Below are positions 1 through 64,000 of a stretch of 64,000 nt of DNA, one piece after another. The stretch is from positions 18,941 to 82,940 of the forward strand of contig FR884184.1 of the NCBI GenBank assembly GCA_000435515.1. The letters are read 5' to 3'. The number at the start of each line of letters is the position of its first letter. Positions within the stretch are counted from its first letter, which is position 1. Origin of the DNA: Firmicutes bacterium CAG:582 (GTDB lineage: Bacteria; Bacillota_I; Bacilli_A; RF39; UBA660). Under the pieces are notes generated by a model. That model was not told the origin of the DNA. It saw only the letters and a program-made list of their open reading frames with translations, and made no database searches. Made by a program: the position numbers and the translations under genes.

Positions 1-1195
1 TTATCCTGATATGCCAAAAAACTTTCAAATAACTCAAAATCCACCAGAGGATTGTGCTGGTATGAATGGTTATATCGATATCATTAGACCAGATGGAACT
101 AGTTTTAGAGTTGGAATTGATAATATTCATTTAGAAGAAGATGCAGCAAGCATGAATCACTTGTATGATACTTCAACTATTGATTATAACCGTGCTGGTG
201 TTCCACTTCTTGAACTTGTAACTGAACCTTGCCTACATTCAGCTGATGATGCGGTATATTTCCTTGAATATGTTCGTGCAATATATCAATATTGTGGAAT
301 AAGTGAAGCTGATTCTAAAAAAGGTCAAATAAGATGTGATGTCAACGTATCTATAAGTGATGATGAAGAAACTTTAGGAACTAAAGTAGAAGTTAAAAAT
401 GTCAACTCGTTTGGTGGAGTTCATGATGCAATTGTTTATGAGATCGAAAGACAAAGTGAACTTAAAGATGCAGGACGTTATGATGAAGTAGAACAAGAAA
501 CAAGAAGATATGATGAAGAATCAGGTACAACTAAACATATGCGTAGCAAAGTTGATGCTATCGATTATAAATATTTTGTTGAACCAAATATTCCTAAATT
601 TAAGATATCTAAGGAATGGTTAGAAGAAATAAGAAAAAGTATTCCTGAACTACCTTATGAAAGAAAAGCAAAATATATTGAAAAATATGGATTATCTGAC
701 TATGATGCTGGTATTTTAATAAAGGATATTGACGTCGCTTCATATTTTGAAGAGTGTTTATCCCTTGATCTTGATCCAAAAGTATGTGCAAACTGGATTA
801 CAGGTAATATACTTGGTTATGTTTATAAACATGATATAACTATCAAAGAACTATTTTTAAATCCTAAACGTTTAAGTGTAATCTTAAAGAATATGAGTAA
901 TGGAAAAATATCATCTAAACAAGCTAAAGAATTATTCTTCTTAACTCTTGAAAGATGTGAAGAGCCTGAAGCAATTATGAAAGAAGAGGGCATGGAACAA
1001 ATAAGTGATGATGGAGCCTTAACTTCAATTGTAAGCGAAGTTTTAAATGAAAATAATAGTCAAATAGAAGAATATAAGAATGGTAAAACAAATATGTTTG
1101 ATTACTTTGTTGGTCAAGTTATGAAGAAAACTCGTGGTCAAGCAAACCCAGTTAAAGTAAAAGAAATCTTAACTGATGAATTAAGCAAGAGATAA
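1..1195 (+). CDS. gatB: Asp/Glu-tRNA(Asn/Gln) amidotransferase subunit B, 5'-truncated at the window edge
   Basis: The reading frame is open from position 2. The C-terminal GatB/YqeY-type tail (MFDYFVGQVMKKTRGQANP) and overall GatB-like sequence are present; 394 of roughly 475 aa lie in the window. Confidence 0.85.
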   Translation, partial: YPDMPKNFQITQNPPEDCAGMNGYIDIIRPDGTSFRVGIDNIHLEEDAASMNHLYDTSTIDYNRAGVPLLELVTEPCLHSADDAVYFLEYVRAIYQYCGISEADSKKGQIRCDVNVSISDDEETLGTKVEVKNVNSFGGVHDAIVYEIERQSELKDAGRYDEVEQETRRYDEESGTTKHMRSKVDAIDYKYFVEPNIPKFKISKEWLEEIRKSIPELPYERKAKYIEKYGLSDYDAGILIKDIDVASYFEECLSLDLDPKVCANWITGNILGYVYKHDITIKELFLNPKRLSVILKNMSNGKISSKQAKELFFLTLERCEEPEAIMKEEGMEQISDDGALTSIVSEVLNENNSQIEEYKNGKTNMFDYFVGQVMKKTRGQANPVKVKEILTDELSKR

Positions 1196-1271
1196 TCTTG
1201 CTTTTTTTGATGTTTGCTTTATGGGTCTTATTGTGCTAAAATAGGTTTACTTTTTAGAAATGGGGATAATT

Positions 1272-2390
1272 ATGAAAGAAAATATATGTTTTTATGAAGA
1301 AGATGAAAGTTTAAAAAATTGTGGTTTTTTTGAATTTCTTTGTAAAATAGGATTTGAATTTAATAATAAATTTTTTGATGAAGATGCTTTCTTTAAGGCT
1401 AAAAAAGCAATTATTTATAAAGAATTATTGGCTTGGCCAAAAAACTCAAAAAAACGTATAAACAATTTATTAATAGCGTCCATTTTTGGCAAGATTGATT
1501 CAAAAGAGTTTAATGAAGAGAAAAATAGAGTAATTGAATATATTGAATCTACTCGAAAATGTATGGAATATTTTGAAAAAGAGGCTGATAAGATTTTTGA
1601 TCTTGATGAAGAAATTGCAATTAAAGATACATTTATAGAATGTAATGATATGTCTTTGACGTTGCAATCGGTTAATCACTTCTATGTAATATCATCGGTT
1701 CCTAATAGAGGATTTAATAGAGCTTATCTTGAGTTAGTTAAAGAATATAACAAATTTAGAAAAGGGTTTAATGTGGAAATTGATAACATTTATCCATCAC
1801 CATTGGGTGAAAGAAATATTTCTAGATTACGTGAATTAATAGCTAGTTTAAAACCTATGCATGATAAAATAGTAGAATTTGCAAATATATATGATAATTA
1901 TTTGTTTGCCAAAGAAGAAAGCTATGTTGAAACAGATGCTTCTTTTGAATCTTTGATGAATATGGAACGAAGCACTGGTATAACTGAGAGTGATTTAAAC
2001 GAAGTATTTTGTAATTTGATTAGATATTCAAATTATCTTGATCCAAACTTGAAAATTGAAGCTCAAAAAGAATTAAGAAAAGCCAGATTCTTAGAATTAG
2101 GAGATACCAAGGCTGAACTTATTACTTTTTCTATTTTATCAATGCTTGTTGCTGCGACTTTAAATTATGAAAATGAAAATGTTCAAGTGCTTATATCTAG
2201 TATAATTGCAAGTCCGATAATAACTTATATTCTTGGAAGTGGTTTGGTTAGTAAAATAAACTCGATAGTTGATAAGAAATATATTATAGGTAAGACCTTG
2301 GAAGACGAAATAGATAAAGCATCTTCTATTCAAGTTGGAGAAAACTGGGTTAATGAAAGTATTAGAGGTTTAAAACTACTTGACAAATAA
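1272..2390 (+). CDS. hypothetical protein (cytoplasmic N-terminus, TM-like C-terminal segment)
   Basis: Long ORF. GGGGA lies 5 nt upstream of the ATG at 1272; the track start at 1260 has no SD. No recognisable family. Confidence 0.5.
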   Translation: MKENICFYEEDESLKNCGFFEFLCKIGFEFNNKFFDEDAFFKAKKAIIYKELLAWPKNSKKRINNLLIASIFGKIDSKEFNEEKNRVIEYIESTRKCMEYFEKEADKIFDLDEEIAIKDTFIECNDMSLTLQSVNHFYVISSVPNRGFNRAYLELVKEYNKFRKGFNVEIDNIYPSPLGERNISRLRELIASLKPMHDKIVEFANIYDNYLFAKEESYVETDASFESLMNMERSTGITESDLNEVFCNLIRYSNYLDPNLKIEAQKELRKARFLELGDTKAELITFSILSMLVAATLNYENENVQVLISSIIASPIITYILGSGLVSKINSIVDKKYIIGKTLEDEIDKASSIQVGENWVNESIRGLKLLDK

Positions 2391-2470
2391 TTGTTTGATA
2401 TTTATAATTGAATTCACCTAGTGAAAGTAGTTGATTATATGAAAAATAATTGTAAAATTTTAAACTTTAG

Positions 2471-2506
2471 TGATCGCTTGTAGATAGGAACAAAGCGGTC
2501 TTTTTT
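2471..2506 (+). terminator. rho-independent terminator after the 1272..2390 gene
   Basis: Imperfect hairpin gatcgcttg...caaagcggtc followed by TTTTTT. Confidence 0.4.
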
Positions 2507-2529
2507 ATTAGAAAGTTGGGTGGTTTTTT

Positions 2530-3963
2530 TTGAAATTTGAAGAGTTAATAATTAAATTGGATTATTTAAGTGAAGAAGATTTGATTTTGATCAAAAAATC
2601 TTATGATATGGCATCTGTGGCTCATAGTCATCAACTTCGTGATTCGGGTGAACCTTTTATTACTCATCCATTAGCTGTTGCATCCATTCTTGCTGATTGG
2701 AAGGCTGATAGAAACACGATATGTGCTGCGATTTTACATGATATTGTTGAAGATACAAATATTACTTTGAAAGAAATTGAAAACCTATTTGGGGAAAATG
2801 TTGCTAGTTTAGTTGATGGAGTTACCAAACTTACTTCTATGAATTTTTCTAGTAAATTGGAAAATAAAAACGCTAATATGAGGAAGATAATAACGTCTTT
2901 TAGAAAAGATGTCAGAATTATTTTAATAAAACTTGCTGATAGATTACATAACATGAGAACTTTAGAATATAAAGACCATAAAAAAAGAAAAATAAAAGCA
3001 TTAGAAACCATGGATTTATATGTGCCTTTGGCTTATTTTATTGGAGCATATAATGTAAAAAGTGAATTAGAAGATTTATCATTTAAATTTTTAATGCCAG
3101 AGATTTATCAAGATACTTTTATTTTAAGAAAAAACGTTCTTACTAATGCCGATTTAGCTATTGAAGAAATGTCACATGAAATAGGGACAACACTTACAGA
3201 TAATGATATTTCTAATGATATAAAACTTCATATAAAAAATATTTATGGAGTTCATAAGCGAATACTAGAAAAAGAGGATAAAAATAATATTCATGATTTA
3301 ATAAGTTTTCAGGTAATTGTTAATGAAGTGATGGATTGTTATTTATCCTTAGGTTATATTCATCATTTATATCGTCCAATCTGTGAGGAATTTAAAGATT
3401 ATATAAGTTCTCCTAAAACAAATATGTATTCTTCTTTAAATACAACTGTTTTTGGACTTGATTCAACTATTATGCAAAGCCATATAAGAACAAGAAAAAT
3501 GCATTTAATAGATACTTTAGGAATAGGTGCTTATTGGCAATTAAAAGGAAAAGGTTCTGAAGAGATGATGCAAGTTGATATTCAAAATAAGTACCAGTTT
3601 TATAAATCTCTTACTGAAATAGATGAAGCATACTTTAATAATCAGGAATTTATTGATCAAGTTAATCGTGAACTTTTAGGAAAGAAGATATACGTATATG
3701 ATTCAAAAGGAAATAGTATTGAATTACCAGTTGGCTCTACGATTATAGATTTTATATATAAAACGTGCCCGGATAACGCTCAAAATGTTAAAGAAGCAAG
3801 TGTTAATGAAAATGTTGTCCCATATGATTATGTATTAAATAATTCTGATCGTGTTAATTTAACTCTTAATAGGAACGTAACTTATTTAGATTCATCTTGG
3901 CTTGAAAATGCACATATTACGCTTGCTAAAAGAAAAATATTAGAAACATTAAATAATAAATGA
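2530..3963 (+). CDS. RelA/SpoT-homolog paralog, short hydrolase-type (intact HD domain, degenerate synthetase-like region, TGS domain, no ACT domain)
   Basis: HD hydrolase motifs are intact (HPLAVASIL, HDIVEDT, RLHNMRTL). The synthetase-like region is degenerate (IKNIYGVHKRI replaces GRVKSxxSIYxK; MYSSLNTTVFG replaces YQSLHTTV). A TGS-like segment is present (IYVYDSKGNSIELPVGSTIIDFIY). TTG start with GGGTGG SD. Confidence 0.75.
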   Translation: MKFEELIIKLDYLSEEDLILIKKSYDMASVAHSHQLRDSGEPFITHPLAVASILADWKADRNTICAAILHDIVEDTNITLKEIENLFGENVASLVDGVTKLTSMNFSSKLENKNANMRKIITSFRKDVRIILIKLADRLHNMRTLEYKDHKKRKIKALETMDLYVPLAYFIGAYNVKSELEDLSFKFLMPEIYQDTFILRKNVLTNADLAIEEMSHEIGTTLTDNDISNDIKLHIKNIYGVHKRILEKEDKNNIHDLISFQVIVNEVMDCYLSLGYIHHLYRPICEEFKDYISSPKTNMYSSLNTTVFGLDSTIMQSHIRTRKMHLIDTLGIGAYWQLKGKGSEEMMQVDIQNKYQFYKSLTEIDEAYFNNQEFIDQVNRELLGKKIYVYDSKGNSIELPVGSTIIDFIYKTCPDNAQNVKEASVNENVVPYDYVLNNSDRVNLTLNRNVTYLDSSWLENAHITLAKRKILETLNNK

Positions 3964-4011
3964 TATATAATAGATTTTGTGATAGAATAGTAATAGAATA
4001 TGAGGGATTAT

Positions 4012-5106
4012 ATGAAAAGAGTTTTATTACTATTACTAGTAGTACCAAGTTTTGTTTTTGCATCTTCTTTAGATTGTGAAAACGGAAATTATAAATTAAA
4101 TGATGAATTCAAGTGCGTTTTAAAAAGTTCAATTGATAAGACATATGAATCAATTATGGGTACAATCAATGTTCCTGAACATATAACCTGTGATTTAGCT
4201 AGTTATGATTCGGGTTTAAGTGAAATTAGCAAGTATGAAAATAATAAGTTTAATTTAAAAGGTACGTCTTTAAGTGAAAACTACATAACTTTAAAATGTA
4301 AGATAACTAAGGATGTAACTACGTTAACTAAAGAAAAACTAGAAATTGATGATTTTACATATGATGGTATTACTGAAATAGTTAGAAGTAATGACATTAA
4401 TATAATTTCTACTTCTGTCAGTAAGCCCAAAAACACTAGTAAAAATTCTTTATTAATTAATGATGTAAGTGATGAAAAGATTGAATTTGTATTTTCTAAA
4501 TATATAACTGACTATAACATAGAAGTCTTAAATGATGTTGAAAGTTTTAATCCAGTAGTAACACTTGCGTCATCTACATCAACTTATGAAATAAGTAACA
4601 CGAATCTTAATGTTGGAGAAAATGTTATAGATATTTTTGTTACAGATGGAAATGGAGATAAAAATACTTATACTTTTAATATTAAAAGATTAGATGTTGG
4701 AGAAACAAAATACGTAAAAGAAAGTGATTCTACTGCTAAGAATATTGAAGTTATTGGCCAAAAATTCACTTATAATGTTAAGAAAAAATCTTATACTTTA
4801 AAAGTTTCAGGAAATGTAACTAAACTTGATATCAATGTTACACCAAATTATGATAAAGCAACAGTAAACATATCGGGTAATAATAATTTAAAAAACAAAA
4901 GTAGAATAGTGATAAAAGTCACAAGTGAAGATGGAACAAGTGATACTAAATATTATATAACTATAAATAAGAAATTTGATATAGTTGAGAATAAAGACTT
5001 AATAATAACGATTATTGTTGGTGTTTTAGTAGTATCTTTAATTATAGCTATACTAATTACTAATAACAAAAAGAATAAGAAAGAAACAACTGTGGTTCAA
5101 AAATAA
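4012..5106 (+). CDS. secreted/surface protein with N-terminal signal peptide and C-terminal TM anchor
   Basis: Signal peptide MKRVLLLLLVVPSFVFASS. C-terminal hydrophobic helix plus KKNKKE tail. GAGGGA SD precedes the ATG at 4012; the track start at 4000 lacks an SD. Confidence 0.55.
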   Translation: MKRVLLLLLVVPSFVFASSLDCENGNYKLNDEFKCVLKSSIDKTYESIMGTINVPEHITCDLASYDSGLSEISKYENNKFNLKGTSLSENYITLKCKITKDVTTLTKEKLEIDDFTYDGITEIVRSNDINIISTSVSKPKNTSKNSLLINDVSDEKIEFVFSKYITDYNIEVLNDVESFNPVVTLASSTSTYEISNTNLNVGENVIDIFVTDGNGDKNTYTFNIKRLDVGETKYVKESDSTAKNIEVIGQKFTYNVKKKSYTLKVSGNVTKLDINVTPNYDKATVNISGNNNLKNKSRIVIKVTSEDGTSDTKYYITINKKFDIVENKDLIITIIVGVLVVSLIIAILITNNKKNKKETTVVQK

Positions 5107-5150
5107 ACAAAAAAAGTTATGCAATTTATTTTGCATATTTTTTATGCATA
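5107..5150 (+). terminator. rho-independent terminator
   Basis: tatgcaa-tttatt-ttgcata inverted repeat followed by a T-run, directly after the stop codon. Confidence 0.4.
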
Positions 5151-5695
5151 AAGGCTAATATTTAGTTAATTTTATTGAATAAGGAACTGCTGATTGCACA
5201 TGTAGAAGTACACTGAGATTACTTAAAAATCAAAATTTTTTTTATTTGTTAAACGATAATGTTGCGGTTTAGTACATATATTTTGGATGATTTGATATAA
5301 AGTTAAAAGCGTTCATTGATAGATTTTGTGATCTTTTCTAATATAGCTATATCTCATTTTGTTTTATGTTGTACTTGAGTTTTTTTATTTTCTTAAGTTG
5401 TATATCAAAATAATTAATAAATTTTTAATACAAATCAATTATAAATAAGTCATATAGTTATGCTTTTTGATTTTTAGAATGAGTGGATTCAAATTACTTT
5501 TTAAAAGTTTCTTTATAATCATTTAAAATTTTGTTAACAATTAGTATAATATTCATTGGTAAAAACTTGCTTTCTATTTTTTTAGACAATTAAATTATAA
5601 AGCAATTTTTAGGTTTTTGCTTTTTTTATTAATTTTAAGGGCAAAACTCTTGAGATCTCCACACTTTGGAAACACTATCTTTTTATATAGTTTAT

Positions 5696-5724
5696 TTGAC
5701 AGTAATACTTAATTATGCTAGAAT
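5696..5724 (+). promoter_or_regulatory. sigma-A type promoter for the ANL-family gene
   Basis: TTGACA, 17-nt spacer, TAGAAT. An AAGAGGGG SD and the ATG at 5756 follow. Confidence 0.5.
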
Positions 5725-5755
5725 ATCAAGCAAGTTAAGTGAAGAGGGGTTATAT

Positions 5756-7756
5756 ATGGAATTAAAAAAGACTTTTTTAGAAACAGGTAATATACCTACT
5801 TACGATTTAGAAGCCGAAGTATTGAAAATGAAACAAAACTATAAAAATAAACCATCGTATCGAGTTGTCAAATCTAGAAATGGCAAAAAGACTTTGGAAG
5901 CTTTGAAAAAAATTCATAGTCAACATAATAATTCTTGGTATTTTGAATTAAAAAAAATTTATAAAGATTTTCCAGATACTGTTGCTTTATTTTATAGGGG
6001 TAATAAGATTAGTGCAGCAAAAATGTTTTCTAAAGCAGAAATGTTTGCTAAATCATTGCAAAAAATGGGCGTTAGACCACACGATAAAATAGCTGCTTGT
6101 TTATCCAACACTCCCGAATTTGTGGAATTATTGATTGCTGTGAGTATTTGTGGGGCTAAAATAAATTTATTTGGAGATCATTATGATAAATCATTTGTTT
6201 CCGAAATTTTGAATGAATGTTCTGATAATGTGTTTTTTGCCACGGATGATGTTTATGAGAATATAAAGAATCAAGTTGATTGTAGAAATTTTAAAAATAA
6301 AGTAATTTTTTCTTTAGCTGATTCATTAAAAAATCCAGAATTATGTGATGAATATGAACCTGAATTAGATAAATATTATCATTTTGAAAATAAGGTCCCT
6401 GATTTTCTAAACACGGATTCTTCCATAATGTCTGTTGATGAGTTTGAGAAATACGGAGAAAATTATGAGGACTATTATGAGTATCAAGGTACATTGGATG
6501 ATGAATTTCTAACTACTTATACAAGTGGATCCACGAAAATTGGGTATCCAAAGCCTATGGTTCATACTAATCGTAGTTTAATTGTAAGTGGTATATTTCA
6601 TTCTCCAGAATTGACTGGTAATCCGGAAATTAATGGCCTTAGAGGTTTGGCACACATTCATTGTGATTCTAATACTAATGTTATAACTTGTATATCAGAT
6701 AATTTGATGCAAAAGTGGACAGTTGCGTTAGAACCTGTTTATGGACCTGAAACTTTTCTTGATGTATTATTTATTAATAAACCAAATTATTGCAATGCTA
6801 CAACAAGCCATATTCTTGTTGCCGCAAAGCAATATTTACTATATAAAAAACATTTTGATAGAAAATTACCTTGGTTGATTGGACTATTTGCTGTTGGCGA
6901 AGGTGTTAGCAAAGGGGAAGAAAAATTTATTAATCGCTTCCTTAAAAAAGCCAAAGCTGGAAGTGGTGTTAAATTTAATGGTTTATCGGTTCCTTTTGTA
7001 ACCTTGTCAATTGGCGGAGGCGATACTGAGCATGGCGGAATTTGGTATACCTTATGGAAGGGATTATTTGAAAAAATTTATTCACCGTTTTTGAAAAATG
7101 GTGAACTTGGTTTAAAACCTGTTCCATATGTTCATACCACTGCTTTAAAAAACGTAGATGGAAAATGGATAGAATGTGATTATGATGAAGTTGGATTATT
7201 AGTATCTAATTCTGAAACTACTTACAAACGTTATGAAAATCTTCCGGAAAAAACTTTAGATACAATTGTTACAGAATCAAATGGAAGAGATTGGGTTTCT
7301 AACAATGTATCTGGATATATTGATAAGCTAGGGACTATACATGTTAAAGACCGTTATGGAGATTGTATCAAGGTTACTGATAGACTTTCTATTGAAAATT
7401 ATGCTATAAGAGATATAGTCCTTGAAGATTTTAAAAATGTGATGACATGTGTTGTAACTTCTATCGAAGTAGATGGAAAGAATTGCCCTGTTATTAATAT
7501 TGAAATACAACCGTATGCTAAAGAAAATATGCTAACAATTATCACAAATCTTAGAGAAAGATTATTGAACAATTTACCGTTTGATGCTGCGTCAAATTGC
7601 TTGGTGCGAATATTTGATGAATATAGTAATAATCATTTTCCTTTAACTGGAAGCGGAAAGAGAAGTGCGGCGTTATTGGAAAATATGTCTTTAGATAATA
7701 CATTTAGATTATTTCCTAAAGATTTTCCATATTATACATTAAAAAAGCATAATTGA
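5756..7756 (+). CDS. divergent AMP-binding (ANL superfamily) acyl-CoA synthetase-like enzyme
   Basis: Degenerate P-loop TYTSGSTKIGYPKP (consensus TSGTTGxPKG). C-terminal SGYIDKLGTIHVKDRYGDCIKV matches the ANL hinge motif. The start is taken at the ATG behind the promoter and SD; the track's 5666 start lacks an SD. Confidence 0.6.
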   Translation: MELKKTFLETGNIPTYDLEAEVLKMKQNYKNKPSYRVVKSRNGKKTLEALKKIHSQHNNSWYFELKKIYKDFPDTVALFYRGNKISAAKMFSKAEMFAKSLQKMGVRPHDKIAACLSNTPEFVELLIAVSICGAKINLFGDHYDKSFVSEILNECSDNVFFATDDVYENIKNQVDCRNFKNKVIFSLADSLKNPELCDEYEPELDKYYHFENKVPDFLNTDSSIMSVDEFEKYGENYEDYYEYQGTLDDEFLTTYTSGSTKIGYPKPMVHTNRSLIVSGIFHSPELTGNPEINGLRGLAHIHCDSNTNVITCISDNLMQKWTVALEPVYGPETFLDVLFINKPNYCNATTSHILVAAKQYLLYKKHFDRKLPWLIGLFAVGEGVSKGEEKFINRFLKKAKAGSGVKFNGLSVPFVTLSIGGGDTEHGGIWYTLWKGLFEKIYSPFLKNGELGLKPVPYVHTTALKNVDGKWIECDYDEVGLLVSNSETTYKRYENLPEKTLDTIVTESNGRDWVSNNVSGYIDKLGTIHVKDRYGDCIKVTDRLSIENYAIRDIVLEDFKNVMTCVVTSIEVDGKNCPVINIEIQPYAKENMLTIITNLRERLLNNLPFDAASNCLVRIFDEYSNNHFPLTGSGKRSAALLENMSLDNTFRLFPKDFPYYTLKKHN

Positions 7757-7844
7757 AAAAGATCTTAATAAAAATATCACTTACTTTTGTGGTATTTTTT
7801 TTATTTGTATGTTAAAATTATGTAGAATAGTGGTGATTTAGTAT

Positions 7845-9653
7845 ATGGGATATGTTTTTATAATGAATTTTATTTATATTATTATGATTATGCTAATCTA
7901 TTTTTCTAAAAAAAGGGTTGATAATTTAGATAATAAAATTTATTCGACTATTTTAGTTTTAAATTCCGTGGGTGTTGTTGTTGACATTTTACAATTTATT
8001 TTGATTAAAAACAGTGCTCCGACAAATGTAATTTTATTTGTAAATAAATTGTTCTTAATTTATGTAATTACGTGGACAGCAGTTTACAATTATTATGTTA
8101 TAAGCATTAGGAGAAATGATGAAAAAATAATTAGAAGCAATATTGTGAAGCTTCTATTGTTAACGTACGTTATTTTTGTTGTGATTGTAATTGCTTTGCC
8201 TGTGTCATATCGACTTAATGATGATGGAACAATGTACTCTACGGGTTTAGCTGTTAAGTTCGCATATGGTGCAGTTAGTTATTATATCCTTATTATGTTT
8301 GTAAGTATGATAATTAATTTAACACATGACCACAAGAATTCTGAAAAATATAAACCGGTATTATCATTTTTGGTTTTGGGTTCTATCAGTGGATTATTAC
8401 AAATGATGAATCCTATTCTTTTATTAACTTCTCCAGTGGAAACTTTTGTAACTATTTTAACGTACTTTTTTATTGAAAACCCTGATATAAAGATGCTTAA
8501 TGAAGTAACTGCTGCAAAAGATGCTGCTGATAAAGCTAATCGTGCTAAATCTGATTTCTTAAGCAGTATGTCTCATGAAATACGTACTCCATTAAATGCA
8601 ATTGTTGGTTTTTCTGAATGTATAAAGAATGCGGATAGTTTAGAAGAAGCAAAAGAAAATGCAGCTGATATAGTAACTGCTTCAGAATCTTTACTTGAAA
8701 TAGTTAATGGTATACTTGATATTTCTAAGATTGAATCAGGTAAGTTAGAGCTTGTTCAAAGTGATTATGATATATATAAGATACTTGATGAAGTTGTCAA
8801 ACTTATAAAAGCTCGTTTAGGAGATAAACCTCTTAATTTTGAGGTAAATATTGCTCCCGATATTCCGCATGTATTATATGGAGATCATTTCAATATAAAA
8901 AAGATTTTGATTAATTTCTTAACCAATGCAGTTAAATATACTGATGAAGGATATGTAAAATTTGATGTTAAATGTGTTATTGTAAACAATAATGTTTGTA
9001 GACTTATTATGAGTGTTAAGGATTCTGGTAGAGGTATTAAAAAAGAAAATATTGATAAATTGTTTACTAAGTTTCAAAGACTTGATGAGGATAAAAATAC
9101 AACTATTGAAGGAACTGGACTTGGCCTTGCAATTACAAAACAATTAGTTGAAATGATGCATGGTAAGATCGTCGTTAATTCAATTTATGGAGAGGGTTCA
9201 GAGTTTACTGTTGCAATCGATCAAAGAATAAGCAACCATAAACTTGAAACTCAAGAGGATATAAGTGATGATGTAATTGATCTTACTGGAAGAAAAATAC
9301 TTGTAGTTGATGATAATAAACTTAATTTAAAGGTTGCAGTTAAACTTCTTCAACCATATAAATGTGTTGTAGAAACTTGTGAAAGTGGATTTGGATGCAT
9401 TGATAAAATTACAAGTGGTAACAAATATGATATTATTTTACTTGATGATATGATGCCTAATATGGATGGAATTGAAACATTTAAACAATTACATGAAGAT
9501 CCATCTTTTAAAACTCCAGTTATATCTTTAACAGCTGATGCTGTAGTTGGTGCAAAAGACAAATTTATAAATGCAGGGTTTAATGGATATGTTTCTAAGC
9601 CAATTGATAAAAAAATGTTAGATGATGCTATAAATAAGGCTTTAAAAGATTAA
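7845..9653 (+). CDS. hybrid sensor histidine kinase (multi-TM N-terminus, HisKA, HATPase_c, C-terminal receiver domain)
   Basis: H-box SHEIRTPLNAIVGFSE. HATPase G-boxes DSGRGI and GTGLGLAI. Receiver domain ILVVDDNKLN...LLDDMMPNMDG...LTAD. Confidence 0.8.
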   Translation: MGYVFIMNFIYIIMIMLIYFSKKRVDNLDNKIYSTILVLNSVGVVVDILQFILIKNSAPTNVILFVNKLFLIYVITWTAVYNYYVISIRRNDEKIIRSNIVKLLLLTYVIFVVIVIALPVSYRLNDDGTMYSTGLAVKFAYGAVSYYILIMFVSMIINLTHDHKNSEKYKPVLSFLVLGSISGLLQMMNPILLLTSPVETFVTILTYFFIENPDIKMLNEVTAAKDAADKANRAKSDFLSSMSHEIRTPLNAIVGFSECIKNADSLEEAKENAADIVTASESLLEIVNGILDISKIESGKLELVQSDYDIYKILDEVVKLIKARLGDKPLNFEVNIAPDIPHVLYGDHFNIKKILINFLTNAVKYTDEGYVKFDVKCVIVNNNVCRLIMSVKDSGRGIKKENIDKLFTKFQRLDEDKNTTIEGTGLGLAITKQLVEMMHGKIVVNSIYGEGSEFTVAIDQRISNHKLETQEDISDDVIDLTGRKILVVDDNKLNLKVAVKLLQPYKCVVETCESGFGCIDKITSGNKYDIILLDDMMPNMDGIETFKQLHEDPSFKTPVISLTADAVVGAKDKFINAGFNGYVSKPIDKKMLDDAINKALKD

Positions 9654-9670
9654 TAAAACGTATTATAATA

Positions 9671-9698
9671 ATGAACAATTTAATATTGTTCATTTTTT
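9671..9698 (+). terminator. rho-independent terminator
   Basis: atgaacaat-ttaat-attgttcat hairpin followed by TTTTTT. Confidence 0.5.
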
Positions 9699-9713
9699 GT
9701 GGGGGTAATTTAT

Positions 9714-10613
9714 ATGGAAATGTGGAAAAATAAAATAAAAAGAAGATCCAATGTTGAAGTAGAAAAATTTGAGGATTGTATAAAAGTGTCTATTGGTGAA
9801 GATACAGATAAATCCAAATTAAAAAAAATAGTTGATGGCCATTTACTTGACAAACTTGATTCTACACTTAATCATGGTGATTACTATTACTATAAATTTG
9901 AAGATGGATCTGCTTTATATGTTTTATTAAACAATATAACAAAAATGTTTTTTAATAAAAATGGTGAGGTATCTTCGTTGACAATTAATGATGCAAGTGC
10001 CTATTATATTTTTTCTTGTGAAGGAAAATATGTTGATTCTTATTCTCCAAAAGAGGATAGAGAAGATGCTTATCCTCAATTGCTTAAGTTTATTTTAGAA
10101 TATGGTAATGTAGTTGGTAGTATATTTTTAGATGAACTACCATATCATGCTATAACATCCAGAATATATATTCCTAGTGTTTTTATTAAAGTTATTGAGG
10201 AAGATGGTATCGCTTTGGCTAGAATAAACCGTCCTGTTTGGTATGGTGAATCTTTTTCATACTTTATAATTGATCAAAAAATAAATGCAATAGTTGGTAG
10301 AATTTCTATGAATTTAAACGAGAAAGGTGAGGATAATTTTGAATATTCTGGTAATGTATCTTATGAGGTTTATTTAGGGTATAGACATAAAGGATATGCA
10401 ACAAAAGCTTTATGTTTATTAAAAGAATATACTGAATATTTAGACGATAGCTATAATAAAGATTTGTATATATCTACTGTTGTAAATAATGTATATAGTC
10501 AACAAACTGCTTTAAAAAGTGGTGCAAAACTTTATATGGACACGGATGTTCCAAAAGGGGACGCACTTCGCTTTATAGAAAAAGTTGATCATGTTTTGAT
10601 TTATAAATTATAG
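9714..10613 (+). CDS. protein with C-terminal GNAT N-acetyltransferase-like domain
   Basis: GNAT motif A-like YRHKGYATKAL. GGGGG SD sits 8 nt before the ATG at 9714; the track's GTG start at 9699 is in frame. Confidence 0.45.
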   Translation: MEMWKNKIKRRSNVEVEKFEDCIKVSIGEDTDKSKLKKIVDGHLLDKLDSTLNHGDYYYYKFEDGSALYVLLNNITKMFFNKNGEVSSLTINDASAYYIFSCEGKYVDSYSPKEDREDAYPQLLKFILEYGNVVGSIFLDELPYHAITSRIYIPSVFIKVIEEDGIALARINRPVWYGESFSYFIIDQKINAIVGRISMNLNEKGEDNFEYSGNVSYEVYLGYRHKGYATKALCLLKEYTEYLDDSYNKDLYISTVVNNVYSQQTALKSGAKLYMDTDVPKGDALRFIEKVDHVLIYKL

Positions 10614-10643
10614 ATTATAATGTATACTAATAATGGTGATGAT

Positions 10644-11837
10644 ATGGATTTAAAAAGAAAATATGCACATCTATTATTAGATTGTTTGAATTTAAAAAAA
10701 GGAGATTACTTATTTGTAAGTATTCCAACCTTTGCATCATATTTTAAAAAGCTAATAATTGAAGAAGCAAAAGCGTATGGATTAAAAGATATTTATTTTG
10801 ATGAAGTGGATAGTTATAAAAAGCATGATTTACTAAAAAACTTAGATCAAGAAAATATTAATAAGCATCCTTATTTTGATGCATCTATTTATAATAAATA
10901 TGCAAAACTGGATGCAGGGTTCTTATTTATTAGGAGTATGATACCTAAGTTAATGGATGATGTTGATCCTGTGAAAATTAAGGCTACAACTGAACATACT
11001 CTTGAAACTCAAAAATATTTTAGGGATCTTTATAATTCTTCTAAGTTACGTTGGAATATCTCATGTATACCAAATGAAGAATGGGCAAAATCTTTAAATA
11101 TGAGTGAAGATGAACTTTGGAACTATATTCTTAAAATATGTATGGTTGATGATAAATCAAATCCATATGAAAAATGGAATGAATATCTTGAAGAACTAGA
11201 AAAAACTACTAATATTTTAAATGATTATAATTTTGAATATTTGGAATACAAAAATGATGCAGGAACAGATTTAAAAATATATTTGCCTGAAAGACATTTG
11301 TGGAGTAGTGGAAAAAGTCCAAATGGAGATATATGTAATATGCCAACTTTAGAGGTTTTTACTAGCCCTTTATATAATAAAACTGAAGGAAAAGTTGTAG
11401 CAACTAAACCTCTTTTATTCAATAATGTTTTAATAGATGATTTTTATTTAGAATTTAAAGAAGGTAAAGTGGTTTCTTACGATGCGCGTGTTGGATTTGA
11501 TACTTTAAAAACGATTATAGAAACTGATGAATATTCTTGTTATTTAGGGGAATGTGCTTTGGTGTCTTTTGATTCGGTAATAAATAAGACAAACATTATA
11601 TTTAATGAAACTTTATATGATGAAAATGCGTCATGTCATATTGCTTTAGGTAGAGGTTTTAATGAGTGTTTAAGAGGAGAAGTAAAAGACGATAAGGAAC
11701 AATTAAAAAGAGGTGTTAATATATCTAAAACTCATGTTGATTTTATGATTGGTTCTAGAGATTTATCGGTTGTTGGAGTTACTCATGATGGAAATGAAAT
11801 AAAAGTAATAGAAAATGGTAATATAATACTCAAATAA
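10644..11837 (+). CDS. M29-family aminopeptidase (AmpS/PepS-like)
   Basis: N-terminus MDLKRKYAHLLLDCLNLKKGD resembles the AmpS start, and the length (about 400 aa) fits. GGTGA SD before 10644; the track's alternative start at 10620 is in frame. Confidence 0.55.
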   Translation: MDLKRKYAHLLLDCLNLKKGDYLFVSIPTFASYFKKLIIEEAKAYGLKDIYFDEVDSYKKHDLLKNLDQENINKHPYFDASIYNKYAKLDAGFLFIRSMIPKLMDDVDPVKIKATTEHTLETQKYFRDLYNSSKLRWNISCIPNEEWAKSLNMSEDELWNYILKICMVDDKSNPYEKWNEYLEELEKTTNILNDYNFEYLEYKNDAGTDLKIYLPERHLWSSGKSPNGDICNMPTLEVFTSPLYNKTEGKVVATKPLLFNNVLIDDFYLEFKEGKVVSYDARVGFDTLKTIIETDEYSCYLGECALVSFDSVINKTNIIFNETLYDENASCHIALGRGFNECLRGEVKDDKEQLKRGVNISKTHVDFMIGSRDLSVVGVTHDGNEIKVIENGNIILK

Positions 11838-11992
11838 CTTGATTTTTAAGCATATAATTGGTAAAAGTAGTTGAAAAACACTGCTTTTTTTGGTATATTA
11901 ACTATGGTTTAAAAACCAAATAAGCACATGTATTGTTTGTATTATCTAGTGGCCAAGAGTTGGTAATGCATAGATGCATGGAAGTAATAACG

Positions 11993-12050
11993 AAAAGGAG
12001 AGTGTAATTATGGCTGGGGGGGGGGGAAAAGGAGAGTGTAATTATGGCTG
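11993..12050 (+). repeat. 24-bp tandem duplication of the rpsB SD and start (aaaaggagagtgtaattatggctg) separated by a G11 homopolymer
   Basis: Copy 1 at 11993..12016, G-run at 12016..12026, copy 2 at 12027..12050. G-runs this long are extremely unusual at about 27% GC. Confidence 0.6.
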
Positions 12051-12934
12051 TTGTTTCTATGAATAATTTATTAGAAGCAGGTGTTCACTTTGGACATCAA
12101 ACTAAAAGATGGAATCCTAAAATGAAGGAATACATCTTTACATCAAGAGATGATATTTATATAATCGATCTTGAAAAAACTGTAGCATGTATGGAAAAGG
12201 CATATGCTAAAATTAAAGAAATAGCTGAAAATGGAGGAAGTTTCTTGTTTGTTGGAACTAAAAAACAAGCAGTAGAAGCATCTATTGAAGAAGCTACTCG
12301 TTCTGAATCTTTCTATGTAACTGAAAGATGGTTAGGTGGAACATTAACTAACTTCAGAACTATTAGAAGAAGAATTAAAAGATTAGAAGAAATCGAAAAT
12401 ATGGAAAGTAATGGTATGTTTGATGCGTTACCTAAAAAAGAAGTTATTGGTCTTAAAAAAGAATATGATAAACTAAATAAAGTTTTATGTGGTATTCGTA
12501 ATATGGATAAACTTCCAAATGCTTTAATTATTGTTGATCCTAAAAAAGAAATTAATGCAATTAGAGAAGCAAGAAAATTGAATATTCCAGTATTTGGTTT
12601 AGTAGATACTAACTGTGATCCAGATGATGTTGATTATGTTATTCCTGGTAATGATGATGCAGTTAGAAGTGTTAAAGTTGTTTTAGGTGCTTTAACTAAT
12701 GCAATATGTGAAGCTAAAGGACTTGAAATAGTTGATTATGTAACTGAAGATGAAACAAATAAAACAACTGACAAGAAAGAAAAAAATCATAAAGAAGAAG
12801 TTGAAGTAAAAAAGGAATCAGCAAGCGAATTAGATGATAAAACTGTTACTGAACTTAGAAATATGGCTAAAGAAGCTGGCATTAAAGGTTACTCTACAAT
12901 GAAAAAAGATGAACTTATTGATGCATTAAATTAA
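12044..12934 (+). CDS. rpsB: 30S ribosomal protein S2 with C-terminal Rho_N/SAP-like extension
   Basis: [27 protein letters not shown] is canonical S2. An extra tail, [29 protein letters not shown], resembles a Rho N-terminal-type helix-hairpin. Confidence 0.95.
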
Positions 12935-12936
12935 TT

Positions 12937-13458
12937 ATGAGTAATGAAGATATAAATAAACTTTGTTTTATAAAACTTGAAGAAATGATTCAGGCTTATA
13001 AGCTTGAATTTCTTCAAGATAAAATTGATAATCCGTTGAGACTTCAAACTTTCTATCCATTCATAAATAAAGTTAATTATTATGAGTGTGTAGAAAAGGT
13101 TATTAAAGATGCTGTAAAAAGATATTATGGAATTTACATTGATGATATCTTTGAAAGTGAATATAATTTTTCTTATTTAAGCGATCTGTGTTTCTTTGTT
13201 AAAGGAATACTTGGATCTTTAGGAAATCTTGAAATAATATGGTTTATTGAGCCTGATGTTAAGGGTATAATTATTGATAAACGTGATGATGGAACTATAG
13301 ATAAGATAACTACTGGAGAAGATGTGAATTATCAAGTTGTATTCAAAGCTTTGATGTTTGAATTAAAACAAGAGTGTTATCGCATGGAAGGTTATAATTT
13401 GGATGCTCAAGGTTTGAAAAAAATAAAAATAAATAAAGAGGAGAATAAAAATGATTAG
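12937..13458 (+). CDS. hypothetical protein inserted between rpsB and tsf
   Basis: 173-aa ORF. It starts 2 nt after the rpsB stop and overlaps the tsf start by 8 nt (translational coupling). No recognisable family. Confidence 0.5.
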   Translation: MSNEDINKLCFIKLEEMIQAYKLEFLQDKIDNPLRLQTFYPFINKVNYYECVEKVIKDAVKRYYGIYIDDIFESEYNFSYLSDLCFFVKGILGSLGNLEIIWFIEPDVKGIIIDKRDDGTIDKITTGEDVNYQVVFKALMFELKQECYRMEGYNLDAQGLKKIKINKEENKND

Positions 13459-14323
13459 TGCTAAAGATGTTAATGAATTAAGAACTAAAACTGGTGCAGG
13501 AATGATGGACTGCAAAAAAGCTTTAACTGAATGCGATGGAGATATGGAAGCAGCTACTGATTGGTTAAGAGAAAAAGGTATTGCTAAGGCTGCTAAAAAG
13601 GCTGATAGAATTGCTGCTGAAGGCCTTGCTAACGTATTTGTAGATGGCAATAAAGCTGTTATCCTAGAAGTGAATTGTGAAACAGACTTTGTTACTAAAA
13701 ATGCTGAATTTGTTGAAATGATTGAAAATATTGGTTCATCTATTTTAGCAAGTGATGCAACTACTATGGAAGAATTTAATAATTTAAAAGTAGGAGATCA
13801 AACTATTTCTGAGTATATAGTTGCTAAAACTTCTAAAATTGGAGAAAAACTTTCATTTAGAAGAGCAGAAGTTGTAACTAAAACTGATGCTGAAAATTTT
13901 GGTACTTACTTACATATGGGTGGAAAAATTGCTGTATTAGTTGTAGTTGAAGGAGCAAATGAAGAAGTTGCTAAAGATGTTGCAATGCAAGCTGCAGCTA
14001 TGAGACCTGAATATTTAAGAAAAGAAGATGTACCAGCAGAAGTTATTGAAAGAGAAAAAGAAATCTTAAAAGAACAAGCAATTAATGAAGGAAAACCTGC
14101 TGATATTGCTGAAAAGATGGTTGTTGGACGTATTCAAAAATACTACAAAGAAAATTGTCTAATTCATCAAGCATTTGTTAAAAATGGTGATGTTAATGTA
14201 GAAACTTATGTTAAAAATAATGGTGGAGTAGTTAAATCTATGATCCGTTATGAAGTAGGCGAAGGAATGGAAAAAAGAAGCGAAAACTTTGCTGAAGAAG
14301 TTGCTAAACAAATCAATGGATAG
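13451..14323 (+). CDS. tsf: elongation factor Ts
   Basis: N-terminal UBA-like MISAKDVNELRTKTGAGMMDCKKAL and EF-Ts core. Confidence 0.95.
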   Translation: MISAKDVNELRTKTGAGMMDCKKALTECDGDMEAATDWLREKGIAKAAKKADRIAAEGLANVFVDGNKAVILEVNCETDFVTKNAEFVEMIENIGSSILASDATTMEEFNNLKVGDQTISEYIVAKTSKIGEKLSFRRAEVVTKTDAENFGTYLHMGGKIAVLVVVEGANEEVAKDVAMQAAAMRPEYLRKEDVPAEVIEREKEILKEQAINEGKPADIAEKMVVGRIQKYYKENCLIHQAFVKNGDVNVETYVKNNGGVVKSMIRYEVGEGMEKRSENFAEEVAKQING

Positions 14324-14378
14324 GAGTCGAAAGACTTCTTTTTTTATGTATATTACAATATAAAAGAGGAAGAATTAT
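14324..14378. terminator. convergent terminators: tsf (+) hairpin and 11-bp perfect palindrome agaggaagaat/attcttcctct for the PilB-like gene (-)
   Basis: gagtcgaaagactc-like hairpin with T-run on the plus strand. The perfect palindrome at 14356..14378 overlaps the minus-strand stop and is followed by a U-run on the minus strand. Confidence 0.5.
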
Positions 14379-16864
14379 TCTTCCTCTAAATTAATATCAT
14401 TTAATAATGAATCAATTGTTGCATCATCTATAAGATCATCAAAATAGGCATCTTTTAGAATATCATTGTTGTCTTCTTCTTTTATTATATTATCTTTTTT
14501 ATCTTCTGTATTTATAATATTTAAATCATTGTCGAAGTTTAAATCATCTTCTGATATGTAAATATTTTTATCTTTTTCGTCATTGATTAGTGTTTTAACG
14601 TCTTCCAATTTATCAAAGTCATCGTTATTAGTGTTTAAATCGCTTTCTAAGATGTCTTTTTTATTTACTAGATTATTTATATCAATAATATTTAAATCGT
14701 CTATATCAATGTCTTTTTGTGTTAAAGTAATTTTTTCAGGTTCGTGATTTAATTCAGGTAATTCGATGTCATCAGTTACATCTATATCATCAGATTCCAT
14801 AATATAGTCAGAACTTTCGTTTAGCTCATTAATTATATCTTTTATAAGCTTATTATTATTTTTGTAAAGTAAACTGTCATCTTCAATTAAAGATAGATAA
14901 ATTAGATAGTTGTCAATTTCATTTTGATCTGCTAGTTTTGAAACATCTATTTGTTTTAATAGAACATTTAAGCGATCGTTATATAATTTTTTTGTAATAT
15001 CATATTTTTCATCATCAAGTTTTTCTAATTCTTCATATGTGCTTAATTTTATAATTTTCTCTGGTTCTTCTTTACTAGGAAGAACAATAGGTATACTATT
15101 TGTATCATCTTTTACTATAGGTAAGTTTTTACTTTCTTCAGTCTCTGTATTAGTGATGTTTTCTTCAACTGGAGCATTTTCTATTACTGGTTCTTCTTGT
15201 GTAATTGTTTCTTGTTCAATTGGTGTTTCTTCTTTAACTTCAATTTGCTTATTTTCTTCAACACTTGGTGTAAGTTCTTTACTTAACATATTTAAGCTTT
15301 TTAATACGTCTTCAGTTATATTTATATTGATAGGTTGATTTGAATTTAACATTGTTTGATTGCTTACTATTTGACTCGCATCTATTTGATCATCTAAACC
15401 AAGTTGGGTATCATTTCCTAAATCATCATCTAAATCGATAAGTTTTAGTATTTCATTAAATGAAGTTTTTCCTTCTAATACTTTTTCAAGTCCATCTTGA
15501 AGCATTGTTTCGGTTCCATCTTTTCCATAAACAAGGTTTCTTAAATATGGTTTACTAGCTCCTTTAACAATTGCGTCCTTTATTTCTTGGTTTAGAAGCA
15601 GTACTTCGTGAATTGCAATTCTTCCACGATAGCCATGATTACATTCGCTGCAGCCAACTGGTTCATATATTTCTTTAACGTCAATATTTAATGCACGTTT
15701 AAAGATTTCTTTTTCATAGTCTGTAGCAGGGCGTTTGGTTTTACATTTTTCGCATAATCTTCTTGCTAGCTTTTGAGATACGATTCCTGATAGGGAAGAA
15801 CCTAATAAATATCTTTCTACAGACATATCTGTTAAACGTTCAATTGTATTTAAAGAATTGTTTGTATGTATAGTTGATAGAACAAGATGTCCAGTGATAC
15901 TAGCCCTTACGGCAATTCTTGCTGTTTCGTCATCACGAATTTCTCCAATCATTATAACATCTGGGTCTTGACGAAGTATACTTCTTAAAACGTTTGCAAA
16001 TGTTAATCCAATTTCTGCTTGAGCTTGAACTTGGTTAATTCCAGGAATGCTCATTTCTATTGGATCTTCTACAGTTATAAGGTTTGTACCTTCAACGTTT
16101 AGTTTTTGTAGCATAGAATAAACGGTTGTTGATTTACCTGTTCCTGTTGCACCTGTTACAAGAATTATACCGTTTGGAAGAGCAAGCATCTTTTTTACTT
16201 TTTCAAGGTTTTGTTTGTTGAAATCTAATGCTTCAATTCCGGCAGCACTCATAGAGTAGTCCATGATACGTAAAACGATTTTTTCTCCTAAATTGGTTGG
16301 TAAACTTGATACACGAATATCAATAGTTTTTCCATCTATTTCACTTCTAATAGCTCCATCTTGAGGAACTCTTGATTCTGTAATATTCATTCCAGATATG
16401 ATTTTTATACGAGTTATCATATTCTTTTTTACATATAGGGGAACGATAGAGTAGTCGTTTAAGACTCCATCTACTCTTAATCTAATTTTTATACCACCAT
16501 CAAAAGGATCAAAGTGAATATCACTTGCGCCTTTTGCAATGGCGTCTAGTATTATTGAATTTACTATATCAGTTATCGGAACATTGTTATAATCGAACGT
16601 TACCATACCATCTAGCATTTCTTTGTTGTCCATTTGATGTTCTGATGCGGATATAATATTGCTTTGCTCACCAATGTAGTTTCCGTTTTCATCGATTAAA
16701 GACGGATCAATTGGATTACCAAATTCGTCAACATATTCAGTTACACCTTTATAATTTCCGTTTTCATCTATTAAAGAAGGATCAAGTTCGTTACCAAATT
16801 CATCAACATATTTAGTTACTGAATTATCGTCGACTATTTCGCCTTTTAAATCCTTATTGTTCAT
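14375..16864 (-). CDS. PilB/GspE-family type IV pilus / competence secretion ATPase with unusual N-terminal tandem repeats and long acidic low-complexity C-terminal tail
   Basis: Walker A GATGTGKST, Walker B DPDVIMIGEIRD, tetracysteine CEKCK...GCSECNHGYRGRIAIHEV. Core is about 480 aa. The C-terminal roughly 350 aa is D/E/N/I-rich. Confidence 0.8.
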   Translation of the reverse strand: MNNKDLKGEIVDDNSVTKYVDEFGNELDPSLIDENGNYKGVTEYVDEFGNPIDPSLIDENGNYIGEQSNIISASEHQMDNKEMLDGMVTFDYNNVPITDIVNSIILDAIAKGASDIHFDPFDGGIKIRLRVDGVLNDYSIVPLYVKKNMITRIKIISGMNITESRVPQDGAIRSEIDGKTIDIRVSSLPTNLGEKIVLRIMDYSMSAAGIEALDFNKQNLEKVKKMLALPNGIILVTGATGTGKSTTVYSMLQKLNVEGTNLITVEDPIEMSIPGINQVQAQAEIGLTFANVLRSILRQDPDVIMIGEIRDDETARIAVRASITGHLVLSTIHTNNSLNTIERLTDMSVERYLLGSSLSGIVSQKLARRLCEKCKTKRPATDYEKEIFKRALNIDVKEIYEPVGCSECNHGYRGRIAIHEVLLLNQEIKDAIVKGASKPYLRNLVYGKDGTETMLQDGLEKVLEGKTSFNEILKLIDLDDDLGNDTQLGLDDQIDASQIVSNQTMLNSNQPININITEDVLKSLNMLSKELTPSVEENKQIEVKEETPIEQETITQEEPVIENAPVEENITNTETEESKNLPIVKDDTNSIPIVLPSKEEPEKIIKLSTYEELEKLDDEKYDITKKLYNDRLNVLLKQIDVSKLADQNEIDNYLIYLSLIEDDSLLYKNNNKLIKDIINELNESSDYIMESDDIDVTDDIELPELNHEPEKITLTQKDIDIDDLNIIDINNLVNKKDILESDLNTNNDDFDKLEDVKTLINDEKDKNIYISEDDLNFDNDLNIINTEDKKDNIIKEEDNNDILKDAYFDDLIDDATIDSLLNDINLEEE
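16667..16816 (-). repeat. 2 x 75-bp in-frame tandem repeat encoding the 25-aa units TKYVDEFGNELDPSLIDENGNYKGV and TEYVDEFGNPIDPSLIDENGNYIGE
   Basis: Direct nucleotide repeat of about 85% identity, visible at the 5' end of the PilB-like gene. Confidence 0.6.
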
Positions 16865-16925
16865 ACTATCAACCCTATCTTATTTTATTCCATAATAATT
16901 ATACAATAGGCAAACATTTATAGTC

Positions 16926-16948
16926 AAGAAAAAAACCGATATAATCGG
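16926..16948 (-). terminator. rho-independent terminator of ponA
   Basis: Minus strand reads TAA-CCGATTATATCGG-TTTTTTTT. Confidence 0.55.
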
Positions 16949-19900
16949 TTAATTACAAGTGTTTTTCAAATTAATTGTTTTTGTTTTTTGTAAGCCATTA
17001 TATTTGGCTGTAAATATAATTGAATAGTTAACTCCACTTGCTAGAGTAGAACAATCTATTTCAGCTCCGTCTTCTTTTTTACAAACATAACTGATTGTTG
17101 AATTATCAGTAACATCAGTTTCATTTTCTGTTACTTTTACTTTGTTTTTAGGATTAGCACCAAGAGAATTAAAGTTTTCTAATGTTGAACAACTAGAGCC
17201 TTTATATTCAATGTTTAGACCATTTGAACTTGCACCTTCAGTAACATTAATAGTTAAACCGGTTGATTGATTATTCTTAAATTTTTGATATGAAGATTTT
17301 ACTATAAACGATACTTTTGATGAAGTATTAATATTTGTTGTAAATGTTGTATTTGTTGTAAATCCTAAGTCAGTAGTAATACCATTTGCAACCATGTATA
17401 CTTGATATCCAAAACTTCCAAAAGTGTTGTTGTTGTAAGCTATACGTTGTTGTAAGTATTTTTCTGCCCATACCTTGTAAGCCGTTGAATTTGTAAAGTA
17501 TTCTCTTAAGTATGTTTCGTTGATGGCGTTAGGTGTAGTTGCTGCATTCCAAGTTAGAGTAACAACACCATTATTATTTGTAAATTTTAAGTTACTTGGA
17601 TCACTTAGGGTATCAAACCTATTAGATACTGTAGTAGGTACAGTGCCTTTTTTGAAGTATTCAACGCTTCTAAGTTCTTTTGGAGTAGCAGGGCTTGCAA
17701 GTTCAAGTGGGTCAGTTCCAAGTTCTATTTCGGCTTCTACTATTCCATTAGGACGATTAAATCTAGAATTTTTTTTCATTATTCTTGTAACTAAAAATTT
17801 TGTTATTTCTCTTCTGGCTTTTCCACCTTCAGTACCTTTCAAGTAATATTCTTTTGTTCTTTGAGGATATCCATACCATGTTGCAATGGCATAATCAGGA
17901 GAGTAAGCAATTTCCCATGAGTCACCAATGATACCTTTAAATTCTTTTTTTAAAGCCGAATCAACTGTTGATGTACCAGTTTTGGCAGCTATATCAGTAC
18001 CACTTACAGAACCTGCACCAATTATGTTGCTTGTTACCGCGTGTTTTAAAATCATATTTATCATATAAGCTGTTTCTTCACTCATAGCTGTAATTTTTTT
18101 AGGAGTAACTTTTATAGTATCGCCAGTTTCAGTGTATTCAATTTTTGTTACAGAATATGGTTCAATATAAGTTCCACCTCTTGCAAATGTTGCGTAGGCA
18201 GCTGCTGCTTCCAATGGAGTGACACCATCGAAACCTCCGATTGAACATGTTTCTAGAATTGTTCCACTTGATGTTTCTGGTTTCCAACCTAAATTGCTTG
18301 CAAATTCAAGTTTTTGTTCGTTAGTTGTTTGTTGGAAAGTATATAGAGCAGGGATGTTTCTTGATTGAGCTAATGCGTTTTTAATAGTCATAACACCTTT
18401 ATGTTGATTATCGAAGTTCTTTATTTGACCACCACCGGTGTATGTATAATCATCGTCTATTATTGTTTGACCAGTTGACCAATTCAAGTATTCAATTGCA
18501 GGACCATAATCCATTATTGGTTTAGCAGTTGAACCTGGATGATGTCTTGTACTAGTTGCGTAGTTTAAACTTCTTTCAGTTTTTTTGTTTCTACCTGCAC
18601 CAACTGCCACAATAGAACCGTCTTCTACAGAAACAACAGCAATACCAGCTTGAGCAACATCATTTGGCCATTTGTAACCATTTTTGTTTGTTCCAGCATA
18701 TAATTCATTAATTACATCTTGCTTTGCAGGATCTAAAGTCGTCCAAATCTTCATTGAAGTACTGTAAGGATCATCTCCGGTAGGATTAGCCTTTGTTTTA
18801 GTTCTTTCGATAACTTCTTCAACAACAGTATCAATAAATCCAACATATTTGTTTAGACTGCTTCCTTTTCCTACAAGTAAACTCTCAACTGGAACGGATT
18901 TAGCAGTATCTCTTTCTTCTTCAGTAATGTATCCATGTCTACACATCAAATTTAAAACTGTATTACGTCTTGCTTCTGCATTTTTAGGATTAACGTAAGG
19001 GTTATAAGCACTTGGTGCTTGGAATAGACCAGCAATCATAGCAGCTTCTCCTAGATTAAGTTCAGATACGTCTTTACCAAAATATGTTTTGCTTGCTTGT
19101 TCAACACCATAAGTTCCAGAACCAAGGTTTGGAATGTTTACATAAAATTCCATTATTTCTTCTTTAGTATATCTTTTTTCAAATACAAATACTGACAAAT
19201 ATATATCAGTAAATTTTCTAATAATACCACCAATACCATGACTAGTTGTATCTGTTGCTGCATTCTTAGAAACTTGCATTGTTAGGGTAGAACCACCACC
19301 TGCATCACTTCTACCTAAAAGTTGTCCGAAAACAGCTTTTGAGAATCTTGCGATGTCAATACCATTATGTTGGAAGAATCTTGAATCTTCAGTTGCAACT
19401 ATTGCATCAACCAACACTTGAGGAAGTTGTTCATAACTAACTTTTTCACGATTCTCCAAACCAAGTCTTTTAAATTCATTTCCGTTTACGTCATATAAAA
19501 CGGTTGAATTACTTTTATATAATCTTTTTTCAGATACCTCTGGAGCAGTTATGATTATATAAACACAGAAGATAATTCCTAAGGAGAATAATGCAACTAA
19601 ACCAAGCATTATTATTATTAAAACTTTATCTTTTAAAGTTCCATATTTTAACTTTTTCTTAAATTTTTTCATATCGTCACTAATCACCATTTTCCTATTT
19701 TTAAAGAATACTTTAACTTTATCAATTCCTTTATATTCTTTATAGCTTAATAAATGCAATTCTTCATCTTTAGTAGTTCTTTTTTTGATAGCTTTTTTCT
19801 TCTTTTTCTTTTTGCACATATTACGTTTATATTTTATCAAATATTTCTTTATCTTAGCAATACGTTTTAGTATTTTGTTCTTTTTTGTATTCTTCTTTTT

Positions 19901-19987
19901 ACGTTTCTTTTTCACTTGCTTTACAGTCTTCTTTTCCATAATTTTACTCCTTAAAATATATGTTATCCAACACTTCAATATAATCAA
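16949..19987 (-). CDS. ponA: class A penicillin-binding protein 1A (glycosyltransferase plus transpeptidase) with K-rich N-terminus and extended C-terminal region
   Basis: GT51 EDSRFFQHNGID. Transpeptidase motifs STAKP, SRN and KTGTS. N-terminal TM helix. Confidence 0.9.
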   Translation of the reverse strand: MIILKCWITYILRSKIMEKKTVKQVKKKRKKKNTKKNKILKRIAKIKKYLIKYKRNMCKKKKKKKAIKKRTTKDEELHLLSYKEYKGIDKVKVFFKNRKMVISDDMKKFKKKLKYGTLKDKVLIIIMLGLVALFSLGIIFCVYIIITAPEVSEKRLYKSNSTVLYDVNGNEFKRLGLENREKVSYEQLPQVLVDAIVATEDSRFFQHNGIDIARFSKAVFGQLLGRSDAGGGSTLTMQVSKNAATDTTSHGIGGIIRKFTDIYLSVFVFEKRYTKEEIMEFYVNIPNLGSGTYGVEQASKTYFGKDVSELNLGEAAMIAGLFQAPSAYNPYVNPKNAEARRNTVLNLMCRHGYITEEERDTAKSVPVESLLVGKGSSLNKYVGFIDTVVEEVIERTKTKANPTGDDPYSTSMKIWTTLDPAKQDVINELYAGTNKNGYKWPNDVAQAGIAVVSVEDGSIVAVGAGRNKKTERSLNYATSTRHHPGSTAKPIMDYGPAIEYLNWSTGQTIIDDDYTYTGGGQIKNFDNQHKGVMTIKNALAQSRNIPALYTFQQTTNEQKLEFASNLGWKPETSSGTILETCSIGGFDGVTPLEAAAAYATFARGGTYIEPYSVTKIEYTETGDTIKVTPKKITAMSEETAYMINMILKHAVTSNIIGAGSVSGTDIAAKTGTSTVDSALKKEFKGIIGDSWEIAYSPDYAIATWYGYPQRTKEYYLKGTEGGKARREITKFLVTRIMKKNSRFNRPNGIVEAEIELGTDPLELASPATPKELRSVEYFKKGTVPTTVSNRFDTLSDPSNLKFTNNNGVVTLTWNAATTPNAINETYLREYFTNSTAYKVWAEKYLQQRIAYNNNTFGSFGYQVYMVANGITTDLGFTTNTTFTTNINTSSKVSFIVKSSYQKFKNNQSTGLTINVTEGASSNGLNIEYKGSSCSTLENFNSLGANPKNKVKVTENETDVTDNSTISYVCKKEDGAEIDCSTLASGVNYSIIFTAKYNGLQKTKTINLKNTCN

Positions 19988-20504
19988 TTCTAGGTCTTAT
20001 TTTTTTATTTATAATGTATCCTTTTTCTTCAATATAACTTAGTGGAATACTCTTTCTTTTATTGGTATCAATAAACTCGAGAATATCACGACCATCAAGG
20101 TAATAGAAAAGTCCATTCATCGCGATTATTAGGAAAGTAATTCCTCCATGAGAAATAATACGCTTCATATGTAAAAGTTGGTGTGGATGTATATTATTTA
20201 TAGGAAAAGAGGTGTGATTATTTGTTTCTTTAGCATCAAAATCAATGTATTTTCCTTTGTAAATACCGTTATAATCTAGTGTAGAAGGAGTTCTAAAGTA
20301 TGCTTTGGTTATTATTCTTTCTTTTGTACCATATTTTACCTCAGAAATAGTAATTGGAGTTGGTTTTTTATATACTATAGCGATATCCTCTTCTAAATAA
20401 TATTCGTTACTTTCATTAACTAGGCTTTCTAAGTCCATACCACGATTAGCATAGTTGATATTTTTTTTAAATTCAATTTTTTTATTTCCACCTGGATAGT
20501 TCAT
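19944..20504 (-). CDS. recU: Holliday junction resolvase RecU
   Basis: RecU-like sequence (NRGMDLE..., ...HPHQLLHMKRII...). Classic recU-ponA arrangement with a 44-nt overlap. Confidence 0.8.
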   Translation of the reverse strand: MNYPGGNKKIEFKKNINYANRGMDLESLVNESNEYYLEEDIAIVYKKPTPITISEVKYGTKERIITKAYFRTPSTLDYNGIYKGKYIDFDAKETNNHTSFPINNIHPHQLLHMKRIISHGGITFLIIAMNGLFYYLDGRDILEFIDTNKRKSIPLSYIEEKGYIINKKIRPRIDYIEVLDNIYFKE

Positions 20505-20600
20505 AGCTTCACCTTTAAATATTATATAATATATTCCAATATTTGCAAATTAAAAAATATTTGATATAATTGTTTCAATGAATGTTTTGGTGATGATGCG

Positions 20601-21194
20601 ATGAAAATAGAAAGTTCAAATTTGGAGACGATTGCTGTAAGGAAAAGCCAATATCCGACTGATGAATTGGATGAATTTTTATTATGTGGGAGAAGTAATG
20701 TTGGAAAAAGTAGTTTTATAAATACTGTATTAGGTAGAAAAAATTATGCTCATACCTCTGGTAAACCAGGTAAAACTCAAACTTTGAATTTTTATTTATT
20801 AAATAATAGATTTTATTTAGTTGACGTTCCTGGATATGGCTATGCTGAAGTATCTAAAGAAAAACAACGTAAATTTGGACTTATGATTGAAGAGTATATA
20901 AAAGAAAGAAAAAACTTAAAATGTGTTTTTCTTCTAGTTGATTTCCGTCATAAAGCTCAAGAAAATGACATATTAATGTATAATTATTTAAAATATTACA
21001 ATATTCCTTGTGTAGTTGTAGCAACTAAATATGACAAGATAAAAGCAAGTCAAAAAGATAAATGTGAAAAATCATTAAAGGAATCTTTAAAATTGGTTGA
21101 AGGGGATAAATTAGTGTTATTCTCAAGTGTTACTAAAAAAGGAAGAGAAGAAATATATCATATTTTAGATTCATTTATAAATTCACAAGAATAG
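20601..21194 (+). CDS. engB: ribosome biogenesis GTPase EngB/YsxC
   Basis: G1 motif GRSNVGKSSFIN, DVPGYGYA, and the correct size. Confidence 0.9.
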   Translation: MKIESSNLETIAVRKSQYPTDELDEFLLCGRSNVGKSSFINTVLGRKNYAHTSGKPGKTQTLNFYLLNNRFYLVDVPGYGYAEVSKEKQRKFGLMIEEYIKERKNLKCVFLLVDFRHKAQENDILMYNYLKYYNIPCVVVATKYDKIKASQKDKCEKSLKESLKLVEGDKLVLFSSVTKKGREEIYHILDSFINSQE

Positions 21195-21242
21195 TTCTTG
21201 TGTTTTTTTTGGTTTTAATATATTATTATTATAGGTGATGAT

Positions 21243-21851
21243 ATGAAAAATAAGGGATTTACTTTGGTTGAACTACTTGCGGTTATTGTTATAATTGGTC
21301 TTATACTTGCAATAACGGTACCAAATGCTTTTAAGATTAGTAGTAAAGTTAAGACTAAAGCTTATGAAACAAAAATAGAACAAATCGAGTCTGGTGCAGG
21401 TGCAACTTATGGAAACAATAATTTAGGAGTTGTTAGAACGAGTGCTGGTAGATGTGCTTTTAAAGTGGATGCTGATGATAATTTGGTTCAAGCATATTAT
21501 GCAGCGAATGGAGTTATAAATGATGCAGGTTCTTTAGAAAAGTATCCATGTATAAAAATGACTATTCAAGATTTAGTTGAGGCTGGGTCACTAGAATATG
21601 ATAGTAAAAAAATGTGTGACACTTATAATTGTCCAACAGATACTCAAACTAGAGCATATTATGAGAATATTATTTCGAATCCGGTTGATGATTATATAAT
21701 TAACACTTGTAATGTGTACATATATTATAAGAATAATCGTGCATATGCGACTTTTGATAAAGTAACTTGTGATCAAAAAAGAGATACACCAGATAATGGA
21801 CATGAATATAAAAGATTATCTAAAAAGATAACATCTACAACTAAAAAATAG
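21243..21851 (+). CDS. type IV pilin / competence pseudopilin (class III signal peptide)
   Basis: Prepilin motif KGFTLVELLAVIVIIGLILAI. Standalone gene between engB and der. Confidence 0.75.
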   Translation: MKNKGFTLVELLAVIVIIGLILAITVPNAFKISSKVKTKAYETKIEQIESGAGATYGNNNLGVVRTSAGRCAFKVDADDNLVQAYYAANGVINDAGSLEKYPCIKMTIQDLVEAGSLEYDSKKMCDTYNCPTDTQTRAYYENIISNPVDDYIINTCNVYIYYKNNRAYATFDKVTCDQKRDTPDNGHEYKRLSKKITSTTKK

Positions 21852-21921
21852 AAACTTGAGAAATTTTTGATTATATGGTACCATAAGTACCATATTTTAT
21901 CTTATTAAAGGAGGAAAAAGA

Positions 21922-23232
21922 ATGAGAAAAACGGTATGTTTGGTTGGTAGACCTAATACAGGTAAATCGACACTTTTTAATAGACTTATAAATGAAAAAA
22001 AAGCAATTATTGCAGATACACCGGGAGTAACTAGGGATAGAATTTATGGAATAGTTAATTATAAAACAAAATCTTTTAGTTTGATTGATACTGGTGGTAT
22101 TGATTTAACAGATGAAGTTTTTAATGACAACATAAAGATGCAAGCTGAACTTGCTATGGATGAAGCGGATGTTATTGTATTTGTTGTAGATGGAAGAGAA
22201 AGTATAACTCAAAATGACCTTGCTGTAAGAGATATGCTCTTAAGAACGAATAAAAAAGTAATTGTTGCTTTAAATAAGATGGATGATAAAAAACATGATG
22301 ACAACATATATGAATATTATGAGTTAGGTTTTGAAAATATTGTATGTATTTCAGCAGAGCATAAAAGAAACATAAGCGAGCTTTTAGATATGATTACAGA
22401 GGATTTCAATGACTATTCCACTGAAGAGGATGAAGAGATTTTAAAATTTGCGGTAATTGGAAGACCTAATGTTGGAAAAAGCAGTTTAGTAAACGCTATA
22501 TTAGGTGAAGAAAGACAAATTGTATCTGATGTTGCAGGTACCACTCGTGATTCAGCAGATTCAAGATTTACATATGATCATCAAGATTACTTGGTTATCG
22601 ATACAGCTGGAATGCGAAAAAAAGGAAAAATTTATGAAAGCATTGAAAAATATTCGATTATTCGTAGTTTAAAAGCTATAGAAAGATGTGATGTTGCTGT
22701 TATTGTAATTGATGCTGAAAGTGGAATAATTGAACATGATAAACACATTGTTTCTTATGCCTTACAAGCAGGTAAAGCTATATGTTTAGTTGTTAATAAA
22801 TGGGATACAATTAAGGATAAAGATTCTGAATTAAAAGAGTGGAAAAAACGACTTGATAATGAATTCCAATTCATTCCTTATGCTAACGTAGTATTTTTAT
22901 CTGCTAAAACTAAGGCGAGAATTCATACTCTTATGCCAGCAATACTAAAATGTTATGAATCCTATACTAAAGAAATAAAAACTAGTGTGTTAAATGATGT
23001 AATTAGAGATGCGGTTAGTTTACATGAACCTCCTTCATATAAAGGAAAGAGATTAAAAATATATTTTGTTAATCAAACTGATTCTAAACCTCCAAAATTT
23101 GTATTTCATGTTAATAGTAAATCTTTAGTACATTTTTCTTATGAAAGATATTTGGAAAACAAGATAAGAGAATCATTTGACTTAGATGGCAGCCCAATAA
23201 TTCTTCAATTTAAGAACCGAGGTGAGGAGTAG
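21922..23232 (+). CDS. der: GTPase Der (EngA), double GTP-binding domains
   Basis: GRPNTGKSTLFN and GRPNVGKSSLVN G1 motifs plus a KH-like C-terminus. Confidence 0.95.
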   Translation: MRKTVCLVGRPNTGKSTLFNRLINEKKAIIADTPGVTRDRIYGIVNYKTKSFSLIDTGGIDLTDEVFNDNIKMQAELAMDEADVIVFVVDGRESITQNDLAVRDMLLRTNKKVIVALNKMDDKKHDDNIYEYYELGFENIVCISAEHKRNISELLDMITEDFNDYSTEEDEEILKFAVIGRPNVGKSSLVNAILGEERQIVSDVAGTTRDSADSRFTYDHQDYLVIDTAGMRKKGKIYESIEKYSIIRSLKAIERCDVAVIVIDAESGIIEHDKHIVSYALQAGKAICLVVNKWDTIKDKDSELKEWKKRLDNEFQFIPYANVVFLSAKTKARIHTLMPAILKCYESYTKEIKTSVLNDVIRDAVSLHEPPSYKGKRLKIYFVNQTDSKPPKFVFHVNSKSLVHFSYERYLENKIRESFDLDGSPIILQFKNRGEE

Positions 23233-23984
23233 TGAAAGATAAAATCATTATTGGTGTCCTAAGTGGAATAATTGTAGGATTTTTAATAGCTATAGCAACC
23301 ATGGCCCTTCTTAATAATAAAAAGGAAAGTTTTGATATTGGAGAAGCAATAAAACGTGAAAATGATTATGTTGTTATAAAAGGAAATAACACCACTACAA
23401 AAGTAGAAGACTCAAATATTAATGTTGGAGATATTGTGAAACGTGAAAATAATACTACAACAATAATTAAGACAACAACAACTGTTACAACTACAAAAGT
23501 ATCTGAAGCTGATGTTATAAATACTTTTGCTTCAGAGTACGATTCAGTTTCTAAGAAAGTTGGCTCGGTTGACTTTAAGGAAAGTGCCAAAAACTTATTT
23601 ATTAAAATAGTTGATTTTATATTTTATGGAACCGAAATAAATGGAGTGCATTTTAATGATTTAACTATGAAAAGTAAAATGACTATTATCAAGTATGCTC
23701 TTTTACTTGATAGTAAAATAAATTCTTATTTTCCTGATTATAAACAAGAATTGGGAGAAAAATATAATTTGGTTAAAGATAAATTAATAAGTGAATATAT
23801 GAACTCTTTAACATATGTTTGTTCTAAAAATAAAAATGAATGTGAAACTGTTAAACATGAATTTAATGATTTAAAAGGTAAAATTTCTATTACATGGTCT
23901 AATTTAAAAAATGCATTTAAAAATGGTGCGGATAAAACAAAAACATCTTTAGAAGAATGGTATAAAATATTTAAAAATAACTAA
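23232..23984 (+). CDS. hypothetical membrane-anchored protein with Thr-rich segment
   Basis: GTG start overlapping the der stop (TAGTG). N-terminal TM helix. TTTIIKTTTTVTTTK low-complexity run. Confidence 0.5.
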   Translation: MKDKIIIGVLSGIIVGFLIAIATMALLNNKKESFDIGEAIKRENDYVVIKGNNTTTKVEDSNINVGDIVKRENNTTTIIKTTTTVTTTKVSEADVINTFASEYDSVSKKVGSVDFKESAKNLFIKIVDFIFYGTEINGVHFNDLTMKSKMTIIKYALLLDSKINSYFPDYKQELGEKYNLVKDKLISEYMNSLTYVCSKNKNECETVKHEFNDLKGKISITWSNLKNAFKNGADKTKTSLEEWYKIFKNN

Positions 23985-24601
23985 TGAATATAGATGGCAA
24001 TAATTTAGAGATTGTAGTAGAAAGAAAAAAAATTAAAAATATATATTTTAGAATAAATGAGAATAATGAAATATATGTTACGTGTCCTAAATATGTAACT
24101 GACCGGGAAATTATCAAACTTCTTAATAACAATCATGATTCTTTAGTAAGAATGTATAAAAAAGTTAAGAAAAGAACTACTGAAAAAGAATGTGTTTTAT
24201 ATTTAGGTGAAAAAATTGATTATGTTTATCATAATAGGATTATCTTTGATAATGATAGAATTTTTGCTCCATCTATTAAAAAAGCTAATGAATATCTTGA
24301 GAAGAAGTGTTTAGATGTATTTCAAAAAAGAATGGATTTATATACTCCTCAATTTGATAACTTACCAGAGTTTAGGTTGCGTGTAAGAAAAATGAAAACT
24401 AGATGGGGAGTATGCAATCGAAAAAGTATGACAGTTACGTTAAATACTGAATTAATACATAAGAAACCTTATTTGATTGATTATGTTATAGTTCATGAAC
24501 TTTCTCATTTTGAGCATATGGATCATTCAAAGGATTTTTGGAAATGCGTCGAAATGCATTATCCAAGATATAAGGAAGCTAGAAAAGAATTAAAAAGTTA
24601 G
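23984..24601 (+). CDS. YgjP/DUF45-family metal-dependent hydrolase (WLM-like HExxH)
   Basis: VIVHELSHFEHMDHSKDFW motif. Start overlaps the upstream stop (TAATG). Confidence 0.7.
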   Translation: MNIDGNNLEIVVERKKIKNIYFRINENNEIYVTCPKYVTDREIIKLLNNNHDSLVRMYKKVKKRTTEKECVLYLGEKIDYVYHNRIIFDNDRIFAPSIKKANEYLEKKCLDVFQKRMDLYTPQFDNLPEFRLRVRKMKTRWGVCNRKSMTVTLNTELIHKKPYLIDYVIVHELSHFEHMDHSKDFWKCVEMHYPRYKEARKELKS

Positions 24602-24612
24602 GATGAATAGAA

Positions 24613-25326
24613 ATGATTGAATCGGTAAATAATGAAAAGATAAAAAGATATTCAAAATTAAACGAAAAAAAATATCGTGATAAAGAAAATATGTTTATTG
24701 TAGAAGGTGAACATCTAGTTGAAGAAGCTTTAGAAAAAGGCATTGTAATTGATATATTTTCTTTAGAAGAAAAAGAAAATTCTACTCGAGTTAGTATTGA
24801 AGTTATGAAAAAGCTTAGCAATCTTTCTAATCCTCCTAAAATACTTGCTGTTGCTAAAAAAATTGAGGAAAGAAAAATTAATGGCAATGTTTTAGTTTTA
24901 GATGATATTCAAGATCCTGGAAATCTTGGAACGATTATAAGAAGTGCAGTTTCTTTTGGAATAGATACAATTGTTGCAAGTAAGAATACGGTTGATGTAT
25001 ATAATTCAAAAGTTATACGTGCAACAGAAGGAATGCTTTTTAAAATCAATTATTTAAAAAGAGATTTGGTTGAATTTATTAATGCGAATAAAGATACTTT
25101 AACATTTATTACAACAGATGTTAGAACTGGAAAAGATATTAAAGATATAGAAATACCAGGTAATTATGCTTTGATTATGGGAAATGAGGGAAATGGAGTA
25201 AGTGACGCTGTAAGTGAACTTGTTCCAAATAAAGTTAATATAAAAATAAGTGAAAAGTGTGAATCGTTAAATGTTTCTATTGCAACTTCAATACTCCTTT
25301 ATGAGCTTTATACAAGATTAGACTAG
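24613..25326 (+). CDS. TrmH/SpoU-family RNA 2'-O-methyltransferase
   Basis: SpoU motifs VLDDIQDPGNLGTIIRSAVSFG and IMGNEGNGVS. N-terminal substrate-binding domain. Confidence 0.8.
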   Translation: MIESVNNEKIKRYSKLNEKKYRDKENMFIVEGEHLVEEALEKGIVIDIFSLEEKENSTRVSIEVMKKLSNLSNPPKILAVAKKIEERKINGNVLVLDDIQDPGNLGTIIRSAVSFGIDTIVASKNTVDVYNSKVIRATEGMLFKINYLKRDLVEFINANKDTLTFITTDVRTGKDIKDIEIPGNYALIMGNEGNGVSDAVSELVPNKVNIKISEKCESLNVSIATSILLYELYTRLD

Positions 25327-25368
25327 GTCTAATTTTTTTTTACAATAAATTATACGATTTTTTTCAAA

Positions 25369-25398
25369 TTGACTTGAAAATCGTGGGGGGGGTATTAT
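25369..25398 (+). promoter_or_regulatory. candidate promoter with G8 homopolymer in the -35/-10 spacer (possible phase-variation switch)
   Basis: TTGACT at 25369..25374. The 18-nt spacer ends in GGGGGGGG (25385..25392). TATTAT at 25393..25398. Gene ATG at 25430. Confidence 0.45.
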
Positions 25399-25429
25399 AA
25401 AATAAAAATAGAAAGATAGATGATGCAAA

Positions 25430-27562
25430 ATGAAGAAAACGACAATACTTATAATAGTAGTTTTATTTATGGTAATAGGATATGCAGCATATAATACAAC
25501 AATAAATATATATGGAAATGGAAAGTTAGCAGAAAACCTAAGTGATTTTAAAGTATATCTATCTAATTTAAAAGTAAACGGAAAAGAAGTAAGTGGAATA
25601 AATAATACAAAAGATGAATTTACAATAAATGAAATAAATGGAGATATAAGTGTAGATATAGTAAATGATTCAACAGAATATGATACAAAAGCTTATTTAG
25701 ATTGTGATGTAGATAACACCTGGGATTTTGATTATACTGGAGGTGAACAAACTTTTACTGCACCAATTACTGGAACATATAAATTAGAGGTTTGGGGAGC
25801 TCAAGGTGGATCGGGTTCTTTTAATAATTATTCAAATGATAAAGCTGGTTATGGCGGATATTCACTTGGATTAATTTCTATCAATTCGTCTTCAAAAATA
25901 TATATAAATGTTGGCGGGGCTGGTGGCGTTGTAAATAGCATAAATGGAAGTGCTGGTGGTTACAATGGTGGTGGAAATGGAGAAGCTACCTGTGAAGGTT
26001 TTAAATACCCTGGAGGAGGAGGCGGCGGAGGTGCAACACATATTTCTGGTACATCAGGAATTCTTCCAACTCTATCTAATAAAATTGATAATATCATGAT
26101 CGTCGCAGGTGGAGGCGGAGGTGCTGGATTATATAATGGTGGTTACAATCAAGGTGGAGGATATGCGGGTTCTGGTGGTGGATTTGTTGGCGGGGACGCA
26201 ACTACTACTAACCTTAGGCCTATCATCGGTGGAACACAAACAACTGGTTATAGTTTTGGTCTAGGAGAAACTTCCACTGCATGTCACTATGCAGTCGATG
26301 GCAACTGGGGTAATGGCGGCGGAGGTGGAGGCTTCTATGGCGGTTTTGCTTCAAGTTATACAACTGGTACTTATACCAATGGCGGTGGTGCCGGAGGTTC
26401 GGGCTATATAGGTAATCCGCTTCTAACAGAGAAAAGTATGTATTGTTACAATTGTACTGAGTCAAATGAAATATCAATCAAAACAGTATCAACCACATGC
26501 GTAAATTCAAATCCAACAGAAAATTGTGCTAAGTTAGGAAATGGATATGCACGTATTACCTTAATATCATCTCCTACAAGTATAACAACAGATAAAGTAA
26601 CTATTTCTGCTCAAGAAAGTACTAGCCAAAATCTAAAAAATGTAACTGGTAAAACATTAACTTGTAAACTAAAGGTTAATAAGATATCAAGAACGGAAAA
26701 GAAAGAATACACAGGACCAACAGAATGGACATTTGATTATACAGGAGGAGAACAAACATTTACTGCACCAATCACAGGAACATATAAGTTAGAGGCTTGG
26801 GGAGCCCAAGGTGGTAGTGGTATAAATACTAATCAAGGAAGTACAAATTATGTTAGAAATGGCGGCTTTGGCGGATATTCTAGTGGAGAAATTAGTATTT
26901 TAAAAAACAGCGTCCTTTATATAAATATTGGTGGTCAAGGAGAAGATGGAACCTCTACTCAAGATATAGGAGTAAAGTTTTCTGGAGGATATAACGGTGG
27001 AGGTAATGGCTTATATTATTCTGGAGGTGGAGGAGCAACTCACATTGCTACTAAATCTGGAATACTATCATCTCTACATAATTCTATTAATTACATTTTG
27101 ATTGTTTCCGGTGGAGGTGGAGGAACGTCTGCTCATTATTTAGGAGGTGGCTACTGCATTGGTGGCTCTGGTGGCGGAATTCAAGGTCAAGCCGGCTATA
27201 ATGGTGATAGCACTACCTATTTAGAAAATGGTAGTTCTCAAACAAATGGATTTTCCTTTGGAAAAGGAGAAGATTCACAAAATCCTTCGAGTGGATGCGC
27301 TACTGCTGGCGGCGGAGGTGGTTTTTATGGCGGGAAGTCTCCAACTAATTTCTCAACTTCGTGGAATTCCTGCTCCGGTGGAGGATCTGGATACATAGGT
27401 AATACTTTATTAAGCAAAAAAGGCATGTATTGTTATAATTGTACTGAATCAAGTGAAATATCAACAAAGACTATTTCAACTACATGTACAAGTGCAACAC
27501 CAACAGTAAACTGTTCAAAACAAGGTAATGGATACGCACGTATTACTTTAATATCGTATTAG
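25430..27562 (+). CDS. secreted glycine-rich-domain protein with internal tandem duplication (two modules of about 300 aa)
   Basis: Signal peptide. Module starts W(D/T)FDYTGGEQTFTAPITGTYKLE(V/A)WGAQGGSG are repeated at about residues 100 and 430. Each module ends MYCYNCTES.EIS.KT.STTC....PT.NC.K.GNGYARITLIS. Reminiscent of the Gly_rich domain family (ALK/LTK-like). Confidence 0.7.
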   Translation: MKKTTILIIVVLFMVIGYAAYNTTINIYGNGKLAENLSDFKVYLSNLKVNGKEVSGINNTKDEFTINEINGDISVDIVNDSTEYDTKAYLDCDVDNTWDFDYTGGEQTFTAPITGTYKLEVWGAQGGSGSFNNYSNDKAGYGGYSLGLISINSSSKIYINVGGAGGVVNSINGSAGGYNGGGNGEATCEGFKYPGGGGGGGATHISGTSGILPTLSNKIDNIMIVAGGGGGAGLYNGGYNQGGGYAGSGGGFVGGDATTTNLRPIIGGTQTTGYSFGLGETSTACHYAVDGNWGNGGGGGGFYGGFASSYTTGTYTNGGGAGGSGYIGNPLLTEKSMYCYNCTESNEISIKTVSTTCVNSNPTENCAKLGNGYARITLISSPTSITTDKVTISAQESTSQNLKNVTGKTLTCKLKVNKISRTEKKEYTGPTEWTFDYTGGEQTFTAPITGTYKLEAWGAQGGSGINTNQGSTNYVRNGGFGGYSSGEISILKNSVLYINIGGQGEDGTSTQDIGVKFSGGYNGGGNGLYYSGGGGATHIATKSGILSSLHNSINYILIVSGGGGGTSAHYLGGGYCIGGSGGGIQGQAGYNGDSTTYLENGSSQTNGFSFGKGEDSQNPSSGCATAGGGGGFYGGKSPTNFSTSWNSCSGGGSGYIGNTLLSKKGMYCYNCTESSEISTKTISTTCTSATPTVNCSKQGNGYARITLISY

Positions 27563-27627
27563 TTAAGTATATAAATTTTTATATACTTTTTTTATAGAAA
27601 TTTATATTATAATTTGGTACAATTTAT

Positions 27628-28326
27628 ATGGTGATAATATTGAAAGATTTATCTTTTTTAAAATCAGAAAAAATTGCTCATCGAGGAATTTTTGATAATA
27701 AAAGAATATATGAAAATACAATAAGCGCATATGATCGAGCTTTAAAATATAAATACATAATACATATTGATGCTTTAATGTTAAAAGATGAAACTATTAT
27801 ATGTTTTCATGATTTAGACGCTAAAAGACTTTTACATGTTGAAGAAAATATTGAAAATATGACATATGATGAATTAATGTATATTGCTAAATATCAAATT
27901 CCAACTTTAGAAGAGGCTTTAAATGTAATAAATGGTAAAGTTCCTATAATTATTGAAATTAGAAATAAAAAGAGACATCATTTATTTGAGCAAAAATTAA
28001 GTGATATTTTAGATAATTATGGTGGTTTATTTGCTATTCAATCTTTTTATTTAAGTGTCTTAAAATGGTTTTATAAAAATAAAAAGGATTATGTTACAGG
28101 GTATTTAGTTTGTAAAAAGAATAGTAGGAAAGATCATTTCTTTAAAAAGTATGATTATTTAAATATCAATATTTTACTCTATAGTGATGCTAGAATTAAA
28201 AGAATTCGTGGTAGCAAAATTGTTATTGGTTATAAAATATTAAATAAAAAAGAATATGAAACAACAAAGATGTTATACGATAACCTAGAGTTTGATAATA
28301 TACTTGAAATAGATAAGTATGAGTAA
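27628..28326 (+). CDS. glycerophosphodiester phosphodiesterase-family protein
   Basis: Catalytic HRG...EN motif (KIAHRGIFDNKRIYENTISAY), and size. Confidence 0.55.
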   Translation: MVIILKDLSFLKSEKIAHRGIFDNKRIYENTISAYDRALKYKYIIHIDALMLKDETIICFHDLDAKRLLHVEENIENMTYDELMYIAKYQIPTLEEALNVINGKVPIIIEIRNKKRHHLFEQKLSDILDNYGGLFAIQSFYLSVLKWFYKNKKDYVTGYLVCKKNSRKDHFFKKYDYLNINILLYSDARIKRIRGSKIVIGYKILNKKEYETTKMLYDNLEFDNILEIDKYE

Positions 28327-28359
28327 TATAATATTTTAATATGAGTTAGGGGAATATTT

Positions 28360-28824
28360 ATGTATATTGGAAAATATGTTAATACTCATGGTATTAAAGG
28401 TGAAATAAAGATACAAAGTGATATTGATCATAAAGATGCTGTTTTTAAAATTGGTAATGAAATCAGTATTGCTTCTAAGGCTTTTAAAATAAAAACATAT
28501 CGTGTTCATAAGGGTTATGATATGGTGACTTTTGATGGAATAAATAATATCAATGATATTCTTCCTTTAAAAGGTAATAAAGTATTTATAGATAGAAACT
28601 TATTACCTAAAGATATAATTTTTTATGATGATTTAATCAATAAAACTCTAATTTTAGATGATAAAATATTTGGTAAAGTTGTTGATTATTCAAATACTAA
28701 AAACCCTTTATTAATATGTATCCATGATGAAAAAACATTTTATATTCCTATGAATGGTAATTTTATAAAAGAAATAAAAGATGATATATTTTTAGAAGAA
28801 TCGGCAAAGGAGTTGATATTATGA
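28360..28824 (+). CDS. rimM: 16S rRNA processing protein RimM
   Basis: MYIGKYVNTHGIKGEIKI and PRC-barrel C-terminus. Overlaps the trmD start. Confidence 0.85.
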   Translation: MYIGKYVNTHGIKGEIKIQSDIDHKDAVFKIGNEISIASKAFKIKTYRVHKGYDMVTFDGINNINDILPLKGNKVFIDRNLLPKDIIFYDDLINKTLILDDKIFGKVVDYSNTKNPLLICIHDEKTFYIPMNGNFIKEIKDDIFLEESAKELIL

Positions 28825-29486
28825 AGATAAGTATATTAACTCTTTTTCCGGAAATGTTTGATAATTTTAAAACATCATCCATCATAAAAAGAGCGATTGA
28901 TAAATCTTTAGTGGATATTGAGATAATTAATATAAGAGATTTTTCTAAACTAAATAATAAACAAGTTGATGATACTCCTTATGGTGGAGGTTCTGGAATG
29001 GTTATGCGCGTAGATATCGTAGTTGATGCTATAAATTCAGTTAAAACTGATGAATCAATTGTAATATTAATGAGCCCAGCTGGAACTACATTTAACCAAA
29101 AAATCTCCTATGATTTAAGTAAAAAGAAACATTTAATTTTTATATGTGGACATTACGAAGGCATAGATGAGAGAATTTTAAACTATGTTGATATGGAACT
29201 TTCAATTGGTGATTTTATATTAACTGGTGGAGAAATACCAACTATGGCCATGAGTGATGCAATCATTAGACTTATTCCAGGAGTTATAAAGGATGAATCC
29301 AGTAGTAATGAATCATTTAATAACGGTTTGCTTGATTATCCGGTATATACTCGTCCAAGTGTGTATGATGGACATGAAGTACCTGAAGTATTGATGAATG
29401 GTAATCATGCGTTGATTGACAATTGGAGAAAAGAAGCAGCACTTAAAAAAACACAAGAACGTAGACCAGACTTGTTAAATAAGTAA
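28821..29486 (+). CDS. trmD: tRNA (guanine37-N1)-methyltransferase
   Basis: ILTLFPEMF, DDTPYGGGSGMVM and GHYEGIDER motifs. Confidence 0.95.
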   Translation: MKISILTLFPEMFDNFKTSSIIKRAIDKSLVDIEIINIRDFSKLNNKQVDDTPYGGGSGMVMRVDIVVDAINSVKTDESIVILMSPAGTTFNQKISYDLSKKKHLIFICGHYEGIDERILNYVDMELSIGDFILTGGEIPTMAMSDAIIRLIPGVIKDESSSNESFNNGLLDYPVYTRPSVYDGHEVPEVLMNGNHALIDNWRKEAALKKTQERRPDLLNK

Positions 29487-29500
29487 GGAGGGACCTGAAA

Positions 29501-29935
29501 ATGGTATCATTTGTTGTATCTAAAAAGAAAATAAAAGGGACAATAGACTATTTTGAATATGATTCTGATGGTTTTAAATATTATCCTAAATTTAAATCAA
29601 TTATTAATGATAACGGAGTGGATATTCGTTATAAGTATTTAATTGACGTTATACTTTTTGAATTTGATAAAGATTTTGATAAGATGACAAAAAGTATCTA
29701 TAAATATGTAACAAGTGAAGATGACGACGATGATACAGTTTCTATGTTATTGAATGAAGTTGCACGATTAAAAAGTATTGTTGAACTTGAATATAAGAAA
29801 CATGTAACTTTAGAAAAATATAAAGAATATCTAAACAAATTATATTATTTGGATGCAGAATTAAAGAGAAAAAAAGCTATTTTAAGATATAATGAAGAAC
29901 TTGATTATGAGATGAATAGAGGAAGAAGTCTTTAG
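29501..29935 (+). CDS. hypothetical protein occupying the position where rplS usually follows trmD
   Basis: 144-aa ORF with GGAGGG SD. No recognisable family. Confidence 0.45.
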   Translation: MVSFVVSKKKIKGTIDYFEYDSDGFKYYPKFKSIINDNGVDIRYKYLIDVILFEFDKDFDKMTKSIYKYVTSEDDDDDTVSMLLNEVARLKSIVELEYKKHVTLEKYKEYLNKLYYLDAELKRKKAILRYNEELDYEMNRGRSL

Positions 29936-30012
29936 GCTTCTTTCTTTTATTTAACTTGATTTTGAAAGTTATATAATATATAATATTTAAAGTAAATGAA
30001 AGGAAGAATACT

Positions 30013-31257
30013 ATGAAGAATGTTAAAGTAGTAAAAATCACTGTTGAAGGTGAAGATTGGGAAAAATGCATAGATAAAGCATTCTCAAAAAAGAAAAAAG
30101 ATATAAAAGTAGACGGATTTAGAAAGGGTGCTGTTTCTAAAGAAGTTTATATTAAAAAAGTAGGAATTGAATCCCTTTTTATGGATGCATGTGATATAGC
30201 AGTTAATGAAAGATATGAAAGTGCTTTAAAAGAAGCTGATATTGAACTTGCTTGTGAACCAAGTGTAAATGTTGTATCTGTTGATAAAGATAAATGTGAA
30301 ATTGAATTTACATTTATATCTAAACCAGAAGTTACTCTAGGAGCTTATACTAAACTTGGTGTTAAACGCGAAGAGGTTAAAGTAGAAAAAGAAGAAATTG
30401 AACATGAAATCGATCATATAAAAGAACATATGGCTGAAGTCGTTATTAAAGAAAACGGTACTGTTGAAGAAGGAAATACAGCCGTAATCGACTTTGAAGG
30501 ATTTGTTGATGGCAAGAAACTTGAAGGAGGAACTGGAGCTAATTATCCACTAGAAATTGGTTCAAATACATTTATTCCAGGATTTGAAAGTGGACTTATT
30601 GGTGCTAGTGTTGGAGAAACTCGTGAATTAAATTTAAAATTCCCAGAAAACTACACTGAAGAACTTAAAAACAAGGATGTATTATTTAAAGTTACAGTAA
30701 GAGAGATTAAAGAAAGAGTTATGCCTGAAATGAATAAAGATTTCTTTGAAGATCTAGGAATTGAAGGCGTTGATTCTAAAGAAACTTTAGAAAGTCATGT
30801 TAAAAAAGAACTTGAAGATAGAAAAAATCATGAAGCTGATGACAAATATATTGATGAACTATTACATATCGCAACTGATAATATGAAAGTAGAAATCAAT
30901 AATGAAATAATTGATTCTGAAGTAGAAAGAATGATTCAACAATATAGACAAGAATTAAGCATGCAAGGTGTTAGTCTAGAGCAATATTTATCTATGACAG
31001 GTACTAAACTTGAAGATATGAAATCTATGATGAAACCTCAAGCTATAGCTAGAATTAAGACTAGATATTTACTTGAAGCAATTGTTGATGAAAAGAAAAT
31101 TGAAGTCGAAGAAGAAGCTGTTGAAAAAGAAATTAAAGATGCTTGTGAAAAGTATGGTATTGAAAGAGATGAATTCTTAAAATACGTTGGTGGAGAAGAC
31201 GGAATCAGATACGATTTGAAAATGCGTAAAGCAATTGATATCATTAAAGAGGGTTAA
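30013..31257 (+). CDS. tig: trigger factor
   Basis: N-terminal ribosome-binding region with GFRKG motif (VDGFRKGAVSKEV). FKBP-like middle domain. About 414 aa. Confidence 0.9.
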   Translation: MKNVKVVKITVEGEDWEKCIDKAFSKKKKDIKVDGFRKGAVSKEVYIKKVGIESLFMDACDIAVNERYESALKEADIELACEPSVNVVSVDKDKCEIEFTFISKPEVTLGAYTKLGVKREEVKVEKEEIEHEIDHIKEHMAEVVIKENGTVEEGNTAVIDFEGFVDGKKLEGGTGANYPLEIGSNTFIPGFESGLIGASVGETRELNLKFPENYTEELKNKDVLFKVTVREIKERVMPEMNKDFFEDLGIEGVDSKETLESHVKKELEDRKNHEADDKYIDELLHIATDNMKVEINNEIIDSEVERMIQQYRQELSMQGVSLEQYLSMTGTKLEDMKSMMKPQAIARIKTRYLLEAIVDEKKIEVEEEAVEKEIKDACEKYGIERDEFLKYVGGEDGIRYDLKMRKAIDIIKEG

Positions 31258-31268
31258 TCCTCTTTTTT

Positions 31269-32552
31269 TTATAAATAATTTAGACTTCTTAATTTACTAC
31301 TATTTAGATATACAACACATAAAATGCTTACAATTTCAGATATTATTAATGGATAAATACCAATACTTAAAAGACATGTAACAATCATAATTATAGTTTT
31401 AAAAATGGAACTTATAAGAGTTACTTTCATAGTGTATGCTGAATAATTTAGACCTTGTAAAGTGCTAACTAAAGGGCCTTCTAAATAGAAAATTGGGAAA
31501 AATATTGAAAGTAAATGAATGTAGTCATAACCTTTATTCGTGTTATATACAAGACTTAACACAAAATTTCCTTTGAAAAACACAAATGTACAAAATAAAG
31601 CTCCGATTAAAAATGAAATAATCATACTTTGTCTTAATCTTCTTTTAATATATATTTTATCATTATAATGTTTTGATACTTCTGGTATTAATGTTGTATT
31701 TAGTGCAAGAGTAAAAAATGATGGCATAGTTAGTATCGGAATAACGTATGCATTATATATGGCATATTCACTTTCGATAAAATTTGAAGAATAACCTACG
31801 AATAAGAGCATGTTCGTTAAGATTATTGGTTCTAAAAAGTAACAGATATTACCAATTAATCTTGAAGAAACTGATGGTATAGAGATGCTAAATACATCAT
31901 ATGCAATGTGCTTATCCGGTAAAATATCTGACATGGTAAAATGAGAGTTTTTAGGAGCAAAGAAAAGATATACAATAATCTGTACAAGTTCACATATGGC
32001 AGATATTATTATGTAACCAGTAACGGCATGAGTGGTTGAAATATTCATAAGGTAAGGGACTATTAAAAGAAGTAGAATTAATCTTGCAAGTTGTTCAAAT
32101 ATACTTGATATAGCATTCGGTAGCATGTTTTGCTTTCCAAAATAGTAACCTTTTATTATTCCGGAAATGGTTGTAAAGGGAATGACAAATGAAATTGATA
32201 TTAAGGGATAATATAGATTAGGATTTTTTAATAAATTATTAGCTAAAAATGGAGAAAAAGCAAAAATTATTCCGATCATAACTATGTTAAATAAAAGAGA
32301 AATTGGGATCACTGATGCAAAAATACGTATTCCTCGATAATTATTTCTAGCCATGATAACACTTATAGCATAAGGAAGACCTAGCTGAGTTATTGCGATA
32401 ATAAGTGAATAACTTGGCATAATTAAAGAATATAAATTAATTCCGTCTTTAATAATTCTTGTGAATATTATTTTAATAAAGAAACCTAGAAGTTTTGTAA
32501 CAAGGGTGCCAACAAGTAGAATAATGGTTGATTTGATGAACGTATTTTTCAT
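31269..32552 (-). CDS. MOP-superfamily flippase (SpoVB/MurJ-like polysaccharide/lipid II exporter)
   Basis: About 12 TM helices. N-terminus MKNTFIKSTIILLVGTLVTKLLGF is typical of SpoVB/MurJ-like proteins. Confidence 0.65.
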   Translation of the reverse strand: MKNTFIKSTIILLVGTLVTKLLGFFIKIIFTRIIKDGINLYSLIMPSYSLIIAITQLGLPYAISVIMARNNYRGIRIFASVIPISLLFNIVMIGIIFAFSPFLANNLLKNPNLYYPLISISFVIPFTTISGIIKGYYFGKQNMLPNAISSIFEQLARLILLLLIVPYLMNISTTHAVTGYIIISAICELVQIIVYLFFAPKNSHFTMSDILPDKHIAYDVFSISIPSVSSRLIGNICYFLEPIILTNMLLFVGYSSNFIESEYAIYNAYVIPILTMPSFFTLALNTTLIPEVSKHYNDKIYIKRRLRQSMIISFLIGALFCTFVFFKGNFVLSLVYNTNKGYDYIHLLSIFFPIFYLEGPLVSTLQGLNYSAYTMKVTLISSIFKTIIMIVTCLLSIGIYPLIISEIVSILCVVYLNSSKLRSLNYL

Positions 32553-32631
32553 AACATCCTCCTTTAAATTTAAACCAAAATATTATATAATAATATATGA
32601 AAAAACATTCTTAATTATTAAAGGAGAAAAT

Positions 32632-32889
32632 ATGGAAAAGAAAATTAATACTCAAAGGGATTTATATAATAAAGTGTTACCAGCTTTGAAAACAAAAAGA
32701 CATGAACTCATTTCGGCTGGTATAAAAATAGTTAAAGAAGAAGATATTTGGAATTATAATAAAAATAAAAAATGGAAGAATGCGACATCTTTGACTTTAG
32801 CGGGTATAGTTGATGATATTTTAAATACTGATAATCAAGAATATGAAAATTATGTAGTACAAAAAATAAATAATTTGCAAGGTGAATAA
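32632..32889 (+). CDS. small protein, possible ComN/YrzD-like post-transcriptional regulator (assigned by synteny only)
   Basis: 85-aa ORF with AAAGGAG SD. It sits between a SpoVB-like gene and relA-dtd, as yrzD(comN) neighbours spoVB in B. subtilis. The track ORF from 32461 is an antisense extension without an SD. Confidence 0.35.
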   Translation: MEKKINTQRDLYNKVLPALKTKRHELISAGIKIVKEEDIWNYNKNKKWKNATSLTLAGIVDDILNTDNQEYENYVVQKINNLQGE

Positions 32890-32891
32890 AT

Positions 32892-35039
32892 ATGGAAAAA
32901 TTATACGAAGAACTTTTAAAAAAATGTGAAGAAAACGGTTATAGTGATGAAGAAATCGAAAACATTAAACGCGCTTATGAATTTGCTTATAAGTGTCATA
33001 AGGGTAAAATGCGTAAAAATAATGAGGAGTTTATTACCCATCCTTTAAATGTTGCTTTGATATGTGCTTCTTTAAATGTTGATTCAACAACCATAATTTC
33101 TGCACTTGTTCATGAAACGATTGATAATGGACCATCTTCTTTGGAAGAAATAGAAAGTCTATTTGGAGAAGAAGTTATGCATATTGTTTCATCCTTAATG
33201 AAAGTTAATAGATTAAAACTTACTGATGAATCAGAATCTACTTCTCTTTATTTAAGAAAAGTACTTGTTGCTCTATCAGAGGATGTGCGAGTTTTAATAA
33301 TTAAACTTGCTGGTCGTGTTCATAATATGCGTACGATTTATCCATTTTCAAAGGAAAAGCAAAGACTTAAAGCAATAGAAACTCAAAATGTACTTATTCC
33401 AATTGCTCATAGATTGGGAATAAATCAATTAAAAACAGAACTTGAGGATATATGTTTTAGAGTTTTAAAAAATGAAGATTATAAAAGTGTTGAAGAATCT
33501 TTACCAGCTAGTCGTGAAAAGTTAAATGAGATATTAGAGGAAACAAAAGAAACTATTATTGAAGAGTTAAAACAAAACAATATAAGTTTTGAGATAAAGG
33601 GTAGGGTAAAGAGTAATTCTTCAATATATAACAAATTATCTAAGGGTAAAAAGATGAGTGAAATATATGATATCATTGGACTTAGAATTATTTGTGAGGA
33701 AGAAAGTGAATGTTATTTAATTATTGGTTTAATTCATTCGCTTTATAGACCAATTCCTAAACGTTTTAAAGATTATATTTCGATGCCAAAGGGAAACTCT
33801 TATCAATCATTACATACCGGTGTTTTTGGCCCAGAAGGATTTCCTGTAGAAGTTCAAGTTAGAACAAAAGAAATGAATGAAATTGCAGAACATGGTGTGG
33901 CATCTCACTGGTCATATAAAGAGCATTCTAAACAAATTCAAAATGTTATGGAACAAAAACTGCAAATGTTTAGAAATATAATCGAAGCTAACTCGAATGA
34001 TATAACTGATGATGATACTTTTGCTCAAAACATGAGTGAACTTTTAAGCACTTCAATATATGTTTATACTCCAAAAGGAGATGTTGTTGAACTTCCTGAA
34101 GGCTCTTGCCCAGTGGATTTTGCTTATAGAATTCATTCACGAGTTGGAGATACAACAATTGGAGCAATTGTAAACGATACAATCGTACCATTAGATTACC
34201 ATCTTCAAGATAATGATATAGTTAAAATCATGACAAATGCTCAAAGTGAACCAAATAAGGATTGGTTAAATTTTGTAAAAACAACTCAAGCTAAAGCTAA
34301 AATTAAAGCTTTCTTTTCTAAAAAAGATCGTGAGGAATATATTGAACGTGGTAGAAACTTGCTAGAAAAGGAATTAAAAAGACAACATATCACTGTATCA
34401 TCAGCGTTGGATGATGAACATATAAATAAACTTGTAAGTGATTTAAAAGTTACTAATTTTGATGAAGTATTATTAAATATTGGAGCTTTAAGATATACAC
34501 CAAGTTATATTGTAGATTTAATGTACAATGATAAAAAGAACGTTCAAGATGTTCTTTTGGATAAGGTAATGAATTCAAGCACACTTCCTAAGGTAAATCA
34601 TAAAAATGATATTGTGGTTTCAGGATGCGATGATATTCTTGTTAATCTTGCAAGTTGTTGTAAACCAGTATTTGGTGATGAAATTATAGGATATATCACT
34701 AAAGGACAAGGAATAACTGTTCATAAAAAGGATTGTGTAAATGTTAAAGATCTAAATGAAAGATTGATTGATGTTTATTGGAATGAAAATAGAAATGACG
34801 AAAATAAATATTATATTTCAAAGATAACCGTATATACCAATGGAGTTCAAAATAATATACTTGATATTGTAACTAAATCCACGGTTAGAGGGATAAATAT
34901 TAATAGTATAAATGAAGTTAATAAAGGTGGAAAAGTTTGCTATGATTTAATTTTAAAAGTAAAAAACAAAGCTGATCTTGATAACTTTATAGAAGATTTA
35001 AGAACTTTAAAATTTGTTACAAGCATAAGTAGGTATTAA
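32892..35039 (+). CDS. relA: RelA/SpoT-family (p)ppGpp synthetase, full-length (HD-synthetase-TGS-ACT) with degenerate hydrolase motif
   Basis: Synthetase motifs are intact (GRVKSNSSIYNK, YQSLHTGVFG, EVQVRTKEMNE). The HD motif is altered to HETIDNG (normally HDVVEDT). TGS and ACT regions are present. Confidence 0.9.
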   Translation: MEKLYEELLKKCEENGYSDEEIENIKRAYEFAYKCHKGKMRKNNEEFITHPLNVALICASLNVDSTTIISALVHETIDNGPSSLEEIESLFGEEVMHIVSSLMKVNRLKLTDESESTSLYLRKVLVALSEDVRVLIIKLAGRVHNMRTIYPFSKEKQRLKAIETQNVLIPIAHRLGINQLKTELEDICFRVLKNEDYKSVEESLPASREKLNEILEETKETIIEELKQNNISFEIKGRVKSNSSIYNKLSKGKKMSEIYDIIGLRIICEEESECYLIIGLIHSLYRPIPKRFKDYISMPKGNSYQSLHTGVFGPEGFPVEVQVRTKEMNEIAEHGVASHWSYKEHSKQIQNVMEQKLQMFRNIIEANSNDITDDDTFAQNMSELLSTSIYVYTPKGDVVELPEGSCPVDFAYRIHSRVGDTTIGAIVNDTIVPLDYHLQDNDIVKIMTNAQSEPNKDWLNFVKTTQAKAKIKAFFSKKDREEYIERGRNLLEKELKRQHITVSSALDDEHINKLVSDLKVTNFDEVLLNIGALRYTPSYIVDLMYNDKKNVQDVLLDKVMNSSTLPKVNHKNDIVVSGCDDILVNLASCCKPVFGDEIIGYITKGQGITVHKKDCVNVKDLNERLIDVYWNENRNDENKYYISKITVYTNGVQNNILDIVTKSTVRGININSINEVNKGGKVCYDLILKVKNKADLDNFIEDLRTLKFVTSISRY

Positions 35040-35040
35040 T

Positions 35041-35487
35041 ATGAAGTTAGTTGTGATGCGTAGCAAAAAATCTAGTGTGACAGTTGAAAATGAAACTATT
35101 GGGAAAATTGAATATGGACTTATGATACTTGTTGGAATAAGTGTTGATGACACCTTAGAAGATGTCCAAAAATTAGCTGGTAAAGTTTTAAATTTACGAA
35201 TTTTTGATGATGAAACTGGAGTTATGAATAAGTCAATCTTGGATGTTGGTGGAAGTGTACTTTCAATTTCTCAGTTCACTTTACTTGCTGAAACTAAAAA
35301 AGGAAATCGACCAAGCTATATAAAAGCGATGAAAGGTGAACAAGCTATAGTTTTATATAATGAATTCAATAGAATTTTAAGCGAGCGTGTTCCAGTAGAA
35401 ACCGGTAAGTTTGGTGCTGATATGCAAGTATCAATCTTAAATGATGGTCCAATAACAATCATAATGGATAGTAAAGGTGACAAATAG
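35041..35487 (+). CDS. dtd: D-aminoacyl-tRNA deacylase
   Basis: SQFTL motif and GNRPSY. 148 aa. Classic relA-dtd pair. Confidence 0.9.
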   Translation: MKLVVMRSKKSSVTVENETIGKIEYGLMILVGISVDDTLEDVQKLAGKVLNLRIFDDETGVMNKSILDVGGSVLSISQFTLLAETKKGNRPSYIKAMKGEQAIVLYNEFNRILSERVPVETGKFGADMQVSILNDGPITIIMDSKGDK

Positions 35488-35535
35488 TCACTTTTTTTCT
35501 TTGATTTATGCTATAATAAGTTTGGATGTGATAAT

Positions 35536-36381
35536 ATGAGTAATAAACTTAAAGGATTTTGTTTGATAATTTTGGCAATAGGGGTATTTGTTATGACAGT
35601 CATTTTTAATAACAATGACAATAAGATAGCCACTGAACTTTACAATAATTATGAAAATGTTTCATCAACGGAAGTGAAAGAAGAAAATAATGGCAAATTG
35701 GTTGCTACAAATGGTGAGATTACACTTCTTCAAGAAGAGTTAACCGATGAAGATTTTAATGTATCTGTTTCTTCTGCTGTTTTAAAAAGAAAAGTTGAAG
35801 TATTTGTTTGGACAGAAGAACAAACAACTGAAAACGGACAAACTTCGTATACTTATAGAAAAAAATGGTCAGATGAATTAATAGACTCTTCAAAATTTAG
35901 ATTTCAAGATAGATATATAAATCCAAAGAAAATATCTTATGAATCAAAAACAATTTATAATAATCAAGTTAAACTTGGAGCATTTACCTTAGGTGAAAAT
36001 GAACTTAAACAATTAAGTGTTAAAACAAAGCTTACTCCTAATGTAAATAAAAAGAAACTTCCTAAAGGATTTAGCATTGTAGGAGATTATATAACTGATG
36101 CTAAAAATATTGAATCTCCAGAAGTTGGAAATATAAGAATATCTTATACATATAATGTTGATTCGAGTTTAAGCGTACTTGCAAAACAAAATGGTACATC
36201 TTTTGATTACTATAAAACAAAAAATGAAAAACAAGTAGATGTTTTACTAAGCGGTATAAAAAATGGTGAAGAGATTATTAAGTGTTTTGAAAATAATAAC
36301 TATACTAGAAATAATATTTTAGTCATAATTGCTTTAGTTTTAACGACTTTAGGAATAATTAAATTAATGAAAAAAGAATAG
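35536..36381 (+). CDS. hypothetical bitopic membrane protein
   Basis: N-terminal and C-terminal TM helices with an extracytoplasmic middle region. No family recognised. Confidence 0.5.
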   Translation: MSNKLKGFCLIILAIGVFVMTVIFNNNDNKIATELYNNYENVSSTEVKEENNGKLVATNGEITLLQEELTDEDFNVSVSSAVLKRKVEVFVWTEEQTTENGQTSYTYRKKWSDELIDSSKFRFQDRYINPKKISYESKTIYNNQVKLGAFTLGENELKQLSVKTKLTPNVNKKKLPKGFSIVGDYITDAKNIESPEVGNIRISYTYNVDSSLSVLAKQNGTSFDYYKTKNEKQVDVLLSGIKNGEEIIKCFENNNYTRNNILVIIALVLTTLGIIKLMKKE

Positions 36382-36383
36382 AA

Positions 36384-36737
36384 TTAACTATTCTTTTTTA
36401 AATTGGAAGCCATTGCTCCTAAAGAAGAGGATATAATAATAAGTAAATAAAAGATAATCATATATAATGATAAACCAGTTTTAAATATTAAAGATAGTAA
36501 GAAGAAAATTGCTGAATATAATGTCCCACAAAGAAGACCTTTTGTGTAACCTCTTTCCATTGAAACATCAGCTATCATATATCCATATATGAAAAATATC
36601 GCGATAGTTAGTAATAAATATAATAAAGGAAATATACTTACATTAAATAGATTGATTAAAGAAAATATAATTGTAAGCACCAATATTGAAACTAGAGGAA
36701 CCAAACTTATTTTTAAATATTTTTTCAAAATTATCAC
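36384..36737 (-). CDS. small integral membrane protein
   Basis: 117 aa, three to four hydrophobic helices. Confidence 0.4.
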   Translation of the reverse strand: MIILKKYLKISLVPLVSILVLTIIFSLINLFNVSIFPLLYLLLTIAIFFIYGYMIADVSMERGYTKGLLCGTLYSAIFFLLSLIFKTGLSLYMIIFYLLIIISSSLGAMASNLKKNS

Positions 36738-36769
36738 CTAGTTAAATATATTATTTATTTTTTTAATTA

Positions 36770-37129
36770 TTACAATTTAATAACTTCGTTTGCTGTATGT
36801 GAGTAACTTCTAAGAAGTGGTCCAGCACCCAGTTTTATTCCTCCAAAGTAACGAACCACACATATGAAGACGTTATTTAAATTGTTTCTTTCAATGATGT
36901 TATATATTGGAAGACCAGCTGTGTTGCTTGGTTCTTTATCATCACTTTTTTTCGCTGTATTTTCAAATTTATAGGCATATGGAATATGTCTTGCTTTTTT
37001 ATGTTCAATTTTTAAACTATTTAGGATTTCTTGAACATCTTCAATTGAGTCCAATTCATAATAATATCCAATAAATTTAGATTTTTTTATTTCATAAGTA
37101 TAAGTGTTTAATAGTTTCAAAACAATCAC
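36770..37129 (-). CDS. IMPACT/YigZ-family protein (UPF0029 N-terminal domain only)
   Basis: KSKFIGYYY...HKKARH..YAY...DDKEPSNTAGLPI...VVRYFGGIKLGAGPLLRSY matches the YigZ N-domain signature. Confidence 0.75.
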   Translation of the reverse strand: MIVLKLLNTYTYEIKKSKFIGYYYELDSIEDVQEILNSLKIEHKKARHIPYAYKFENTAKKSDDKEPSNTAGLPIYNIIERNNLNNVFICVVRYFGGIKLGAGPLLRSYSHTANEVIKL

Positions 37130-37194
37130 CTAATTTATAATAACATAAATGAGTAATTATTTGCTATAATAAGAATAAGTTTGGAAGTGATTTA

Positions 37195-38985
37195 ATGCAA
37201 AATGAAAAAATTCATGAAAAACTAAAACTTGTGCCACATTTACCAGGTAGCTATCAAATGAAGGATAAAAATGGGATAATAATATATGTTGGTAAGGCAA
37301 AAGATTTAAAAAATAGATTGTCTTCATACTTTAATGGTCGAGTTACAGGCAAAACTAAAAAGTTAGTTTCAGAGATTGATACTTTTGAATATATTGTTAC
37401 AACAAGCGAATTGGAGTCATTTATTCTAGAAATAAATTTAATAAAAAAATATGATCCAAAATATAATATTTTACTTAAAGATGATAAAAGTTATCCATAC
37501 ATTGAATATAAAAGGAAACCTTATCCAACAGTTAAAGTTGTTAGATATCTTAACGTCAAAAAAAGAGAAAATAAACATTTATTTGGACCTTATGTAAATG
37601 CATCAGCAGCTAGAAAAATGGTAAACTTAATAAATAGACTGTATCCTTTAAAAAAATGCTTAAATGGAAGAGATTTGTGTTTATATTATCACATTCATGA
37701 ATGTTTAGGTTACTGTGTTAAAAAGATTGATGAAGAAACAATTGATAATATGGAAAAACAAATTCTTGGTTTTCTAAATGGAAATGATTCAATTATTATT
37801 GATAAACTGATGGAACAAATAACTCTTGCTAGTGAAAATATGAATTATGAACTTGCTTTAGAACTTAAACAAGATCTTGAATATATAAAAGTAATACAAG
37901 AAAAACAAAGAGTAGAAATAAGTGATAGATCAAGTATGGATTTTATCAATTATTATTTTGAATCAGGTTTTATTTCAATTGAAATTTTCTTTATAAGAGC
38001 TGGAAAATTGGTCGGTGGAAGAAATAAAATAATACCAGTTGTAAGTGACGATGCAATAAGTGATTTAGAGTCTTCGATTGCTGTTTTCTATACTAAAAAT
38101 GAAGTACCTAAATCAATTATTGTTAATAAGGATATGAATACTGAAATTTTATCTGATGCTATTGGAACAAAAGTAATAACAGTTGAAAAAGGCGATAAAA
38201 AGACTTTACTTGATATGGCATATAACAATGCAAAAATCAATTTGAAAAACAATTTTCAAACAATTCAAAATAAGATTGAACGTACAAGTGGAGCTAATGA
38301 AGAATTAGAAAAACTTTTAGGTATGAAAATCAATAGAATTGATTCTTTTGATAACTCAAACTTGTTTGGTACATTTGCAGTATCGGGAATGGTTGTTTTT
38401 AAAGATGGGCTTCCTTCTAAAAAGGATTATCGTAAATATAAAGTAAGTGTAGATAAAAATGATGATTATAATACAATGAAAGAAGTTACTTATAGAAGAT
38501 ATTACCGCGCTTTAGTAGAACATGGGGAAATGCCTGATCTAATATTAGTTGATGGTGGAATAAACCAAATCCATGCCGTAAAAGACACGATTGACTCTTT
38601 ACATTTGAATATAAAAGTTTGTGGTCTTGTAAAAAATGATAAACATAGAACTAATGAACTTTTAGATGGAGATACTTTGGAATCCTATAAAATTGATTAT
38701 ACATCTAATTTGTTCCATTATTTAACACGTATTCAAGATGAAGTTCATAGATTTACAATCAATTATCACAGGGAACTTAGAAGTAAAGGTTCAATTAAGA
38801 GCTTGCTTGATAATGTTGAAGGTATTGGAGATGTAAGAAAAAAGGAACTTATGAAAAAGTATGGTTCTGTTAAAAAAATTAATGAAGCAAGTATTGAAGA
38901 ATTGGACGAAATATTACCTCATAAAGTAAGTGAGTATTTGAAAAACTATTTGAATTCATTTTATAGTAAAGATGAAGAACAATAA
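37195..38985 (+). CDS. uvrC: excinuclease ABC subunit C
   Basis: GIY-YIG (GSYQMKDKNGIIIYVGKAKDLKNRLSSYF), UvrBC-interaction, RNase H-like and (HhH)2 regions. 596 aa. Confidence 0.95.
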   Translation: MQNEKIHEKLKLVPHLPGSYQMKDKNGIIIYVGKAKDLKNRLSSYFNGRVTGKTKKLVSEIDTFEYIVTTSELESFILEINLIKKYDPKYNILLKDDKSYPYIEYKRKPYPTVKVVRYLNVKKRENKHLFGPYVNASAARKMVNLINRLYPLKKCLNGRDLCLYYHIHECLGYCVKKIDEETIDNMEKQILGFLNGNDSIIIDKLMEQITLASENMNYELALELKQDLEYIKVIQEKQRVEISDRSSMDFINYYFESGFISIEIFFIRAGKLVGGRNKIIPVVSDDAISDLESSIAVFYTKNEVPKSIIVNKDMNTEILSDAIGTKVITVEKGDKKTLLDMAYNNAKINLKNNFQTIQNKIERTSGANEELEKLLGMKINRIDSFDNSNLFGTFAVSGMVVFKDGLPSKKDYRKYKVSVDKNDDYNTMKEVTYRRYYRALVEHGEMPDLILVDGGINQIHAVKDTIDSLHLNIKVCGLVKNDKHRTNELLDGDTLESYKIDYTSNLFHYLTRIQDEVHRFTINYHRELRSKGSIKSLLDNVEGIGDVRKKELMKKYGSVKKINEASIEELDEILPHKVSEYLKNYLNSFYSKDEEQ

Positions 38986-39029
38986 AAATTTCTTGAACCA
39001 TATGTTTATTTATTATAAAATTATTATAG

Positions 39030-39482
39030 GTGAGGAATATGAGTAAAGATTTATATAAAAGTAGAAGAATGTATCAAAATCCAATAGTTTTAATTATAGC
39101 AGTTGTCTGTGCAATGATTTTAGCTATATTCGTTATAGATATAGTTTCTAAAAAGGTTTCAATTGCTAAAATAGATAATGATACTAAAACTGTTTTAAAA
39201 GATATCATGGAAGTTGAATCAGAAAAGAGAAAAGAAGTAGCTGAAGAAAAACTGAAAAAACTTGGAAATAATTCTCCAAGTATAAATATTATTGAAAATG
39301 GTGATGTACTTGTTTTAATCAATAATTCTTCTTACTTTACAATTGTTGGAGAATTGTTTAAGAAACCTAAGTATTATACAGCATCATTTAAAGCCTCTTA
39401 CAACGATTATCATGAAATAGTAGTGGAAAAGTATGATGATGGTCTAAACGACTCTAAAAACGATGATATAATAATAAAATAA
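39030..39482 (+). CDS. hypothetical membrane-anchored protein
   Basis: N-terminal TM helix. Its stop lies inside the 32-bp repeat copy 1. Confidence 0.45.
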   Translation: MRNMSKDLYKSRRMYQNPIVLIIAVVCAMILAIFVIDIVSKKVSIAKIDNDTKTVLKDIMEVESEKRKEVAEEKLKKLGNNSPSINIIENGDVLVLINNSSYFTIVGELFKKPKYYTASFKASYNDYHEIVVEKYDDGLNDSKNDDIIIK

Positions 39483-39507
39483 GATATTCGTGTGAATATC
39501 TTTTTAT
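39476..39507 (+). repeat. 32-bp direct repeat copy 1 (contains terminator hairpin gatattc-gtgt-gaatatc plus T5)
   Basis: Identical to 40379..40410. Confidence 0.7.
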
Positions 39508-39531
39508 GTAAAACAATAAAGGTAGGGGATT

Positions 39532-40398
39532 TTGATGATGCAAACAAATACATATATTGAAAGAATAAATAAAGTGAATATTATTATGAAAATTTTGGAC
39601 TCAACTCATGTTATATATACTGGAGAAATGAAAAAGATTGATATAAATGGTTTTAATAAAAGATCACAATCAAAATATATAACAGAAAAAATTGTCGCTG
39701 ATTTCGAATTAATTAATAAACTGATTGATGATTATGACTTAATTAATGCTGCTACTATTTTAAGAGCAACACTGGAAAATATTTTTTATATTATTGCAGT
39801 TAATTATGATAAGAAATTAAAAATTTCATTGGACACTACTATTTCTGATTTTCGAAAAGTTCTTAAAGAGAACGAAAACGATTGTTTTTTTAATAATATA
39901 GACTTAGATTCTTTAAACCGTGCTTATAAGCAATTATGTAAATTTGTTCATCCGTGTTCTATGAAAGAATACTTATCTTGTTTAACAAATACTAAAAAGT
40001 ATAGAAAATATATGCATAACAATATTAAACATATAATGGTTACTATAGAGTATATTTATTTGTCATTTTTATATAAAAATAATGTTGATTCTCTTTATTC
40101 AGTTACCATGCAATTAGCTGTTTTTGCAAATTTTTATAACGTTTCATTATTTCTGCAAGAATCAGAAGGAGATACTTCATTTATAAAAGAATTTATGTTT
40201 AATGACATAGATAATAAATACGTAAAAGAGGTACAAGATACAGTTGAAGAAATAAACGACACTCTAAAATGTGATCCGATGCTGATCGAAAAGCAAATGA
40301 AATTATTGTCTGATGAATTCGATATCTTGGTAGCTCAAACTGAATATTGTGATGTAGTAAATAGTATTTTAAAAAGAAAAAATAAGATATTCGTGTGA
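39532..40398 (+). CDS. hypothetical protein encoded by a repeat-flanked insert
   Basis: 288-aa ORF with AGGTAGGGGA SD. Its TGA stop lies inside the second copy of the hairpin repeat. No family recognised. Confidence 0.5.
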   Translation: MMMQTNTYIERINKVNIIMKILDSTHVIYTGEMKKIDINGFNKRSQSKYITEKIVADFELINKLIDDYDLINAATILRATLENIFYIIAVNYDKKLKISLDTTISDFRKVLKENENDCFFNNIDLDSLNRAYKQLCKFVHPCSMKEYLSCLTNTKKYRKYMHNNIKHIMVTIEYIYLSFLYKNNVDSLYSVTMQLAVFANFYNVSLFLQESEGDTSFIKEFMFNDIDNKYVKEVQDTVEEINDTLKCDPMLIEKQMKLLSDEFDILVAQTEYCDVVNSILKRKNKIFV

Positions 40399-40410
40399 AT
40401 ATCTTTTTAT
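40379..40410 (+). repeat. 32-bp direct repeat copy 2
   Basis: Identical to 39476..39507, 903 bp apart. Confidence 0.7.
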
Positions 40411-40661
40411 ATACTTAAAAAGCGTCTATATTTGCTTATTAAATTATTTAGAAATACATAGTTTTCATTGCTGAAATTATTCTTATATGGTGCTAAATCA
40501 AAACTATTGGGATTCTTTAATACTTGTTTATAGTTACTTTTTATAAATGAATATACAAAATCTATTTCTTTATCAGTTGTTTTAAGATGATTTTTATTAG
40601 CAAACTTAATAATATCCTCTTTTCTTAAATTGATAATAAAATTTTCTATAATATTATTCAA
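40407..40661 (-). CDS. small hypothetical protein
   Basis: 84-aa ORF, divergent from the downstream PBP gene. Weak support. Confidence 0.3.
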   Translation of the reverse strand: MNNIIENFIINLRKEDIIKFANKNHLKTTDKEIDFVYSFIKSNYKQVLKNPNSFDLAPYKNNFSNENYVFLNNLISKYRRFLSI

Positions 40662-40710
40662 AACATTTCCTCCTCGTTATATTTTATGTTTTAATGGTTA
40701 ATATATTAAT

Positions 40711-42633
40711 ATGAAAAGTAAAATATATTTAATTAAAATTTTAATTGTTGTTATTAATATAGTTGTTGTTTGGAGATTATATGATATTTGTATTGTCAAT
40801 CATGAAAAATATGAGTATCTTTCTTCAATAACAAATGAAAAAATAATTGAATCTAATACTACTTTAAGAGGTAGAATTTTGGACTGTAAAGGTAATGTTT
40901 TAGTGGATAATAAAGGTATAAAAGTTTTATATTATACTAAAATACCTGAAATAAAACTAAGTGAAGAAATTAAAATTGCTGAAAGTCTTGCTAAAGTAAT
41001 TGATTTAAATGATTTTAGAGTTACGGATTTACAAATTAATGAATATGTTTATAAGAAATATAAAACGGATATCGATAAAAGAATTAATAAAGAAAAATTA
41101 AAGAAATATAATGAAAGAAAGTTAAACGAAAACGATTATTTAAATTATAAATATAGTTTAATAACAAATGAAGAAAAAACAAGTATTTCTAATCTAGAGG
41201 TATATATCTATAATCTTATGAATAGTGGATATAGTTACCAAGATAAAGTTATTAAAAAGAATCTTACCGACGAAGAATTTACTATGATCAATGAGATGAA
41301 TTTAAGTGGAATACGTGTAGATATTGATTATGTTCGAATATATAAATATGATACGTCTTTAAATCAAATTTTTGGCTCTATTGGGCCAATCACTAAAGAA
41401 AATAAGGCCAAATATCTAAATAATGGATATAAACTTAATTCAATTGTGGGAGTTTCTTTTTTAGAGAAAACTTATGAAAAATATTTGAAAGGAAGTGCAC
41501 GTAAATACAAAATAAAAAGTGACAACACATTAGAAGTTGTTGATGAAGGAAAGAAGGGGAATGATTTAGTTTTAACTATCGATATTGATAAACAAATTAA
41601 AATTGATAATGTTTTAAAAGAGGAAATAATTAATGCCAAAAAGTCTCCTAATACTAAGTATTATAATGGGTCTAATATCGTCGTGAGTGATCCAACTAAT
41701 GGACATATTATTGCTATGTCAAGCTATGAGTATAATAATGGTGCTTTGAATTATAATACGATTGGAATATTAAAAAATTCATATACAGTCGGTTCTGTTG
41801 TCAAAGCTGCAAGTATGAGTACACTTTATAAATATAATGCCATACCTGGAGATAGGGTGAGGGATGCATGTGTTAAACTTTTCAGCCAAAATGAAAAGTG
41901 TTCATGGAAAAGTTTAGGCATAATCAATGATATTGATGCTCTAGCTTTTTCTTCTAATTATTATCAATTTTTAGGAGCGATAAAACTATCCGGAATGGAA
42001 TATAAATACAATATGAAATTTAATCCTGCTAGAGATGATTTTAACAAGTATCGTGACTATTTTAAAACTTTAGGATTGGGTAGTAAAACAATGATAGATA
42101 TCGATGGGGAAGATGTTGGAATACTTGGTAGTATGATAAGCGGTGATTTGCTTTTAAATTTAACAATTGGTCAATACGATACTTATACAACATTAATGCT
42201 AAATAATTATATTGCGACTATAGCAAATGGGAAATGCCGCTATAAACTAAAAATTGCTGATAGTATTGTTGATGAATCTTCTAATAAACGAGTTATCAAT
42301 AAGGATGAGATACTTAATAACTATGAAATAAGTGATGAAAATTACACAAGGATTAAGGCAGGACTAAGAAAAGTTGTTACAAATGGAACAGCTGCTTACT
42401 ATATGGATAAAAAATACAATGCAAGTGGAAAAACAGGAACAAGTGAAACGTTTTATGGCGGAGCAAACACTTATACAAAATCATTTATAGCATACTTTCC
42501 AAGTGATGATCCAAAATATGCTCTAACTATTATTTCACCTAATATTTCTTATAAAAATAGTACAAGTAATTACAAATATCCTATAAATAGTAAACTATCT
42601 AGGAAAATTGCTAATATTTTGTTTGAAAATTAA
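40711..42633 (+). CDS. class B penicillin-binding protein (transpeptidase)
   Basis: N-terminal TM helix. SxxK (SVVK), SSN and KTGTS motifs. Confidence 0.8.
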   Translation: MKSKIYLIKILIVVINIVVVWRLYDICIVNHEKYEYLSSITNEKIIESNTTLRGRILDCKGNVLVDNKGIKVLYYTKIPEIKLSEEIKIAESLAKVIDLNDFRVTDLQINEYVYKKYKTDIDKRINKEKLKKYNERKLNENDYLNYKYSLITNEEKTSISNLEVYIYNLMNSGYSYQDKVIKKNLTDEEFTMINEMNLSGIRVDIDYVRIYKYDTSLNQIFGSIGPITKENKAKYLNNGYKLNSIVGVSFLEKTYEKYLKGSARKYKIKSDNTLEVVDEGKKGNDLVLTIDIDKQIKIDNVLKEEIINAKKSPNTKYYNGSNIVVSDPTNGHIIAMSSYEYNNGALNYNTIGILKNSYTVGSVVKAASMSTLYKYNAIPGDRVRDACVKLFSQNEKCSWKSLGIINDIDALAFSSNYYQFLGAIKLSGMEYKYNMKFNPARDDFNKYRDYFKTLGLGSKTMIDIDGEDVGILGSMISGDLLLNLTIGQYDTYTTLMLNNYIATIANGKCRYKLKIADSIVDESSNKRVINKDEILNNYEISDENYTRIKAGLRKVVTNGTAAYYMDKKYNASGKTGTSETFYGGANTYTKSFIAYFPSDDPKYALTIISPNISYKNSTSNYKYPINSKLSRKIANILFEN

Positions 42634-42686
42634 CTATATATATGCTAAAATACTTATAGTTTACAAGTGAGGAGGCTAGATTTTTT

Positions 42687-42866
42687 ATGGCAAAAGGAAA
42701 AACAGATGCTAGAACACCAATTGGATTAAAATGTACTAAATGTGGTTATATGATTAGACATACTGAAAAAAACACAAAAAATACTACTGAGAAATTAGAA
42801 TTAAATAAATATTGTCCAAAATGTAAATCAGTACAAGTATTTAAAGAAGCAAAAATTGGTAAATAG
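42687..42866 (+). CDS. rpmG: 50S ribosomal protein L33 (not in the ORF track)
   Basis: MAKGKTDARTPIGLKCTKCGYMIRHTEKNTKNTTEKLELNKYCPKCKSVQVFKEAKIGK. Cys4 zinc ribbon. GAGGAGG SD. Confidence 0.85.
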   Translation: MAKGKTDARTPIGLKCTKCGYMIRHTEKNTKNTTEKLELNKYCPKCKSVQVFKEAKIGK

Positions 42867-42877
42867 AGGGATAATAC

Positions 42878-43048
42878 ATGAGTTATATTTATCATGGAAC
42901 TATGCAAGATGTAATAGATTATGCTGAACTAATAAAACTTCAAGCTGGTTATTATTCTAAACCAAAAAAAGTTGTTTGCTCACGTAAATCAAAATACAGC
43001 GTTGCTAAAAAATCAAATAGAAAAGTTTTAAGAAGAAAAATATATTAA
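42878..43048 (+). CDS. small basic protein (56 aa), unknown
   Basis: GAGGGA SD 7 nt before the ATG. MSYIYHGTMQDVIDYAELIKLQAGYYSKPKKVVCSRKSKYSVAKKSNRKVLRRKIY. Lies between rpmG and efp. Confidence 0.35.
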   Translation: MSYIYHGTMQDVIDYAELIKLQAGYYSKPKKVVCSRKSKYSVAKKSNRKVLRRKIY

Positions 43049-43061
43049 AAGGAGGATTTTC

Positions 43062-43622
43062 ATGAACATTAACATTAACGATATTAAAAACGGAATGACA
43101 ATTATTATTGATGGAAAATTATGTTTAATTGAAGAATTCCAACACGTTAAACCTGGTAAGGGTTCAGCATTCATGAAGATGAAATTAAGAAACCTAAGAA
43201 CTGGTGCTTTAGTTGAAGATACTTATAATACTAATATTAAGATCGAAAGAGCTAGAGTAGATAGACTTCCTATGCAATATTTATATTCAATGGGAGATAA
43301 TTATGTTTTTATGAATAATGAAACTTATGAGCAATTAGAAATTCCTGCTGAAAAGTTAAAAGATCAAATTAAATTCTTAAAAGAAGGTCTTGAAATAACT
43401 ATTACGATGTATGAAGGTGAAATTCTTGGAATTACTTTACCTGAAAAAATCGAATTTGAAATAGTTGAAACTAGTGAAGCAGTAAAAGGAAATACAACAA
43501 ATAATGCTCAAAAAGATGCCAAAATAGAAACAGGATATGTTGTTAAAGTTCCATTATTTATTAATCAAGGAGAAAAAATACTTATTTCAACTGCTGATGG
43601 TAAGTATGCTGGAAGAGCTTAG
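43062..43622 (+). CDS. efp: elongation factor P
   Basis: Conserved HVKPGKGSAF loop. 186 aa. Confidence 0.95.
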   Translation: MNININDIKNGMTIIIDGKLCLIEEFQHVKPGKGSAFMKMKLRNLRTGALVEDTYNTNIKIERARVDRLPMQYLYSMGDNYVFMNNETYEQLEIPAEKLKDQIKFLKEGLEITITMYEGEILGITLPEKIEFEIVETSEAVKGNTTNNAQKDAKIETGYVVKVPLFINQGEKILISTADGKYAGRA

Positions 43623-43731
43623 TAATGGCTCTTTTTTTATGAAATAGTTGCTAAAGTATGTGTAAAGTATTGACACATTATTAAAAATTTTGTTATGATT
43701 GATATGTAAAATAGAGAAGGGACTTGACGTA

Positions 43732-44502
43732 ATGAAAGAGTTAAATAGATTATTAAGTGAGTTGGGTATATCGAAAGTTAGACTAGCAAAATATCTTGGA
43801 GTTTCAAGACAAATGGTTTATAATTATTTGGAATTTGAAAGTTTAAACAAATGGCCAAAAGAAAAAAAGATTTTACTATTAAAATTATTGGATATTGAAG
43901 ATGGTGATGATGACACTATTGCAAAAATCAAGGTTAATACGGAATATTTGCTTGCAGTAGAGGATAGACTTAATGATGGTGTAAAAGAAAATCATGATAA
44001 TGAGTTCTTGGATCTTAAAGGATTAAAAAAGGAAGAGCAAGCTTTAGTAAGTGATATTACATTCTTGATTAAGGAAAAATTAACTGATGATAATCACGAG
44101 GAAAATTTCTACGCTTTACAATACGTATATCATATGTTACAAAGTATGGATAATATTCCAGAAATTAAATATTTATTGGCTTATCTATCTAAATCTACTG
44201 GTTTTACATCACCTAATGTATTTAAATTTAATGAGGATAAACAATTTATATTTGAAGGTATAATTCATTCTGCATTCTCTTTATATAACAGTGGGGGAGC
44301 TAGCAAGACAAAAGTTATAGAATCTCGTAATAGATTCATTGAAGATCTTGAAGAGAAAAAAGAAGAAGTTCTTACACGTACTCAACAATTAAACACTGTT
44401 AGAGTTCAAGCTTTAAGAGAACTTGGATATAATGCAATTAATCCAGATAATGCAGCCGAAGTTTTTGAAAAGATTGCTGAAATTCAATCAAGAAAAGTAT
44501 AA
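43732..44502 (+). CDS. HTH (XRE-like) domain transcriptional regulator
   Basis: N-terminal HTH LSELGISKVRLAKYLGVSRQMVYNYL. Start taken at the ATG at 43732 with an upstream SD. Confidence 0.6.
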   Translation: MKELNRLLSELGISKVRLAKYLGVSRQMVYNYLEFESLNKWPKEKKILLLKLLDIEDGDDDTIAKIKVNTEYLLAVEDRLNDGVKENHDNEFLDLKGLKKEEQALVSDITFLIKEKLTDDNHEENFYALQYVYHMLQSMDNIPEIKYLLAYLSKSTGFTSPNVFKFNEDKQFIFEGIIHSAFSLYNSGGASKTKVIESRNRFIEDLEEKKEEVLTRTQQLNTVRVQALRELGYNAINPDNAAEVFEKIAEIQSRKV

Positions 44503-44853
44503 ACCTACTTTTCTTTTTATTTTGCTCTACTTCCCCTACCTACTTTGTTTTTAAATAGAGGAGAGTGCTTTTTATTATTTTATTTGTTAGTATGAATTAC
44601 ATATAGAGAAGTACTAAGAATATAAAAATAGAAGGTGTTATTAATGATATTTTTCATAATATAAATAATAATAAAATGTATTTATATTAGCAAGGTTAAT
44701 AACTAACAATCTTTTATTTAAAAATATACAAGTTAACATAATATATATTATATGAAGTTATATATTCTTTGAAATATTATTTATAGTTATTCATATTTAA
44801 TTATTAATTCTAACTTATATATTTATTACTTATATTGTTTATTATAAAAAAAA

Positions 44854-44873
44854 CTATATAGTTAACTATATAG
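44854..44873. terminator. perfect 20-bp palindrome ctatatagttaactatatag flanked by A-run and T-run (candidate bidirectional terminator)
   Basis: Sits between convergent genes. AT-only stem, so weak. Confidence 0.3.
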
Positions 44874-44912
44874 TATATTTTTGCTTTTGATTTAAACTAA
44901 AAACGTTTTAAA

Positions 44913-45320
44913 TTATTTTTCACATAATATTTTTTTTGTAATATCATATTCATTATCATATTTGCAAACACTGTAATCATCATCATAAGATTTACAATCA
45001 TATGCATAAGAACATTTATTATCAAGGTCATCATTGATGTAATAATCAATTTCTTCAACTACTCCATTTATAAAATATATTATAATAGGGAAGAGTAAAA
45101 TAAAAATTACTAAGAATATCATTTTAAGCGCTGATATTACAATACCTGCTATAGCAAGCCCACTACCACCCTCCTCTACTCTTTTTGCTTGAATTAAACC
45201 AATGATTGATAATACTAATCCAGCAAAGCTTGAAACAAATGCTAATACAAACCCTAATATACAAATGCTATTAGTTCTCTTTTTCTCCATAACTTCACGT
45301 CCTTTATTATACTTTATCAT
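44913..45320 (-). CDS. small membrane protein with Cys/Tyr/Asp-rich C-terminus, downstream of zupT
   Basis: Two TM helices followed by CSYAYDCKSYDDDYSVCKYDNEYD. Confidence 0.45.
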   Translation of the reverse strand: MIKYNKGREVMEKKRTNSICILGFVLAFVSSFAGLVLSIIGLIQAKRVEEGGSGLAIAGIVISALKMIFLVIFILLFPIIIYFINGVVEEIDYYINDDLDNKCSYAYDCKSYDDDYSVCKYDNEYDITKKILCEK

Positions 45321-45395
45321 ATATTTCTCGCGTAACGCGCGTGATATGCAAATCCCTCGATGATATTATAGCAAATTCATGGTAAAAATCTAGTA

Positions 45396-46136
45396 TTATA
45401 TACCAATTATAATTGATATAACTATATAAACTAAGGATAATAAAACCCCATAGATAAAATATCTGTTTTTATCAAATTTTAATGATTCTTTATATATTGA
45501 ATTTATGCTTAGAGTAATCATTATACCAGCAGTAAATATAAGTATAATAGCAATCATTATATCGTTAATATACTTGTATAGAAATATATATGCAAGTATT
45601 GCTCCTAAGGGTTCAGCTAAACATGATAAAAAAGTAGAAGAAAATGCTTTTTTAAATGATTTTGTTCCTAAATATATTGGTAAAGCTATGCATATTCCTT
45701 CTGGTATATTATGAAACATAATTGCTAAACTTAATTTAATTCCAATTTTTAAGTTTGTCACACCTGATAAAAACGTAACAATTCCTTCTGGAAAATTATG
45801 AACCATCAAAGCTATTAATGATAATATCCCTAGTTTTAAAAGACTCTTCTCCCCTTCCATCTTTTTATCTAAAATATTTATTATTAAATATCCTGCTAAA
45901 AATGAAGTAATAATTATAGTTAAAGCTTTTAAAATAGAAAAATTATTCAAAATGGTAATAATTGAATTTGGTAAAAGATCAATTACTGATATTAAAATCA
46001 TTACAGTTCCTGAAAACGCTAAAACAAGGCTTATATTTGATTTTTTACCAATATTAGGTATAAACACTAGTAAAGAACCTAAAAGTGTTCCAAATGATGC
46101 TAAAAATGATAATAAAATAGGTATTAATATTTTCAT
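45396..46136 (-). CDS. zupT: ZIP-family zinc transporter ZupT
   Basis: Tandem HNFPEG and HNIPEG motifs. About 8 TM helices. 246 aa. Confidence 0.85.
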   Translation of the reverse strand: MKILIPILLSFLASFGTLLGSLLVFIPNIGKKSNISLVLAFSGTVMILISVIDLLPNSIITILNNFSILKALTIIITSFLAGYLIINILDKKMEGEKSLLKLGILSLIALMVHNFPEGIVTFLSGVTNLKIGIKLSLAIMFHNIPEGICIALPIYLGTKSFKKAFSSTFLSCLAEPLGAILAYIFLYKYINDIMIAIILIFTAGIMITLSINSIYKESLKFDKNRYFIYGVLLSLVYIVISIIIGI

Positions 46137-46241
46137 AATATATATTTATTAATATTGATATAAATTTATTCTTAAAATATAGTTTTTTTTTATTATAATA
46201 AAAAATATATTGTACATAATAATTGTAGGAGGTAAGATTTT

Positions 46242-46325
46242 ATGAAAACTAAAAAGACAAATAGAACTTCTAAAAGTAAAAGATCTAATAAATGTCATAG
46301 AGATTCTGAAACTTCAGCAGAATAA
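46242..46325 (+). CDS. tiny basic ORF (27 aa) with very strong SD
   Basis: TAGGAGGTAAG SD 7 nt before the ATG. Product MKTKKTNRTSKSKRSNKCHRDSETSAE. Followed by a terminator. Confidence 0.3.
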   Translation: MKTKKTNRTSKSKRSNKCHRDSETSAE

Positions 46326-46326
46326 C

Positions 46327-46360
46327 AAAAAAACGTTGATGATTAATTCAACGTTTTTTT
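46327..46360. terminator. bidirectional rho-independent terminator (aacgttga / tcaacgtt stem); the stop codon of paralog A lies in the loop
   Basis: Poly-A, aacgttga-tgattaat-tcaacgtt, poly-T. Nearly identical to the hairpin at 53687..53715. Confidence 0.6.
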
Positions 46361-48205
46361 AATATTTTTTTTATCATTCACAGGTTTTGTATTATTAAGC
46401 AAACCATCTATTTTGTTTGGATTTATAGTTAGTCTAGTATCTATTTCGTTTTTTAAACATAAAACGGCTTCAACCAAGTTTTTACACAATTCTTCAGTGC
46501 TCATATTTAGAAATGATGCTTCTTCATCCAAACTATATTCACCACTATAATTTACATCAAATTCTGTTAAAAGAAAATATTCACATTTTTTAGGTAAATG
46601 AGTATTTATAATTAAATCTCGAGTTATAATATTTGCTTTCTTTAAAGAATTCAAGTAACTCTCAACACTTTCTTTTATTTCTTCAAAAGATTTGATATTA
46701 TCAGTGTCTTCCTCAAAAATATTTGTTTCTTCAAGGCAATTTGCTTTTGTTTCTATTTTAGTTTGAATACATTCCTTTATTTTTTCTCCGCTTTGTATGC
46801 TTTTCTTAAATGTGATTATTGCTGTTGTAGTAAAATAACCGTATGCAGTTTTATCACTTCTTAGTATAGTGCTTTTTATATTGAATATGTGTTTTCCGTT
46901 TTCTTCTGTTACATCTATATACTTATCAAAGTGTTTTTGGCCACCTTTTTTTAAATTACTATATAAACTTTCTAAATCTTCTTCGGTAAATCCACGATCT
47001 TTATAATAATCATTTAGTGTTTTATAATTGCTAATAGATATACATTGCGACTTTTTCGTTGCTTTATCGTTTTCTGAACTTTCTTTTATTTCCTCTTTGG
47101 ATTGAGTTTTTTCAACTATTTTTTGTTTTAATTTATCTTTGTTTATTCTTTCTTCTTTTATTAGTTTTCCTATACCTTCATTTTCGTCTTTAGTTAATTT
47201 ATAAATTTTTTCATTCTCTTCACTAGTAAGATGTGAATTATATATTTCATTAAAGTTTTTATCAAACTTTTGCTTTATTAGGTCTTGTTCATCTAACCTT
47301 AAACTTCGATATGCTTCTATAAATTCGTTAACAGTATACCCTTTTTCCTCATAAAATTTTATCAAATTGAAACTTTTAATCGGTATAGTATTTTGTTTTT
47401 CTTTTGCTTCTTCTTTTACAATTTGTTTAGTTGGTACTTCACTTTTCTTAAGTCTTTCAATGACACTGTCGGGTCCAGAAATGATGTTTAAAATAATTTC
47501 AGCATCTTCTTTTGATACGGGAATTAATGGAGATCTAACTTTGTCATATTTTTGGCCATAATACTTATGTAACACTATTCTAATTCTCGTTTCATAGGTT
47601 GAAAGCATTTGAACTATAGCTTCTTTGCGATACCCAAATTTTTCTAAAAACGTTACTAATGACGTTGGTATGCTTATTTTCTTTTGAACTATTTTGTTTG
47701 GATTGTCTTTATTAGTTTTTATAATATTTTCAAATTCATGTAATGCAAACATAAGTTTTTGATATATATCATCTGTTGAAATGTTAAATAATGATGTAAT
47801 AATCGAAAGTTTTTCTTTTTTTCTATTTATTCCAAATGCAGAAGTGAAAATATCACGATATTGTGGGGAAACCTTATTGATTGCACTTTCCAATTCTTGT
47901 GGCGTTAAATCATAAGTCAAACAAAGTTTTCTTGACATCAAAGTTGCGTTGTTGTTGAAAAAACCAATTAAATTTTTATTTTTTGCTTTTAATTTTTCCA
48001 CACATAATACATCCATTTTTACTAATAGTTCTGCGAGATTATATTTATAAATATCGCTTCTTTTAATCGTTCCTTTTACATTTATTCCATCAAAATCTTT
48101 TCCATACTTTTTCTTCATTATGTCATAGACATAATCTTCTTCATATTTTATTAATGTTTTAAAAGTTTCTTCATCCGTTTTAAAATCAATCCAAGCTTTT
48201 TCCAT
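46343..48205 (-). CDS. large paralog A: multi-HTH (sigma-70 region 4-like) repeat protein, novel family
   Basis: N-terminus MEKAWIDFKTDEETFKTLIKYEEDYV...DVLCVEKLK is shared with 53698..56964. Segments LTPQELESAINKVSPQYRDIFTSAFGINRKKEKLSIITSLFNISTDDIYQKLMFALHEF and GEYSLDEEASFLNMSTEELCKNLVEAVLCLKNEI resemble sigma-70 r4 HTH. One YKTLNDYYK..GF.EEDLE module. Confidence 0.7.
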   Translation of the reverse strand: MEKAWIDFKTDEETFKTLIKYEEDYVYDIMKKKYGKDFDGINVKGTIKRSDIYKYNLAELLVKMDVLCVEKLKAKNKNLIGFFNNNATLMSRKLCLTYDLTPQELESAINKVSPQYRDIFTSAFGINRKKEKLSIITSLFNISTDDIYQKLMFALHEFENIIKTNKDNPNKIVQKKISIPTSLVTFLEKFGYRKEAIVQMLSTYETRIRIVLHKYYGQKYDKVRSPLIPVSKEDAEIILNIISGPDSVIERLKKSEVPTKQIVKEEAKEKQNTIPIKSFNLIKFYEEKGYTVNEFIEAYRSLRLDEQDLIKQKFDKNFNEIYNSHLTSEENEKIYKLTKDENEGIGKLIKEERINKDKLKQKIVEKTQSKEEIKESSENDKATKKSQCISISNYKTLNDYYKDRGFTEEDLESLYSNLKKGGQKHFDKYIDVTEENGKHIFNIKSTILRSDKTAYGYFTTTAIITFKKSIQSGEKIKECIQTKIETKANCLEETNIFEEDTDNIKSFEEIKESVESYLNSLKKANIITRDLIINTHLPKKCEYFLLTEFDVNYSGEYSLDEEASFLNMSTEELCKNLVEAVLCLKNEIDTRLTINPNKIDGLLNNTKPVNDKKNIKKTLN

Positions 48206-48223
48206 GATTCACCTCTATAATAT

Positions 48224-50518
48224 CTATACTTTATTTATTTTTTTCTTTTGGTTGTTTTTATCTTTTGTATATATTTCAAATGCTTTGTCGAATAATGATT
48301 TATATAATAATAACTCAGTTATTCCATCAAATGAGTGATTTGTTAATAAACCAGATAATAAGATATAGTAGTTAATACATTTACCAGCAAATTTTTGACA
48401 AATACTGGCTTTTACTATTTTATAATCTGTTGTACTCTTTTTTATCTTCATTTTTGTATCATTTAACATTGAATAGTATATATTGTCAGCATTTACAATG
48501 TTTGATTTTTCGCTTTTATAGTGAATAAGAAGCGTTATAAAATAATCTAAGTAATGACGTATTTCAACTAGTTTTTCTTTATTCAAGCGATAACTTGCTT
48601 TTAATTCAAATGTATCAATATCAAAATATGAAGTTAGGTCAAAGTCTTTTCCATATTTATTGATAATATGTAAAAATTCTATAAATTCCGTTTCTGTATA
48701 TCCAAGTGATAAAAAGAAATTCTTTAAGTTGGAAATATTATTAACATAGGTACAATCGATTATTAAGTTGGTAAACACCGCTATAGCATCATCAGTTGTA
48801 CAGTTTTTTTGTCGTGCTAAAGATATTATTTTATCAATCGCTTGCTCGTCTAAGTCATTGATTATAGTTAATGATGCAACAGGACTACAACCTAAATCTA
48901 TAAGCACATTTCTTACAGATTGGTATTTTTCTTTCTTGTTCATATCAATCAATTCATTATAGTTAAGTGCTAAATATATAATTTTATCAAATAAAGATGT
49001 TAATTCTTCTTCGTTAATTATAACATTATCGCGTAAATATGCTTGATTTGTATAATATTTATTTAGTATACTTTTTTCTTCTGAATTTAATAATAAAATA
49101 GCCTTCTTAACATAATTTGCAGGTATTCCACGTATTCCTAGATGAACATAGTAATTTGTATAAACATTTTCAGTAACTGAACTATCATATTGAGGAAGAA
49201 TACTATCATTTAAAATGTTTTCCGCAAAAGCATTATCTGGATTTATTAATGAAGTCGTTGCTGATTTTTGGATTCCTATATTTTGACTATATGTTTCTTT
49301 TAGCATAAGGTTAGAGTCATAAAATTTTGAAATCATATCAAGTGATTCTATAGAAAATTGTTTGAAAGCTTTTTCAACTATTTCTCTTTCATATCCTAAC
49401 TTTTGATAAAAACGATATATATCTATTATCATTCCTGAAGAAGAACAATTTAAAAGATTGCAGCTTGCTATTTTGTCTTTAATATTTTTTTGAATGCCTT
49501 TATTTGGATTAAATAATAAATTATATATTGAATTAGCCTCACCACTTCTAACTATTTTACCAAATATAAATTTTTTAGGAACTTTCAATGTATAATCTGA
49601 ATAAAAATAGGTATCAATTATTTCTTTATGTATTGTAGATAATTCTTCTAAAACTTCTGATACTATTTTCTTTGAATATCCCATACTAATATAATAGTCT
49701 TTTAAATTAAATTCATTAATTGGACCATAATATTTTGGTATTTTTATTGACTTTATTCTTTCTTCTATAATGTACATAACGTTTTTATCCTTAGAAATGA
49801 ACACTGTTTTTAGGTTTTGGATATCTTCCTGCAACAATTTTACCTCAGTGTTTTTTTCTTTGTTGAAACGTTTACCATATAGTTTTTTTAAGGTACTTTT
49901 TACGTCATCGTTATATTCTTCTATTGCTAGCTCTATATCATCATGATAATATCCTTTTTTTTCAAAATAATCAAAGAAAAAGTTTGGTAAAACAAAAACA
50001 TTTTTCTTAGGTTTCTCTTCAACGTTTTTTTTGACTGAATTTAAATATAAAAAACGCATGTTAGTTCTAACGAGTCTGTTTAAATCGTCGTAGTTAATAT
50101 TTAATGCATCAAGCACTTCATCAACATTTAAATTTTCACCAGTCAAGTTAAATAATAGTTCAATAGCTCGTCTTGATTTTTGTGGTATTATATTTAGATT
50201 AGTTACCATTGATAAGGAATCTATATTATAAGCAAATTTTATACGTTCTATAATATTATTTTCACTTAAAAAAGTTTCAAACTCTTCTTTTGAAGCTAGT
50301 TTATGTAAACATAAAACATCTATAGTTACTATCTCTTGGATGATTGGAAAAATTTGTTTTTCATAATCAGAAAGAGTTATTTTTTTATTTCTAGTGAAGA
50401 AATTAGAAAATTGATTTTCTAATTGAATCTTTACTAAATCAGTTTCACATTCATATATTTTTTTTAATTCTTCATCAGTTGCATTAAATATTTTATTTAT
50501 TTTTTTTATTCTTTCCAT
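48224..50518 (-). CDS. large paralog B: related multi-HTH repeat protein
   Basis: Shares the DVLCLHKL N-terminal motif and HTH-like segments (IPQKSRRAIELLFNLTGENLNVDEVLDALNINYDDLNRLVRTNMRFL) and repeated F..YY...GY....L modules. Starts 44 nt downstream of the xerD stop, on the same strand. Confidence 0.65.
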   Translation of the reverse strand: MERIKKINKIFNATDEELKKIYECETDLVKIQLENQFSNFFTRNKKITLSDYEKQIFPIIQEIVTIDVLCLHKLASKEEFETFLSENNIIERIKFAYNIDSLSMVTNLNIIPQKSRRAIELLFNLTGENLNVDEVLDALNINYDDLNRLVRTNMRFLYLNSVKKNVEEKPKKNVFVLPNFFFDYFEKKGYYHDDIELAIEEYNDDVKSTLKKLYGKRFNKEKNTEVKLLQEDIQNLKTVFISKDKNVMYIIEERIKSIKIPKYYGPINEFNLKDYYISMGYSKKIVSEVLEELSTIHKEIIDTYFYSDYTLKVPKKFIFGKIVRSGEANSIYNLLFNPNKGIQKNIKDKIASCNLLNCSSSGMIIDIYRFYQKLGYEREIVEKAFKQFSIESLDMISKFYDSNLMLKETYSQNIGIQKSATTSLINPDNAFAENILNDSILPQYDSSVTENVYTNYYVHLGIRGIPANYVKKAILLLNSEEKSILNKYYTNQAYLRDNVIINEEELTSLFDKIIYLALNYNELIDMNKKEKYQSVRNVLIDLGCSPVASLTIINDLDEQAIDKIISLARQKNCTTDDAIAVFTNLIIDCTYVNNISNLKNFFLSLGYTETEFIEFLHIINKYGKDFDLTSYFDIDTFELKASYRLNKEKLVEIRHYLDYFITLLIHYKSEKSNIVNADNIYYSMLNDTKMKIKKSTTDYKIVKASICQKFAGKCINYYILLSGLLTNHSFDGITELLLYKSLFDKAFEIYTKDKNNQKKKINKV

Positions 50519-50561
50519 AATTTATACTACCCCGCCTTTGATTTGTTATTATAGCATACTT

Positions 50562-51446
50562 TTAATCCCTTGGAAAGTATTTCTTATATTCGTTATGTAA
50601 CGCTTCTTTAGTTAGATGCGTATATATTTGTGTTGTTGAAATGTCAGAGTGACCAAGAAGTTCTTGTATAACTCTTAAGTCTGCTCCATTTTCTAGTAAA
50701 TGGGTTGCGAATGTATGTCTAAGAGTATGTGGCCCGATTGTTTTTTTAATATTTTTTAATGCAGCATAATTTTTAATCATCTTAAATATTCCTTGTCTTG
50801 TTAACATACGACCATGATTGTTTAAAAAAATATAGTTGTTTATCTCATTTTTTACAAGTTCAGGTCGGTAATTATTAATATATTCTTTTAAATATTTTAT
50901 TGCATAATCATTTACTGGAACAATTCTTTCTTTTGAACCTTTTCCCATAACCCTTATAATACATTCGTCATAGTCGATATTTTTAAACTCTAGAGATATA
51001 ACTTCACTTATTCTTAAGCCAGTTGCATACATGAGTTCGAGAATAGCTTTGTTTCTTGAAGAAAAAGCGTCAGTTACTTCAATATCTAAAAGTTTATTTA
51101 CTTCATCAATTGTTAAATATGTTGGTAAATGAATACCTAATTTAGGAGATTTTATTCCATCTGTTGGATTATTAGAAATACGTCCTTGTTTTAAAAAATA
51201 TGAATAAAACGTTTTTAAACTAGAAATGTTATGGCTTACAGTAGTTGGAGCTAAATTACTTAATGTTCGAATGTATTTTTCTATATCTTTAGAAGTTATT
51301 TTAAGTAAATCCTTGCTTTTGTAGTATTCTTCAAATTTATTTAAATCATTTTCGTATGAATTAATCGTGTTTTTTGAGTAGTTTGCTTCCACCTCTAGGT
51401 ATGATAAAAAGTCACTTATATAGATGTTATTCATATGTTTCACCAT
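50562..51446 (-). CDS. xerD: tyrosine site-specific recombinase XerD/XerC family
   Basis: N-terminal SAM-like core-binding domain. Catalytic R..HTLRHTFATHLLENGADLRVIQELLGHSDISTTQIYTHL. Confidence 0.8.
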   Translation of the reverse strand: MVKHMNNIYISDFLSYLEVEANYSKNTINSYENDLNKFEEYYKSKDLLKITSKDIEKYIRTLSNLAPTTVSHNISSLKTFYSYFLKQGRISNNPTDGIKSPKLGIHLPTYLTIDEVNKLLDIEVTDAFSSRNKAILELMYATGLRISEVISLEFKNIDYDECIIRVMGKGSKERIVPVNDYAIKYLKEYINNYRPELVKNEINNYIFLNNHGRMLTRQGIFKMIKNYAALKNIKKTIGPHTLRHTFATHLLENGADLRVIQELLGHSDISTTQIYTHLTKEALHNEYKKYFPRD

Positions 51447-51521
51447 ACTTATGATATCAAATTTTTGAAAAATTTACAAAATAGATAATGGCTTATGTTA
51501 TAATTGTTTATGGTGATATAT

Positions 51522-52715
51522 ATGGAACTTCTTGCTAATACTTTAAGACCAAGTTGTTTAGACGATGTTGTTGGTCAAAGACATTTGGTTGGAGACAATA
51601 AGATAATAAGAAATTTGGTTAATAATAAACATATATTTTCTATGATACTTTATGGTCCTCCGGGAACTGGTAAAACAACGCTTGCATGCGCGATTGTTAA
51701 TGAGCTTGGAGTTAAATATCGTATGCTTAATGCTGTTATTAATAATAAAAGTGATTTTGATGTTGCTATTGAAGAAGCAAAAATGTATGGTTCTCTTGTT
51801 TTGATTGTTGATGAAATTCATCGAATGAATAAGGATAAACAGGATATACTTCTTCCCTATTTAGAAAATGGTCTTATTACTTTGATTGGTCTTACAACAT
51901 CAAATCCTTACTTTAAAATAAATCCTGCTATACGTAGTCGTGTTCAAATTTTCGAACTTAAGCCTGTTAGTAAAGAAGATATTGTAATTTGTTTAAAAAG
52001 AGCTTGTACCAAATTAGATAAGATAAATGTAAATGATGAAGCACTTGAATATATTGCTTCTTTATCTAATGGAGATGTTCGAGCAAGCCTTAGTTTGTTA
52101 GAGGTTGCTTACTATTCAACTAAAGATGGTAATATTACAATTGATTTAATTCGAAATATTAACCCTAAAGTTATTTTGGATGGAGATCAAGATGGAGATG
52201 CCCATTATGATTTAATAAGTGCATTACAAAAAAGTATTCGTGGAAGTGATGTTGATGCAGCTCTTTACTATTTAGGAAGGTTAATCGTAATTGGCGATTT
52301 AGATATAATATATAGAAGATTGAGCGTTATAGCCTATGAGGATATTGGCCTTGCAAATCCTGGTATTGGACCTAAGGTTATGGCAGCAATTGAAGCTGCT
52401 AATCTTGTTGGTTTACCGGAGGCACGAATCCCTTTAGGAACTATAGTTACGGAAATGGCTCTATCACCAAAATCTAATTCAGCACATGTGGCTTTAGATA
52501 CCGCAATAAATGATATTTCTAATGGCGTAAATGGTCGAGTTCCAACATGGTTAAAAACTAACTCTAAGGATTATAAATATCCACATGATTATAAAAATTC
52601 ATGGGTTGATCAACAATACTTACCAACTGAAATAAAAAATAAAAAGTACTTTGTACCTAAAAATAATAAATATGAAATGAATTTAGTTAATATACATAGG
52701 GAGATGAAAAAATGA
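51522..52715 (+). CDS. rarA: replication-associated recombination protein A (AAA+ ATPase RarA/MgsA)
   Basis: LRPSCLDDVVGQRHL, GPPGTGKTTLA, DEIHRMNK, and MgsA C-terminal helical domain. Confidence 0.9.
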   Translation: MELLANTLRPSCLDDVVGQRHLVGDNKIIRNLVNNKHIFSMILYGPPGTGKTTLACAIVNELGVKYRMLNAVINNKSDFDVAIEEAKMYGSLVLIVDEIHRMNKDKQDILLPYLENGLITLIGLTTSNPYFKINPAIRSRVQIFELKPVSKEDIVICLKRACTKLDKINVNDEALEYIASLSNGDVRASLSLLEVAYYSTKDGNITIDLIRNINPKVILDGDQDGDAHYDLISALQKSIRGSDVDAALYYLGRLIVIGDLDIIYRRLSVIAYEDIGLANPGIGPKVMAAIEAANLVGLPEARIPLGTIVTEMALSPKSNSAHVALDTAINDISNGVNGRVPTWLKTNSKDYKYPHDYKNSWVDQQYLPTEIKNKKYFVPKNNKYEMNLVNIHREMKK

Positions 52716-53686
52716 ATATAGCAATAATTGGAACAGGAGTTTATGGTATTGCCATGGCTACAGCTCTTGCTCAAAATAAAAATAATAGTATAAAAATGTG
52801 GTCAGAAAGTGATGACTCGTTAAATAGAATAGAAAACTCGAGAAAGTGTTTTAAAGATTTAGGTGGTATTGCTTTACCGGAGGAAATAGCTTTTTCTACT
52901 TCTTATGAAGAAGTTATGAAAGATGCTGATTTAGTTTTTATAATGGTTGCAGCAAAATATGTTTCAAGTGTATGCGAAAATATGAAAAAATATATTACTA
53001 AGAATATGCACTTTGTTATTGGTTCTAAAGGAATTGAACAAAAGACATGTTTGTTTATTGATGAAATATTTCAAAAAAATATACGCACGAATAAACTTGG
53101 TGTAATATCCGGACCATCATTTGCGATTGATATAGGTTTCTTAGAACCTATTGGTTTATCTTTAGCTACTAAAAATAAAAGCACTTTAAAATTGGTTCGT
53201 GAAGCATATGAACACACTAATATAAAGCTAAGAGATACAACTGATATAGTTGGTATTGAAATATGTGGGTCTATAAAAAATGTTATCGCGATTGCTGCTG
53301 GAATATTGGACGGTCTAGGTTATAAAGAATCCACTAGAAGTTTCCTTATAACTGAATCATTACATGATATTAAAGAACTTATCAATAATCTTGGAGGAAA
53401 TAAAAAAACTATTCTATCATTTGCTGGTGTTGGAGATTTATTATTAACAGCTACAAGTGAAAAATCGCGTAATTATACTTATGGCGTTTTACTTGGCAAG
53501 AATGATATGAAAGAAGCTTTGAATTATATAAATGAAACCACTGTAGAAGGTTATTATACTCTTAATAGTATATACTCCCTACTTCATAAGAAAAAAGTTA
53601 AAATGCCTGTAATTGATATTATTTATGATATTGTAATAAATGGTAATGATCCTAAAATTTTGGTAGATTTTCTTATGAAAAAATAA
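52712..53686 (+). CDS. gpsA: NAD(P)H-dependent glycerol-3-phosphate dehydrogenase
   Basis: N-terminal Rossmann fold IAIIGTGVYGIAMA, GSKGIE...ISGPSFA, C-terminal GpsA domain. Overlaps the rarA stop. Confidence 0.85.
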   Translation: MNIAIIGTGVYGIAMATALAQNKNNSIKMWSESDDSLNRIENSRKCFKDLGGIALPEEIAFSTSYEEVMKDADLVFIMVAAKYVSSVCENMKKYITKNMHFVIGSKGIEQKTCLFIDEIFQKNIRTNKLGVISGPSFAIDIGFLEPIGLSLATKNKSTLKLVREAYEHTNIKLRDTTDIVGIEICGSIKNVIAIAAGILDGLGYKESTRSFLITESLHDIKELINNLGGNKKTILSFAGVGDLLLTATSEKSRNYTYGVLLGKNDMKEALNYINETTVEGYYTLNSIYSLLHKKKVKMPVIDIIYDIVINGNDPKILVDFLMKK

Positions 53687-53715
53687 AAACGTTGAATTTA
53701 ACTCAACGTTTTTTT
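53687..53715. terminator. bidirectional terminator with the same aacgttga/tcaacgtt stem; the stop codon of paralog C lies in the loop
   Basis: aaaacgttga-atttaac-tcaacgttttttt. Serves gpsA (+) and paralog C (-). Confidence 0.6.
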
Positions 53716-56700
53716 ATTCTCTTTTTTTTCAGCTAATGCTGCAGTATCAGTAAAATGATTCATTTTGCTAATTATATTTTCTTTTACAAGTTTAATCGCA
53801 TCCACTAAAATTTTACATAGTTCCATACTATCCATATTGAAATGTTTGGCTTCCTCGTCTAAACTCATAGAACCATCTTTGTTTATAACAAATTCATTTA
53901 AAAGAAAGTATTCATATCTTTTAGGAAGATTAAGATTTAAAATTAAATCTTTTGTGATTATATGACTTGATTTTATTTCGGATAAATACTCATGAATATA
54001 CTCTTTTATGTTATCAAATGAAGGTCCTTCAGCTATAACTAAATTATTTTGTGTTTCTTGTTTTGTTTGTTTCGTTTTGTGTTTCAAATAAATTAGTAGA
54101 TTACTAGTAAAATACGCATATGCTGGTAAATCGTGCCTGTACTTAAGCGTGCTTTTTATTTCAAATATATATTTTTCTTCATTGACTTTTGTTATTGTTG
54201 TAAATTCTTCAAAATACTTTTTGCCTTGATTTGCTGATTTATACGCATTTGTTAACTCTTCATCAGTAATACCATATTTTTTATAATAGTCATTTAAAGT
54301 TTTACAATAATCAAGTTTTCCTTTATTACTTTTACTATTTTCTTTCTCTATTTCTTTTTTTACAAAATTTGTTATAGTATTATTCAATTTTAAGCCATCT
54401 ACACCCTTGCCACTTCTGATTCTATGTATACATATTGATTCTGGAATATCTTGCATAAGATAATGAAAATCTTTCTTATTTAAGTTCGCTATAGATTTTT
54501 TAAAAGTAAATATATGTTTATTTTCAGCTTCTTCAACAATATTCATCGTTTTATAAAAGTAATCATGGCGAAATGGTATAGATGCTAAAGATAAATATAA
54601 ATCTTCCATGTCTTCATCATCAAAACCTAACGATTTATAATAATCATTTAAAGTTTTATAATCATTAATGATTTCCATTCTGCTTGTCTTTGGAGAATGA
54701 AAATCAATATATCTTTTAATGTTTTCTGTTAGATTAAGATTTTCTATTGATTTATTATTTTTAACTCTGCATCTATATAATTTTACAAGTATAGTTTTAT
54801 TATAATATTTGTAATTTCTTTTATCATTTGTATCTATTCTTCTAACGAATGTAAAAATATGTTTCTTATCTTTTGTTTCAGTAACATTTATAGTTTCAGA
54901 AAATATATCTTTTTCTCGTTTAGTTAAGTTTTTATAGACTTCTTCTAAATCTTCATCATCAAATCCTATTGCTTTGATAAAACCGTTAAGTGTTTTATAT
55001 TTTTTTATTGATATTGTAGGTGTTGTTTTAACTCTTTCACCAGCTTTTTTTATAGAAGGAGGCAATTTTATATTATCTACACCTTTGCCCTTTTTAATTC
55101 GAAACTTACATAATGATATTGGAATGTCTTTTGTTAAATAATCATGGTCTTTTTGACATAGATCAGCGGCTGGTTCTTTAAAAATAAACATATGTTTTTC
55201 CTCTTCAATTATATTAAAAAGTCTATAAAAGCAATCGTACCGTATTGGATTTTCGTCTAAAGATGAATATAAATTTTCCATGTCTTCATCATCAAATCCT
55301 AAAGCGTTATAATAGCCATTTAAATGTATATAATTTTCTATTTTAGGAGTATTGTTATCTCTTATAGAATTAGTTCTTAAATGATTTTTAACGTTCTTGG
55401 ATACTTCAATATTATCAACTGATTTGTTATTCCTTAATCTACCTCTATATAAACGTATAATAACACTTTGAGTATAGTATTGATAATTTAGTTGGTCATG
55501 ATTTTGAGTTATTCTTTTTGTAAAAGTGAATGTATGTTTCTTTTCTGCATCTTCCGTAACAATAATACATTTATTAAATCTTTCTTTTTCTTTTGCTGAT
55601 AGTTCGTTGTACATATTTTCTAGGTCTTCATCATCAAAACCTAGTGATTTACAGTATTCATTAAACGTATCAAAATTCTTTATTCCTTTTTCATTGTTTG
55701 GCTTATTTTCAGTTAAATCTTTAGATGGAGAAAAATTAACGTCTTTTTTTTCAACAGAATCAAATGTATTACTTTTTTGAGGAAGTGTGATGTCTTTTGA
55801 CTTAGCTGGTGTTTTCTTAACTTTTATAGGTTGAATTACTTCTTCATTTTTCTTTTCTGAAATTTCTTTTTCTACTTCTTGTGGTTGTTCTACTATTTTA
55901 ATTATTTTAGGCATAGTTTTATTTGTCGTTTCAGCTAAAATTTTACCTATTCCGCTTCTTTCACTTCTAGTAAGATCAAATATCATAGCTTTTTCTTTAT
56001 AGGATAGTTTGGCATCTTTTATTTCATTAAATTCGTTGTCATACTTTTTCTTTATTAAGGCACATTGTCTTTCGCTTAAAGAACGATATGCATTTAAAAA
56101 TTCTAATGCAGAATATCCTTTATCTTTATAGAATTTTATTAAATTGAATGTTTTTTCTTTTTTTAGTCTGTTATTTCTTTTAATTTTTTCAATTGCTTGT
56201 AATTTCTTTTCTTGCAGTTTTTTTATTTGAAAATCTATGTTATTATCTCCAATTAAAACAGAATTAATGATTGCTTCATCACCTTCGGCAACGGGAATTA
56301 ACGGAGATTTTGCTGAGGAATAATTAAATCCATAATATTTTTGTAAAGTATATTTTGTTTTATCATCATAAAGATTCAAAGCCTCGATTAACTTAGATCT
56401 TGGATATCCTCTTTTTTCTAGATCTAACATCAGCATCGAAGGTATTTTGTTTGTAACTTTTTTAACGCTTTTCATTATATTAACTTCACTTTTCAGACGT
56501 CTAATGGTTAGTAATAAGCTTTTATATATATCGTCAGTAGACACTTCGAATAATTTTTCTATATCCTTAAAGCTCATTTTTCTTCGATTTATACCATAAG
56601 AATATATAAAAATTTTTCTTTGCTCCTCTGGTAATCTAATAATTATGTTTTCTAACTTATCTATTTGAAGGTCATAGGCAGTACATATCTTCCTTTGCAT

Positions 56701-56964
56701 TAAACCTTCTTCTTTTTTAAAAAAGGAGTCTACATTAATGTGTTTGTTTTTTAAATTTTTTATGCATAGTACATCTATTTCAATTAAAAGAGATGCTAAA
56801 GTAAATATTTCGTTTTCCTTTTTAGTGAGTTTAACTTCATTTTTGTTATCATAATTTATTCCATATTTCTTTTGCACTATAATTTTTACAAAGTCTTCTT
56901 CGTATTTCATTATTAATTTAAAAGTTTCTTCGTCTATTTTAAAATTTGTCCACACATTTTCCAT
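53698..56964 (-). CDS. large paralog C (1088 aa): multi-HTH repeat protein with five tandem modules of about 113 aa
   Basis: N-terminus MENVWTNFKIDEETFKLIMKYEEDFV...DVLCIKNLK is paralogous to A. LPEEQRKIFIYSYGINRRKMSFKDIEKLFEVSTDDIYKSLLLTIRRLK is r4-like. C-terminal GSMSLDEEAKHFNMDSMELCKILVDAIKLVKENI parallels the A C-terminus. Ends ...KKTLS (A ends ...KKTLN). Confidence 0.7.
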   Translation of the reverse strand: MENVWTNFKIDEETFKLIMKYEEDFVKIIVQKKYGINYDNKNEVKLTKKENEIFTLASLLIEIDVLCIKNLKNKHINVDSFFKKEEGLMQRKICTAYDLQIDKLENIIIRLPEEQRKIFIYSYGINRRKMSFKDIEKLFEVSTDDIYKSLLLTIRRLKSEVNIMKSVKKVTNKIPSMLMLDLEKRGYPRSKLIEALNLYDDKTKYTLQKYYGFNYSSAKSPLIPVAEGDEAIINSVLIGDNNIDFQIKKLQEKKLQAIEKIKRNNRLKKEKTFNLIKFYKDKGYSALEFLNAYRSLSERQCALIKKKYDNEFNEIKDAKLSYKEKAMIFDLTRSERSGIGKILAETTNKTMPKIIKIVEQPQEVEKEISEKKNEEVIQPIKVKKTPAKSKDITLPQKSNTFDSVEKKDVNFSPSKDLTENKPNNEKGIKNFDTFNEYCKSLGFDDEDLENMYNELSAKEKERFNKCIIVTEDAEKKHTFTFTKRITQNHDQLNYQYYTQSVIIRLYRGRLRNNKSVDNIEVSKNVKNHLRTNSIRDNNTPKIENYIHLNGYYNALGFDDEDMENLYSSLDENPIRYDCFYRLFNIIEEEKHMFIFKEPAADLCQKDHDYLTKDIPISLCKFRIKKGKGVDNIKLPPSIKKAGERVKTTPTISIKKYKTLNGFIKAIGFDDEDLEEVYKNLTKREKDIFSETINVTETKDKKHIFTFVRRIDTNDKRNYKYYNKTILVKLYRCRVKNNKSIENLNLTENIKRYIDFHSPKTSRMEIINDYKTLNDYYKSLGFDDEDMEDLYLSLASIPFRHDYFYKTMNIVEEAENKHIFTFKKSIANLNKKDFHYLMQDIPESICIHRIRSGKGVDGLKLNNTITNFVKKEIEKENSKSNKGKLDYCKTLNDYYKKYGITDEELTNAYKSANQGKKYFEEFTTITKVNEEKYIFEIKSTLKYRHDLPAYAYFTSNLLIYLKHKTKQTKQETQNNLVIAEGPSFDNIKEYIHEYLSEIKSSHIITKDLILNLNLPKRYEYFLLNEFVINKDGSMSLDEEAKHFNMDSMELCKILVDAIKLVKENIISKMNHFTDTAALAEKKENKKTLS
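53965..55677 (-). repeat. array of five tandem coding modules of about 339 bp (type A, B, A, B, A') inside paralog C
   Basis: Modules begin (F/Y).T(F/L)N.Y(Y/C)K.LGFDDED(L/M)E.(L/M)Y. A-type modules contain KKHIFTF...Y(R/K)..L..LYR.R..NNKS. B-type modules contain RYD.FY....I.EE...H.F.FK...A.L..KD..YL..DIP.S.C..RI..GKGVD. Confidence 0.6.
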
Positions 56965-57075
56965 AATCTACCTCATCACGTTTTTAGTTATATTATACTC
57001 TTGAATATGTTTTTTGAAAAGCATTTTACTTTTTAATTCAACATAAAAAGATAACTGTTTTAGCTATCTTTAAGA

Positions 57076-57750
57076 TTATTTGTTTTTAATTATGTCATTA
57101 AATATAAATGACACACATAAAAGACCAGCAACGCTTGGAACTAAATTGGCTGTTCCTAACATATTTATTTGTTTTGGAACTTCTGTTGAAGATACCACAT
57201 ATATTTTTTTATTGATATGAGCTTTTCTTACTTTATTTCTTAATAATCTTGCAATTGGATCGTTGTTGGTTTTATCTAAAGTTGTAATTTCTAATTTTGT
57301 AGGATCTATTTTTTTTGCTGTTCCCATAGAAGATATTAGCTTATATGAATAATGTATACTATTTTCCATTAAAGCAAATTTTACGTCTAATGTATCACAG
57401 GCATCTATTATGTAATCAAAGTTTTGGTTTAAAAGATTTCTTAGATTTTCTTTATTTAGCTTTTCATTAATCGTTTGAATATTGATGTTTGGATTTATTA
57501 ATAAAGCTCTTTTTTTTGCTTCATCTACTTTATACTTTCCAATGTTAGTTGAATCAGTCATTAGTTGTCTATTCAAGTTGGATAAATCGATGATATCAAA
57601 ATCAACTATAGTTATATCAAAAAATCCATTTCTTATAAGTGCTTCTAGGGCGTAACTTCCTACTCCGCCTACTCCAATAAGTAAAATTTTTTTTCTTTCA
57701 ATTTCTTTTAGTTTTTCTTCACCAATAAGACCAATTAGTCTTTCAAACAT
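57076..57750 (-). CDS. tcdA: ThiF/MoeB-family E1-like enzyme, probable tRNA threonylcarbamoyladenosine dehydratase
   Basis: ILLIGVGGVGSYALEALIRNG Rossmann motif, DFDIIDLSNLNRQ. 224 aa. Confidence 0.7.
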   Translation of the reverse strand: MFERLIGLIGEEKLKEIERKKILLIGVGGVGSYALEALIRNGFFDITIVDFDIIDLSNLNRQLMTDSTNIGKYKVDEAKKRALLINPNINIQTINEKLNKENLRNLLNQNFDYIIDACDTLDVKFALMENSIHYSYKLISSMGTAKKIDPTKLEITTLDKTNNDPIARLLRNKVRKAHINKKIYVVSSTEVPKQINMLGTANLVPSVAGLLCVSFIFNDIIKNK

Positions 57751-57781
57751 AATATCACCTTTCTTGCAAATAAAAAGCCTA

Positions 57782-57940
57782 AGAAAAGCCAGTGTGATAA
57801 AAGCCCGCTCTCACGAGGTGGGCATCACATGACTCGAATTAGGATCCCTAGTCAATGACTAGGTCTTCAACACAACAAGCCAATTAGATTCCCAATAATC
57901 ACAATTAGTCGGTTTTATGTAATAGCCTTCCTTAGGTAAT
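57782..57940 (-). ncRNA. candidate structured small RNA of about 160 nt, GC-rich island with closing stem and terminal hairpin (6S-like?)
   Basis: Minus-strand 5' CCUAAGGAAGGC pairs with 3' GCUUUUCUUAGG, followed by a U5 tail. Internal UGUGAU/AUCACA and UGGG/CCCA pairings. Apical hairpin CCUAGUC-AUU-GACUAGG. GC content is far above the flanks. Lies between two minus-strand genes. Confidence 0.4.
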
Positions 57941-57978
57941 TTAACTATATCATATATCTAGTACTTAGTAAATATTAT

Positions 57979-58359
57979 TTACATATATTTACATGCTTGT
58001 GTTAGCAATTTACCCATTTTATTTTCTAGTTTTTCATTTATTTCATCGACTATTTCAACGGTTTCTTGGTCAAGTTTAAAATATTCATCTATGGTAATGT
58101 AAATGTCTTCACTTTCATGAAGCATATAGTATGTAATCATATATTCTAACAATAAAATGCTTATTTCATATGGTAAATATGCAGATAAAGTCATTATTTT
58201 TTGATGTACTCCATTTTGATAGAAAACAGCCATTCTAGGGACGTTTTTATTGCCATTTCTAGTTATAGTAAAACCATTTTCTCTTATAATATCAAATATA
58301 CCTCCTATATTGTTTTTACAAGCCAAACTAATTTTTTCGATAATTTCTTCTTTTTCCAT
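57979..58359 (-). CDS. hypothetical protein (126 aa) downstream of the HerA-like ATPase
   Basis: ORF with GGTGAG SD. No recognisable family. Same strand as the ATPase, 53 nt downstream. Confidence 0.45.
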   Translation of the reverse strand: MEKEEIIEKISLACKNNIGGIFDIIRENGFTITRNGNKNVPRMAVFYQNGVHQKIMTLSAYLPYEISILLLEYMITYYMLHESEDIYITIDEYFKLDQETVEIVDEINEKLENKMGKLLTQACKYM

Positions 58360-58412
58360 AATTTTCTCACCTTTGCTGTATTATAATAAATTCAAAAGAA
58401 AAAAGCAATATT

Positions 58413-60179
58413 TTATTGCTTTTGAACGGGTTTCCAACGGAATAATACATCACAGTTAGAAGAATATGGTGCCGGATTTGGCATATCCATTTTTACGATT
58501 ACAGGTATTTTAAATGCTGAACCAAAGGCCACCATAGTACCACTTTGCAAACTTGTAAGTTTTTCAATAATATCTCCACTTATATTTGGAAGCATTTTAT
58601 TAATGTAATCTAAGTCTCTAGGATGAGTCATTTTTAAAATACAGAAATTACTTGTTTGGGCAATAACAGTTTCTGATATTTCAACTGGACGTTGACTTAC
58701 TAAGTCAAGCATAACTCCGTATTTTCTTCCTTCTTTAGCTATACGTTCAAAGATATTATATCCTAAAAGAAAGTGGTCATTATCGTTAACTACATATCTA
58801 TGAGCCTCTTCTATAAACAAATGAAATGGAATAGCAGCACGTACTCTTCTCTTCTTAGCAAAATCAAAAATCATTTTAGAAAATATTTTTACAATAGTTT
58901 TAGCTAAGTTATCATCAACATCTTCAAGGTTTATATTAATTATTTGACTACGTCTATTATTATGTATTATTAAGGATGAAATATAGTTGTCTATTGTTAT
59001 ATATTCTTTGAATGAGAAAAACTTTCTATTAGATGAGTTATTCAATGAATGTAATCTAACTTGCATAATAACAGCATTGTCTTGCATAATTCTATTTCCT
59101 AAGAAACCATCTCCGATTAATGTAAATGATAAGGCTCTTTCAAGATCATCTAAAGTGTAAAAAGCATCTGTTGGTACATCTATTTTGCTTTCTAATTCAT
59201 CATCTATAAATTTAAGTAAATATTCATTTATAAGTACTGATTCTCCAAACTCACCATTACGGTCTATTCCAAAACATTCACTGAATTTACGTGTATAACC
59301 AATTCCTTGAATATCTGTATTAACATTAAACTCTGGAGTTGAACAATCATTTATTATTGTGAATATATCATTTTTTTTACCTGCAGCATTTTGATTTGAA
59401 AATAACACTGACATTATAGCTTTCGCTATTAAATGATTCTTTAATTTTTTTGTTTCTTCGTCATCTTTAGAAAATAATTTTGCAAGTTTTAACATTCGTT
59501 CTACTATTGTATATTGATGATGATTATCTGCTTGTAAAAGTAAACAAATGTCATCAATGGTTAGTAAAAATACAGGAATATTTAATTGAACATCATCCGG
59601 ATCTATTGGGTTTGATGTTATAAATTTATATTGATAATTTGGATTTATTTGATTTAGCACTTTGAAAGCATTTTTATATTCACCATATGCATCAAATATA
59701 AATAAATTAGCGTTGTATGATAAAAATTGTTTATTTAAAAAGATATTTTGGACAATTCTTGCAACTGAACAACTTTTACCAGAACCGGTATTACCAAATA
59801 TAGCAGCATGGTTTGAAAAGAACTGATTAATGTCAATGTAGACATTTTTTTCTGGATAAATTGCCGAATGACCAAGATATAAACTTTTTTCGTCATCTTT
59901 TCCAAGTATAATATTTAATTCATCATCATTTATAACTCGCACCTTACTATCAAGTGTAGGTTTTTTTATAGTACCAGCAATGAAACGATTTTCAACAAAT
60001 TGACCAAGCAAGTCGATGTGTACAGTTTCAGTATCAACTTTCTTAACTTCACCTAATAACTTATCTTTGTCATTTTCAAAAACAACATGCAAATTCATTA
60101 AATTTGGTACAACCATGTTACTTTTATTGATATCTACAACGGCTGTAATATCATCTATATATCGTATTTTTCCAAACAT
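58413..60179 (-). CDS. HerA/FtsK-superfamily (DUF87-type) ATPase with N-terminal HAS-barrel
   Basis: Walker A AIFGNTGSGKSCS. About 320-aa helical insert. Walker B / sensor HLFIEEAHRYV and EGRKYGVMLDLVSQRP are typical of HerA/DUF87. N-terminal beta-barrel-like region. Confidence 0.7.
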   Translation of the reverse strand: MFGKIRYIDDITAVVDINKSNMVVPNLMNLHVVFENDKDKLLGEVKKVDTETVHIDLLGQFVENRFIAGTIKKPTLDSKVRVINDDELNIILGKDDEKSLYLGHSAIYPEKNVYIDINQFFSNHAAIFGNTGSGKSCSVARIVQNIFLNKQFLSYNANLFIFDAYGEYKNAFKVLNQINPNYQYKFITSNPIDPDDVQLNIPVFLLTIDDICLLLQADNHHQYTIVERMLKLAKLFSKDDEETKKLKNHLIAKAIMSVLFSNQNAAGKKNDIFTIINDCSTPEFNVNTDIQGIGYTRKFSECFGIDRNGEFGESVLINEYLLKFIDDELESKIDVPTDAFYTLDDLERALSFTLIGDGFLGNRIMQDNAVIMQVRLHSLNNSSNRKFFSFKEYITIDNYISSLIIHNNRRSQIININLEDVDDNLAKTIVKIFSKMIFDFAKKRRVRAAIPFHLFIEEAHRYVVNDNDHFLLGYNIFERIAKEGRKYGVMLDLVSQRPVEISETVIAQTSNFCILKMTHPRDLDYINKMLPNISGDIIEKLTSLQSGTMVAFGSAFKIPVIVKMDMPNPAPYSSNCDVLFRWKPVQKQ

Positions 60180-60222
60180 TTATAACCAACCTCTTATTCT
60201 ATTATCAATTATATCATAAAAT

Positions 60223-61464
60223 TTATTCAATTCCATCATTTACTTCAATAAATGAAAAGTCTGACTCATTAAACTCAATATTTGGGTTATTTGTATAAAT
60301 AGTAAATAAAACATCATCTTTTTCGACGTCTTCACCTACATATTTATTAAGCATAATTCCGACTGTGTAATCAATTTCATCATCTAAAGTTTTTTTTGAA
60401 GCTCCCAGTTTAGCAGCAAGTTCACCTGCTCCATAAGCGTCTATTCTAGTAATTATTCCGCTTTTTTTAGAATGAACCTTTATTTTGTTATCAGCTACAT
60501 GAACATTTCTTAGACTTCCTCCTTGAGCATGAACGAATTCATAAAATTTATTTAAAGCACGTTTAGATTCAATTGCATATTTTGCTTGTTTATATCCTTC
60601 TTCTAAACCAGAAGAGAAAGTCATATCATATAAATTAGCAACGATTTCGATACAAGCGTCATATAAAGGACATTTTTTACCATTTAAAACATTCATTGCT
60701 TCACATATTTCTAATGAATTTCCGATTGCGTATGAAAGAGGTGCACTCATATCTCCAATAACTGTTCTGACGTTTCTATTATAGGCTTCACCGATTTCAA
60801 CTAAATACTTACTTAATTTTTCAGCGTCTTCACGAGTTTTCATTAAAGCTCCACTTCCAACTTTAACATCAATTAAAATATTTTTTGCACCTAAAGCTAA
60901 TTTTTTTGACATGATGCTTGATGCAATTAAAGGAATTGATTCAGTTGTTCCAGTAACATCTCTAAGAGCATATATAACTTTGTCAAGCGGTGTTAAATTT
61001 CTTGTTTGAGAAACAACTGCAAAACCAGTTTCTTCAACTTGTTTTATAAATTCTTCTTCTGATAAAGCAACATTAAAACCAGGAATGCTTTCTAGTTTAT
61101 CAATCGTTCCACCAGTTATTCCTAATCCTCTTCCACTCATCTTGGCCATTTTCATGCCTAATGATGCACACATTGGGCCAATTATTATAGTAGTAGTGTC
61201 TCCTATTCCTCCAGTTGAATGCTTATCAACTAAATTTTCTATCTTTTCACCCAAATGAAGCTCATCTCCACTTTTTAAGAATATATCTGTCAAAGCAAGA
61301 GTCTCAGTAAAATTCATACCATTGATCACTATCGCCATTAAAAGAGCACTCATTTGATAATCAGGTATTTCCTTGTTTAAGTATCCATTAAATGCAAATG
61401 AAAGTTCATCATAACTTAAACTTAAACCATTTTTCTTTCTTGTTATAATATCTAAAATATTCAT
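60223..61464 (-). CDS. pdp: pyrimidine-nucleoside (thymidine) phosphorylase
   Basis: HSTGGIGDTTT, MSGRGLGITGGTIDKLESIPGF. Start taken at MNILDIITRK with AGGTGA SD; the track extension to 61527 has no SD. Confidence 0.9.
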   Translation of the reverse strand: MNILDIITRKKNGLSLSYDELSFAFNGYLNKEIPDYQMSALLMAIVINGMNFTETLALTDIFLKSGDELHLGEKIENLVDKHSTGGIGDTTTIIIGPMCASLGMKMAKMSGRGLGITGGTIDKLESIPGFNVALSEEEFIKQVEETGFAVVSQTRNLTPLDKVIYALRDVTGTTESIPLIASSIMSKKLALGAKNILIDVKVGSGALMKTREDAEKLSKYLVEIGEAYNRNVRTVIGDMSAPLSYAIGNSLEICEAMNVLNGKKCPLYDACIEIVANLYDMTFSSGLEEGYKQAKYAIESKRALNKFYEFVHAQGGSLRNVHVADNKIKVHSKKSGIITRIDAYGAGELAAKLGASKKTLDDEIDYTVGIMLNKYVGEDVEKDDVLFTIYTNNPNIEFNESDFSFIEVNDGIE

Positions 61465-61520
61465 CGTATCACCTACTATAAAAAGTATAACACAAAAAAA
61501 CACTTTATTAAAAGTGCTTT

Positions 61521-62654
61521 TTACCACATATCAGTAGTTATTCCGTCCCTGTTTGGATAGATATCACTCATCTCAATCACATACGTTAAATTTGGGTCGT
61601 TAACAATTCCTTTATATCTTTCATATGTATATACTTTTAATTTTGGTGGTAGGGATTCGGCTGTATAAATTGTAGTATCCGATATTCCAATAATTAAAGC
61701 TGCATGTCCGTTTCTTGCAATAAAATCACCAACTTTGTAATTACCTCTTTTCATATATTCTTGAGTAATTTTTTTGTGTGGACCAAGATCGGAAAGGTCG
61801 TCATTGAATTGTTTGTAATCTCCAGCACCTACATCCCCAGTTTCAAAACCGCCATTATACATTGCCCATGTAACAAAACCAGAACAGGTAAAACCATTAG
61901 CTTTATATCTATTAACAAAATTGTCATATAATTTGCATCCTCACATTTTCGGTCCAGTTTTCGTACTTTTTACAATGTTTTTATATTTACTTTTACTTAG
62001 ATATAGTCCTTTATGATAATATCTACCTTCTCCATCGATATATGGACGATATCCATGACCATTAAGACGCCCATTTTCATTAAAATAACCAATTGTGTAT
62101 GGAAATTCCAAAGTTAAAAATCTTGCAGCAGCTAACACTCCACCACGCGAACCTTCTCCCATTTCTTTTACACGAGATTCTAATATTTTATCTAAAAGTA
62201 TAGCCTCATCTTCTGTATATCTTTCACATGGTAAATATGATTTATTTTTATTTAAAGTTGGTGGAACAATTAAATCGGTTACTTGTATTTGATAATTTTT
62301 AGTGTTACCATCGGTTAAAGTTGCTGTTATAGTTGATGTACCAACACCAATGCCATATAAGATACCATTCTCGATTTTAACAACGTTTTCGTTATCGCTG
62401 GTTAAATTAACGGTTTTATCAAAATCGTCAGGATAGTCAAAAATAAAATCTATTTTTTTCTTACCATTCAACGCTAAAAAATAAGTTTCTAATTTATCAA
62501 GAGAAGACGAAAACGTTCCCTTAAGTTTTTTTTCTTCTTTTTTGGTTATTATTAACTCACGACTGCTAGTCTTTTTCTTATCAAATGGGGAAATTAAAAT
62601 TATATTTAGAGTTATGCACATAATAATAAATATTATAATACCTCTTTTTTTCAT
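61521..62654 (-). pseudogene. NlpC/P60-family cell-wall peptidase with signal peptide and Big_2 domain, interrupted by an in-frame TGA at 61941..61943
   Basis: Upstream ORF (signal peptide, Ig-like VKIENGILYGIGVGTSTITATL) ends ...TGPKM-TGA. The frame continues GCKLYDNFVNRYKANGFTCSGFVTWAMYNGG (catalytic Cys motif), then ...GHAALIIG (His). Single stop, no frameshift. Confidence 0.6.
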
Positions 62655-62721
62655 ATATCAAACTCACCTATCATAATGATTATATAATATATTTTTCTAT
62701 AATAAAAGAAATATTAACAAT

Positions 62722-63780
62722 TTAATACTTCTTTCTTAAAACTTTTTGAAGATGAGACTCTAATTCGTAAAGCTCATTTAAATGTGTTTTATGAAAATCT
62801 TTATATGTGTCCACAGCTTCGATGCAGCCATAATTTCTTCTTGCTAGTTTTATCTCTTTATCAAACAATGATTCCGGATAGTCATAATTTTCACTTATTT
62901 TTTGGATGCCAAATTCATCACATATATGATTATTTTGTTTTATATAAGGCATAAAACATATATCACGTTCATCTCTTAGTAATTTAGAAAATCCGCAATC
63001 TTGTGGTAAAAACAAATCACGAGTAGCTTGAGTATAAATTTCACCATTATAGGCATCAAGCATAAGTGTTGCTCCATTAAAGTTTGCACGTGATATAAGA
63101 TGATTTCCTTCTCTGATACTGCCTAAAGAAGTAATTTTTTTCATATGTTCATTTCTTATATTTGTTGCCGAAACAGCTTTGACAACTTTTTCACGCATAC
63201 CACTTGAAAGTTTAAATGAACTTAATACTTCCATAATTTTCATTATTTGTTCTTTTTGCTCTTTACTTTCCAATATATTAAAGAAACCTAAACATACATC
63301 ACTTTCATATCCCATCATATAATAAATTTTTTGTAATAACATAGAAATATGACGGCATACACCATGACCATTTAACGCAAGAGGGCCCATTATTTCTTTT
63401 TCAATTAAGTATGAGTTTACTTCATAGTGGTCAAGTTTATCATACGAAAAAATACCATAATCATACATGAAATAAATCAAAAAATATATATCCAAAGGAT
63501 TTTTTACATTCATATCACTTGCTAAATTTATTAAACTTTTAATATATTCCTCATATATTTCCTTTATAGCTACAATATCATGATCTTTTTGCACTATTTT
63601 TGTTTCTAAATCATCTTTCAAAAATAGATATGGCACAAATGATAAAAGAAATACAGCAAGTCCTGGTGCGATGTAAATACTACCTAATAAAGAAGCCCCT
63701 TCTATTGCTATGGTTGAGCCTGTAATTTTTTTCTTAAGTTCTAGTAATTCTTCATAAGAATAATCATCTATTTTTTTCAT
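62722..63780 (-). CDS. hypothetical protein (possible transglutaminase-like Cys-protease fold, weak)
   Basis: 352-aa ORF. The GHGVCRHISMLL segment is reminiscent of the transglutaminase-like catalytic Cys context. N-terminal hydrophobic segment. Confidence 0.45.
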   Translation of the reverse strand: MKKIDDYSYEELLELKKKITGSTIAIEGASLLGSIYIAPGLAVFLLSFVPYLFLKDDLETKIVQKDHDIVAIKEIYEEYIKSLINLASDMNVKNPLDIYFLIYFMYDYGIFSYDKLDHYEVNSYLIEKEIMGPLALNGHGVCRHISMLLQKIYYMMGYESDVCLGFFNILESKEQKEQIMKIMEVLSSFKLSSGMREKVVKAVSATNIRNEHMKKITSLGSIREGNHLISRANFNGATLMLDAYNGEIYTQATRDLFLPQDCGFSKLLRDERDICFMPYIKQNNHICDEFGIQKISENYDYPESLFDKEIKLARRNYGCIEAVDTYKDFHKTHLNELYELESHLQKVLRKKY

Positions 63781-64000
63781 GTTTACCTCTTTCTAAATAT
63801 CATGATACAAATCCACTTTATTGAATTTTCATCCAGTTATGACTTTTTTCAGCTTTTTTATGGCGAAGCTTTTTAAACGGCCTTTATATTATCATAACCA
63901 AACAAAAAAAGCAAATTTAACTATTGGAAAGATAAAAATTAAAATTTCAACTAAAAAATGGTAATATTTATTTTACCTTAAGGTAGTGAAGTTTATTTAG

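Follow-up and report, generated by a model that had tools for sequence, protein, structure and literature searches.

A G tract in the spacer of a candidate promoter that its length probably tunes, ahead of the gene for a putatively secreted ALK_LTK_GRD protein in Firmicutes bacterium CAG:582

It appears that a run of eight G residues in the genome of Firmicutes bacterium CAG:582 lies in the spacer of a promoter of the housekeeping-sigma type, which drives the gene for a secreted ALK_LTK_GRD protein, and that slippage in this run tunes the promoter—a reading considered here as probable rather than firm. The DNA analysed, called the window throughout, is a stretch of 64,000 nucleotides from contig FR884184.1 of this low-GC, uncultured human gut bacterium, which can be regarded as cell-walled since the window has genes for penicillin-binding proteins; it also has genes for a pilin-like protein and for a type II/IV secretion ATPase. 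The exact matches to rpsB, SpoU and GDPD are listed at NCBI under the name 'Firmicutes bacterium CAG:582'. The elements concerned, each given with its position in the window, its strand and its basis, are the following:

25314..25341, + strand: terminator-like hairpin at the end of the SpoU-family methyltransferase gene that lies upstream (RNA fold, direct read)
25369..25407, + strand: conserved promoter cassette TTGACTTGAAAATC-(G tract)-TATTATAAAATAAAA, the unit repeated before paralogous secreted-protein genes (pattern scans)
25369..25374, + strand: candidate -35 hexamer TTGACT (consensus scan; invariant in nearly all cassette copies)
25375..25392, + strand: 18-nt spacer, TGAAAATCGT followed by G8 (direct read)
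25385..25392, + strand: G8 homopolymer GGGGGGGG, the putative hypermutable element (rarity, orthologous length alleles, sole indel)
25393..25398, + strand: candidate -10 hexamer TATTAT (consensus scan; invariant in cassette copies)
25430..27562, + strand: open reading frame of 710 aa, the gene under candidate control (ORF list, Pfam)

Direct reading of window positions 25369-25398 (TTGACTTGAAAATCGTGGGGGGGGTATTAT) agrees with what a sequence-only reading of this DNA had described, i.e. the hexamers TTGACT and TATTAT separated by 18 nt, the last eight of which are G, the surroundings of the run having the form TGAAAATCGT...TATTATAAAA. The same reading had called the G8 run highly non-random at about 27% GC, and the numbers bear this out: at the GC content of the window (27.7%), the expectation for runs of at least eight G per 64 kb is only 0.02 with independent bases and 0.04 with a first-order Markov model, and the only other run of at least six G or C in the window is G11 at 12016-26. 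The TTGACT-18-TATTAT pair, with its -10 hexamer 32 nt upstream of the start codon of the 710-aa frame, scores 10/12 in the consensus scan, as does an alternative pair that overlaps it 5 nt further on, TTGAAA at 25374-79 and TAAAAT at 25398-403, likewise 18 nt apart. Both good hexamer pairs between the SpoU hairpin and the start codon thus enclose the G8 tract in their spacers, and the argument from spacer length holds for either of them. On the question which of the two is the real promoter bear the loci L086-L088, a copy of the cassette in front of a gene of family B (described below), in which ACGACT replaces TTGACT (1442-1447; 1070-1075 in L088), with TTGAAA kept and with G8, the -10 block and the gene all intact. 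It should be pointed out that in this AT-rich region promoter-like hexamer pairs as such show no enrichment (27 observed vs 21.3 +/- 4.5 in shuffles), so that the promoter reading rests on the conservation of the cassette, not on the match to the consensus. A 20-nt near-palindrome across the -35 hexamer (TTTTCAA-ATTGAC-TTGAAAA, 25361-80) was considered as an operator and rejected, its left arm not being conserved in the paralogous copies; it is probably not an operator, although its right arm belongs to the invariant cassette.

Concerning the gene itself, its 710-aa product begins, as seen by inspection, with an N-terminal KK and a 14-residue hydrophobic segment, and contains two ALK_LTK_GRD domains (PF12810, E = 2e-68, two matched stretches) together with a domain of ~95 residues common to family B. 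No lipobox Cys was found, the N-terminal 90 residues being devoid of Cys, and no record of the exact 710-aa product was found; judged from these features, it looks like a variable surface or secreted protein with an N-terminal signal or anchor. Its orthologues measure 375-1045 aa and carry one to three glycine-rich repeats, and the coding sequences are free of homopolymeric G runs. The body of the gene (window 25561-27562) is mosaic and differs by 31-32% from those of L002, L003 and L006, the flanks beside it being identical or 1-4% divergent and the break falling ~130 nt into the coding sequence; L006, for one, is the same as the window over 3.9 kb upstream and for 130 nt into the coding sequence, and from there on is 31% divergent. 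Moreover, L054 and L006 have different neighbouring genes, and the mosaicism taken together with the differing neighbours suggests recombination among paralogues.

Orthologous loci were gathered as contigs encoding exactly the neighbour proteins of the window—SpoU methylase, YgjP-like, a 250-aa protein, GDPD and RimM—and through an exact-pattern scan of metagenome contigs, and together these gave the orthologous intergenic region of 33 independent human-gut samples. These originate from several studies and from different assemblers (metaSPAdes NODE_, MEGAHIT k119/k141 and other scaffolders), and a G-rich tract stands at the same position in 33/33 of the gut-metagenome assemblies. The alleles at the window's locus, tallied per independent sample with L015 and L034 included, are:

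CGT-G6, spacer 16 nt: 3 samples
CGT-G7, spacer 17 nt: 2 samples
CGT-G8 (window included), spacer 18 nt: 4 samples
CGT-G9, spacer 19 nt: 3 samples
ATC-G8, spacer 16 nt: 1 sample
GAGGAGGGGG, interrupted, spacer 18 nt: 16 samples
GAGGAAGGGG, interrupted, spacer 18 nt: 2 samples
GCGGAGGGG, interrupted, spacer 17 nt: 2 samples
GTGGAGGGG, interrupted, spacer 17 nt: 1 sample

The comparison of tract length across isolates, which had been put forward as a check, thus gave four lengths, G6 to G9, in the 12 samples with uninterrupted alleles, in (near-)identical flanks, and the spacer ranges from 16 to 19 nt across strains, the tract alone setting the difference. Five tract alleles occur among nine samples with 0/1150 differences in the upstream flank; similarly, the 3.4 kb upstream flank of ten strains shows 0-20 substitutions and 0 indels, yet four tract lengths. 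When strains are aligned pairwise to the window over 3.8-6.7 kb, no indel other than the tract appears, despite the presence of 8 A/T runs of at least 7. Within one haplotype the length is called reproducibly, L008 and L070 (0 differences, different studies) both having G6, L043 and L044 both G7, and the window, L006 and L045 all G8. In the 21 samples with alleles interrupted by A, T or C, there is no length variation within any class, and their flanks differ by up to 26/1150 without a change in length; the difference in length variability between interrupted and uninterrupted alleles is supported by a Fisher p of 3.6e-5. What these alignments show, therefore, is a gain and loss of G in the tract far faster than change in the surrounding DNA, and a freezing of tract length where the run is broken by A, T or C. 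Instability confined to the uninterrupted repeat is, as a pattern, the signature of slipped-strand mispairing, and the tract can be considered with high confidence to be a genuinely hypermutable element. Its length changes in the time in which 3.4 kb acquire 0-4 substitutions, and in the consensus assemblies one length is common to identical haplotypes that come from different hosts, which indicates that the slippage rate is not extreme; the tract is hypermutable, yet may change more slowly than classical contingency loci do. With eight G, the run is near the lower limit of length for phase-variable G tracts. Neither MutS nor MutL was found among the ten large ORFs scanned in the window, a result that bears on these ORFs and not on the genome as a whole.

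It should be noted that in most strains with the GAGGAGGGGG allele the start codon, at the site that corresponds to window 25430, is GTG and not ATG (the loci L003, L005, L009, L015, L046, L048, L055, L067 and others), owing to which gene callers choose a downstream ATG. In some of these strains the gene is damaged, i.e. frameshifted in L004, split in L009 and halved in L005.

The 37-39-nt promoter core is not restricted to one locus, being present in at least 4-5 copies per genome in related genomes. A scan of one genome per species for the exact pattern TTGACTTGAAAATC-N(0-16)-TATTATAAAATAAAA found it in only one species representative, the Hadza-gut MAG CAKOPW01 ('uncultured Bacilli bacterium'), with 3 exact copies on three contigs and a fourth, diverged one, TTAACTTGCAAATC-G8. 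The scan of metagenomes for the cassette added 24 more loci, five copies of the cassette being present in sample ERZ1673743. In the window itself no other copies with up to 2 mismatches were detected, the matches being no more than expected by chance. Across 17 distinct genomic contexts the conservation starts at the -35 hexamer and stops at ...AAAATAAAA just past the -10, the flanks outside the cassette being unrelated apart from an A/T-rich stretch before the -35; since these limits match those of a core promoter, they are the best support for the cassette as a self-contained core promoter. Furthermore, nearly all G/C runs of at least 6 in the 357 kb of lineage DNA fetched are inside the cassette. 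Many metagenome contigs (L016, L020, L028, L033, L044, L045 and L073) end within ~10-40 nt of the cassette, which fits a multi-copy repeat, made up of the promoter and the conserved signal-peptide region, that breaks assembly graphs.

Three gene families, all of secreted-type proteins, were found behind the cassette. Family A consists of glycine-rich ALK_LTK_GRD proteins resembling the 710-aa protein of the window, family B of proteins of ~395 aa whose N-terminus is related and which carry DUF6273 as their C-terminal domain, and family C of a 200-aa protein heading an operon with a B-like gene; DUF6273 in family B was the only addition from Pfam, and the scan of all three families against NCBIfam revealed nothing meaningful. 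Family B is hypervariable, with 6680 cluster representatives at E <= 1e-20, most of them on a single contig each. The sequence-only reading had likened the locus to the Mycoplasma vlp genes, and as related genomes have the same tract-bearing core before several paralogous genes for secreted proteins, the comparison fits better than could be seen from the window alone. Genes for a T2SSE ATPase, a pilin-like N_methyl protein and T2SSF are situated near the cassette-driven genes in the window (14375-16864, - strand; 21243-21851, + strand) and in L086 (3381-4179). A link of the cassette-driven secreted-protein families to a pilus or secretion apparatus is possible.

The paralogous copies of the cassette are more uniform than the window's locus. 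In 20/23 reliable instances they have ATC-G8, i.e. a 16-nt spacer, in diverged flanks, and the 4 further paralogous loci from the homologue search, with places having the same neighbours merged, are all G8; the lower length variability of the paralogous copies in comparison with the window's locus has a Fisher p of 0.002. This uniformity may possibly come from selection for an expression state, from gene conversion or from a sequence-specific role of the tract, and it counts against a freely slipping tract unless selection or gene conversion holds G8.

The last of these possibilities leads to the alternative that survives best, namely that the G tract is a fixed part of the promoter of a shared regulon, with G8 kept by selection and the variation at the window's locus being noise under relaxed selection. 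The tract would then serve as a contact for a dedicated regulator or sigma factor, or as a spacer that needs a set sequence or rigidity. Beside the G8 uniformity in diverged flanks, this explanation can draw on the core with its non-hexamer bases TGAAAATC, which are invariant over the three families, something that a plain promoter does not need, as well as on the extra GT that distinguishes the window's locus from the paralogue norm. The many point-mutated tracts at this locus also agree with relaxed selection, and so does the damage to the genes in L004, L009 and L005, to which the halved gene in L038 is to be added. In most strains, however, interrupted tracts and lengths of 8 to 11 go together with full-length, intact genes, so that strict recognition of G8 is not needed at the window's locus, and gene conversion or selection on the expression state explains the uniformity of the paralogues equally well. 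Even a fixed tract would still be mutable within the spacer, and changes in its length would still alter the promoter. On this evidence the explanation by a fixed G8 is regarded as rather unlikely.

According to another alternative, the tract belongs to a 5' untranslated region, transcription coming from read-through of the SpoU gene or from the weak pair TAGACT-16-TACAAT (25319-46), and any action of the tract would be at the RNA level. The pair at 25319-25346 scores 9/12, and the hairpin at the end of the SpoU gene is a weak one: its 10-bp stem (AAGATTAGAC / GTCTAATTTT), with the loop TAG being the stop codon of SpoU and followed by T9 (25333-41), has a predicted energy of -7.5 kcal/mol (z = -1.87; RNA fold), and it is missing from a simple terminator scan because it has only 2 G-C pairs. 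Its structure is nevertheless terminator-like and may isolate the 710-aa gene from read-through. The cassette, moreover, follows upstream sequences of many kinds that bear no relation to one another, among them convergent or unrelated genes and the insertion in L007 described below, its conservation begins exactly at the -35 hexamer, as befits a self-contained promoter and not a longer leader, and a search for structured RNA in the intergenic region gave no Rfam match at E <= 1. A location in the leader of a longer transcript is therefore improbable.

The insertion in L007 (3733-5178, sample ERZ27261058; the same contig as L041/L050/L069/L082) is an IS element, consisting of a 274-aa rve-family transposase and a 120-aa ORF, which sits at the SpoU terminator hairpin, upstream of an intact G8 cassette that it leaves undisturbed. 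A contig of ERZ28655993, probably L074, terminates in a similar end of an IS.

The worry that the run could be a poly-G artefact was justified by the source assembly itself. On either side of the G11 run at 12016-26 stands a copy of AAAAGGAGAGTGTAATTATGGCT, a perfect direct repeat of 23 nt (window 11993-12049) by which the ribosome-binding site of rpsB and its start codon are duplicated, and the whole 34-nt insertion with G11 is absent from 10/10 related contigs; most likely, it is an assembly artefact derived from poly-G read tails in the source data. In addition, the VOFC01 loci L021, L022 and L024, all G6, have coding sequences with frameshifts of the homopolymer type; they are probably error-prone long-read assemblies and, because of these frameshifts, were left out of the counts. 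For the promoter tract, an origin of the run in two-colour Illumina poly-G or of its length variation in homopolymer miscalls, which the G11 insertion and the VOFC01 loci might speak for, is very improbable, given that the tract occupies the exact position in 33 samples that are independent of one another and come from several studies and assemblers—by which an artefactual origin of the tract as such is largely ruled out—that identical haplotypes from different studies have the same length, that the other homopolymers of the flanks are invariant, that a flanking duplication of the kind seen at G11 is lacking, and that the consistency of G8 in ~24 paralogous copies indicates low technical noise.

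The preferred reading is thus that of a tract which modulates the transcription of the 710-aa gene via the length of the spacer, and from the evidence of the alignments and of the cassette this seems likelier to be correct than not, without being certain. Promoters recognised by sigma-70 and sigma-A are sensitive to spacer length. Slipped-strand mispairing during replication would add or remove G residues and so alter how far the -35 hexamer stands from the -10 hexamer in steps of 1 nt over 16-19 nt; transcription would change with the spacer, and the outcome would be a heritable yet reversible volume control, possibly with an 'off' state at 19 nt, of a putative surface or secreted protein with a hypervariable body.

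The proposal of an on/off or volume switch made in the sequence-only reading has to be divided accordingly: the length variation stands, but a clean on/off is disfavoured, since the interrupted 17- and 18-nt alleles retain mostly intact genes. Approximately two thirds of the strains at the locus have such interrupted, length-stable alleles with 17- or 18-nt spacers and mostly intact genes, which means that switching is dispensable, and that the 18-nt state of the window is probably active and not 'off'. Seen together with the paralogues at 16 nt, these locked alleles make volume control more plausible than a clean switch; the 19-nt spacer of G9 is the only state outside the range of the locked or paralogous copies.

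As far as the other loci are concerned, we infer a small multi-locus set of contingency promoters in CAG:582. The wider idea, a lineage-specific multi-locus 'phasome' in which the 37-nt G8 cassette precedes at least 5 dispersed genes for hypervariable secreted proteins and slippage generates combinatorial surface diversity, is offered tentatively, as a possibility somewhat less likely than its opposite. If true, it would mean a Vlp-like strategy outside mycoplasmas and outside pathogens, in a widespread gut commensal, and interruption of the tract would be a natural 'locking' that can be seen in the human population.

To our knowledge, repeat-driven phase variation has been documented almost entirely in pathogens. 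The switches known from gut commensals are mostly invertible promoters in Bacteroidales. The mechanism discussed here, phase or volume variation by a homopolymer in the promoter spacer, is itself already known from pathogens; new for it are an uncultured gut commensal as the host, the families of genes concerned and a cassette that is identical in its multiple copies. In the literature searched, there was no description of the CAG:582 cassette system, nothing relevant on CAG-582 and no report found on bacterial ALK_LTK_GRD proteins. With this locus, an uncultured gut Firmicute provides a concrete case, testable from existing metagenome reads, with the interrupted alleles as built-in natural controls and a small family of identical promoters for comparison. 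For metagenome assemblies in general, it implies that homopolymer length at such sites is a real biological signal, that a cassette of this kind breaks contigs, and that genuine poly-G artefacts coexist with it in the same assembly.

Among the known systems, a homopolymeric G between the -35 and -10 that sets the spacer length, as proposed for the candidate promoter of CAG:582, is found in porA of Neisseria meningitidis, for which, as for opc, the original reports are said to be those of van der Ende in 1995 and Sarkari in 1994. The poly-G of porA determines how long the spacer is and thereby brings transcription to graded levels, from high down to none, opc having a poly-C (PMC7864442). Different from CAG:582 are the Gram-negative pathogenic host, the single loci, the tracts of 9-11 G and the switching shown experimentally. 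In Treponema pallidum, tp0126 has a poly-G between the -35 and -10, with expression best at a 17-nt spacer, and together with the tpr genes (E, G, J, F, I, L) it presents tracts of ~7-11 G in the promoters of paralogous surface-protein genes, the tract length varying within and between isolates (PMC7864442). A poly-G tract in the promoters of several paralogous surface-protein genes is likewise the probable arrangement of the CAG:582 cassette. T. pallidum, however, is a spirochaete pathogen with a GC-rich genome in which G runs are common, its tract-bearing promoters are not one identical cassette, and in tprL the tract overlaps the -10 region instead of setting the spacer; the effects on expression have been measured there, whereas the CAG:582 locus is known from sequence. 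AT-rich genomes are represented by Campylobacter and Helicobacter, where G/C tracts of at least 7-8 are strongly over-represented at surface-structure genes (PMC6321876, PMC8355987). These tracts are mostly in coding sequences and act by frameshift, whereas that of CAG:582 is in the candidate promoter; the G8 at 25385-92 is, in length (>=7-8 G/C), in being uninterrupted and in its non-random occurrence, a homopolymer of the kind that promoter-spacer variation of the porA, tp0126 or vlp type requires.

A counterpart in organisation exists in Mycoplasma hyorhinis, in whose Vlp system, as reportedly described by Yogev in 1991 and by Citti and Wise in 1995, each variable surface-protein gene has its own promoter and 5' region, highly conserved and with a homopolymer in the -35/-10 spacer, and a divergent, repeat-containing body, expression being combinatorial. 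The Vlp system is listed in a review (PMC11868660). Both systems consist of multigene variable proteins, each with a conserved tract-bearing promoter—4 such copies being counted in CAKOPW01 and 5 in ERZ1673743—and the host of Vlp is also a low-GC relative of Bacilli; at the window's locus, furthermore, the tract is polymorphic in length between close strains with constant flanks. The Vlp tract, however, is a poly-A and not a poly-G, its products are lipoproteins with a lipobox, whereas the CAG:582 protein has no lipobox Cys, and the Vlp genes are clustered in one locus, unlike the dispersed copies found here in a cell-walled organism. With its poly-G tract and its non-lipoprotein products, the cassette would thus work like Vlp, without being a member of the Vlp family.

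Follow-up and report, generated by a model that had tools for sequence, protein, structure and literature searches.

Three paralogous proteins encoded around xerD in a gut Bacilli lineage are tandem arrays of diverged units derived from sigma-70 region 4

Region 4 of sigma-70 (sigma-4) is among the best-studied bacterial domains. With few known exceptions, it is present once per protein, at the terminus of a sigma factor, or takes the form of the related LuxR/GerE output domain. A sigma-like domain can also serve as a protein decoy, as in PhyR, an anti-anti-sigma factor of Alphaproteobacteria in which one sigma-2/sigma-4-like domain is fused to a receiver domain without repeats. LuxR/GerE-type helix-turn-helix (HTH) and YlxM/UPF0122 proteins are single-domain and DNA-binding or SRP-associated, and we know of no tandem arrays of either. 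The proteins described here, A, B, and C, share the fold and sequence signature of sigma-factor region 4 (Pfam Sigma70_r4/Sigma70_r4_2), but they lack sigma-2 and sigma-3, belong to a family in which region 4 is repeated in tandem, in diverged form, from 6 times to more than 20, have Asp/Glu in place of the arginines that read the -35 element, and fall below threshold in direct Pfam scoring. Their likeness to PhyR, from an unrelated lineage, is one of fold and not of sequence, and LuxR/GerE and YlxM/UPF0122 score lower for them than sigma-4 does. The closest systems are P0119, P0122, and P0123, unnamed tandem Sigma70_r4 arrays that also come from low-GC gut or environmental Bacilli. These share with A, B, and C the extended unit 'FYxxF..YSxEEVDxAL' + sigma-4 and its head-to-tail arrangement, with a period of 80–95 aa. 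Unlike A, B, and C, they consist throughout of units with an intact HTH that score above the Pfam thresholds; the U0 head, acidic C-terminal unit, and KKTL/terminator end are missing from them, and they are encoded away from xerD (in GCA_045119835.1, for example, beside rpsB-tsf and ylbD/ylbF). A literature search on tandem sigma-4 proteins found nothing relevant, and the architecture is undescribed.

The window analyzed is a 64,000-nt stretch of Firmicutes bacterium CAG:582, in which Rfam and tRNA scans gave no match. As the sequence-only reading had reported, three open reading frames lie on the minus strand: A (46343..48205, 620 aa), B (48224..50518, 764 aa), and C (53698..56964, 1088 aa). 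All three are rich in Lys, Glu, and Asn (K 11–14%, E 7.5–10.5%, N 7.6–9.3%) and also in Ile. The identities proposed for the neighboring genes were borne out for xerD (50562..51446, minus strand; TIGR02225, 1e-104, above cut-off), rarA (MgsA_C, 1e-49), and gpsA. The gap of 18 nt between B and A was given correctly, and that between xerD and B is 43 nt rather than 44. Paralogy was upheld by pairwise BLASTP: A and C are 37% identical across the first ~460 aa (E 3e-85) and 41% identical across the C-terminal ~225 aa (E 8e-37), B and C are 24% identical across ~280 aa (E 4e-13), and A and B are 21% identical (E 2e-11). The shared N-terminal motif is a good fit to A and C and a loose one to B, in which DVLC is kept and the Trp is absent. 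Because none of the three has a signal peptide or transmembrane stretch, the proteins are, as judged from sequence, cytoplasmic.

The sequence-only reading had proposed several HTH units of sigma-4 or LuxR type in each protein, and had named a lack of significant HMM matches among the outcomes that would count against it. Taken literally, this is what direct scans gave. The gathering thresholds of Sigma70_r4 (PF04545) and Sigma70_r4_2 (PF08281) were not reached by any of the three proteins: B scored 13.8 bits against a cut-off of 24.1 (E 0.042), C scored 12.7 bits against 25.7 (E 0.1), and A had no match. Pfam, NCBIfam, PHROGs, and PADLOC returned only sub-threshold matches, including UBA-like, TM1266-like, and two PHROGs of unknown function. 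Membership in the Pfam sigma-4 families is arguable only via profile-profile, transitive, and structural evidence, and by these methods the sigma-4 identity was upheld. Profile A4, which holds the first complete unit (U1) of A, matched region 4 of SigA in ten PDB entries at E 8.8e-6 to 3e-3, among them matches at 8.8e-6, 1.8e-5, and 8.1e-5. In Foldseek searches, the AF2 models of A and B matched isolated sigma-4 domains with probabilities of 0.96–0.99 and TM of about 0.7–0.77, and full-length sigma-28, sigma-S, ECF sigma factors, and PhyR were also returned, with 110–300 aligned columns. The individual units were folded confidently; the alignments behind the models are shallow (14 and 8 sequences; pTM 0.33 and 0.44), and the geometry between units is not reliable.

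The distant relatives provide the transitive link. In a search of 1.84 billion proteins, the family profile reached P0119, P0122, and P0123 at E 3e-6 to 6e-4, and their tie to A, B, and C is by profiles only; these three proteins themselves pass Pfam Sigma70_r4 at 8e-12, 1e-25, and 7e-32. In hhalign comparisons with their repeat unit, modules of A (U1, M1, M2) and B (M1–M4) matched at 72–99% (E 2e-16 to 3e-5), as compared to E >= 0.008 for reversed and shuffled control sequences. U0, M3, B M5, B M6, and the B tail were not linked to sigma-4 above control level. The ancestral unit, still intact in the distant relatives, consists of a two-helix extension (FYxxF–xYSxEEVDxAL), region 4.1 (LxxxxxxILxxYYGL), and the HTH of region 4.2. 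In A and B this extended unit recurs head to tail with most HTHs degenerate. Sigma-4 content had thus been understated, since most of the central modules are also diverged extended copies, while complete HTHs are fewer than proposed: two each in A and C (near the N-terminus and at the C-terminus) and one, N-proximal, in B. In the units between, the HTH is lost or remodeled, and modules of the M3 type have an AF2-predicted beta-hairpin in its place. These results demonstrate a beads-on-a-string architecture for A, B, and C, in which the units, arrayed in tandem, descend from sigma-70 region 4.

In the case of A, six sigma-4-derived units are separated by Lys/Glu-rich linkers of low model confidence. 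The N-terminal helical unit U0 (aa 1–95; 47921..48205, minus strand, as are all units below) is the most conserved, with the pattern MEKAW.DFKTDEETFK...KKKYGKDFDG...DVLC and a concentration of the invariant columns of the A/C-type alignment. No sigma-2 signal was found in U0, and its match to B module 1 (68%, E 5e-5; controls E >= 0.008) makes it probable that U0 arose from the same module and has diverged strongly. U1 (aa 97–168; 47702..47917) is a complete region 4, comprising 4.1 and the HTH of 4.2, which matched the Pfam-validated repeat unit at 98.7% in hhalign (E 1.8e-16) and with 31 bits in hmmsearch. M1 (aa 178–256; 47438..47674) and M2 (aa 276–352; 47150..47380) are extended sigma-4-derived units with degenerate HTHs. 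M1 matched the repeat unit at 91.9% (E 7e-7) and B M1 at 98% (E 2e-13); the corresponding values for M2 were 86.4% (E 5e-6) and, against B M2, 97% (E 1e-10).

M3 of A (aa 390–475; 46781..47038) is of the 'YKTLNDYYK..GF.EEDLE' type that is multiplied in C, and is modeled as three short helices, a beta-hairpin, and a long helix. Its tie to sigma-4 is only transitive, from M3 to B M2 (86%, E 5e-6) and from B M2 to the sigma-4 unit (91%); compared directly with the sigma-4 unit, M3 is at control level (E 0.002). The 'LNDYYK..GF..EDLE' helices could be read as UBA-like or HeH, but this was rejected, since it drew faint Pfam matches only and the extended sigma-4 unit accounts for them better. The C-terminal unit of A (aa 505–600; 46406..46693) is sigma-4-like with an HTH, is very acidic (pI 4.6), and forms the second conservation hot-spot, with invariant columns at aa 517–575. 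It matched U1 at 94% in hhalign (E 1.2e-7) and had no direct match by sequence to solved sigma factors or other PDB entries. An EF-hand reading of its 'EF.VN.DG..SLDEEA' stretch was rejected: the sole support is a secretagogin match at E 0.09, the motif is not kept in distant members, and, judged by eye, the loop corresponds to that between region 4.1 and the HTH in U1.

B consists of U0, one complete sigma-4 unit, at least four sigma-4-derived modules, and a basic helical tail. Its U1 (aa 99–160; 50039..50224; pI 4.7) is sigma-70 region 4-like and aligns within profile A4, which itself matches SigA region 4, and the B model, compared as a whole, matched 6onu_H with a Foldseek probability of 0.98 and TM 0.73. 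M1–M4 (aa 176–520; 48959..49993) are extended sigma-4-derived units that matched the repeat unit at 72–91% (E 1e-6 to 3e-5), with controls at E >= 0.008. For M5, M6, and the tail the link is weak or undetected, not above control level. Between lineages B varies from 706 to 819 aa, far less than A or C.

C is a later, lineage-specific duplicate of A, terminator included, and is monocistronic. The proposed duplication that took the terminator along is supported because C is absent from the outgroup locus (L010), where ThiF abuts gpsA. U1 of C (about aa 97–165; 56470..56676; LPEEQRKIFIYSYGINRRKMSFKDIEKLFEVSTDDIYKSLLLTIRRLK) is a complete sigma-4 unit that scored 19.4 bits at aa 109–161 with the repeat unit, is included in profile A4, and has weak direct matches to PRK12513 and Sigma70_r4_2. 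C also carries five M3-type modules (aa 428–975; 54040..55683) in the pattern a-b-a'-b'-c, in which the modules at 428 and 653 are 45% identical and those at 542 and 766 are 55% identical. No DNA-level tandem repeat was found in C by TRF, and the modules are therefore old. Modules are gained and lost whole between strains: alleles are 864, 974, and 1083–1088 aa long, with P0041 lacking aa 555–778 and P0036 lacking aa 441–554, each loss being in register and the alleles 97–98% identical elsewhere. This array is the site of module copy-number polymorphism. The C-terminal sigma-4-like unit (53755..54012; ...LPKRYEYFLLNEFVINKDGSMSLDEEAKHFNMDSMELCKILVDAIKLVKENI) is 41% identical to the C-terminus of A, where the homologous unit is the one linked to U1 at 94%.

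A and C end in KKTLN and KKTLS, and, as proposed from the sequence, their stop codons lie within near-identical hairpins (AAAAACGTTGA...TCAACGTTTTT), in the loops. The bidirectional intrinsic terminator of A (46326..46361) and that shared by C and the convergent gpsA (53685..53713) each encode the tail in the 5' arm. Their stabilities are -14.2 and -15.8 kcal/mol (z -6.8 and -5.9), with 0/200 shuffles as stable; such features are well outside what chance would give. The hairpin is kept in L001, L003, L007, and L010; it lies outside the ORF in L010 and is maintained by compensatory changes in L007, therefore selection acts on the RNA terminator, and a functional KKTL peptide was rejected. A promoter-like site for B-A (50548..50576, minus strand; TTTCCA-17-TGcTATAAT, extended -10) overlaps the last xerD codons, and six lineages share an unchanged TGnTATAAT in the xerD-B gap amid variable intergenic bases. 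An xerD-B-A operon is possible because no terminator intervenes, despite this B-A site of its own. C has a promoter-like site at 56992..57020 (minus strand; TTTTCA-17-TATAAT), conserved in L001 and L006 and followed by a GAGGT ribosome-binding site. A ribosome-binding site and promoter are likewise conserved for all three genes.

The family was represented by 35 proteins among the 1.84 billion searched, spanning 460 to about 1,900 residues, and is very small, clade-restricted, and unnamed, in agreement with the lineage-specific, undescribed family proposed earlier. In a search of genome contigs, A alone retrieved nothing and the alignment retrieved only two 'uncultured Bacilli bacterium' MAGs. 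The order xerD-B-A-ZIP was seen in every lineage with enough flanking sequence, and xerD is directly upstream of B in every lineage examined; in L011 the upstream gene is cut and has no Pfam annotation. B-A is an ancestral gene pair directly behind xerD. In Lactobacillales the position after xerD is often occupied by scpA-scpB; no SMC_ScpA or SMC_ScpB domain was found in A, B, or C by Pfam or NCBIfam scans. A mobile-element or phage origin was rejected, as tblastn against phage and plasmid collections found no relative and core synteny is stable.

Conservation in six or more related lineages, with dN/dS of about 0.33, places the genes under purifying selection. They evolve 3–30 times faster than their neighbors (0.33 as compared to 0.00–0.10 at the same dS); the equal dS excludes allelic replacement or horizontal transfer as the source of the low identity. 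A dN/dS of 0.33 could mean weak constraint instead of an adaptive role. In the A/C-type alignment, whose members are 40–95% identical to A, invariant columns occur solely at aa 1–148, in M3, and at aa 517–575, and the lengths of A-type proteins in the contexts seen range from 462 to 1736 aa.

HMM alignment was used to compare the recognition helix of region 4.2 with that of SigA. 'STDDIY' or 'idedeiy' stands opposite SigA 'TRERIRQ' (consensus 'idedeiykl' opposite 'VTRERIRQI'), so that Asp/Glu replace the arginines and the -35-contacting basic residues are absent. The complete sigma-4 units have pI 4.6–6.5, as compared to 9.5–10 for the linkers and basic tails. Classical DNA binding is doubtful because acidic residues replace the DNA-contacting arginines of SigA, and the 'nucleic-acid-binding' label given to the family earlier is unsupported.

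Because the ends are conserved, the middle is free in module number, the complete units are acidic, and the -35-reading arginines are absent, we consider it somewhat probable that A, B, and C act as multivalent protein-binding scaffolds or tethers. The terminal sigma-4-like heads would dock onto a partner, and the variable module array would set reach or valency. By analogy with known sigma-4 targets, candidate partners are the RNA polymerase beta-flap tip, a sigma-4-binding regulator, or a sibling protein, and the proteins could have a role in transcription or in chromosome-associated organization. The basis for the scaffold role is architecture and charge. On the other side, the Lys-rich linkers and basic tails could bind DNA or RNA non-specifically, and C has an overall net charge of +28.

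That same charge, the classically DNA-binding nature of the sigma-4/LuxR fold, the strict conservation of xerD adjacency, and the placement of scpA-scpB after xerD in Lactobacillales favor multi-HTH nucleic-acid binders, in which each unit, or the basic linkers, would bind DNA and the arrays would bridge or coat it as nucleoid-associated or architectural proteins, perhaps with XerD in chromosome dimer resolution or segregation. However, the complete HTH units are neutral or acidic, the HTH is lost in most modules, the B-A pair has its own promoter, so that the linkage to xerD may be merely positional, and such fast divergence and module loss are unusual in core nucleoid proteins. We regard this alternative as rather unlikely.

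The fast evolution would be explained by an arms race if the proteins were sigma-4 decoys that soak up proteins directed at region 4, such as AsiA- or G1 ORF67-like phage anti-sigma factors and anti-sigma or activator proteins of the host, with transcription protected or tuned as a result. Several observations agree with this: the best solved relatives of U1 by sequence are region 4 of primary SigA, the fold is kept while DNA-reading residues are lost, the excess in dN/dS is seen at equal dS, and module copy number varies within the species. Decoys are nevertheless unlikely, as PADLOC, which covers known anti-phage defense systems, matched none of A, B, and C, there is no phage or plasmid relative, the locus is a stable part of the core genome rather than a defense island, and mean dN/dS is below 1. 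Equally slight is the chance that the proteins are sigma-4 mimic arrays that, without being sigma factors, influence the transcription machinery, in which acidic heads would bind the beta-flap tip or region-4-targeting proteins and the array would multiply valency.

Weakly constrained, repeat-prone filler ORFs, kept since their 3' ends supply terminators and the 5' region houses a promoter, would fit the high dN/dS, the free gain and loss of modules, and selection on the hairpin rather than the KKTL tail. This is very improbable given that ORFs of 460–1700 codons are open in every lineage with dN/dS of about 0.33 and not about 1, that residues are invariant at both ends of the A/C-type alignment, that the units fold confidently in AF2, and that each gene has its own conserved expression signals. 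Least credible are divergent alternative sigma factors, with an N-terminal ~166 aa of ECF-like sigma-2 + sigma-4 and long C-terminal extensions: the N-terminal domain is about as large as an ECF sigma factor and Foldseek lists full-length sigma factors and PhyR, but the proteins, already called unlike any bona fide sigma factor in the sequence-only reading, cannot act as such because sigma-2 and sigma-3 are missing.

Direct Pfam annotation can miss fast-evolving repeat proteins of this kind, and family profiles together with structure prediction recover the domain assignment. Here, sigma-4 is a repeat building block of non-sigma proteins in which classical DNA reading has probably been given up. 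If the heads bind DNA or each other, the family would represent a new kind of chromosome-associated scaffold beside xerD. A decoy or tether array, if real, would amount to a new class of regulator, with an arms race behind the roughly ten-fold faster evolution and the strain-level module polymorphism. Binding of the heads to RNA polymerase or to sigma-4-binding proteins would make these arrays a new way of controlling or protecting transcription in uncultured gut Bacilli.

Genes A (46343..48205, 620 aa), B (48224..50518, 764 aa) and C (53698..56964, 1088 aa) lie on the minus strand exactly where the sequence-only reading had placed them, in a window of about 27% G+C. The paralogy claimed for them was borne out by pairwise BLASTP. 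A and C share 37% identity over their first ~460 residues (E 3e-85) and 41% over their last ~225 (E 8e-37), and B aligns with the first ~285–350 residues of C and A at 21–24% identity (E 4e-13 and 2e-11, respectively). The genes separating B from C were confirmed as xerD (TIGR02225, 1e-104, above the trusted cut-off), rarA (MgsA_C, 1e-49) and gpsA.

Searches of Pfam, NCBIfam, PHROGs and PADLOC with A, B and C returned nothing above threshold. Below threshold, the best sigma-type score of B was to Sigma70_r4 (E 0.04), and C scored against Sigma70_r4_2 (E 0.1) and a sigma-factor NCBIfam model (E 0.04). The earlier reading, which saw sigma-70 region 4 (sigma-4)/HTH units in all three proteins, had named such non-significant scans as evidence against itself; more sensitive profile routes, taken because the standard libraries gave no significant match, nevertheless recover sigma-4. 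A head profile, built on residues 1–185 of 26 diverse members of the family and run against PDB sequences, matched region 4 of primary sigma factors (E 8.8e-6, 1.8e-5 and 8.1e-5), with matches to SigA of S. aureus, B. subtilis and C. difficile running on to E ~3e-3. In each instance, the SigA region 4 match lies at profile positions 97–160.

The weakest significant matches of the family profile (E 3e-6 to 6e-4) were three unnamed proteins, P0119, P0122 and P0123, which pass Pfam Sigma70_r4 at 8e-12, 1e-25 and 7e-32 and are arrays of 6–8 units with a period of 80–95 aa. In their repeat unit an extension of two helices (FYxxF–xYSxEEVDxAL) precedes region 4.1 (LxxxxxxILxxYYGL), and the 4.2 HTH comes last; the recurring LNDYYK..GF.EEDLE..Y..L motifs of A, B and C correspond to the extension and 4.1 part. 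Profile–profile comparison by hhalign matched this unit to the complete N-terminal unit U1 of A (aa 97–168; probability 98.7%, E 2e-16, with the percentages below likewise hhalign probabilities), to its middle modules M1 (aa 178–256; 92%, E 7e-7) and M2 (aa 276–352; 86%, E 5e-6), to M1–M4 of B (aa 176–520; 72–91%, E 1e-6 to 3e-5) and to M6 of B (44%, E 2e-4). Reversed and column-shuffled controls never did better than E 0.008, and M5 of B, the B tail and, compared directly, M3 stayed at control level against sigma-4. Internal comparisons matched the C-terminal unit of A to U1 (94%, E 1e-7), and M1 and M2 of A to M1 and M2 of B (98% and 97%), which makes A and B collinear. In the M3 type (YKTLNDYYK…) a predicted beta-hairpin takes the place of the HTH, and this type matches M2 of B at 86%; repeats of giant relatives match M3 of B at 97%, and the N-terminal helical unit U0 shows 46–68% likeness to module 1.

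The family is small. Word-indexed searching across 5.8 billion clusters turned up 45 relatives for A and 48 for B, all of them unnamed and lacking any Pfam domain, and an exhaustive HMMER search of 1.84 billion cluster representatives with the A/C-type profile found 35 proteins at E <= 1e-3. Phage and plasmid collections searched by tblastn held no match, and a literature search for tandem sigma-4 proteins returned nothing on them, in keeping with the lineage-specific, undescribed family proposed earlier. No signal peptide or hydrophobic segment was found in A, B or C. These results demonstrate that the three proteins belong to a cytoplasmic, clade-restricted family whose members string sigma-4-derived units in tandem and have neither sigma-2 nor sigma-3. 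A second unnamed class of sigma-4 arrays, with intact units, was observed in another Bacilli genome (GCA_045119835.1; L008 8001..12496), where two paralogs of 669 and 569 aa lie on either side of a YlbD_coat gene, upstream of ylbF and beside rpsB-tsf-pyrH-frr.

The 3' ends of A and C behave as the sequence-only reading described. The proteins end in KKTLN and KKTLS, and both stop codons fall inside the loops of hairpins of the form AAAAACGTTGA…TCAACGTTTTT (46326..46361 and 53685..53713). With dG of -14.2 and -15.8 kcal/mol and z of -6.8 and -5.9, the two hairpins scored as bidirectional intrinsic terminators. Among A-/C-type genes of the window, L001, L003, L007 and L010 (the L numbers being contigs of related lineages), each stop codon is in a terminator loop, the 5' arm of the stem being made up of the final four or five codons (KKTLN). 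The L010 hairpin is kept four codons past a premature stop, and the L007 stem is kept by compensatory changes that turn the peptide into KKVLD. Retention despite these changes indicates that the KK(T/A/V)L tail arises as a side effect of the terminator, a clear case in which conservation of a C-terminal peptide is imposed by an RNA structure. Convergent with A, and sharing its bidirectional terminator, is an unannotated 27-codon ORF, MKTKKTNRTSKSKRSNKCHRDSETSAE (46242..46325, plus strand), with a strong ribosome-binding site, GTAGGAGGTAA. Peptide and binding site are conserved in the same five lineages, most copies showing a C-x5/6-C-[HK] pattern; as the ORF adjoins a ZIP zinc-transporter gene, its product may be a small protein with a metal-related or regulatory role.

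Related contigs come from Hadza gut metagenomes, as MAGs titled 'uncultured Bacilli bacterium'. The order xerD–B–A–ZIP was found in all lineages with enough flank recovered (window, L001/L002, L003/L004, L010 and L015), and the cut contigs L007, L011, L012 and L014 are each compatible with it. The B–A gap is 18 nt as first reported, but the xerD–B gap is 43 nt rather than 44. It holds an extended -10 element, TGnTATAAT, unchanged across six lineages although the bases around it vary, indicating that B–A has its own promoter. Co-transcription in the suggested xerD-B-A operon may still occur by read-through from xerD, there being no terminator before B, but B–A also has its own predicted promoter. 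B and A form an ancestral gene pair behind xerD. For C, too, a separate promoter and ribosome-binding site are conserved, and the gene carries A's terminator. At the L010 locus ThiF adjoins gpsA directly and C is absent, which makes C a later duplicate of A and agrees with the proposed duplication including the 3' end.

Several neighbouring features were also recorded. Next after a HerA/DUF87 ATPase (58413..60179, minus strand; PADLOC HerA PDLC04102, E 4e-107; NCBIfam 'anti-phage-associated HerA' 4e-54, below cut-off) comes a 126-aa protein that matched no family (57979..58359, minus strand). Their synteny is conserved in relatives, with HerA 98% identical in L001; they may be a defence pair, or HerA may be a housekeeping protein. 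A 267-aa protein (43699..44502, plus strand) has an N-terminal HTH-like segment, no Pfam family and only weak PHROG 'transcriptional regulator' matches, and recurs as a 256/257-aa gene between the EF-P and DUF4190 genes in all related loci. Reverse-transcriptase genes are inserted near the DUF4190 gene in L003 (12274..13944; RVT_1 plus trypsin-like domain, 556 aa, between ZIP and DUF4190) and L010 (16362..17423; RVT_1 alone, 353 aa, just upstream of DUF4190, with no ZIP gene called) and are absent from the window; candidate identities are a retron, a group II intron and a defence-associated RT. No tRNA gene or Rfam family reached threshold across 1..64000, a scarcity unusual for a low-GC Firmicute region with ribosomal-protein and EF-P genes.

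Invariant residues of A cluster at aa 1–148 and 517–575, and the middle of the proteins differs by whole modules. A-type orthologs at the same locus measure 484, 620, 735, 775, 1041, 1398 and 1736 aa; B orthologs span a narrow 706–819 aa. Two C alleles of one species, 97–98% identical to the window copy, lack in-register modules, one missing two (aa 555–778) and the other one (aa 441–554). In charge, the complete sigma-4 units range from neutral to acidic (pI 6.5 for A U1, 4.6 for the A C-terminal unit, 4.7 for B U1). In the HMM alignment of the recognition helix, the family's idedeiykl (STDDIYQKL in A) faces VTRERIRQI of SigA, so acidic residues stand in for the arginines that read the -35 element. 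Linkers and tails are basic (pI 9.5–10). That these are DNA- or nucleoid-binding multi-HTH proteins, as first envisaged, seems rather unlikely.

Between the window and L001, protein identity is 85–100% for the neighbours (dN/dS 0.00–0.10) and 54%, 53% and 47% for B, A and C, respectively (dN/dS 0.33–0.34), with an equal dS of ~1 in both groups. Horizontal replacement is ruled out by this equal dS; evolution in situ has been fast yet constrained. Sigma-4 decoys in an arms race are distinctly improbable to us, and filler ORFs under weak constraint highly so. Aberrant sigma factors, for proteins with sigma-4 units and neither sigma-2 nor sigma-3, are barely credible.

On balance we lean towards A, B and C being multivalent scaffolds or tethers. 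The acidic, conserved sigma-4 heads at both ends would be protein-docking modules, and the expandable middle would serve as a spacer or valency array between them; candidate partners are the RNA polymerase beta-flap tip, sigma-4-binding regulators or a sibling protein. The sigma-4 domain itself is already known. What appears to be undescribed is its deployment as the repeating element of giant non-sigma proteins, along with the N- and C-terminal heads of the family, the family's linkage to xerD and the way in which it evolves.

What the first reader, a model, noticed from the sequence alone, without database searches (positions are those of the whole stretch)
57979..60179. HerA/FtsK-superfamily ATPase plus small unknown gene inserted between pdp and tcdA
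The 588-aa product has an N-terminal HAS-barrel-like region, Walker A AIFGNTGSGKSCS, a large helical insertion, and the HerA/DUF87-type Walker B/sensor (FIEEAHRY, EGRKYGVMLDLVSQRP). HerA-like ATPases in bacteria are characteristically partners in two-gene modules with a nuclease or effector. Here the gene is followed 53 nt downstream by a 126-aa protein of no recognisable family. The pair sits among housekeeping genes (pdp, tcdA). The accompanying protein is far too small to be NurA or Sir2, so this may be an uncharacterised HerA-associated module.
Basis: partly seen in the sequence, partly recalled or inferred. Interest (0 to 1): 0.55.

Follow-up and report, generated by a model that had tools for sequence, protein, structure and literature searches.

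The report
Lone conserved HerA ATPase, unrelated small neighbour
The HerA-type ring ATPase is real, but it is an old, stand-alone core gene of small-genome gut Bacilli, and the 126-aa gene beside it is a recent genus-specific arrival in a variable slot, so the two are probably not a partnered module.

Summary
Both ORFs and all quoted motifs are present as described. The 588-aa protein is a clear HerA. Its nearest relatives with a known context are the HerA subunits of SIR2-HerA and HerA-DUF4297 anti-phage systems, at about 30% identity.

- Orthologues in about 160 related loci never have SIR2, DUF4297 or NurA next to them, and no neighbour is shared by all of them.
- The gene is inherited vertically. 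It is the most constrained gene at the locus (dN/dS 0.011-0.017, dS about 1, like its neighbours).
- The older local order is herA - 6S RNA (ssrS) - tcdA.
- The 126-aa gene sits in a variable slot between herA and ssrS. It occurs only in loci whose HerA is at least 90% identical and evolves about ten times faster.
- It is predicted to have an ImmA/IrrE-like fold without the HExxH metal site.

Best reading: a stand-alone, housekeeping-type HerA motor plus an unrelated lineage-specific gene. The lone, core-like HerA clade is a modestly interesting new variant.

The parts
58413..60179 (-). herA: 588-aa stand-alone HerA-type P-loop ATPase. It has an N-terminal barrel region, Walker A at residues 129-136, a helical insertion at about 200-400, Walker B EEAH at 457-460, and the AKEGRKYG and SQRP motifs.
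   Evidence: ORF. Pfam DUF87 1.8e-25. PADLOC HerA PDLC04102 4e-107 over the full length. Best solved-structure match is 9C1M, the HerA of HerA-DUF4297, at 5e-48. The motifs are invariant in 78 orthologues. dN/dS is 0.011-0.017.
58394..58423 (-). A/U-rich hairpin (10-bp stem, 3-nt loop) overlapping the herA stop codon and followed by a U-tract. It is terminator-like and would separate herA from the small gene.
   Evidence: Fold: -8.1 kcal/mol, z -2.4, with equivalent hairpins in L001 and L012. Sequence read. Function is inferred. The consensus scan does not list it, because the stem has only 2 G-C pairs.
57979..58359 (-). 126-aa lineage-restricted gene. The predicted fold is ImmA/IrrE-like (zincin) but lacks the HExxH metal site, so it is probably non-catalytic.
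   Evidence: ORF. Only 9 representatives among 1.84 billion proteins. AlphaFold2 model with pLDDT 85.9. Foldseek top hits are phage IrrE-like proteins at E 1.8e-3 with probability 1.0 and PDB IrrE 3DTI at E 0.18. Helix 64-80 reads EISILLLEYMITYYMLH.
57772..57941 (-). ssrS: 6S RNA gene, immediately upstream of tcdA. A promoter-like site with an extended -10 lies at 57972-57944.
   Evidence: Rfam 6S match of 43.5 bits against a gathering score of 46.4, E 2.3e-7, full model length. Orthologous copies score above gathering in L044, L020, L060 and L046. nhmmer finds the gene in 58 of 86 related loci at the same position. Promoter-like site.
60223..61527 (-). pdp: pyrimidine-nucleoside phosphorylase, the upstream neighbour. 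The likely true start gives 413 aa, ending at 61464. It is not part of any HerA system.
   Evidence: Pfam Glycos_trans_3N, Glycos_transf_3 and PYNP_C. It lies upstream of herA in about half of the orthologous loci and is replaced by gatB, surface proteins or ftsY-ylxM in others.
57076..57750 (-). tcdA-like ThiF-family gene, the downstream anchor of the conserved herA - ssrS - tcdA order.
   Evidence: Pfam ThiF 5e-40. Synteny.

Best explanation
The 588-aa gene encodes a stand-alone HerA-type hexameric P-loop motor. It is a vertically inherited, very strongly constrained core gene of a large clade of low-G+C, small-genome, uncultured gut and rumen Bacilli. The window matches Firmicutes bacterium CAG:582. 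The protein most likely uses ATP to translocate along or unwind DNA in a housekeeping transaction such as end processing, repair or segregation. It does not look like the motor half of a two-gene defence system. The clade is sister to the SIR2-associated HerAs but has no SIR2, DUF4297 or NurA partner nearby. The 126-aa gene downstream is an unrelated, genus-restricted, fast-evolving gene. It encodes a probably non-catalytic ImmA/IrrE-like domain and arrived in the variable slot between herA and the 6S RNA gene. It is probably transcribed on its own. Shown here: gene identity, intact motifs, lack of a conserved partner, vertical descent and constraint, restriction of the small gene, its predicted fold, and the missing HExxH. 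Inferred: hexamer formation, DNA as substrate, a housekeeping role, and independent transcription and function of the small gene.
For: HerA identity and intact catalytic motifs.

No conserved partner. In 80 species-level loci the gene downstream of herA is absent or variable, for example a PP-loop TtcA-like gene, radical SAM, SDR, NUDIX, Fic or pilin-like genes. The upstream gene also varies: pdp, gatB or surface proteins. tblastn with three SIR2 partners finds nothing in the window or in 86 loci.

A metagenome scan gives a clean split. All relatives at 37-79% identity come from contigs of 23-31% G+C and lack SIR2. All 10 relatives at 27-31% identity come from contigs of 45-63% G+C and have SIR2 directly upstream.

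Other members of the lone clade sit in housekeeping contexts: ftsY-ylxM-herA-ffh in at least 15 loci and herA-sepF-divIVA in at least 13.

Vertical descent and constraint. herA dS is about 1.0, like its neighbours (0.6-1.05). Its dN/dS of 0.011-0.017 is the lowest of six genes. HerA identity exceeds that of pdp and ThiF at every level of divergence.

Small gene. The family has 9 representatives in 1.84 billion proteins. It is 30-41% identical where HerA is 90-93% identical. dN/dS is 0.12-0.22. HMM and profile-profile comparisons find no homology to other slot ORFs. A terminator-like hairpin lies at the herA stop codon.

The ancestral order herA-ssrS-tcdA is supported.
Against: Every known member of the small family lies 53-55 nt downstream of a 588-aa HerA on the same strand. 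A genus-specific functional link therefore cannot be excluded.

The best-matching PADLOC model, PDLC04102, is the same model that genuine SIR2-linked HerAs match best. A defence role with an unlinked partner, or with none, remains possible. One defence HerA has been reported to nick DNA on its own (PMC13434337).

No whole genome could be examined, so a partner encoded elsewhere is untested.

The housekeeping function itself is inferred from evolutionary behaviour only. The neighbouring genes share no common functional theme.
Confidence: 0.68

Rival explanations
1. One reading: within the CAG-582 genus, HerA has recruited the 126-aa ImmA/IrrE-like protein as a new adaptor, sensor or regulator, and the two act as a genus-specific module.
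For: The two genes are always adjacent, with the same strand and 53-55 nt spacing, in every locus that carries the small gene. This holds even where the small protein is only 30-37% identical. The small gene is under purifying selection. ImmA/IrrE-like proteins regulate some defence operons; this last point is from my own knowledge and was not tested here.
Against: The gene has a single origin in one genus with conserved synteny, so adjacency is confounded with descent. HerA works without it in more than 100 other species. The two evolve at rates about ten-fold apart. A terminator-like hairpin and a -10-like TATAAT lie between the genes. The HExxH motif is absent and there is no HTH partner. 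In L011, L170 and L172 the small gene overlaps the downstream PP-loop gene by 23 nt, which suggests translational coupling with that gene and not with herA.
Confidence: 0.12
2. The lone HerA is still an anti-phage defence protein. It would act either alone, through an intrinsic nickase or helicase activity, or with an effector encoded elsewhere in the genome.
For: Its closest relatives with known context are defence HerAs: SIR2-HerA on Enterococcus, Listeria and Lactobacillus plasmids at about 30% identity, and HerA-DUF4297 as the best solved structure. It shares its best PADLOC model with SIR2-linked HerAs. A type III SIR2-HerA HerA nicks DNA by itself (PMC13434337).
Against: The gene behaves like a core gene. 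Its position is syntenic across at least 110 species. Its dN/dS is about 0.01, lower than that of pdp, mgsA, gpsA and tcdA. It sits in housekeeping contexts in three synteny classes. The pattern scan found no copies on viral contigs. NCBIfam anti-phage HerA equivalog scores are far below their cut-offs, at 184 against 850.
Confidence: 0.17
3. pdp, which lies where SIR2 lies in SIR2-HerA operons, is the functional partner of HerA. It would be a nucleoside-cleaving effector analogous to the NADase.
For: pdp lies 43-50 nt upstream on the same strand in about half of the orthologous loci, even where pdp identity is down to 49%.
Against: pdp has the complete three-domain housekeeping architecture. 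It is absent upstream of herA in many loci, where gatB, surface proteins or ftsY-ylxM take its place. The arrangement looks like inherited gene order.
Confidence: 0.03

Closest known systems
HerA subunit of SIR2-HerA (Nezha-type) anti-phage systems
   Same: HerA architecture over nearly the whole length. Identity is about 28-31% to SIR2-linked HerAs of Firmicutes plasmids. Both match PADLOC model PDLC04102 best. Walker A and B, EGRK and SQRP motifs and a DD pair at residues 209-210 are invariant in the joint alignment.
   Different: No SIR2 gene next to it in the window or in about 160 related loci. The first 50-100 residues do not align to the SIR2-linked proteins in tblastn. It is chromosomal, syntenic and core-like, with dN/dS about 0.01.
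HerA of the HerA-DUF4297 defence system (PDB 9C1M, 8XAU)
   Same: Best solved-structure sequence match, at E 5e-48. The entry was identified through the bioRxiv paper 10.1101/2024.10.24.620088.
   Different: No DUF4297/Cap4-like nuclease neighbour. The adjacent genes are pdp and a 126-aa ImmA/IrrE-like protein.
Archaeal and Deinococcus-Thermus HerA-NurA end-resection complex
   Same: HerA family membership, with Sulfolobus HerA 4D2I at E 2e-35. It provides a precedent for a housekeeping HerA.
   Different: No NurA gene nearby. A weak NurA N-terminal match of the small protein (E 0.16) vanished when a broader profile was used. NCBIfam repair-HerA equivalog scores are far below their cut-offs.
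FtsK/SpoIIIE DNA translocases
   Same: Same superfamily of ring ATPases, with a sub-threshold Pfam FtsK_SpoIIIE match. Some clade members sit next to sepF-divIVA and carry long P/Q/N-rich disordered tails.
   Different: No membrane anchor and no gamma domain were detected. The HerA-type domain organisation is different. Whether these genomes lack FtsK could not be tested.
ImmA/IrrE (peptidase M78) domain, for the 126-aa protein
   Same: Predicted fold and order of secondary-structure elements. The Foldseek top hits are phage IrrE-like proteins and Deinococcus IrrE 3DTI.
   Different: No HExxH motif in the equivalent helix, no Pfam or PHROG sequence match, and no adjacent HTH repressor gene.

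Membership tests
HerA family (FtsK-HerA superfamily) | HerA/DUF87 central ATPase domain above the curated threshold | tested here: met
   Pfam PF01935 scores 90.8 bits against a cut-off of 23.2. Fifteen PADLOC HerA models match, the best at 357 bits over the full length.
HerA family (FtsK-HerA superfamily) | Intact Walker A, Walker B and conserved arginine/sensor motifs | tested here: met
   GNTGSGKS, EEAHRY, AKEGRKYG and SQRP are invariant or nearly so in 78 orthologues, and also in the alignment with SIR2-linked HerAs.
HerA family (FtsK-HerA superfamily) | N-terminal HAS-barrel and hexameric ring assembly | not tested
   PADLOC model PDLC04102 aligns from residue 2, which is consistent with a barrel. 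No structure of HerA was predicted, and oligomeric state cannot be tested with these tools.
SIR2-HerA defence system | SIR2 NADase gene adjacent to herA, usually overlapping it upstream | tested here: not met
   tblastn with three SIR2 partners gives no hit in the 64-kb window or in 86 loci. None is found in 70 low-G+C metagenome loci, whereas all 10 relatives at 27-31% identity have one.
SIR2-HerA defence system | Patchy, island-like or mobile distribution typical of defence genes | tested here: not met
   Conserved synteny in at least 110 species, dS equal to that of the neighbours, and dN/dS of 0.011-0.017.
HerA-DUF4297 defence system | DUF4297/Cap4-like nuclease gene adjacent | tested here: not met
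   The neighbours are pdp and the 126-aa protein. DUF4297 is not among the 25 most frequent of the 70 Pfam families matched by 126 slot ORFs (only those 25 are listed) or among the 14 PADLOC families they match. It also does not match the window neighbours.
HerA-NurA repair complex | NurA nuclease gene in an operon with herA | tested here: not met
   No NurA among the neighbours. The weak NurA match of the small protein (E 0.16) was lost with the broader profile.
ImmA/IrrE (peptidase M78), 126-aa protein | Zincin-like fold: three-stranded sheet followed by the active-site helix | tested here: inconclusive
   The model has pLDDT 85.9. The best Foldseek hits are IrrE-like proteins but are weak: E 1.8e-3 with TM 0.53-0.57, and E 0.18 in PDB.
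ImmA/IrrE (peptidase M78), 126-aa protein | HExxH zinc-binding motif in that helix | tested here: not met
   Helix 64-80 reads EISILLLEYMITYYMLH. No histidine pair is conserved in 11 family members.
ImmA/IrrE (peptidase M78), 126-aa protein | Sequence-profile match to the family, and an adjacent HTH repressor | tested here: not met
   No Pfam or PHROG match even at relaxed E-values. No HTH gene is adjacent.
6S RNA (Rfam RF00013) | Covariance-model score at or above the gathering threshold | tested here: inconclusive
   The window copy scores 43.5 bits against 46.4, at E 2.3e-7 over the full model. Orthologous copies score 50.3-56.5 bits, and the gene is found in 58 of 86 loci.

The most novel reading that the evidence does not exclude
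A whole clade of HerA motors, sister to the SIR2-associated defence HerAs, has become a stand-alone, near-essential housekeeping enzyme in Mollicutes-like, small-genome Bacilli. Alternatively, it never was a defence protein. It might take over DNA end-processing or chromosome-clearing work that AddAB/RecBCD or FtsK do elsewhere. In that case it would mark either the housekeeping ancestor from which defence HerAs were recruited or a defence ATPase turned to cellular use.
Probability: 0.3. Interest if true: 0.65.

Novelty: new variant of a known kind. Interest (0 to 1): 0.4.

Why it matters
In bacteria, HerA ATPases are now studied almost only as halves of two-gene anti-phage systems. This study finds a large clade that lacks any linked effector. 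It is inherited vertically in reduced genomes and is more constrained than neighbouring metabolic genes. That points to an unexplored cellular role for HerA in uncultured gut Bacilli. It also gives a natural comparison for asking how defence HerAs relate to housekeeping ones. For annotation, HerA profile matches from defence databases should not be read as defence without the partner gene. The specific two-gene module that was proposed should not be pursued as a defence candidate on present evidence.

Tried and rejected
1. NurA remnant. The 5-sequence profile of the small protein gave NurA 2YGK as the top solved-structure hit (E 0.16), aligning an invariant ID pair to the stretch FVAID of NurA. 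With the 9-sequence profile the hit disappeared, so I treat it as chance.

2. First structure model of the small protein, from 5 sequences: pLDDT 57, unusable. A model from 9 sequences reached 85.9.

3. Sequence-level family assignment of the small protein against Pfam, PADLOC, NCBIfam and PHROGs gave nothing significant.

4. Homology of the small protein to other genes occupying the slot: none by HMM or profile-profile comparison.

5. Variable effector cassette. I asked whether the slot genes are defence effectors. Pfam and PADLOC show mostly ordinary genes: PP-loop, radical SAM, SDR, NUDIX and pilin-like, with only 2 Fic.

6. Recent horizontal spread as the reason HerA looks so conserved: rejected, because its dS equals that of its neighbours.

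7. Phage origin. The pattern scans found no relatives of either protein on viral contigs. Only three weak partial HerA matches turned up in phage records.

8. The 430-aa representative of the small protein's database cluster is unrelated in sequence. It is a clustering artefact and not a longer isoform.

9. Literature searches for a HerA role in Mollicutes or RF39 found nothing relevant.

11. A search with a distant clade member returned no organism names, so the taxonomic breadth beyond uncultured Bacilli stays unresolved.
Full report
**Observation.** The window holds a 588-aa ORF at 58413..60179 (-) and a 126-aa ORF at 57979..58359 (-), 53 nt apart (sequence). All three quoted motifs are present. 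The large protein matches Pfam DUF87/HerA (1.8e-25) and 15 PADLOC HerA models. The best, PDLC04102, covers residues 2-582 at E 4e-107. NCBIfam HerA equivalogs are matched far below their cut-offs, 184 bits against 850. The small protein matches nothing in Pfam, PADLOC, NCBIfam or PHROGs. The flanking genes are pdp and a ThiF-family tcdA-like gene. An identical HerA is on record from Firmicutes bacterium CAG:582 and on contigs up to 1.42 Mb.

**Is the pair co-conserved?** The small protein has very few relatives: 7 by the word-indexed search and 9 cluster representatives among 1.84 billion proteins by a full HMMER profile search.
- In close relatives the order pdp - herA(588) - small - tcdA is identical.
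- A scan of one genome per species found at least 110 species with a HerA orthologue. I examined 80 of these loci, at 55-99% identity, all from uncultured Bacilli, Mollicutes or Tenericutes genome bins.
- The small gene is detectable only where HerA is at least 90% identical.
- In L018, L023, L042, L044, L055, L059 and L060, herA and tcdA are only 242-321 nt apart, with no ORF between them.
- Elsewhere the slot holds unrelated genes. Among 126 slot ORFs, Pfam finds PP-loop (9), radical SAM (7), pilin-like N_methyl (5), NUDIX (4), SDR (3) and Fic (2). The listed families include no SIR2, DUF4297 or NurA.
- The upstream neighbour also varies: pdp, gatB or surface proteins.
- The small family shows no homology to the other slot ORFs.

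**What actually lies in the gap.** The 228-nt spacer upstream of tcdA contains a 6S RNA gene at 57772-57941 (-). It scores 43.5 bits, just under the gathering score of 46.4, at E 2.3e-7 over the full model. Orthologous copies exceed the gathering score in four loci. A sequence profile finds the gene in 58 of 86 loci, usually 15-25 nt upstream of tcdA and in several loci directly after herA. The older order is therefore herA - ssrS - tcdA, with a variable slot between herA and ssrS. In L011, L170 and L172 the small gene is overlapped by 23 nt by a TtcA-like PP-loop gene. That gene occupies the slot alone in several more distant loci. The small gene therefore looks like a later arrival.

**Evolutionary behaviour.** Against three congeneric genomes, HerA is 97-98% identical. 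The other genes are pdp 94-95%, MgsA 94-96%, GpsA 86-91%, ThiF 85-88%, the small protein 63-68%, and the large repeat protein 47-62%.
- Synonymous divergence of herA (dS about 1.0) equals that of its neighbours (0.6-1.05), so HerA is not a recent transfer.
- Its dN/dS is 0.011-0.017, the lowest of the six genes. The small gene has 0.12-0.22, the highest.
- At every level of divergence HerA identity exceeds that of pdp and ThiF. Examples are 86 against 66 and 66, and 69 against 53 and 52.
- Where HerA is 90-93% identical the small protein is only 35-41% identical.
- Catalytic motifs are invariant in 78 orthologues, and the helical insertion is well conserved.

**Relationship to known HerAs.** The best solved relative is 9C1M (E 5e-48). 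It is the HerA of the HerA-DUF4297 system. The closest annotated relatives, at about 30% identity, are on Enterococcus, Listeria and Lactobacillus plasmids. Each lies directly behind a SIR2 gene. These SIR2-linked proteins match the same PADLOC model best, at 514-516 bits against 339-357 for the lone clade.

A metagenome scan gives a clean split. Every relative at 37-79% identity comes from a contig of 23-31% G+C and lacks SIR2. All ten relatives at 27-31% identity come from contigs of 45-63% G+C and have SIR2 immediately upstream. Within the lone clade two further synteny classes appear: ftsY - ylxM - herA - ffh (at least 15 loci) and herA - sepF - divIVA (at least 13 loci). Many of these proteins carry 30-250-aa P/Q/N-rich tails that look disordered. 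The window protein has no such tail. No copy was found on viral contigs.

**The small protein.**
- With nine sequences AlphaFold2 gives a confident model, with pLDDT 85.9 and pTM 0.82.
- The Foldseek top hits in the viral structure library are IrrE or IrrE-N-terminal-like proteins, at E 1.8e-3, probability 1.0 and TM 0.53-0.57. SprT-like zincins follow.
- The top PDB hit is Deinococcus IrrE 3DTI, at E 0.18.
- The helix that would carry HExxH reads EISILLLEYMITYYMLH, and no histidine pair is conserved.
- I read this as an ImmA/IrrE-like fold that has lost its metal site. The assignment is tentative because the scores are weak and two fold libraries were unavailable.
- An early NurA lead was chance.
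- A 10-bp A/U-rich hairpin with a U-tract overlaps the herA stop codon. A TATAAT lies 20 nt before the small gene's ribosome-binding site. Separate transcription is plausible but not shown.

**Interpretation.** The best-supported reading has two parts. The first is a stand-alone, core, housekeeping-type HerA motor. The second is an unrelated, genus-restricted gene in a variable slot. The mechanism is inferred from the family: an ATP-driven hexameric ring acting on DNA. The cellular process remains unknown, because the three synteny classes share no functional theme.

The rivals are as follows.
- A genus-specific HerA-adaptor pair (0.12). Adjacency is universal within the small family, but this is confounded with descent.
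- A defence HerA acting alone or with an unlinked effector (0.17). One defence HerA nicks DNA by itself (PMC13434337).
- Pdp as partner (0.03).

**Verdict.** What remains is a modestly interesting new variant: a lone HerA clade, sister to the SIR2-linked defence HerAs, that behaves like a core gene. Interest 0.4.

Noticed in passing
window 57772-57941 (-): An unannotated 6S RNA (ssrS) gene lies between the 126-aa gene and tcdA. It scores just below the Rfam gathering score here and above it in orthologous loci. It is conserved directly upstream of tcdA in 58 of 86 related loci.
   Followed up: yes
window 61521-62654 (-), stop codon at 61941-61943: A 377-aa gene that is intact in relatives is split here into ORFs of 237 and 113 aa. 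The cause is a single in-frame TGA at a position where relatives have Trp (TGG). This could be a nonsense mutation, a pseudogene or a sequencing error. Other long ORFs are intact, so recoding of TGA seems unlikely.
   Followed up: partly
window 53698-56964 (-): A 1088-aa protein with no Pfam match carries at least four copies of a roughly 112-aa repeat marked by LGFDDED(L/M)E. It is the fastest-evolving gene at the locus, at 47-62% identity, and its length ranges from 758 to 1252 aa in congeners.
   Followed up: partly
L097-L111 and L119-L155 (metagenome loci): More distant lone HerAs sit between ftsY-ylxM and ffh, or directly upstream of sepF-divIVA. Many carry long P/Q/N-rich tails that look disordered, and several of these end in acidic residues.
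   Followed up: partly
L084:7890-8960, L086:3030-4100, L068:5204-5929: Fic-domain genes lie next to the lone herA in three loci (downstream in L084 and L086, upstream in L068). A divergent Xre-type HTH gene lies upstream of herA in L084-L086. A Fic gene also sits near the SIR2-HerA pair on the Enterococcus plasmid. These may simply be typical contents of a variable region.
   Followed up: no
protein collection, cluster of the 126-aa protein (P0134, P0135): The exact 126-aa protein is on 210 contigs, but its 90% identity cluster is represented by an unrelated 430-aa protein. That is why the first homologue search did not return it. This is a database clustering artefact.
   Followed up: yes
window 25430-27562 (+): A 710-aa protein gives a strong match to the ALK/LTK glycine-rich domain (PF12810, E 2e-68). 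The same domain appears in two slot ORFs of related loci.
   Followed up: no
window 62722-63780 (-): A 352-aa ORF is only 32% identical to its positional counterpart in a congener whose HerA is 98% identical. It is another very fast-evolving gene near this locus. Its only Pfam hit is a weak RuvC_1 match at E 0.003.
   Followed up: no
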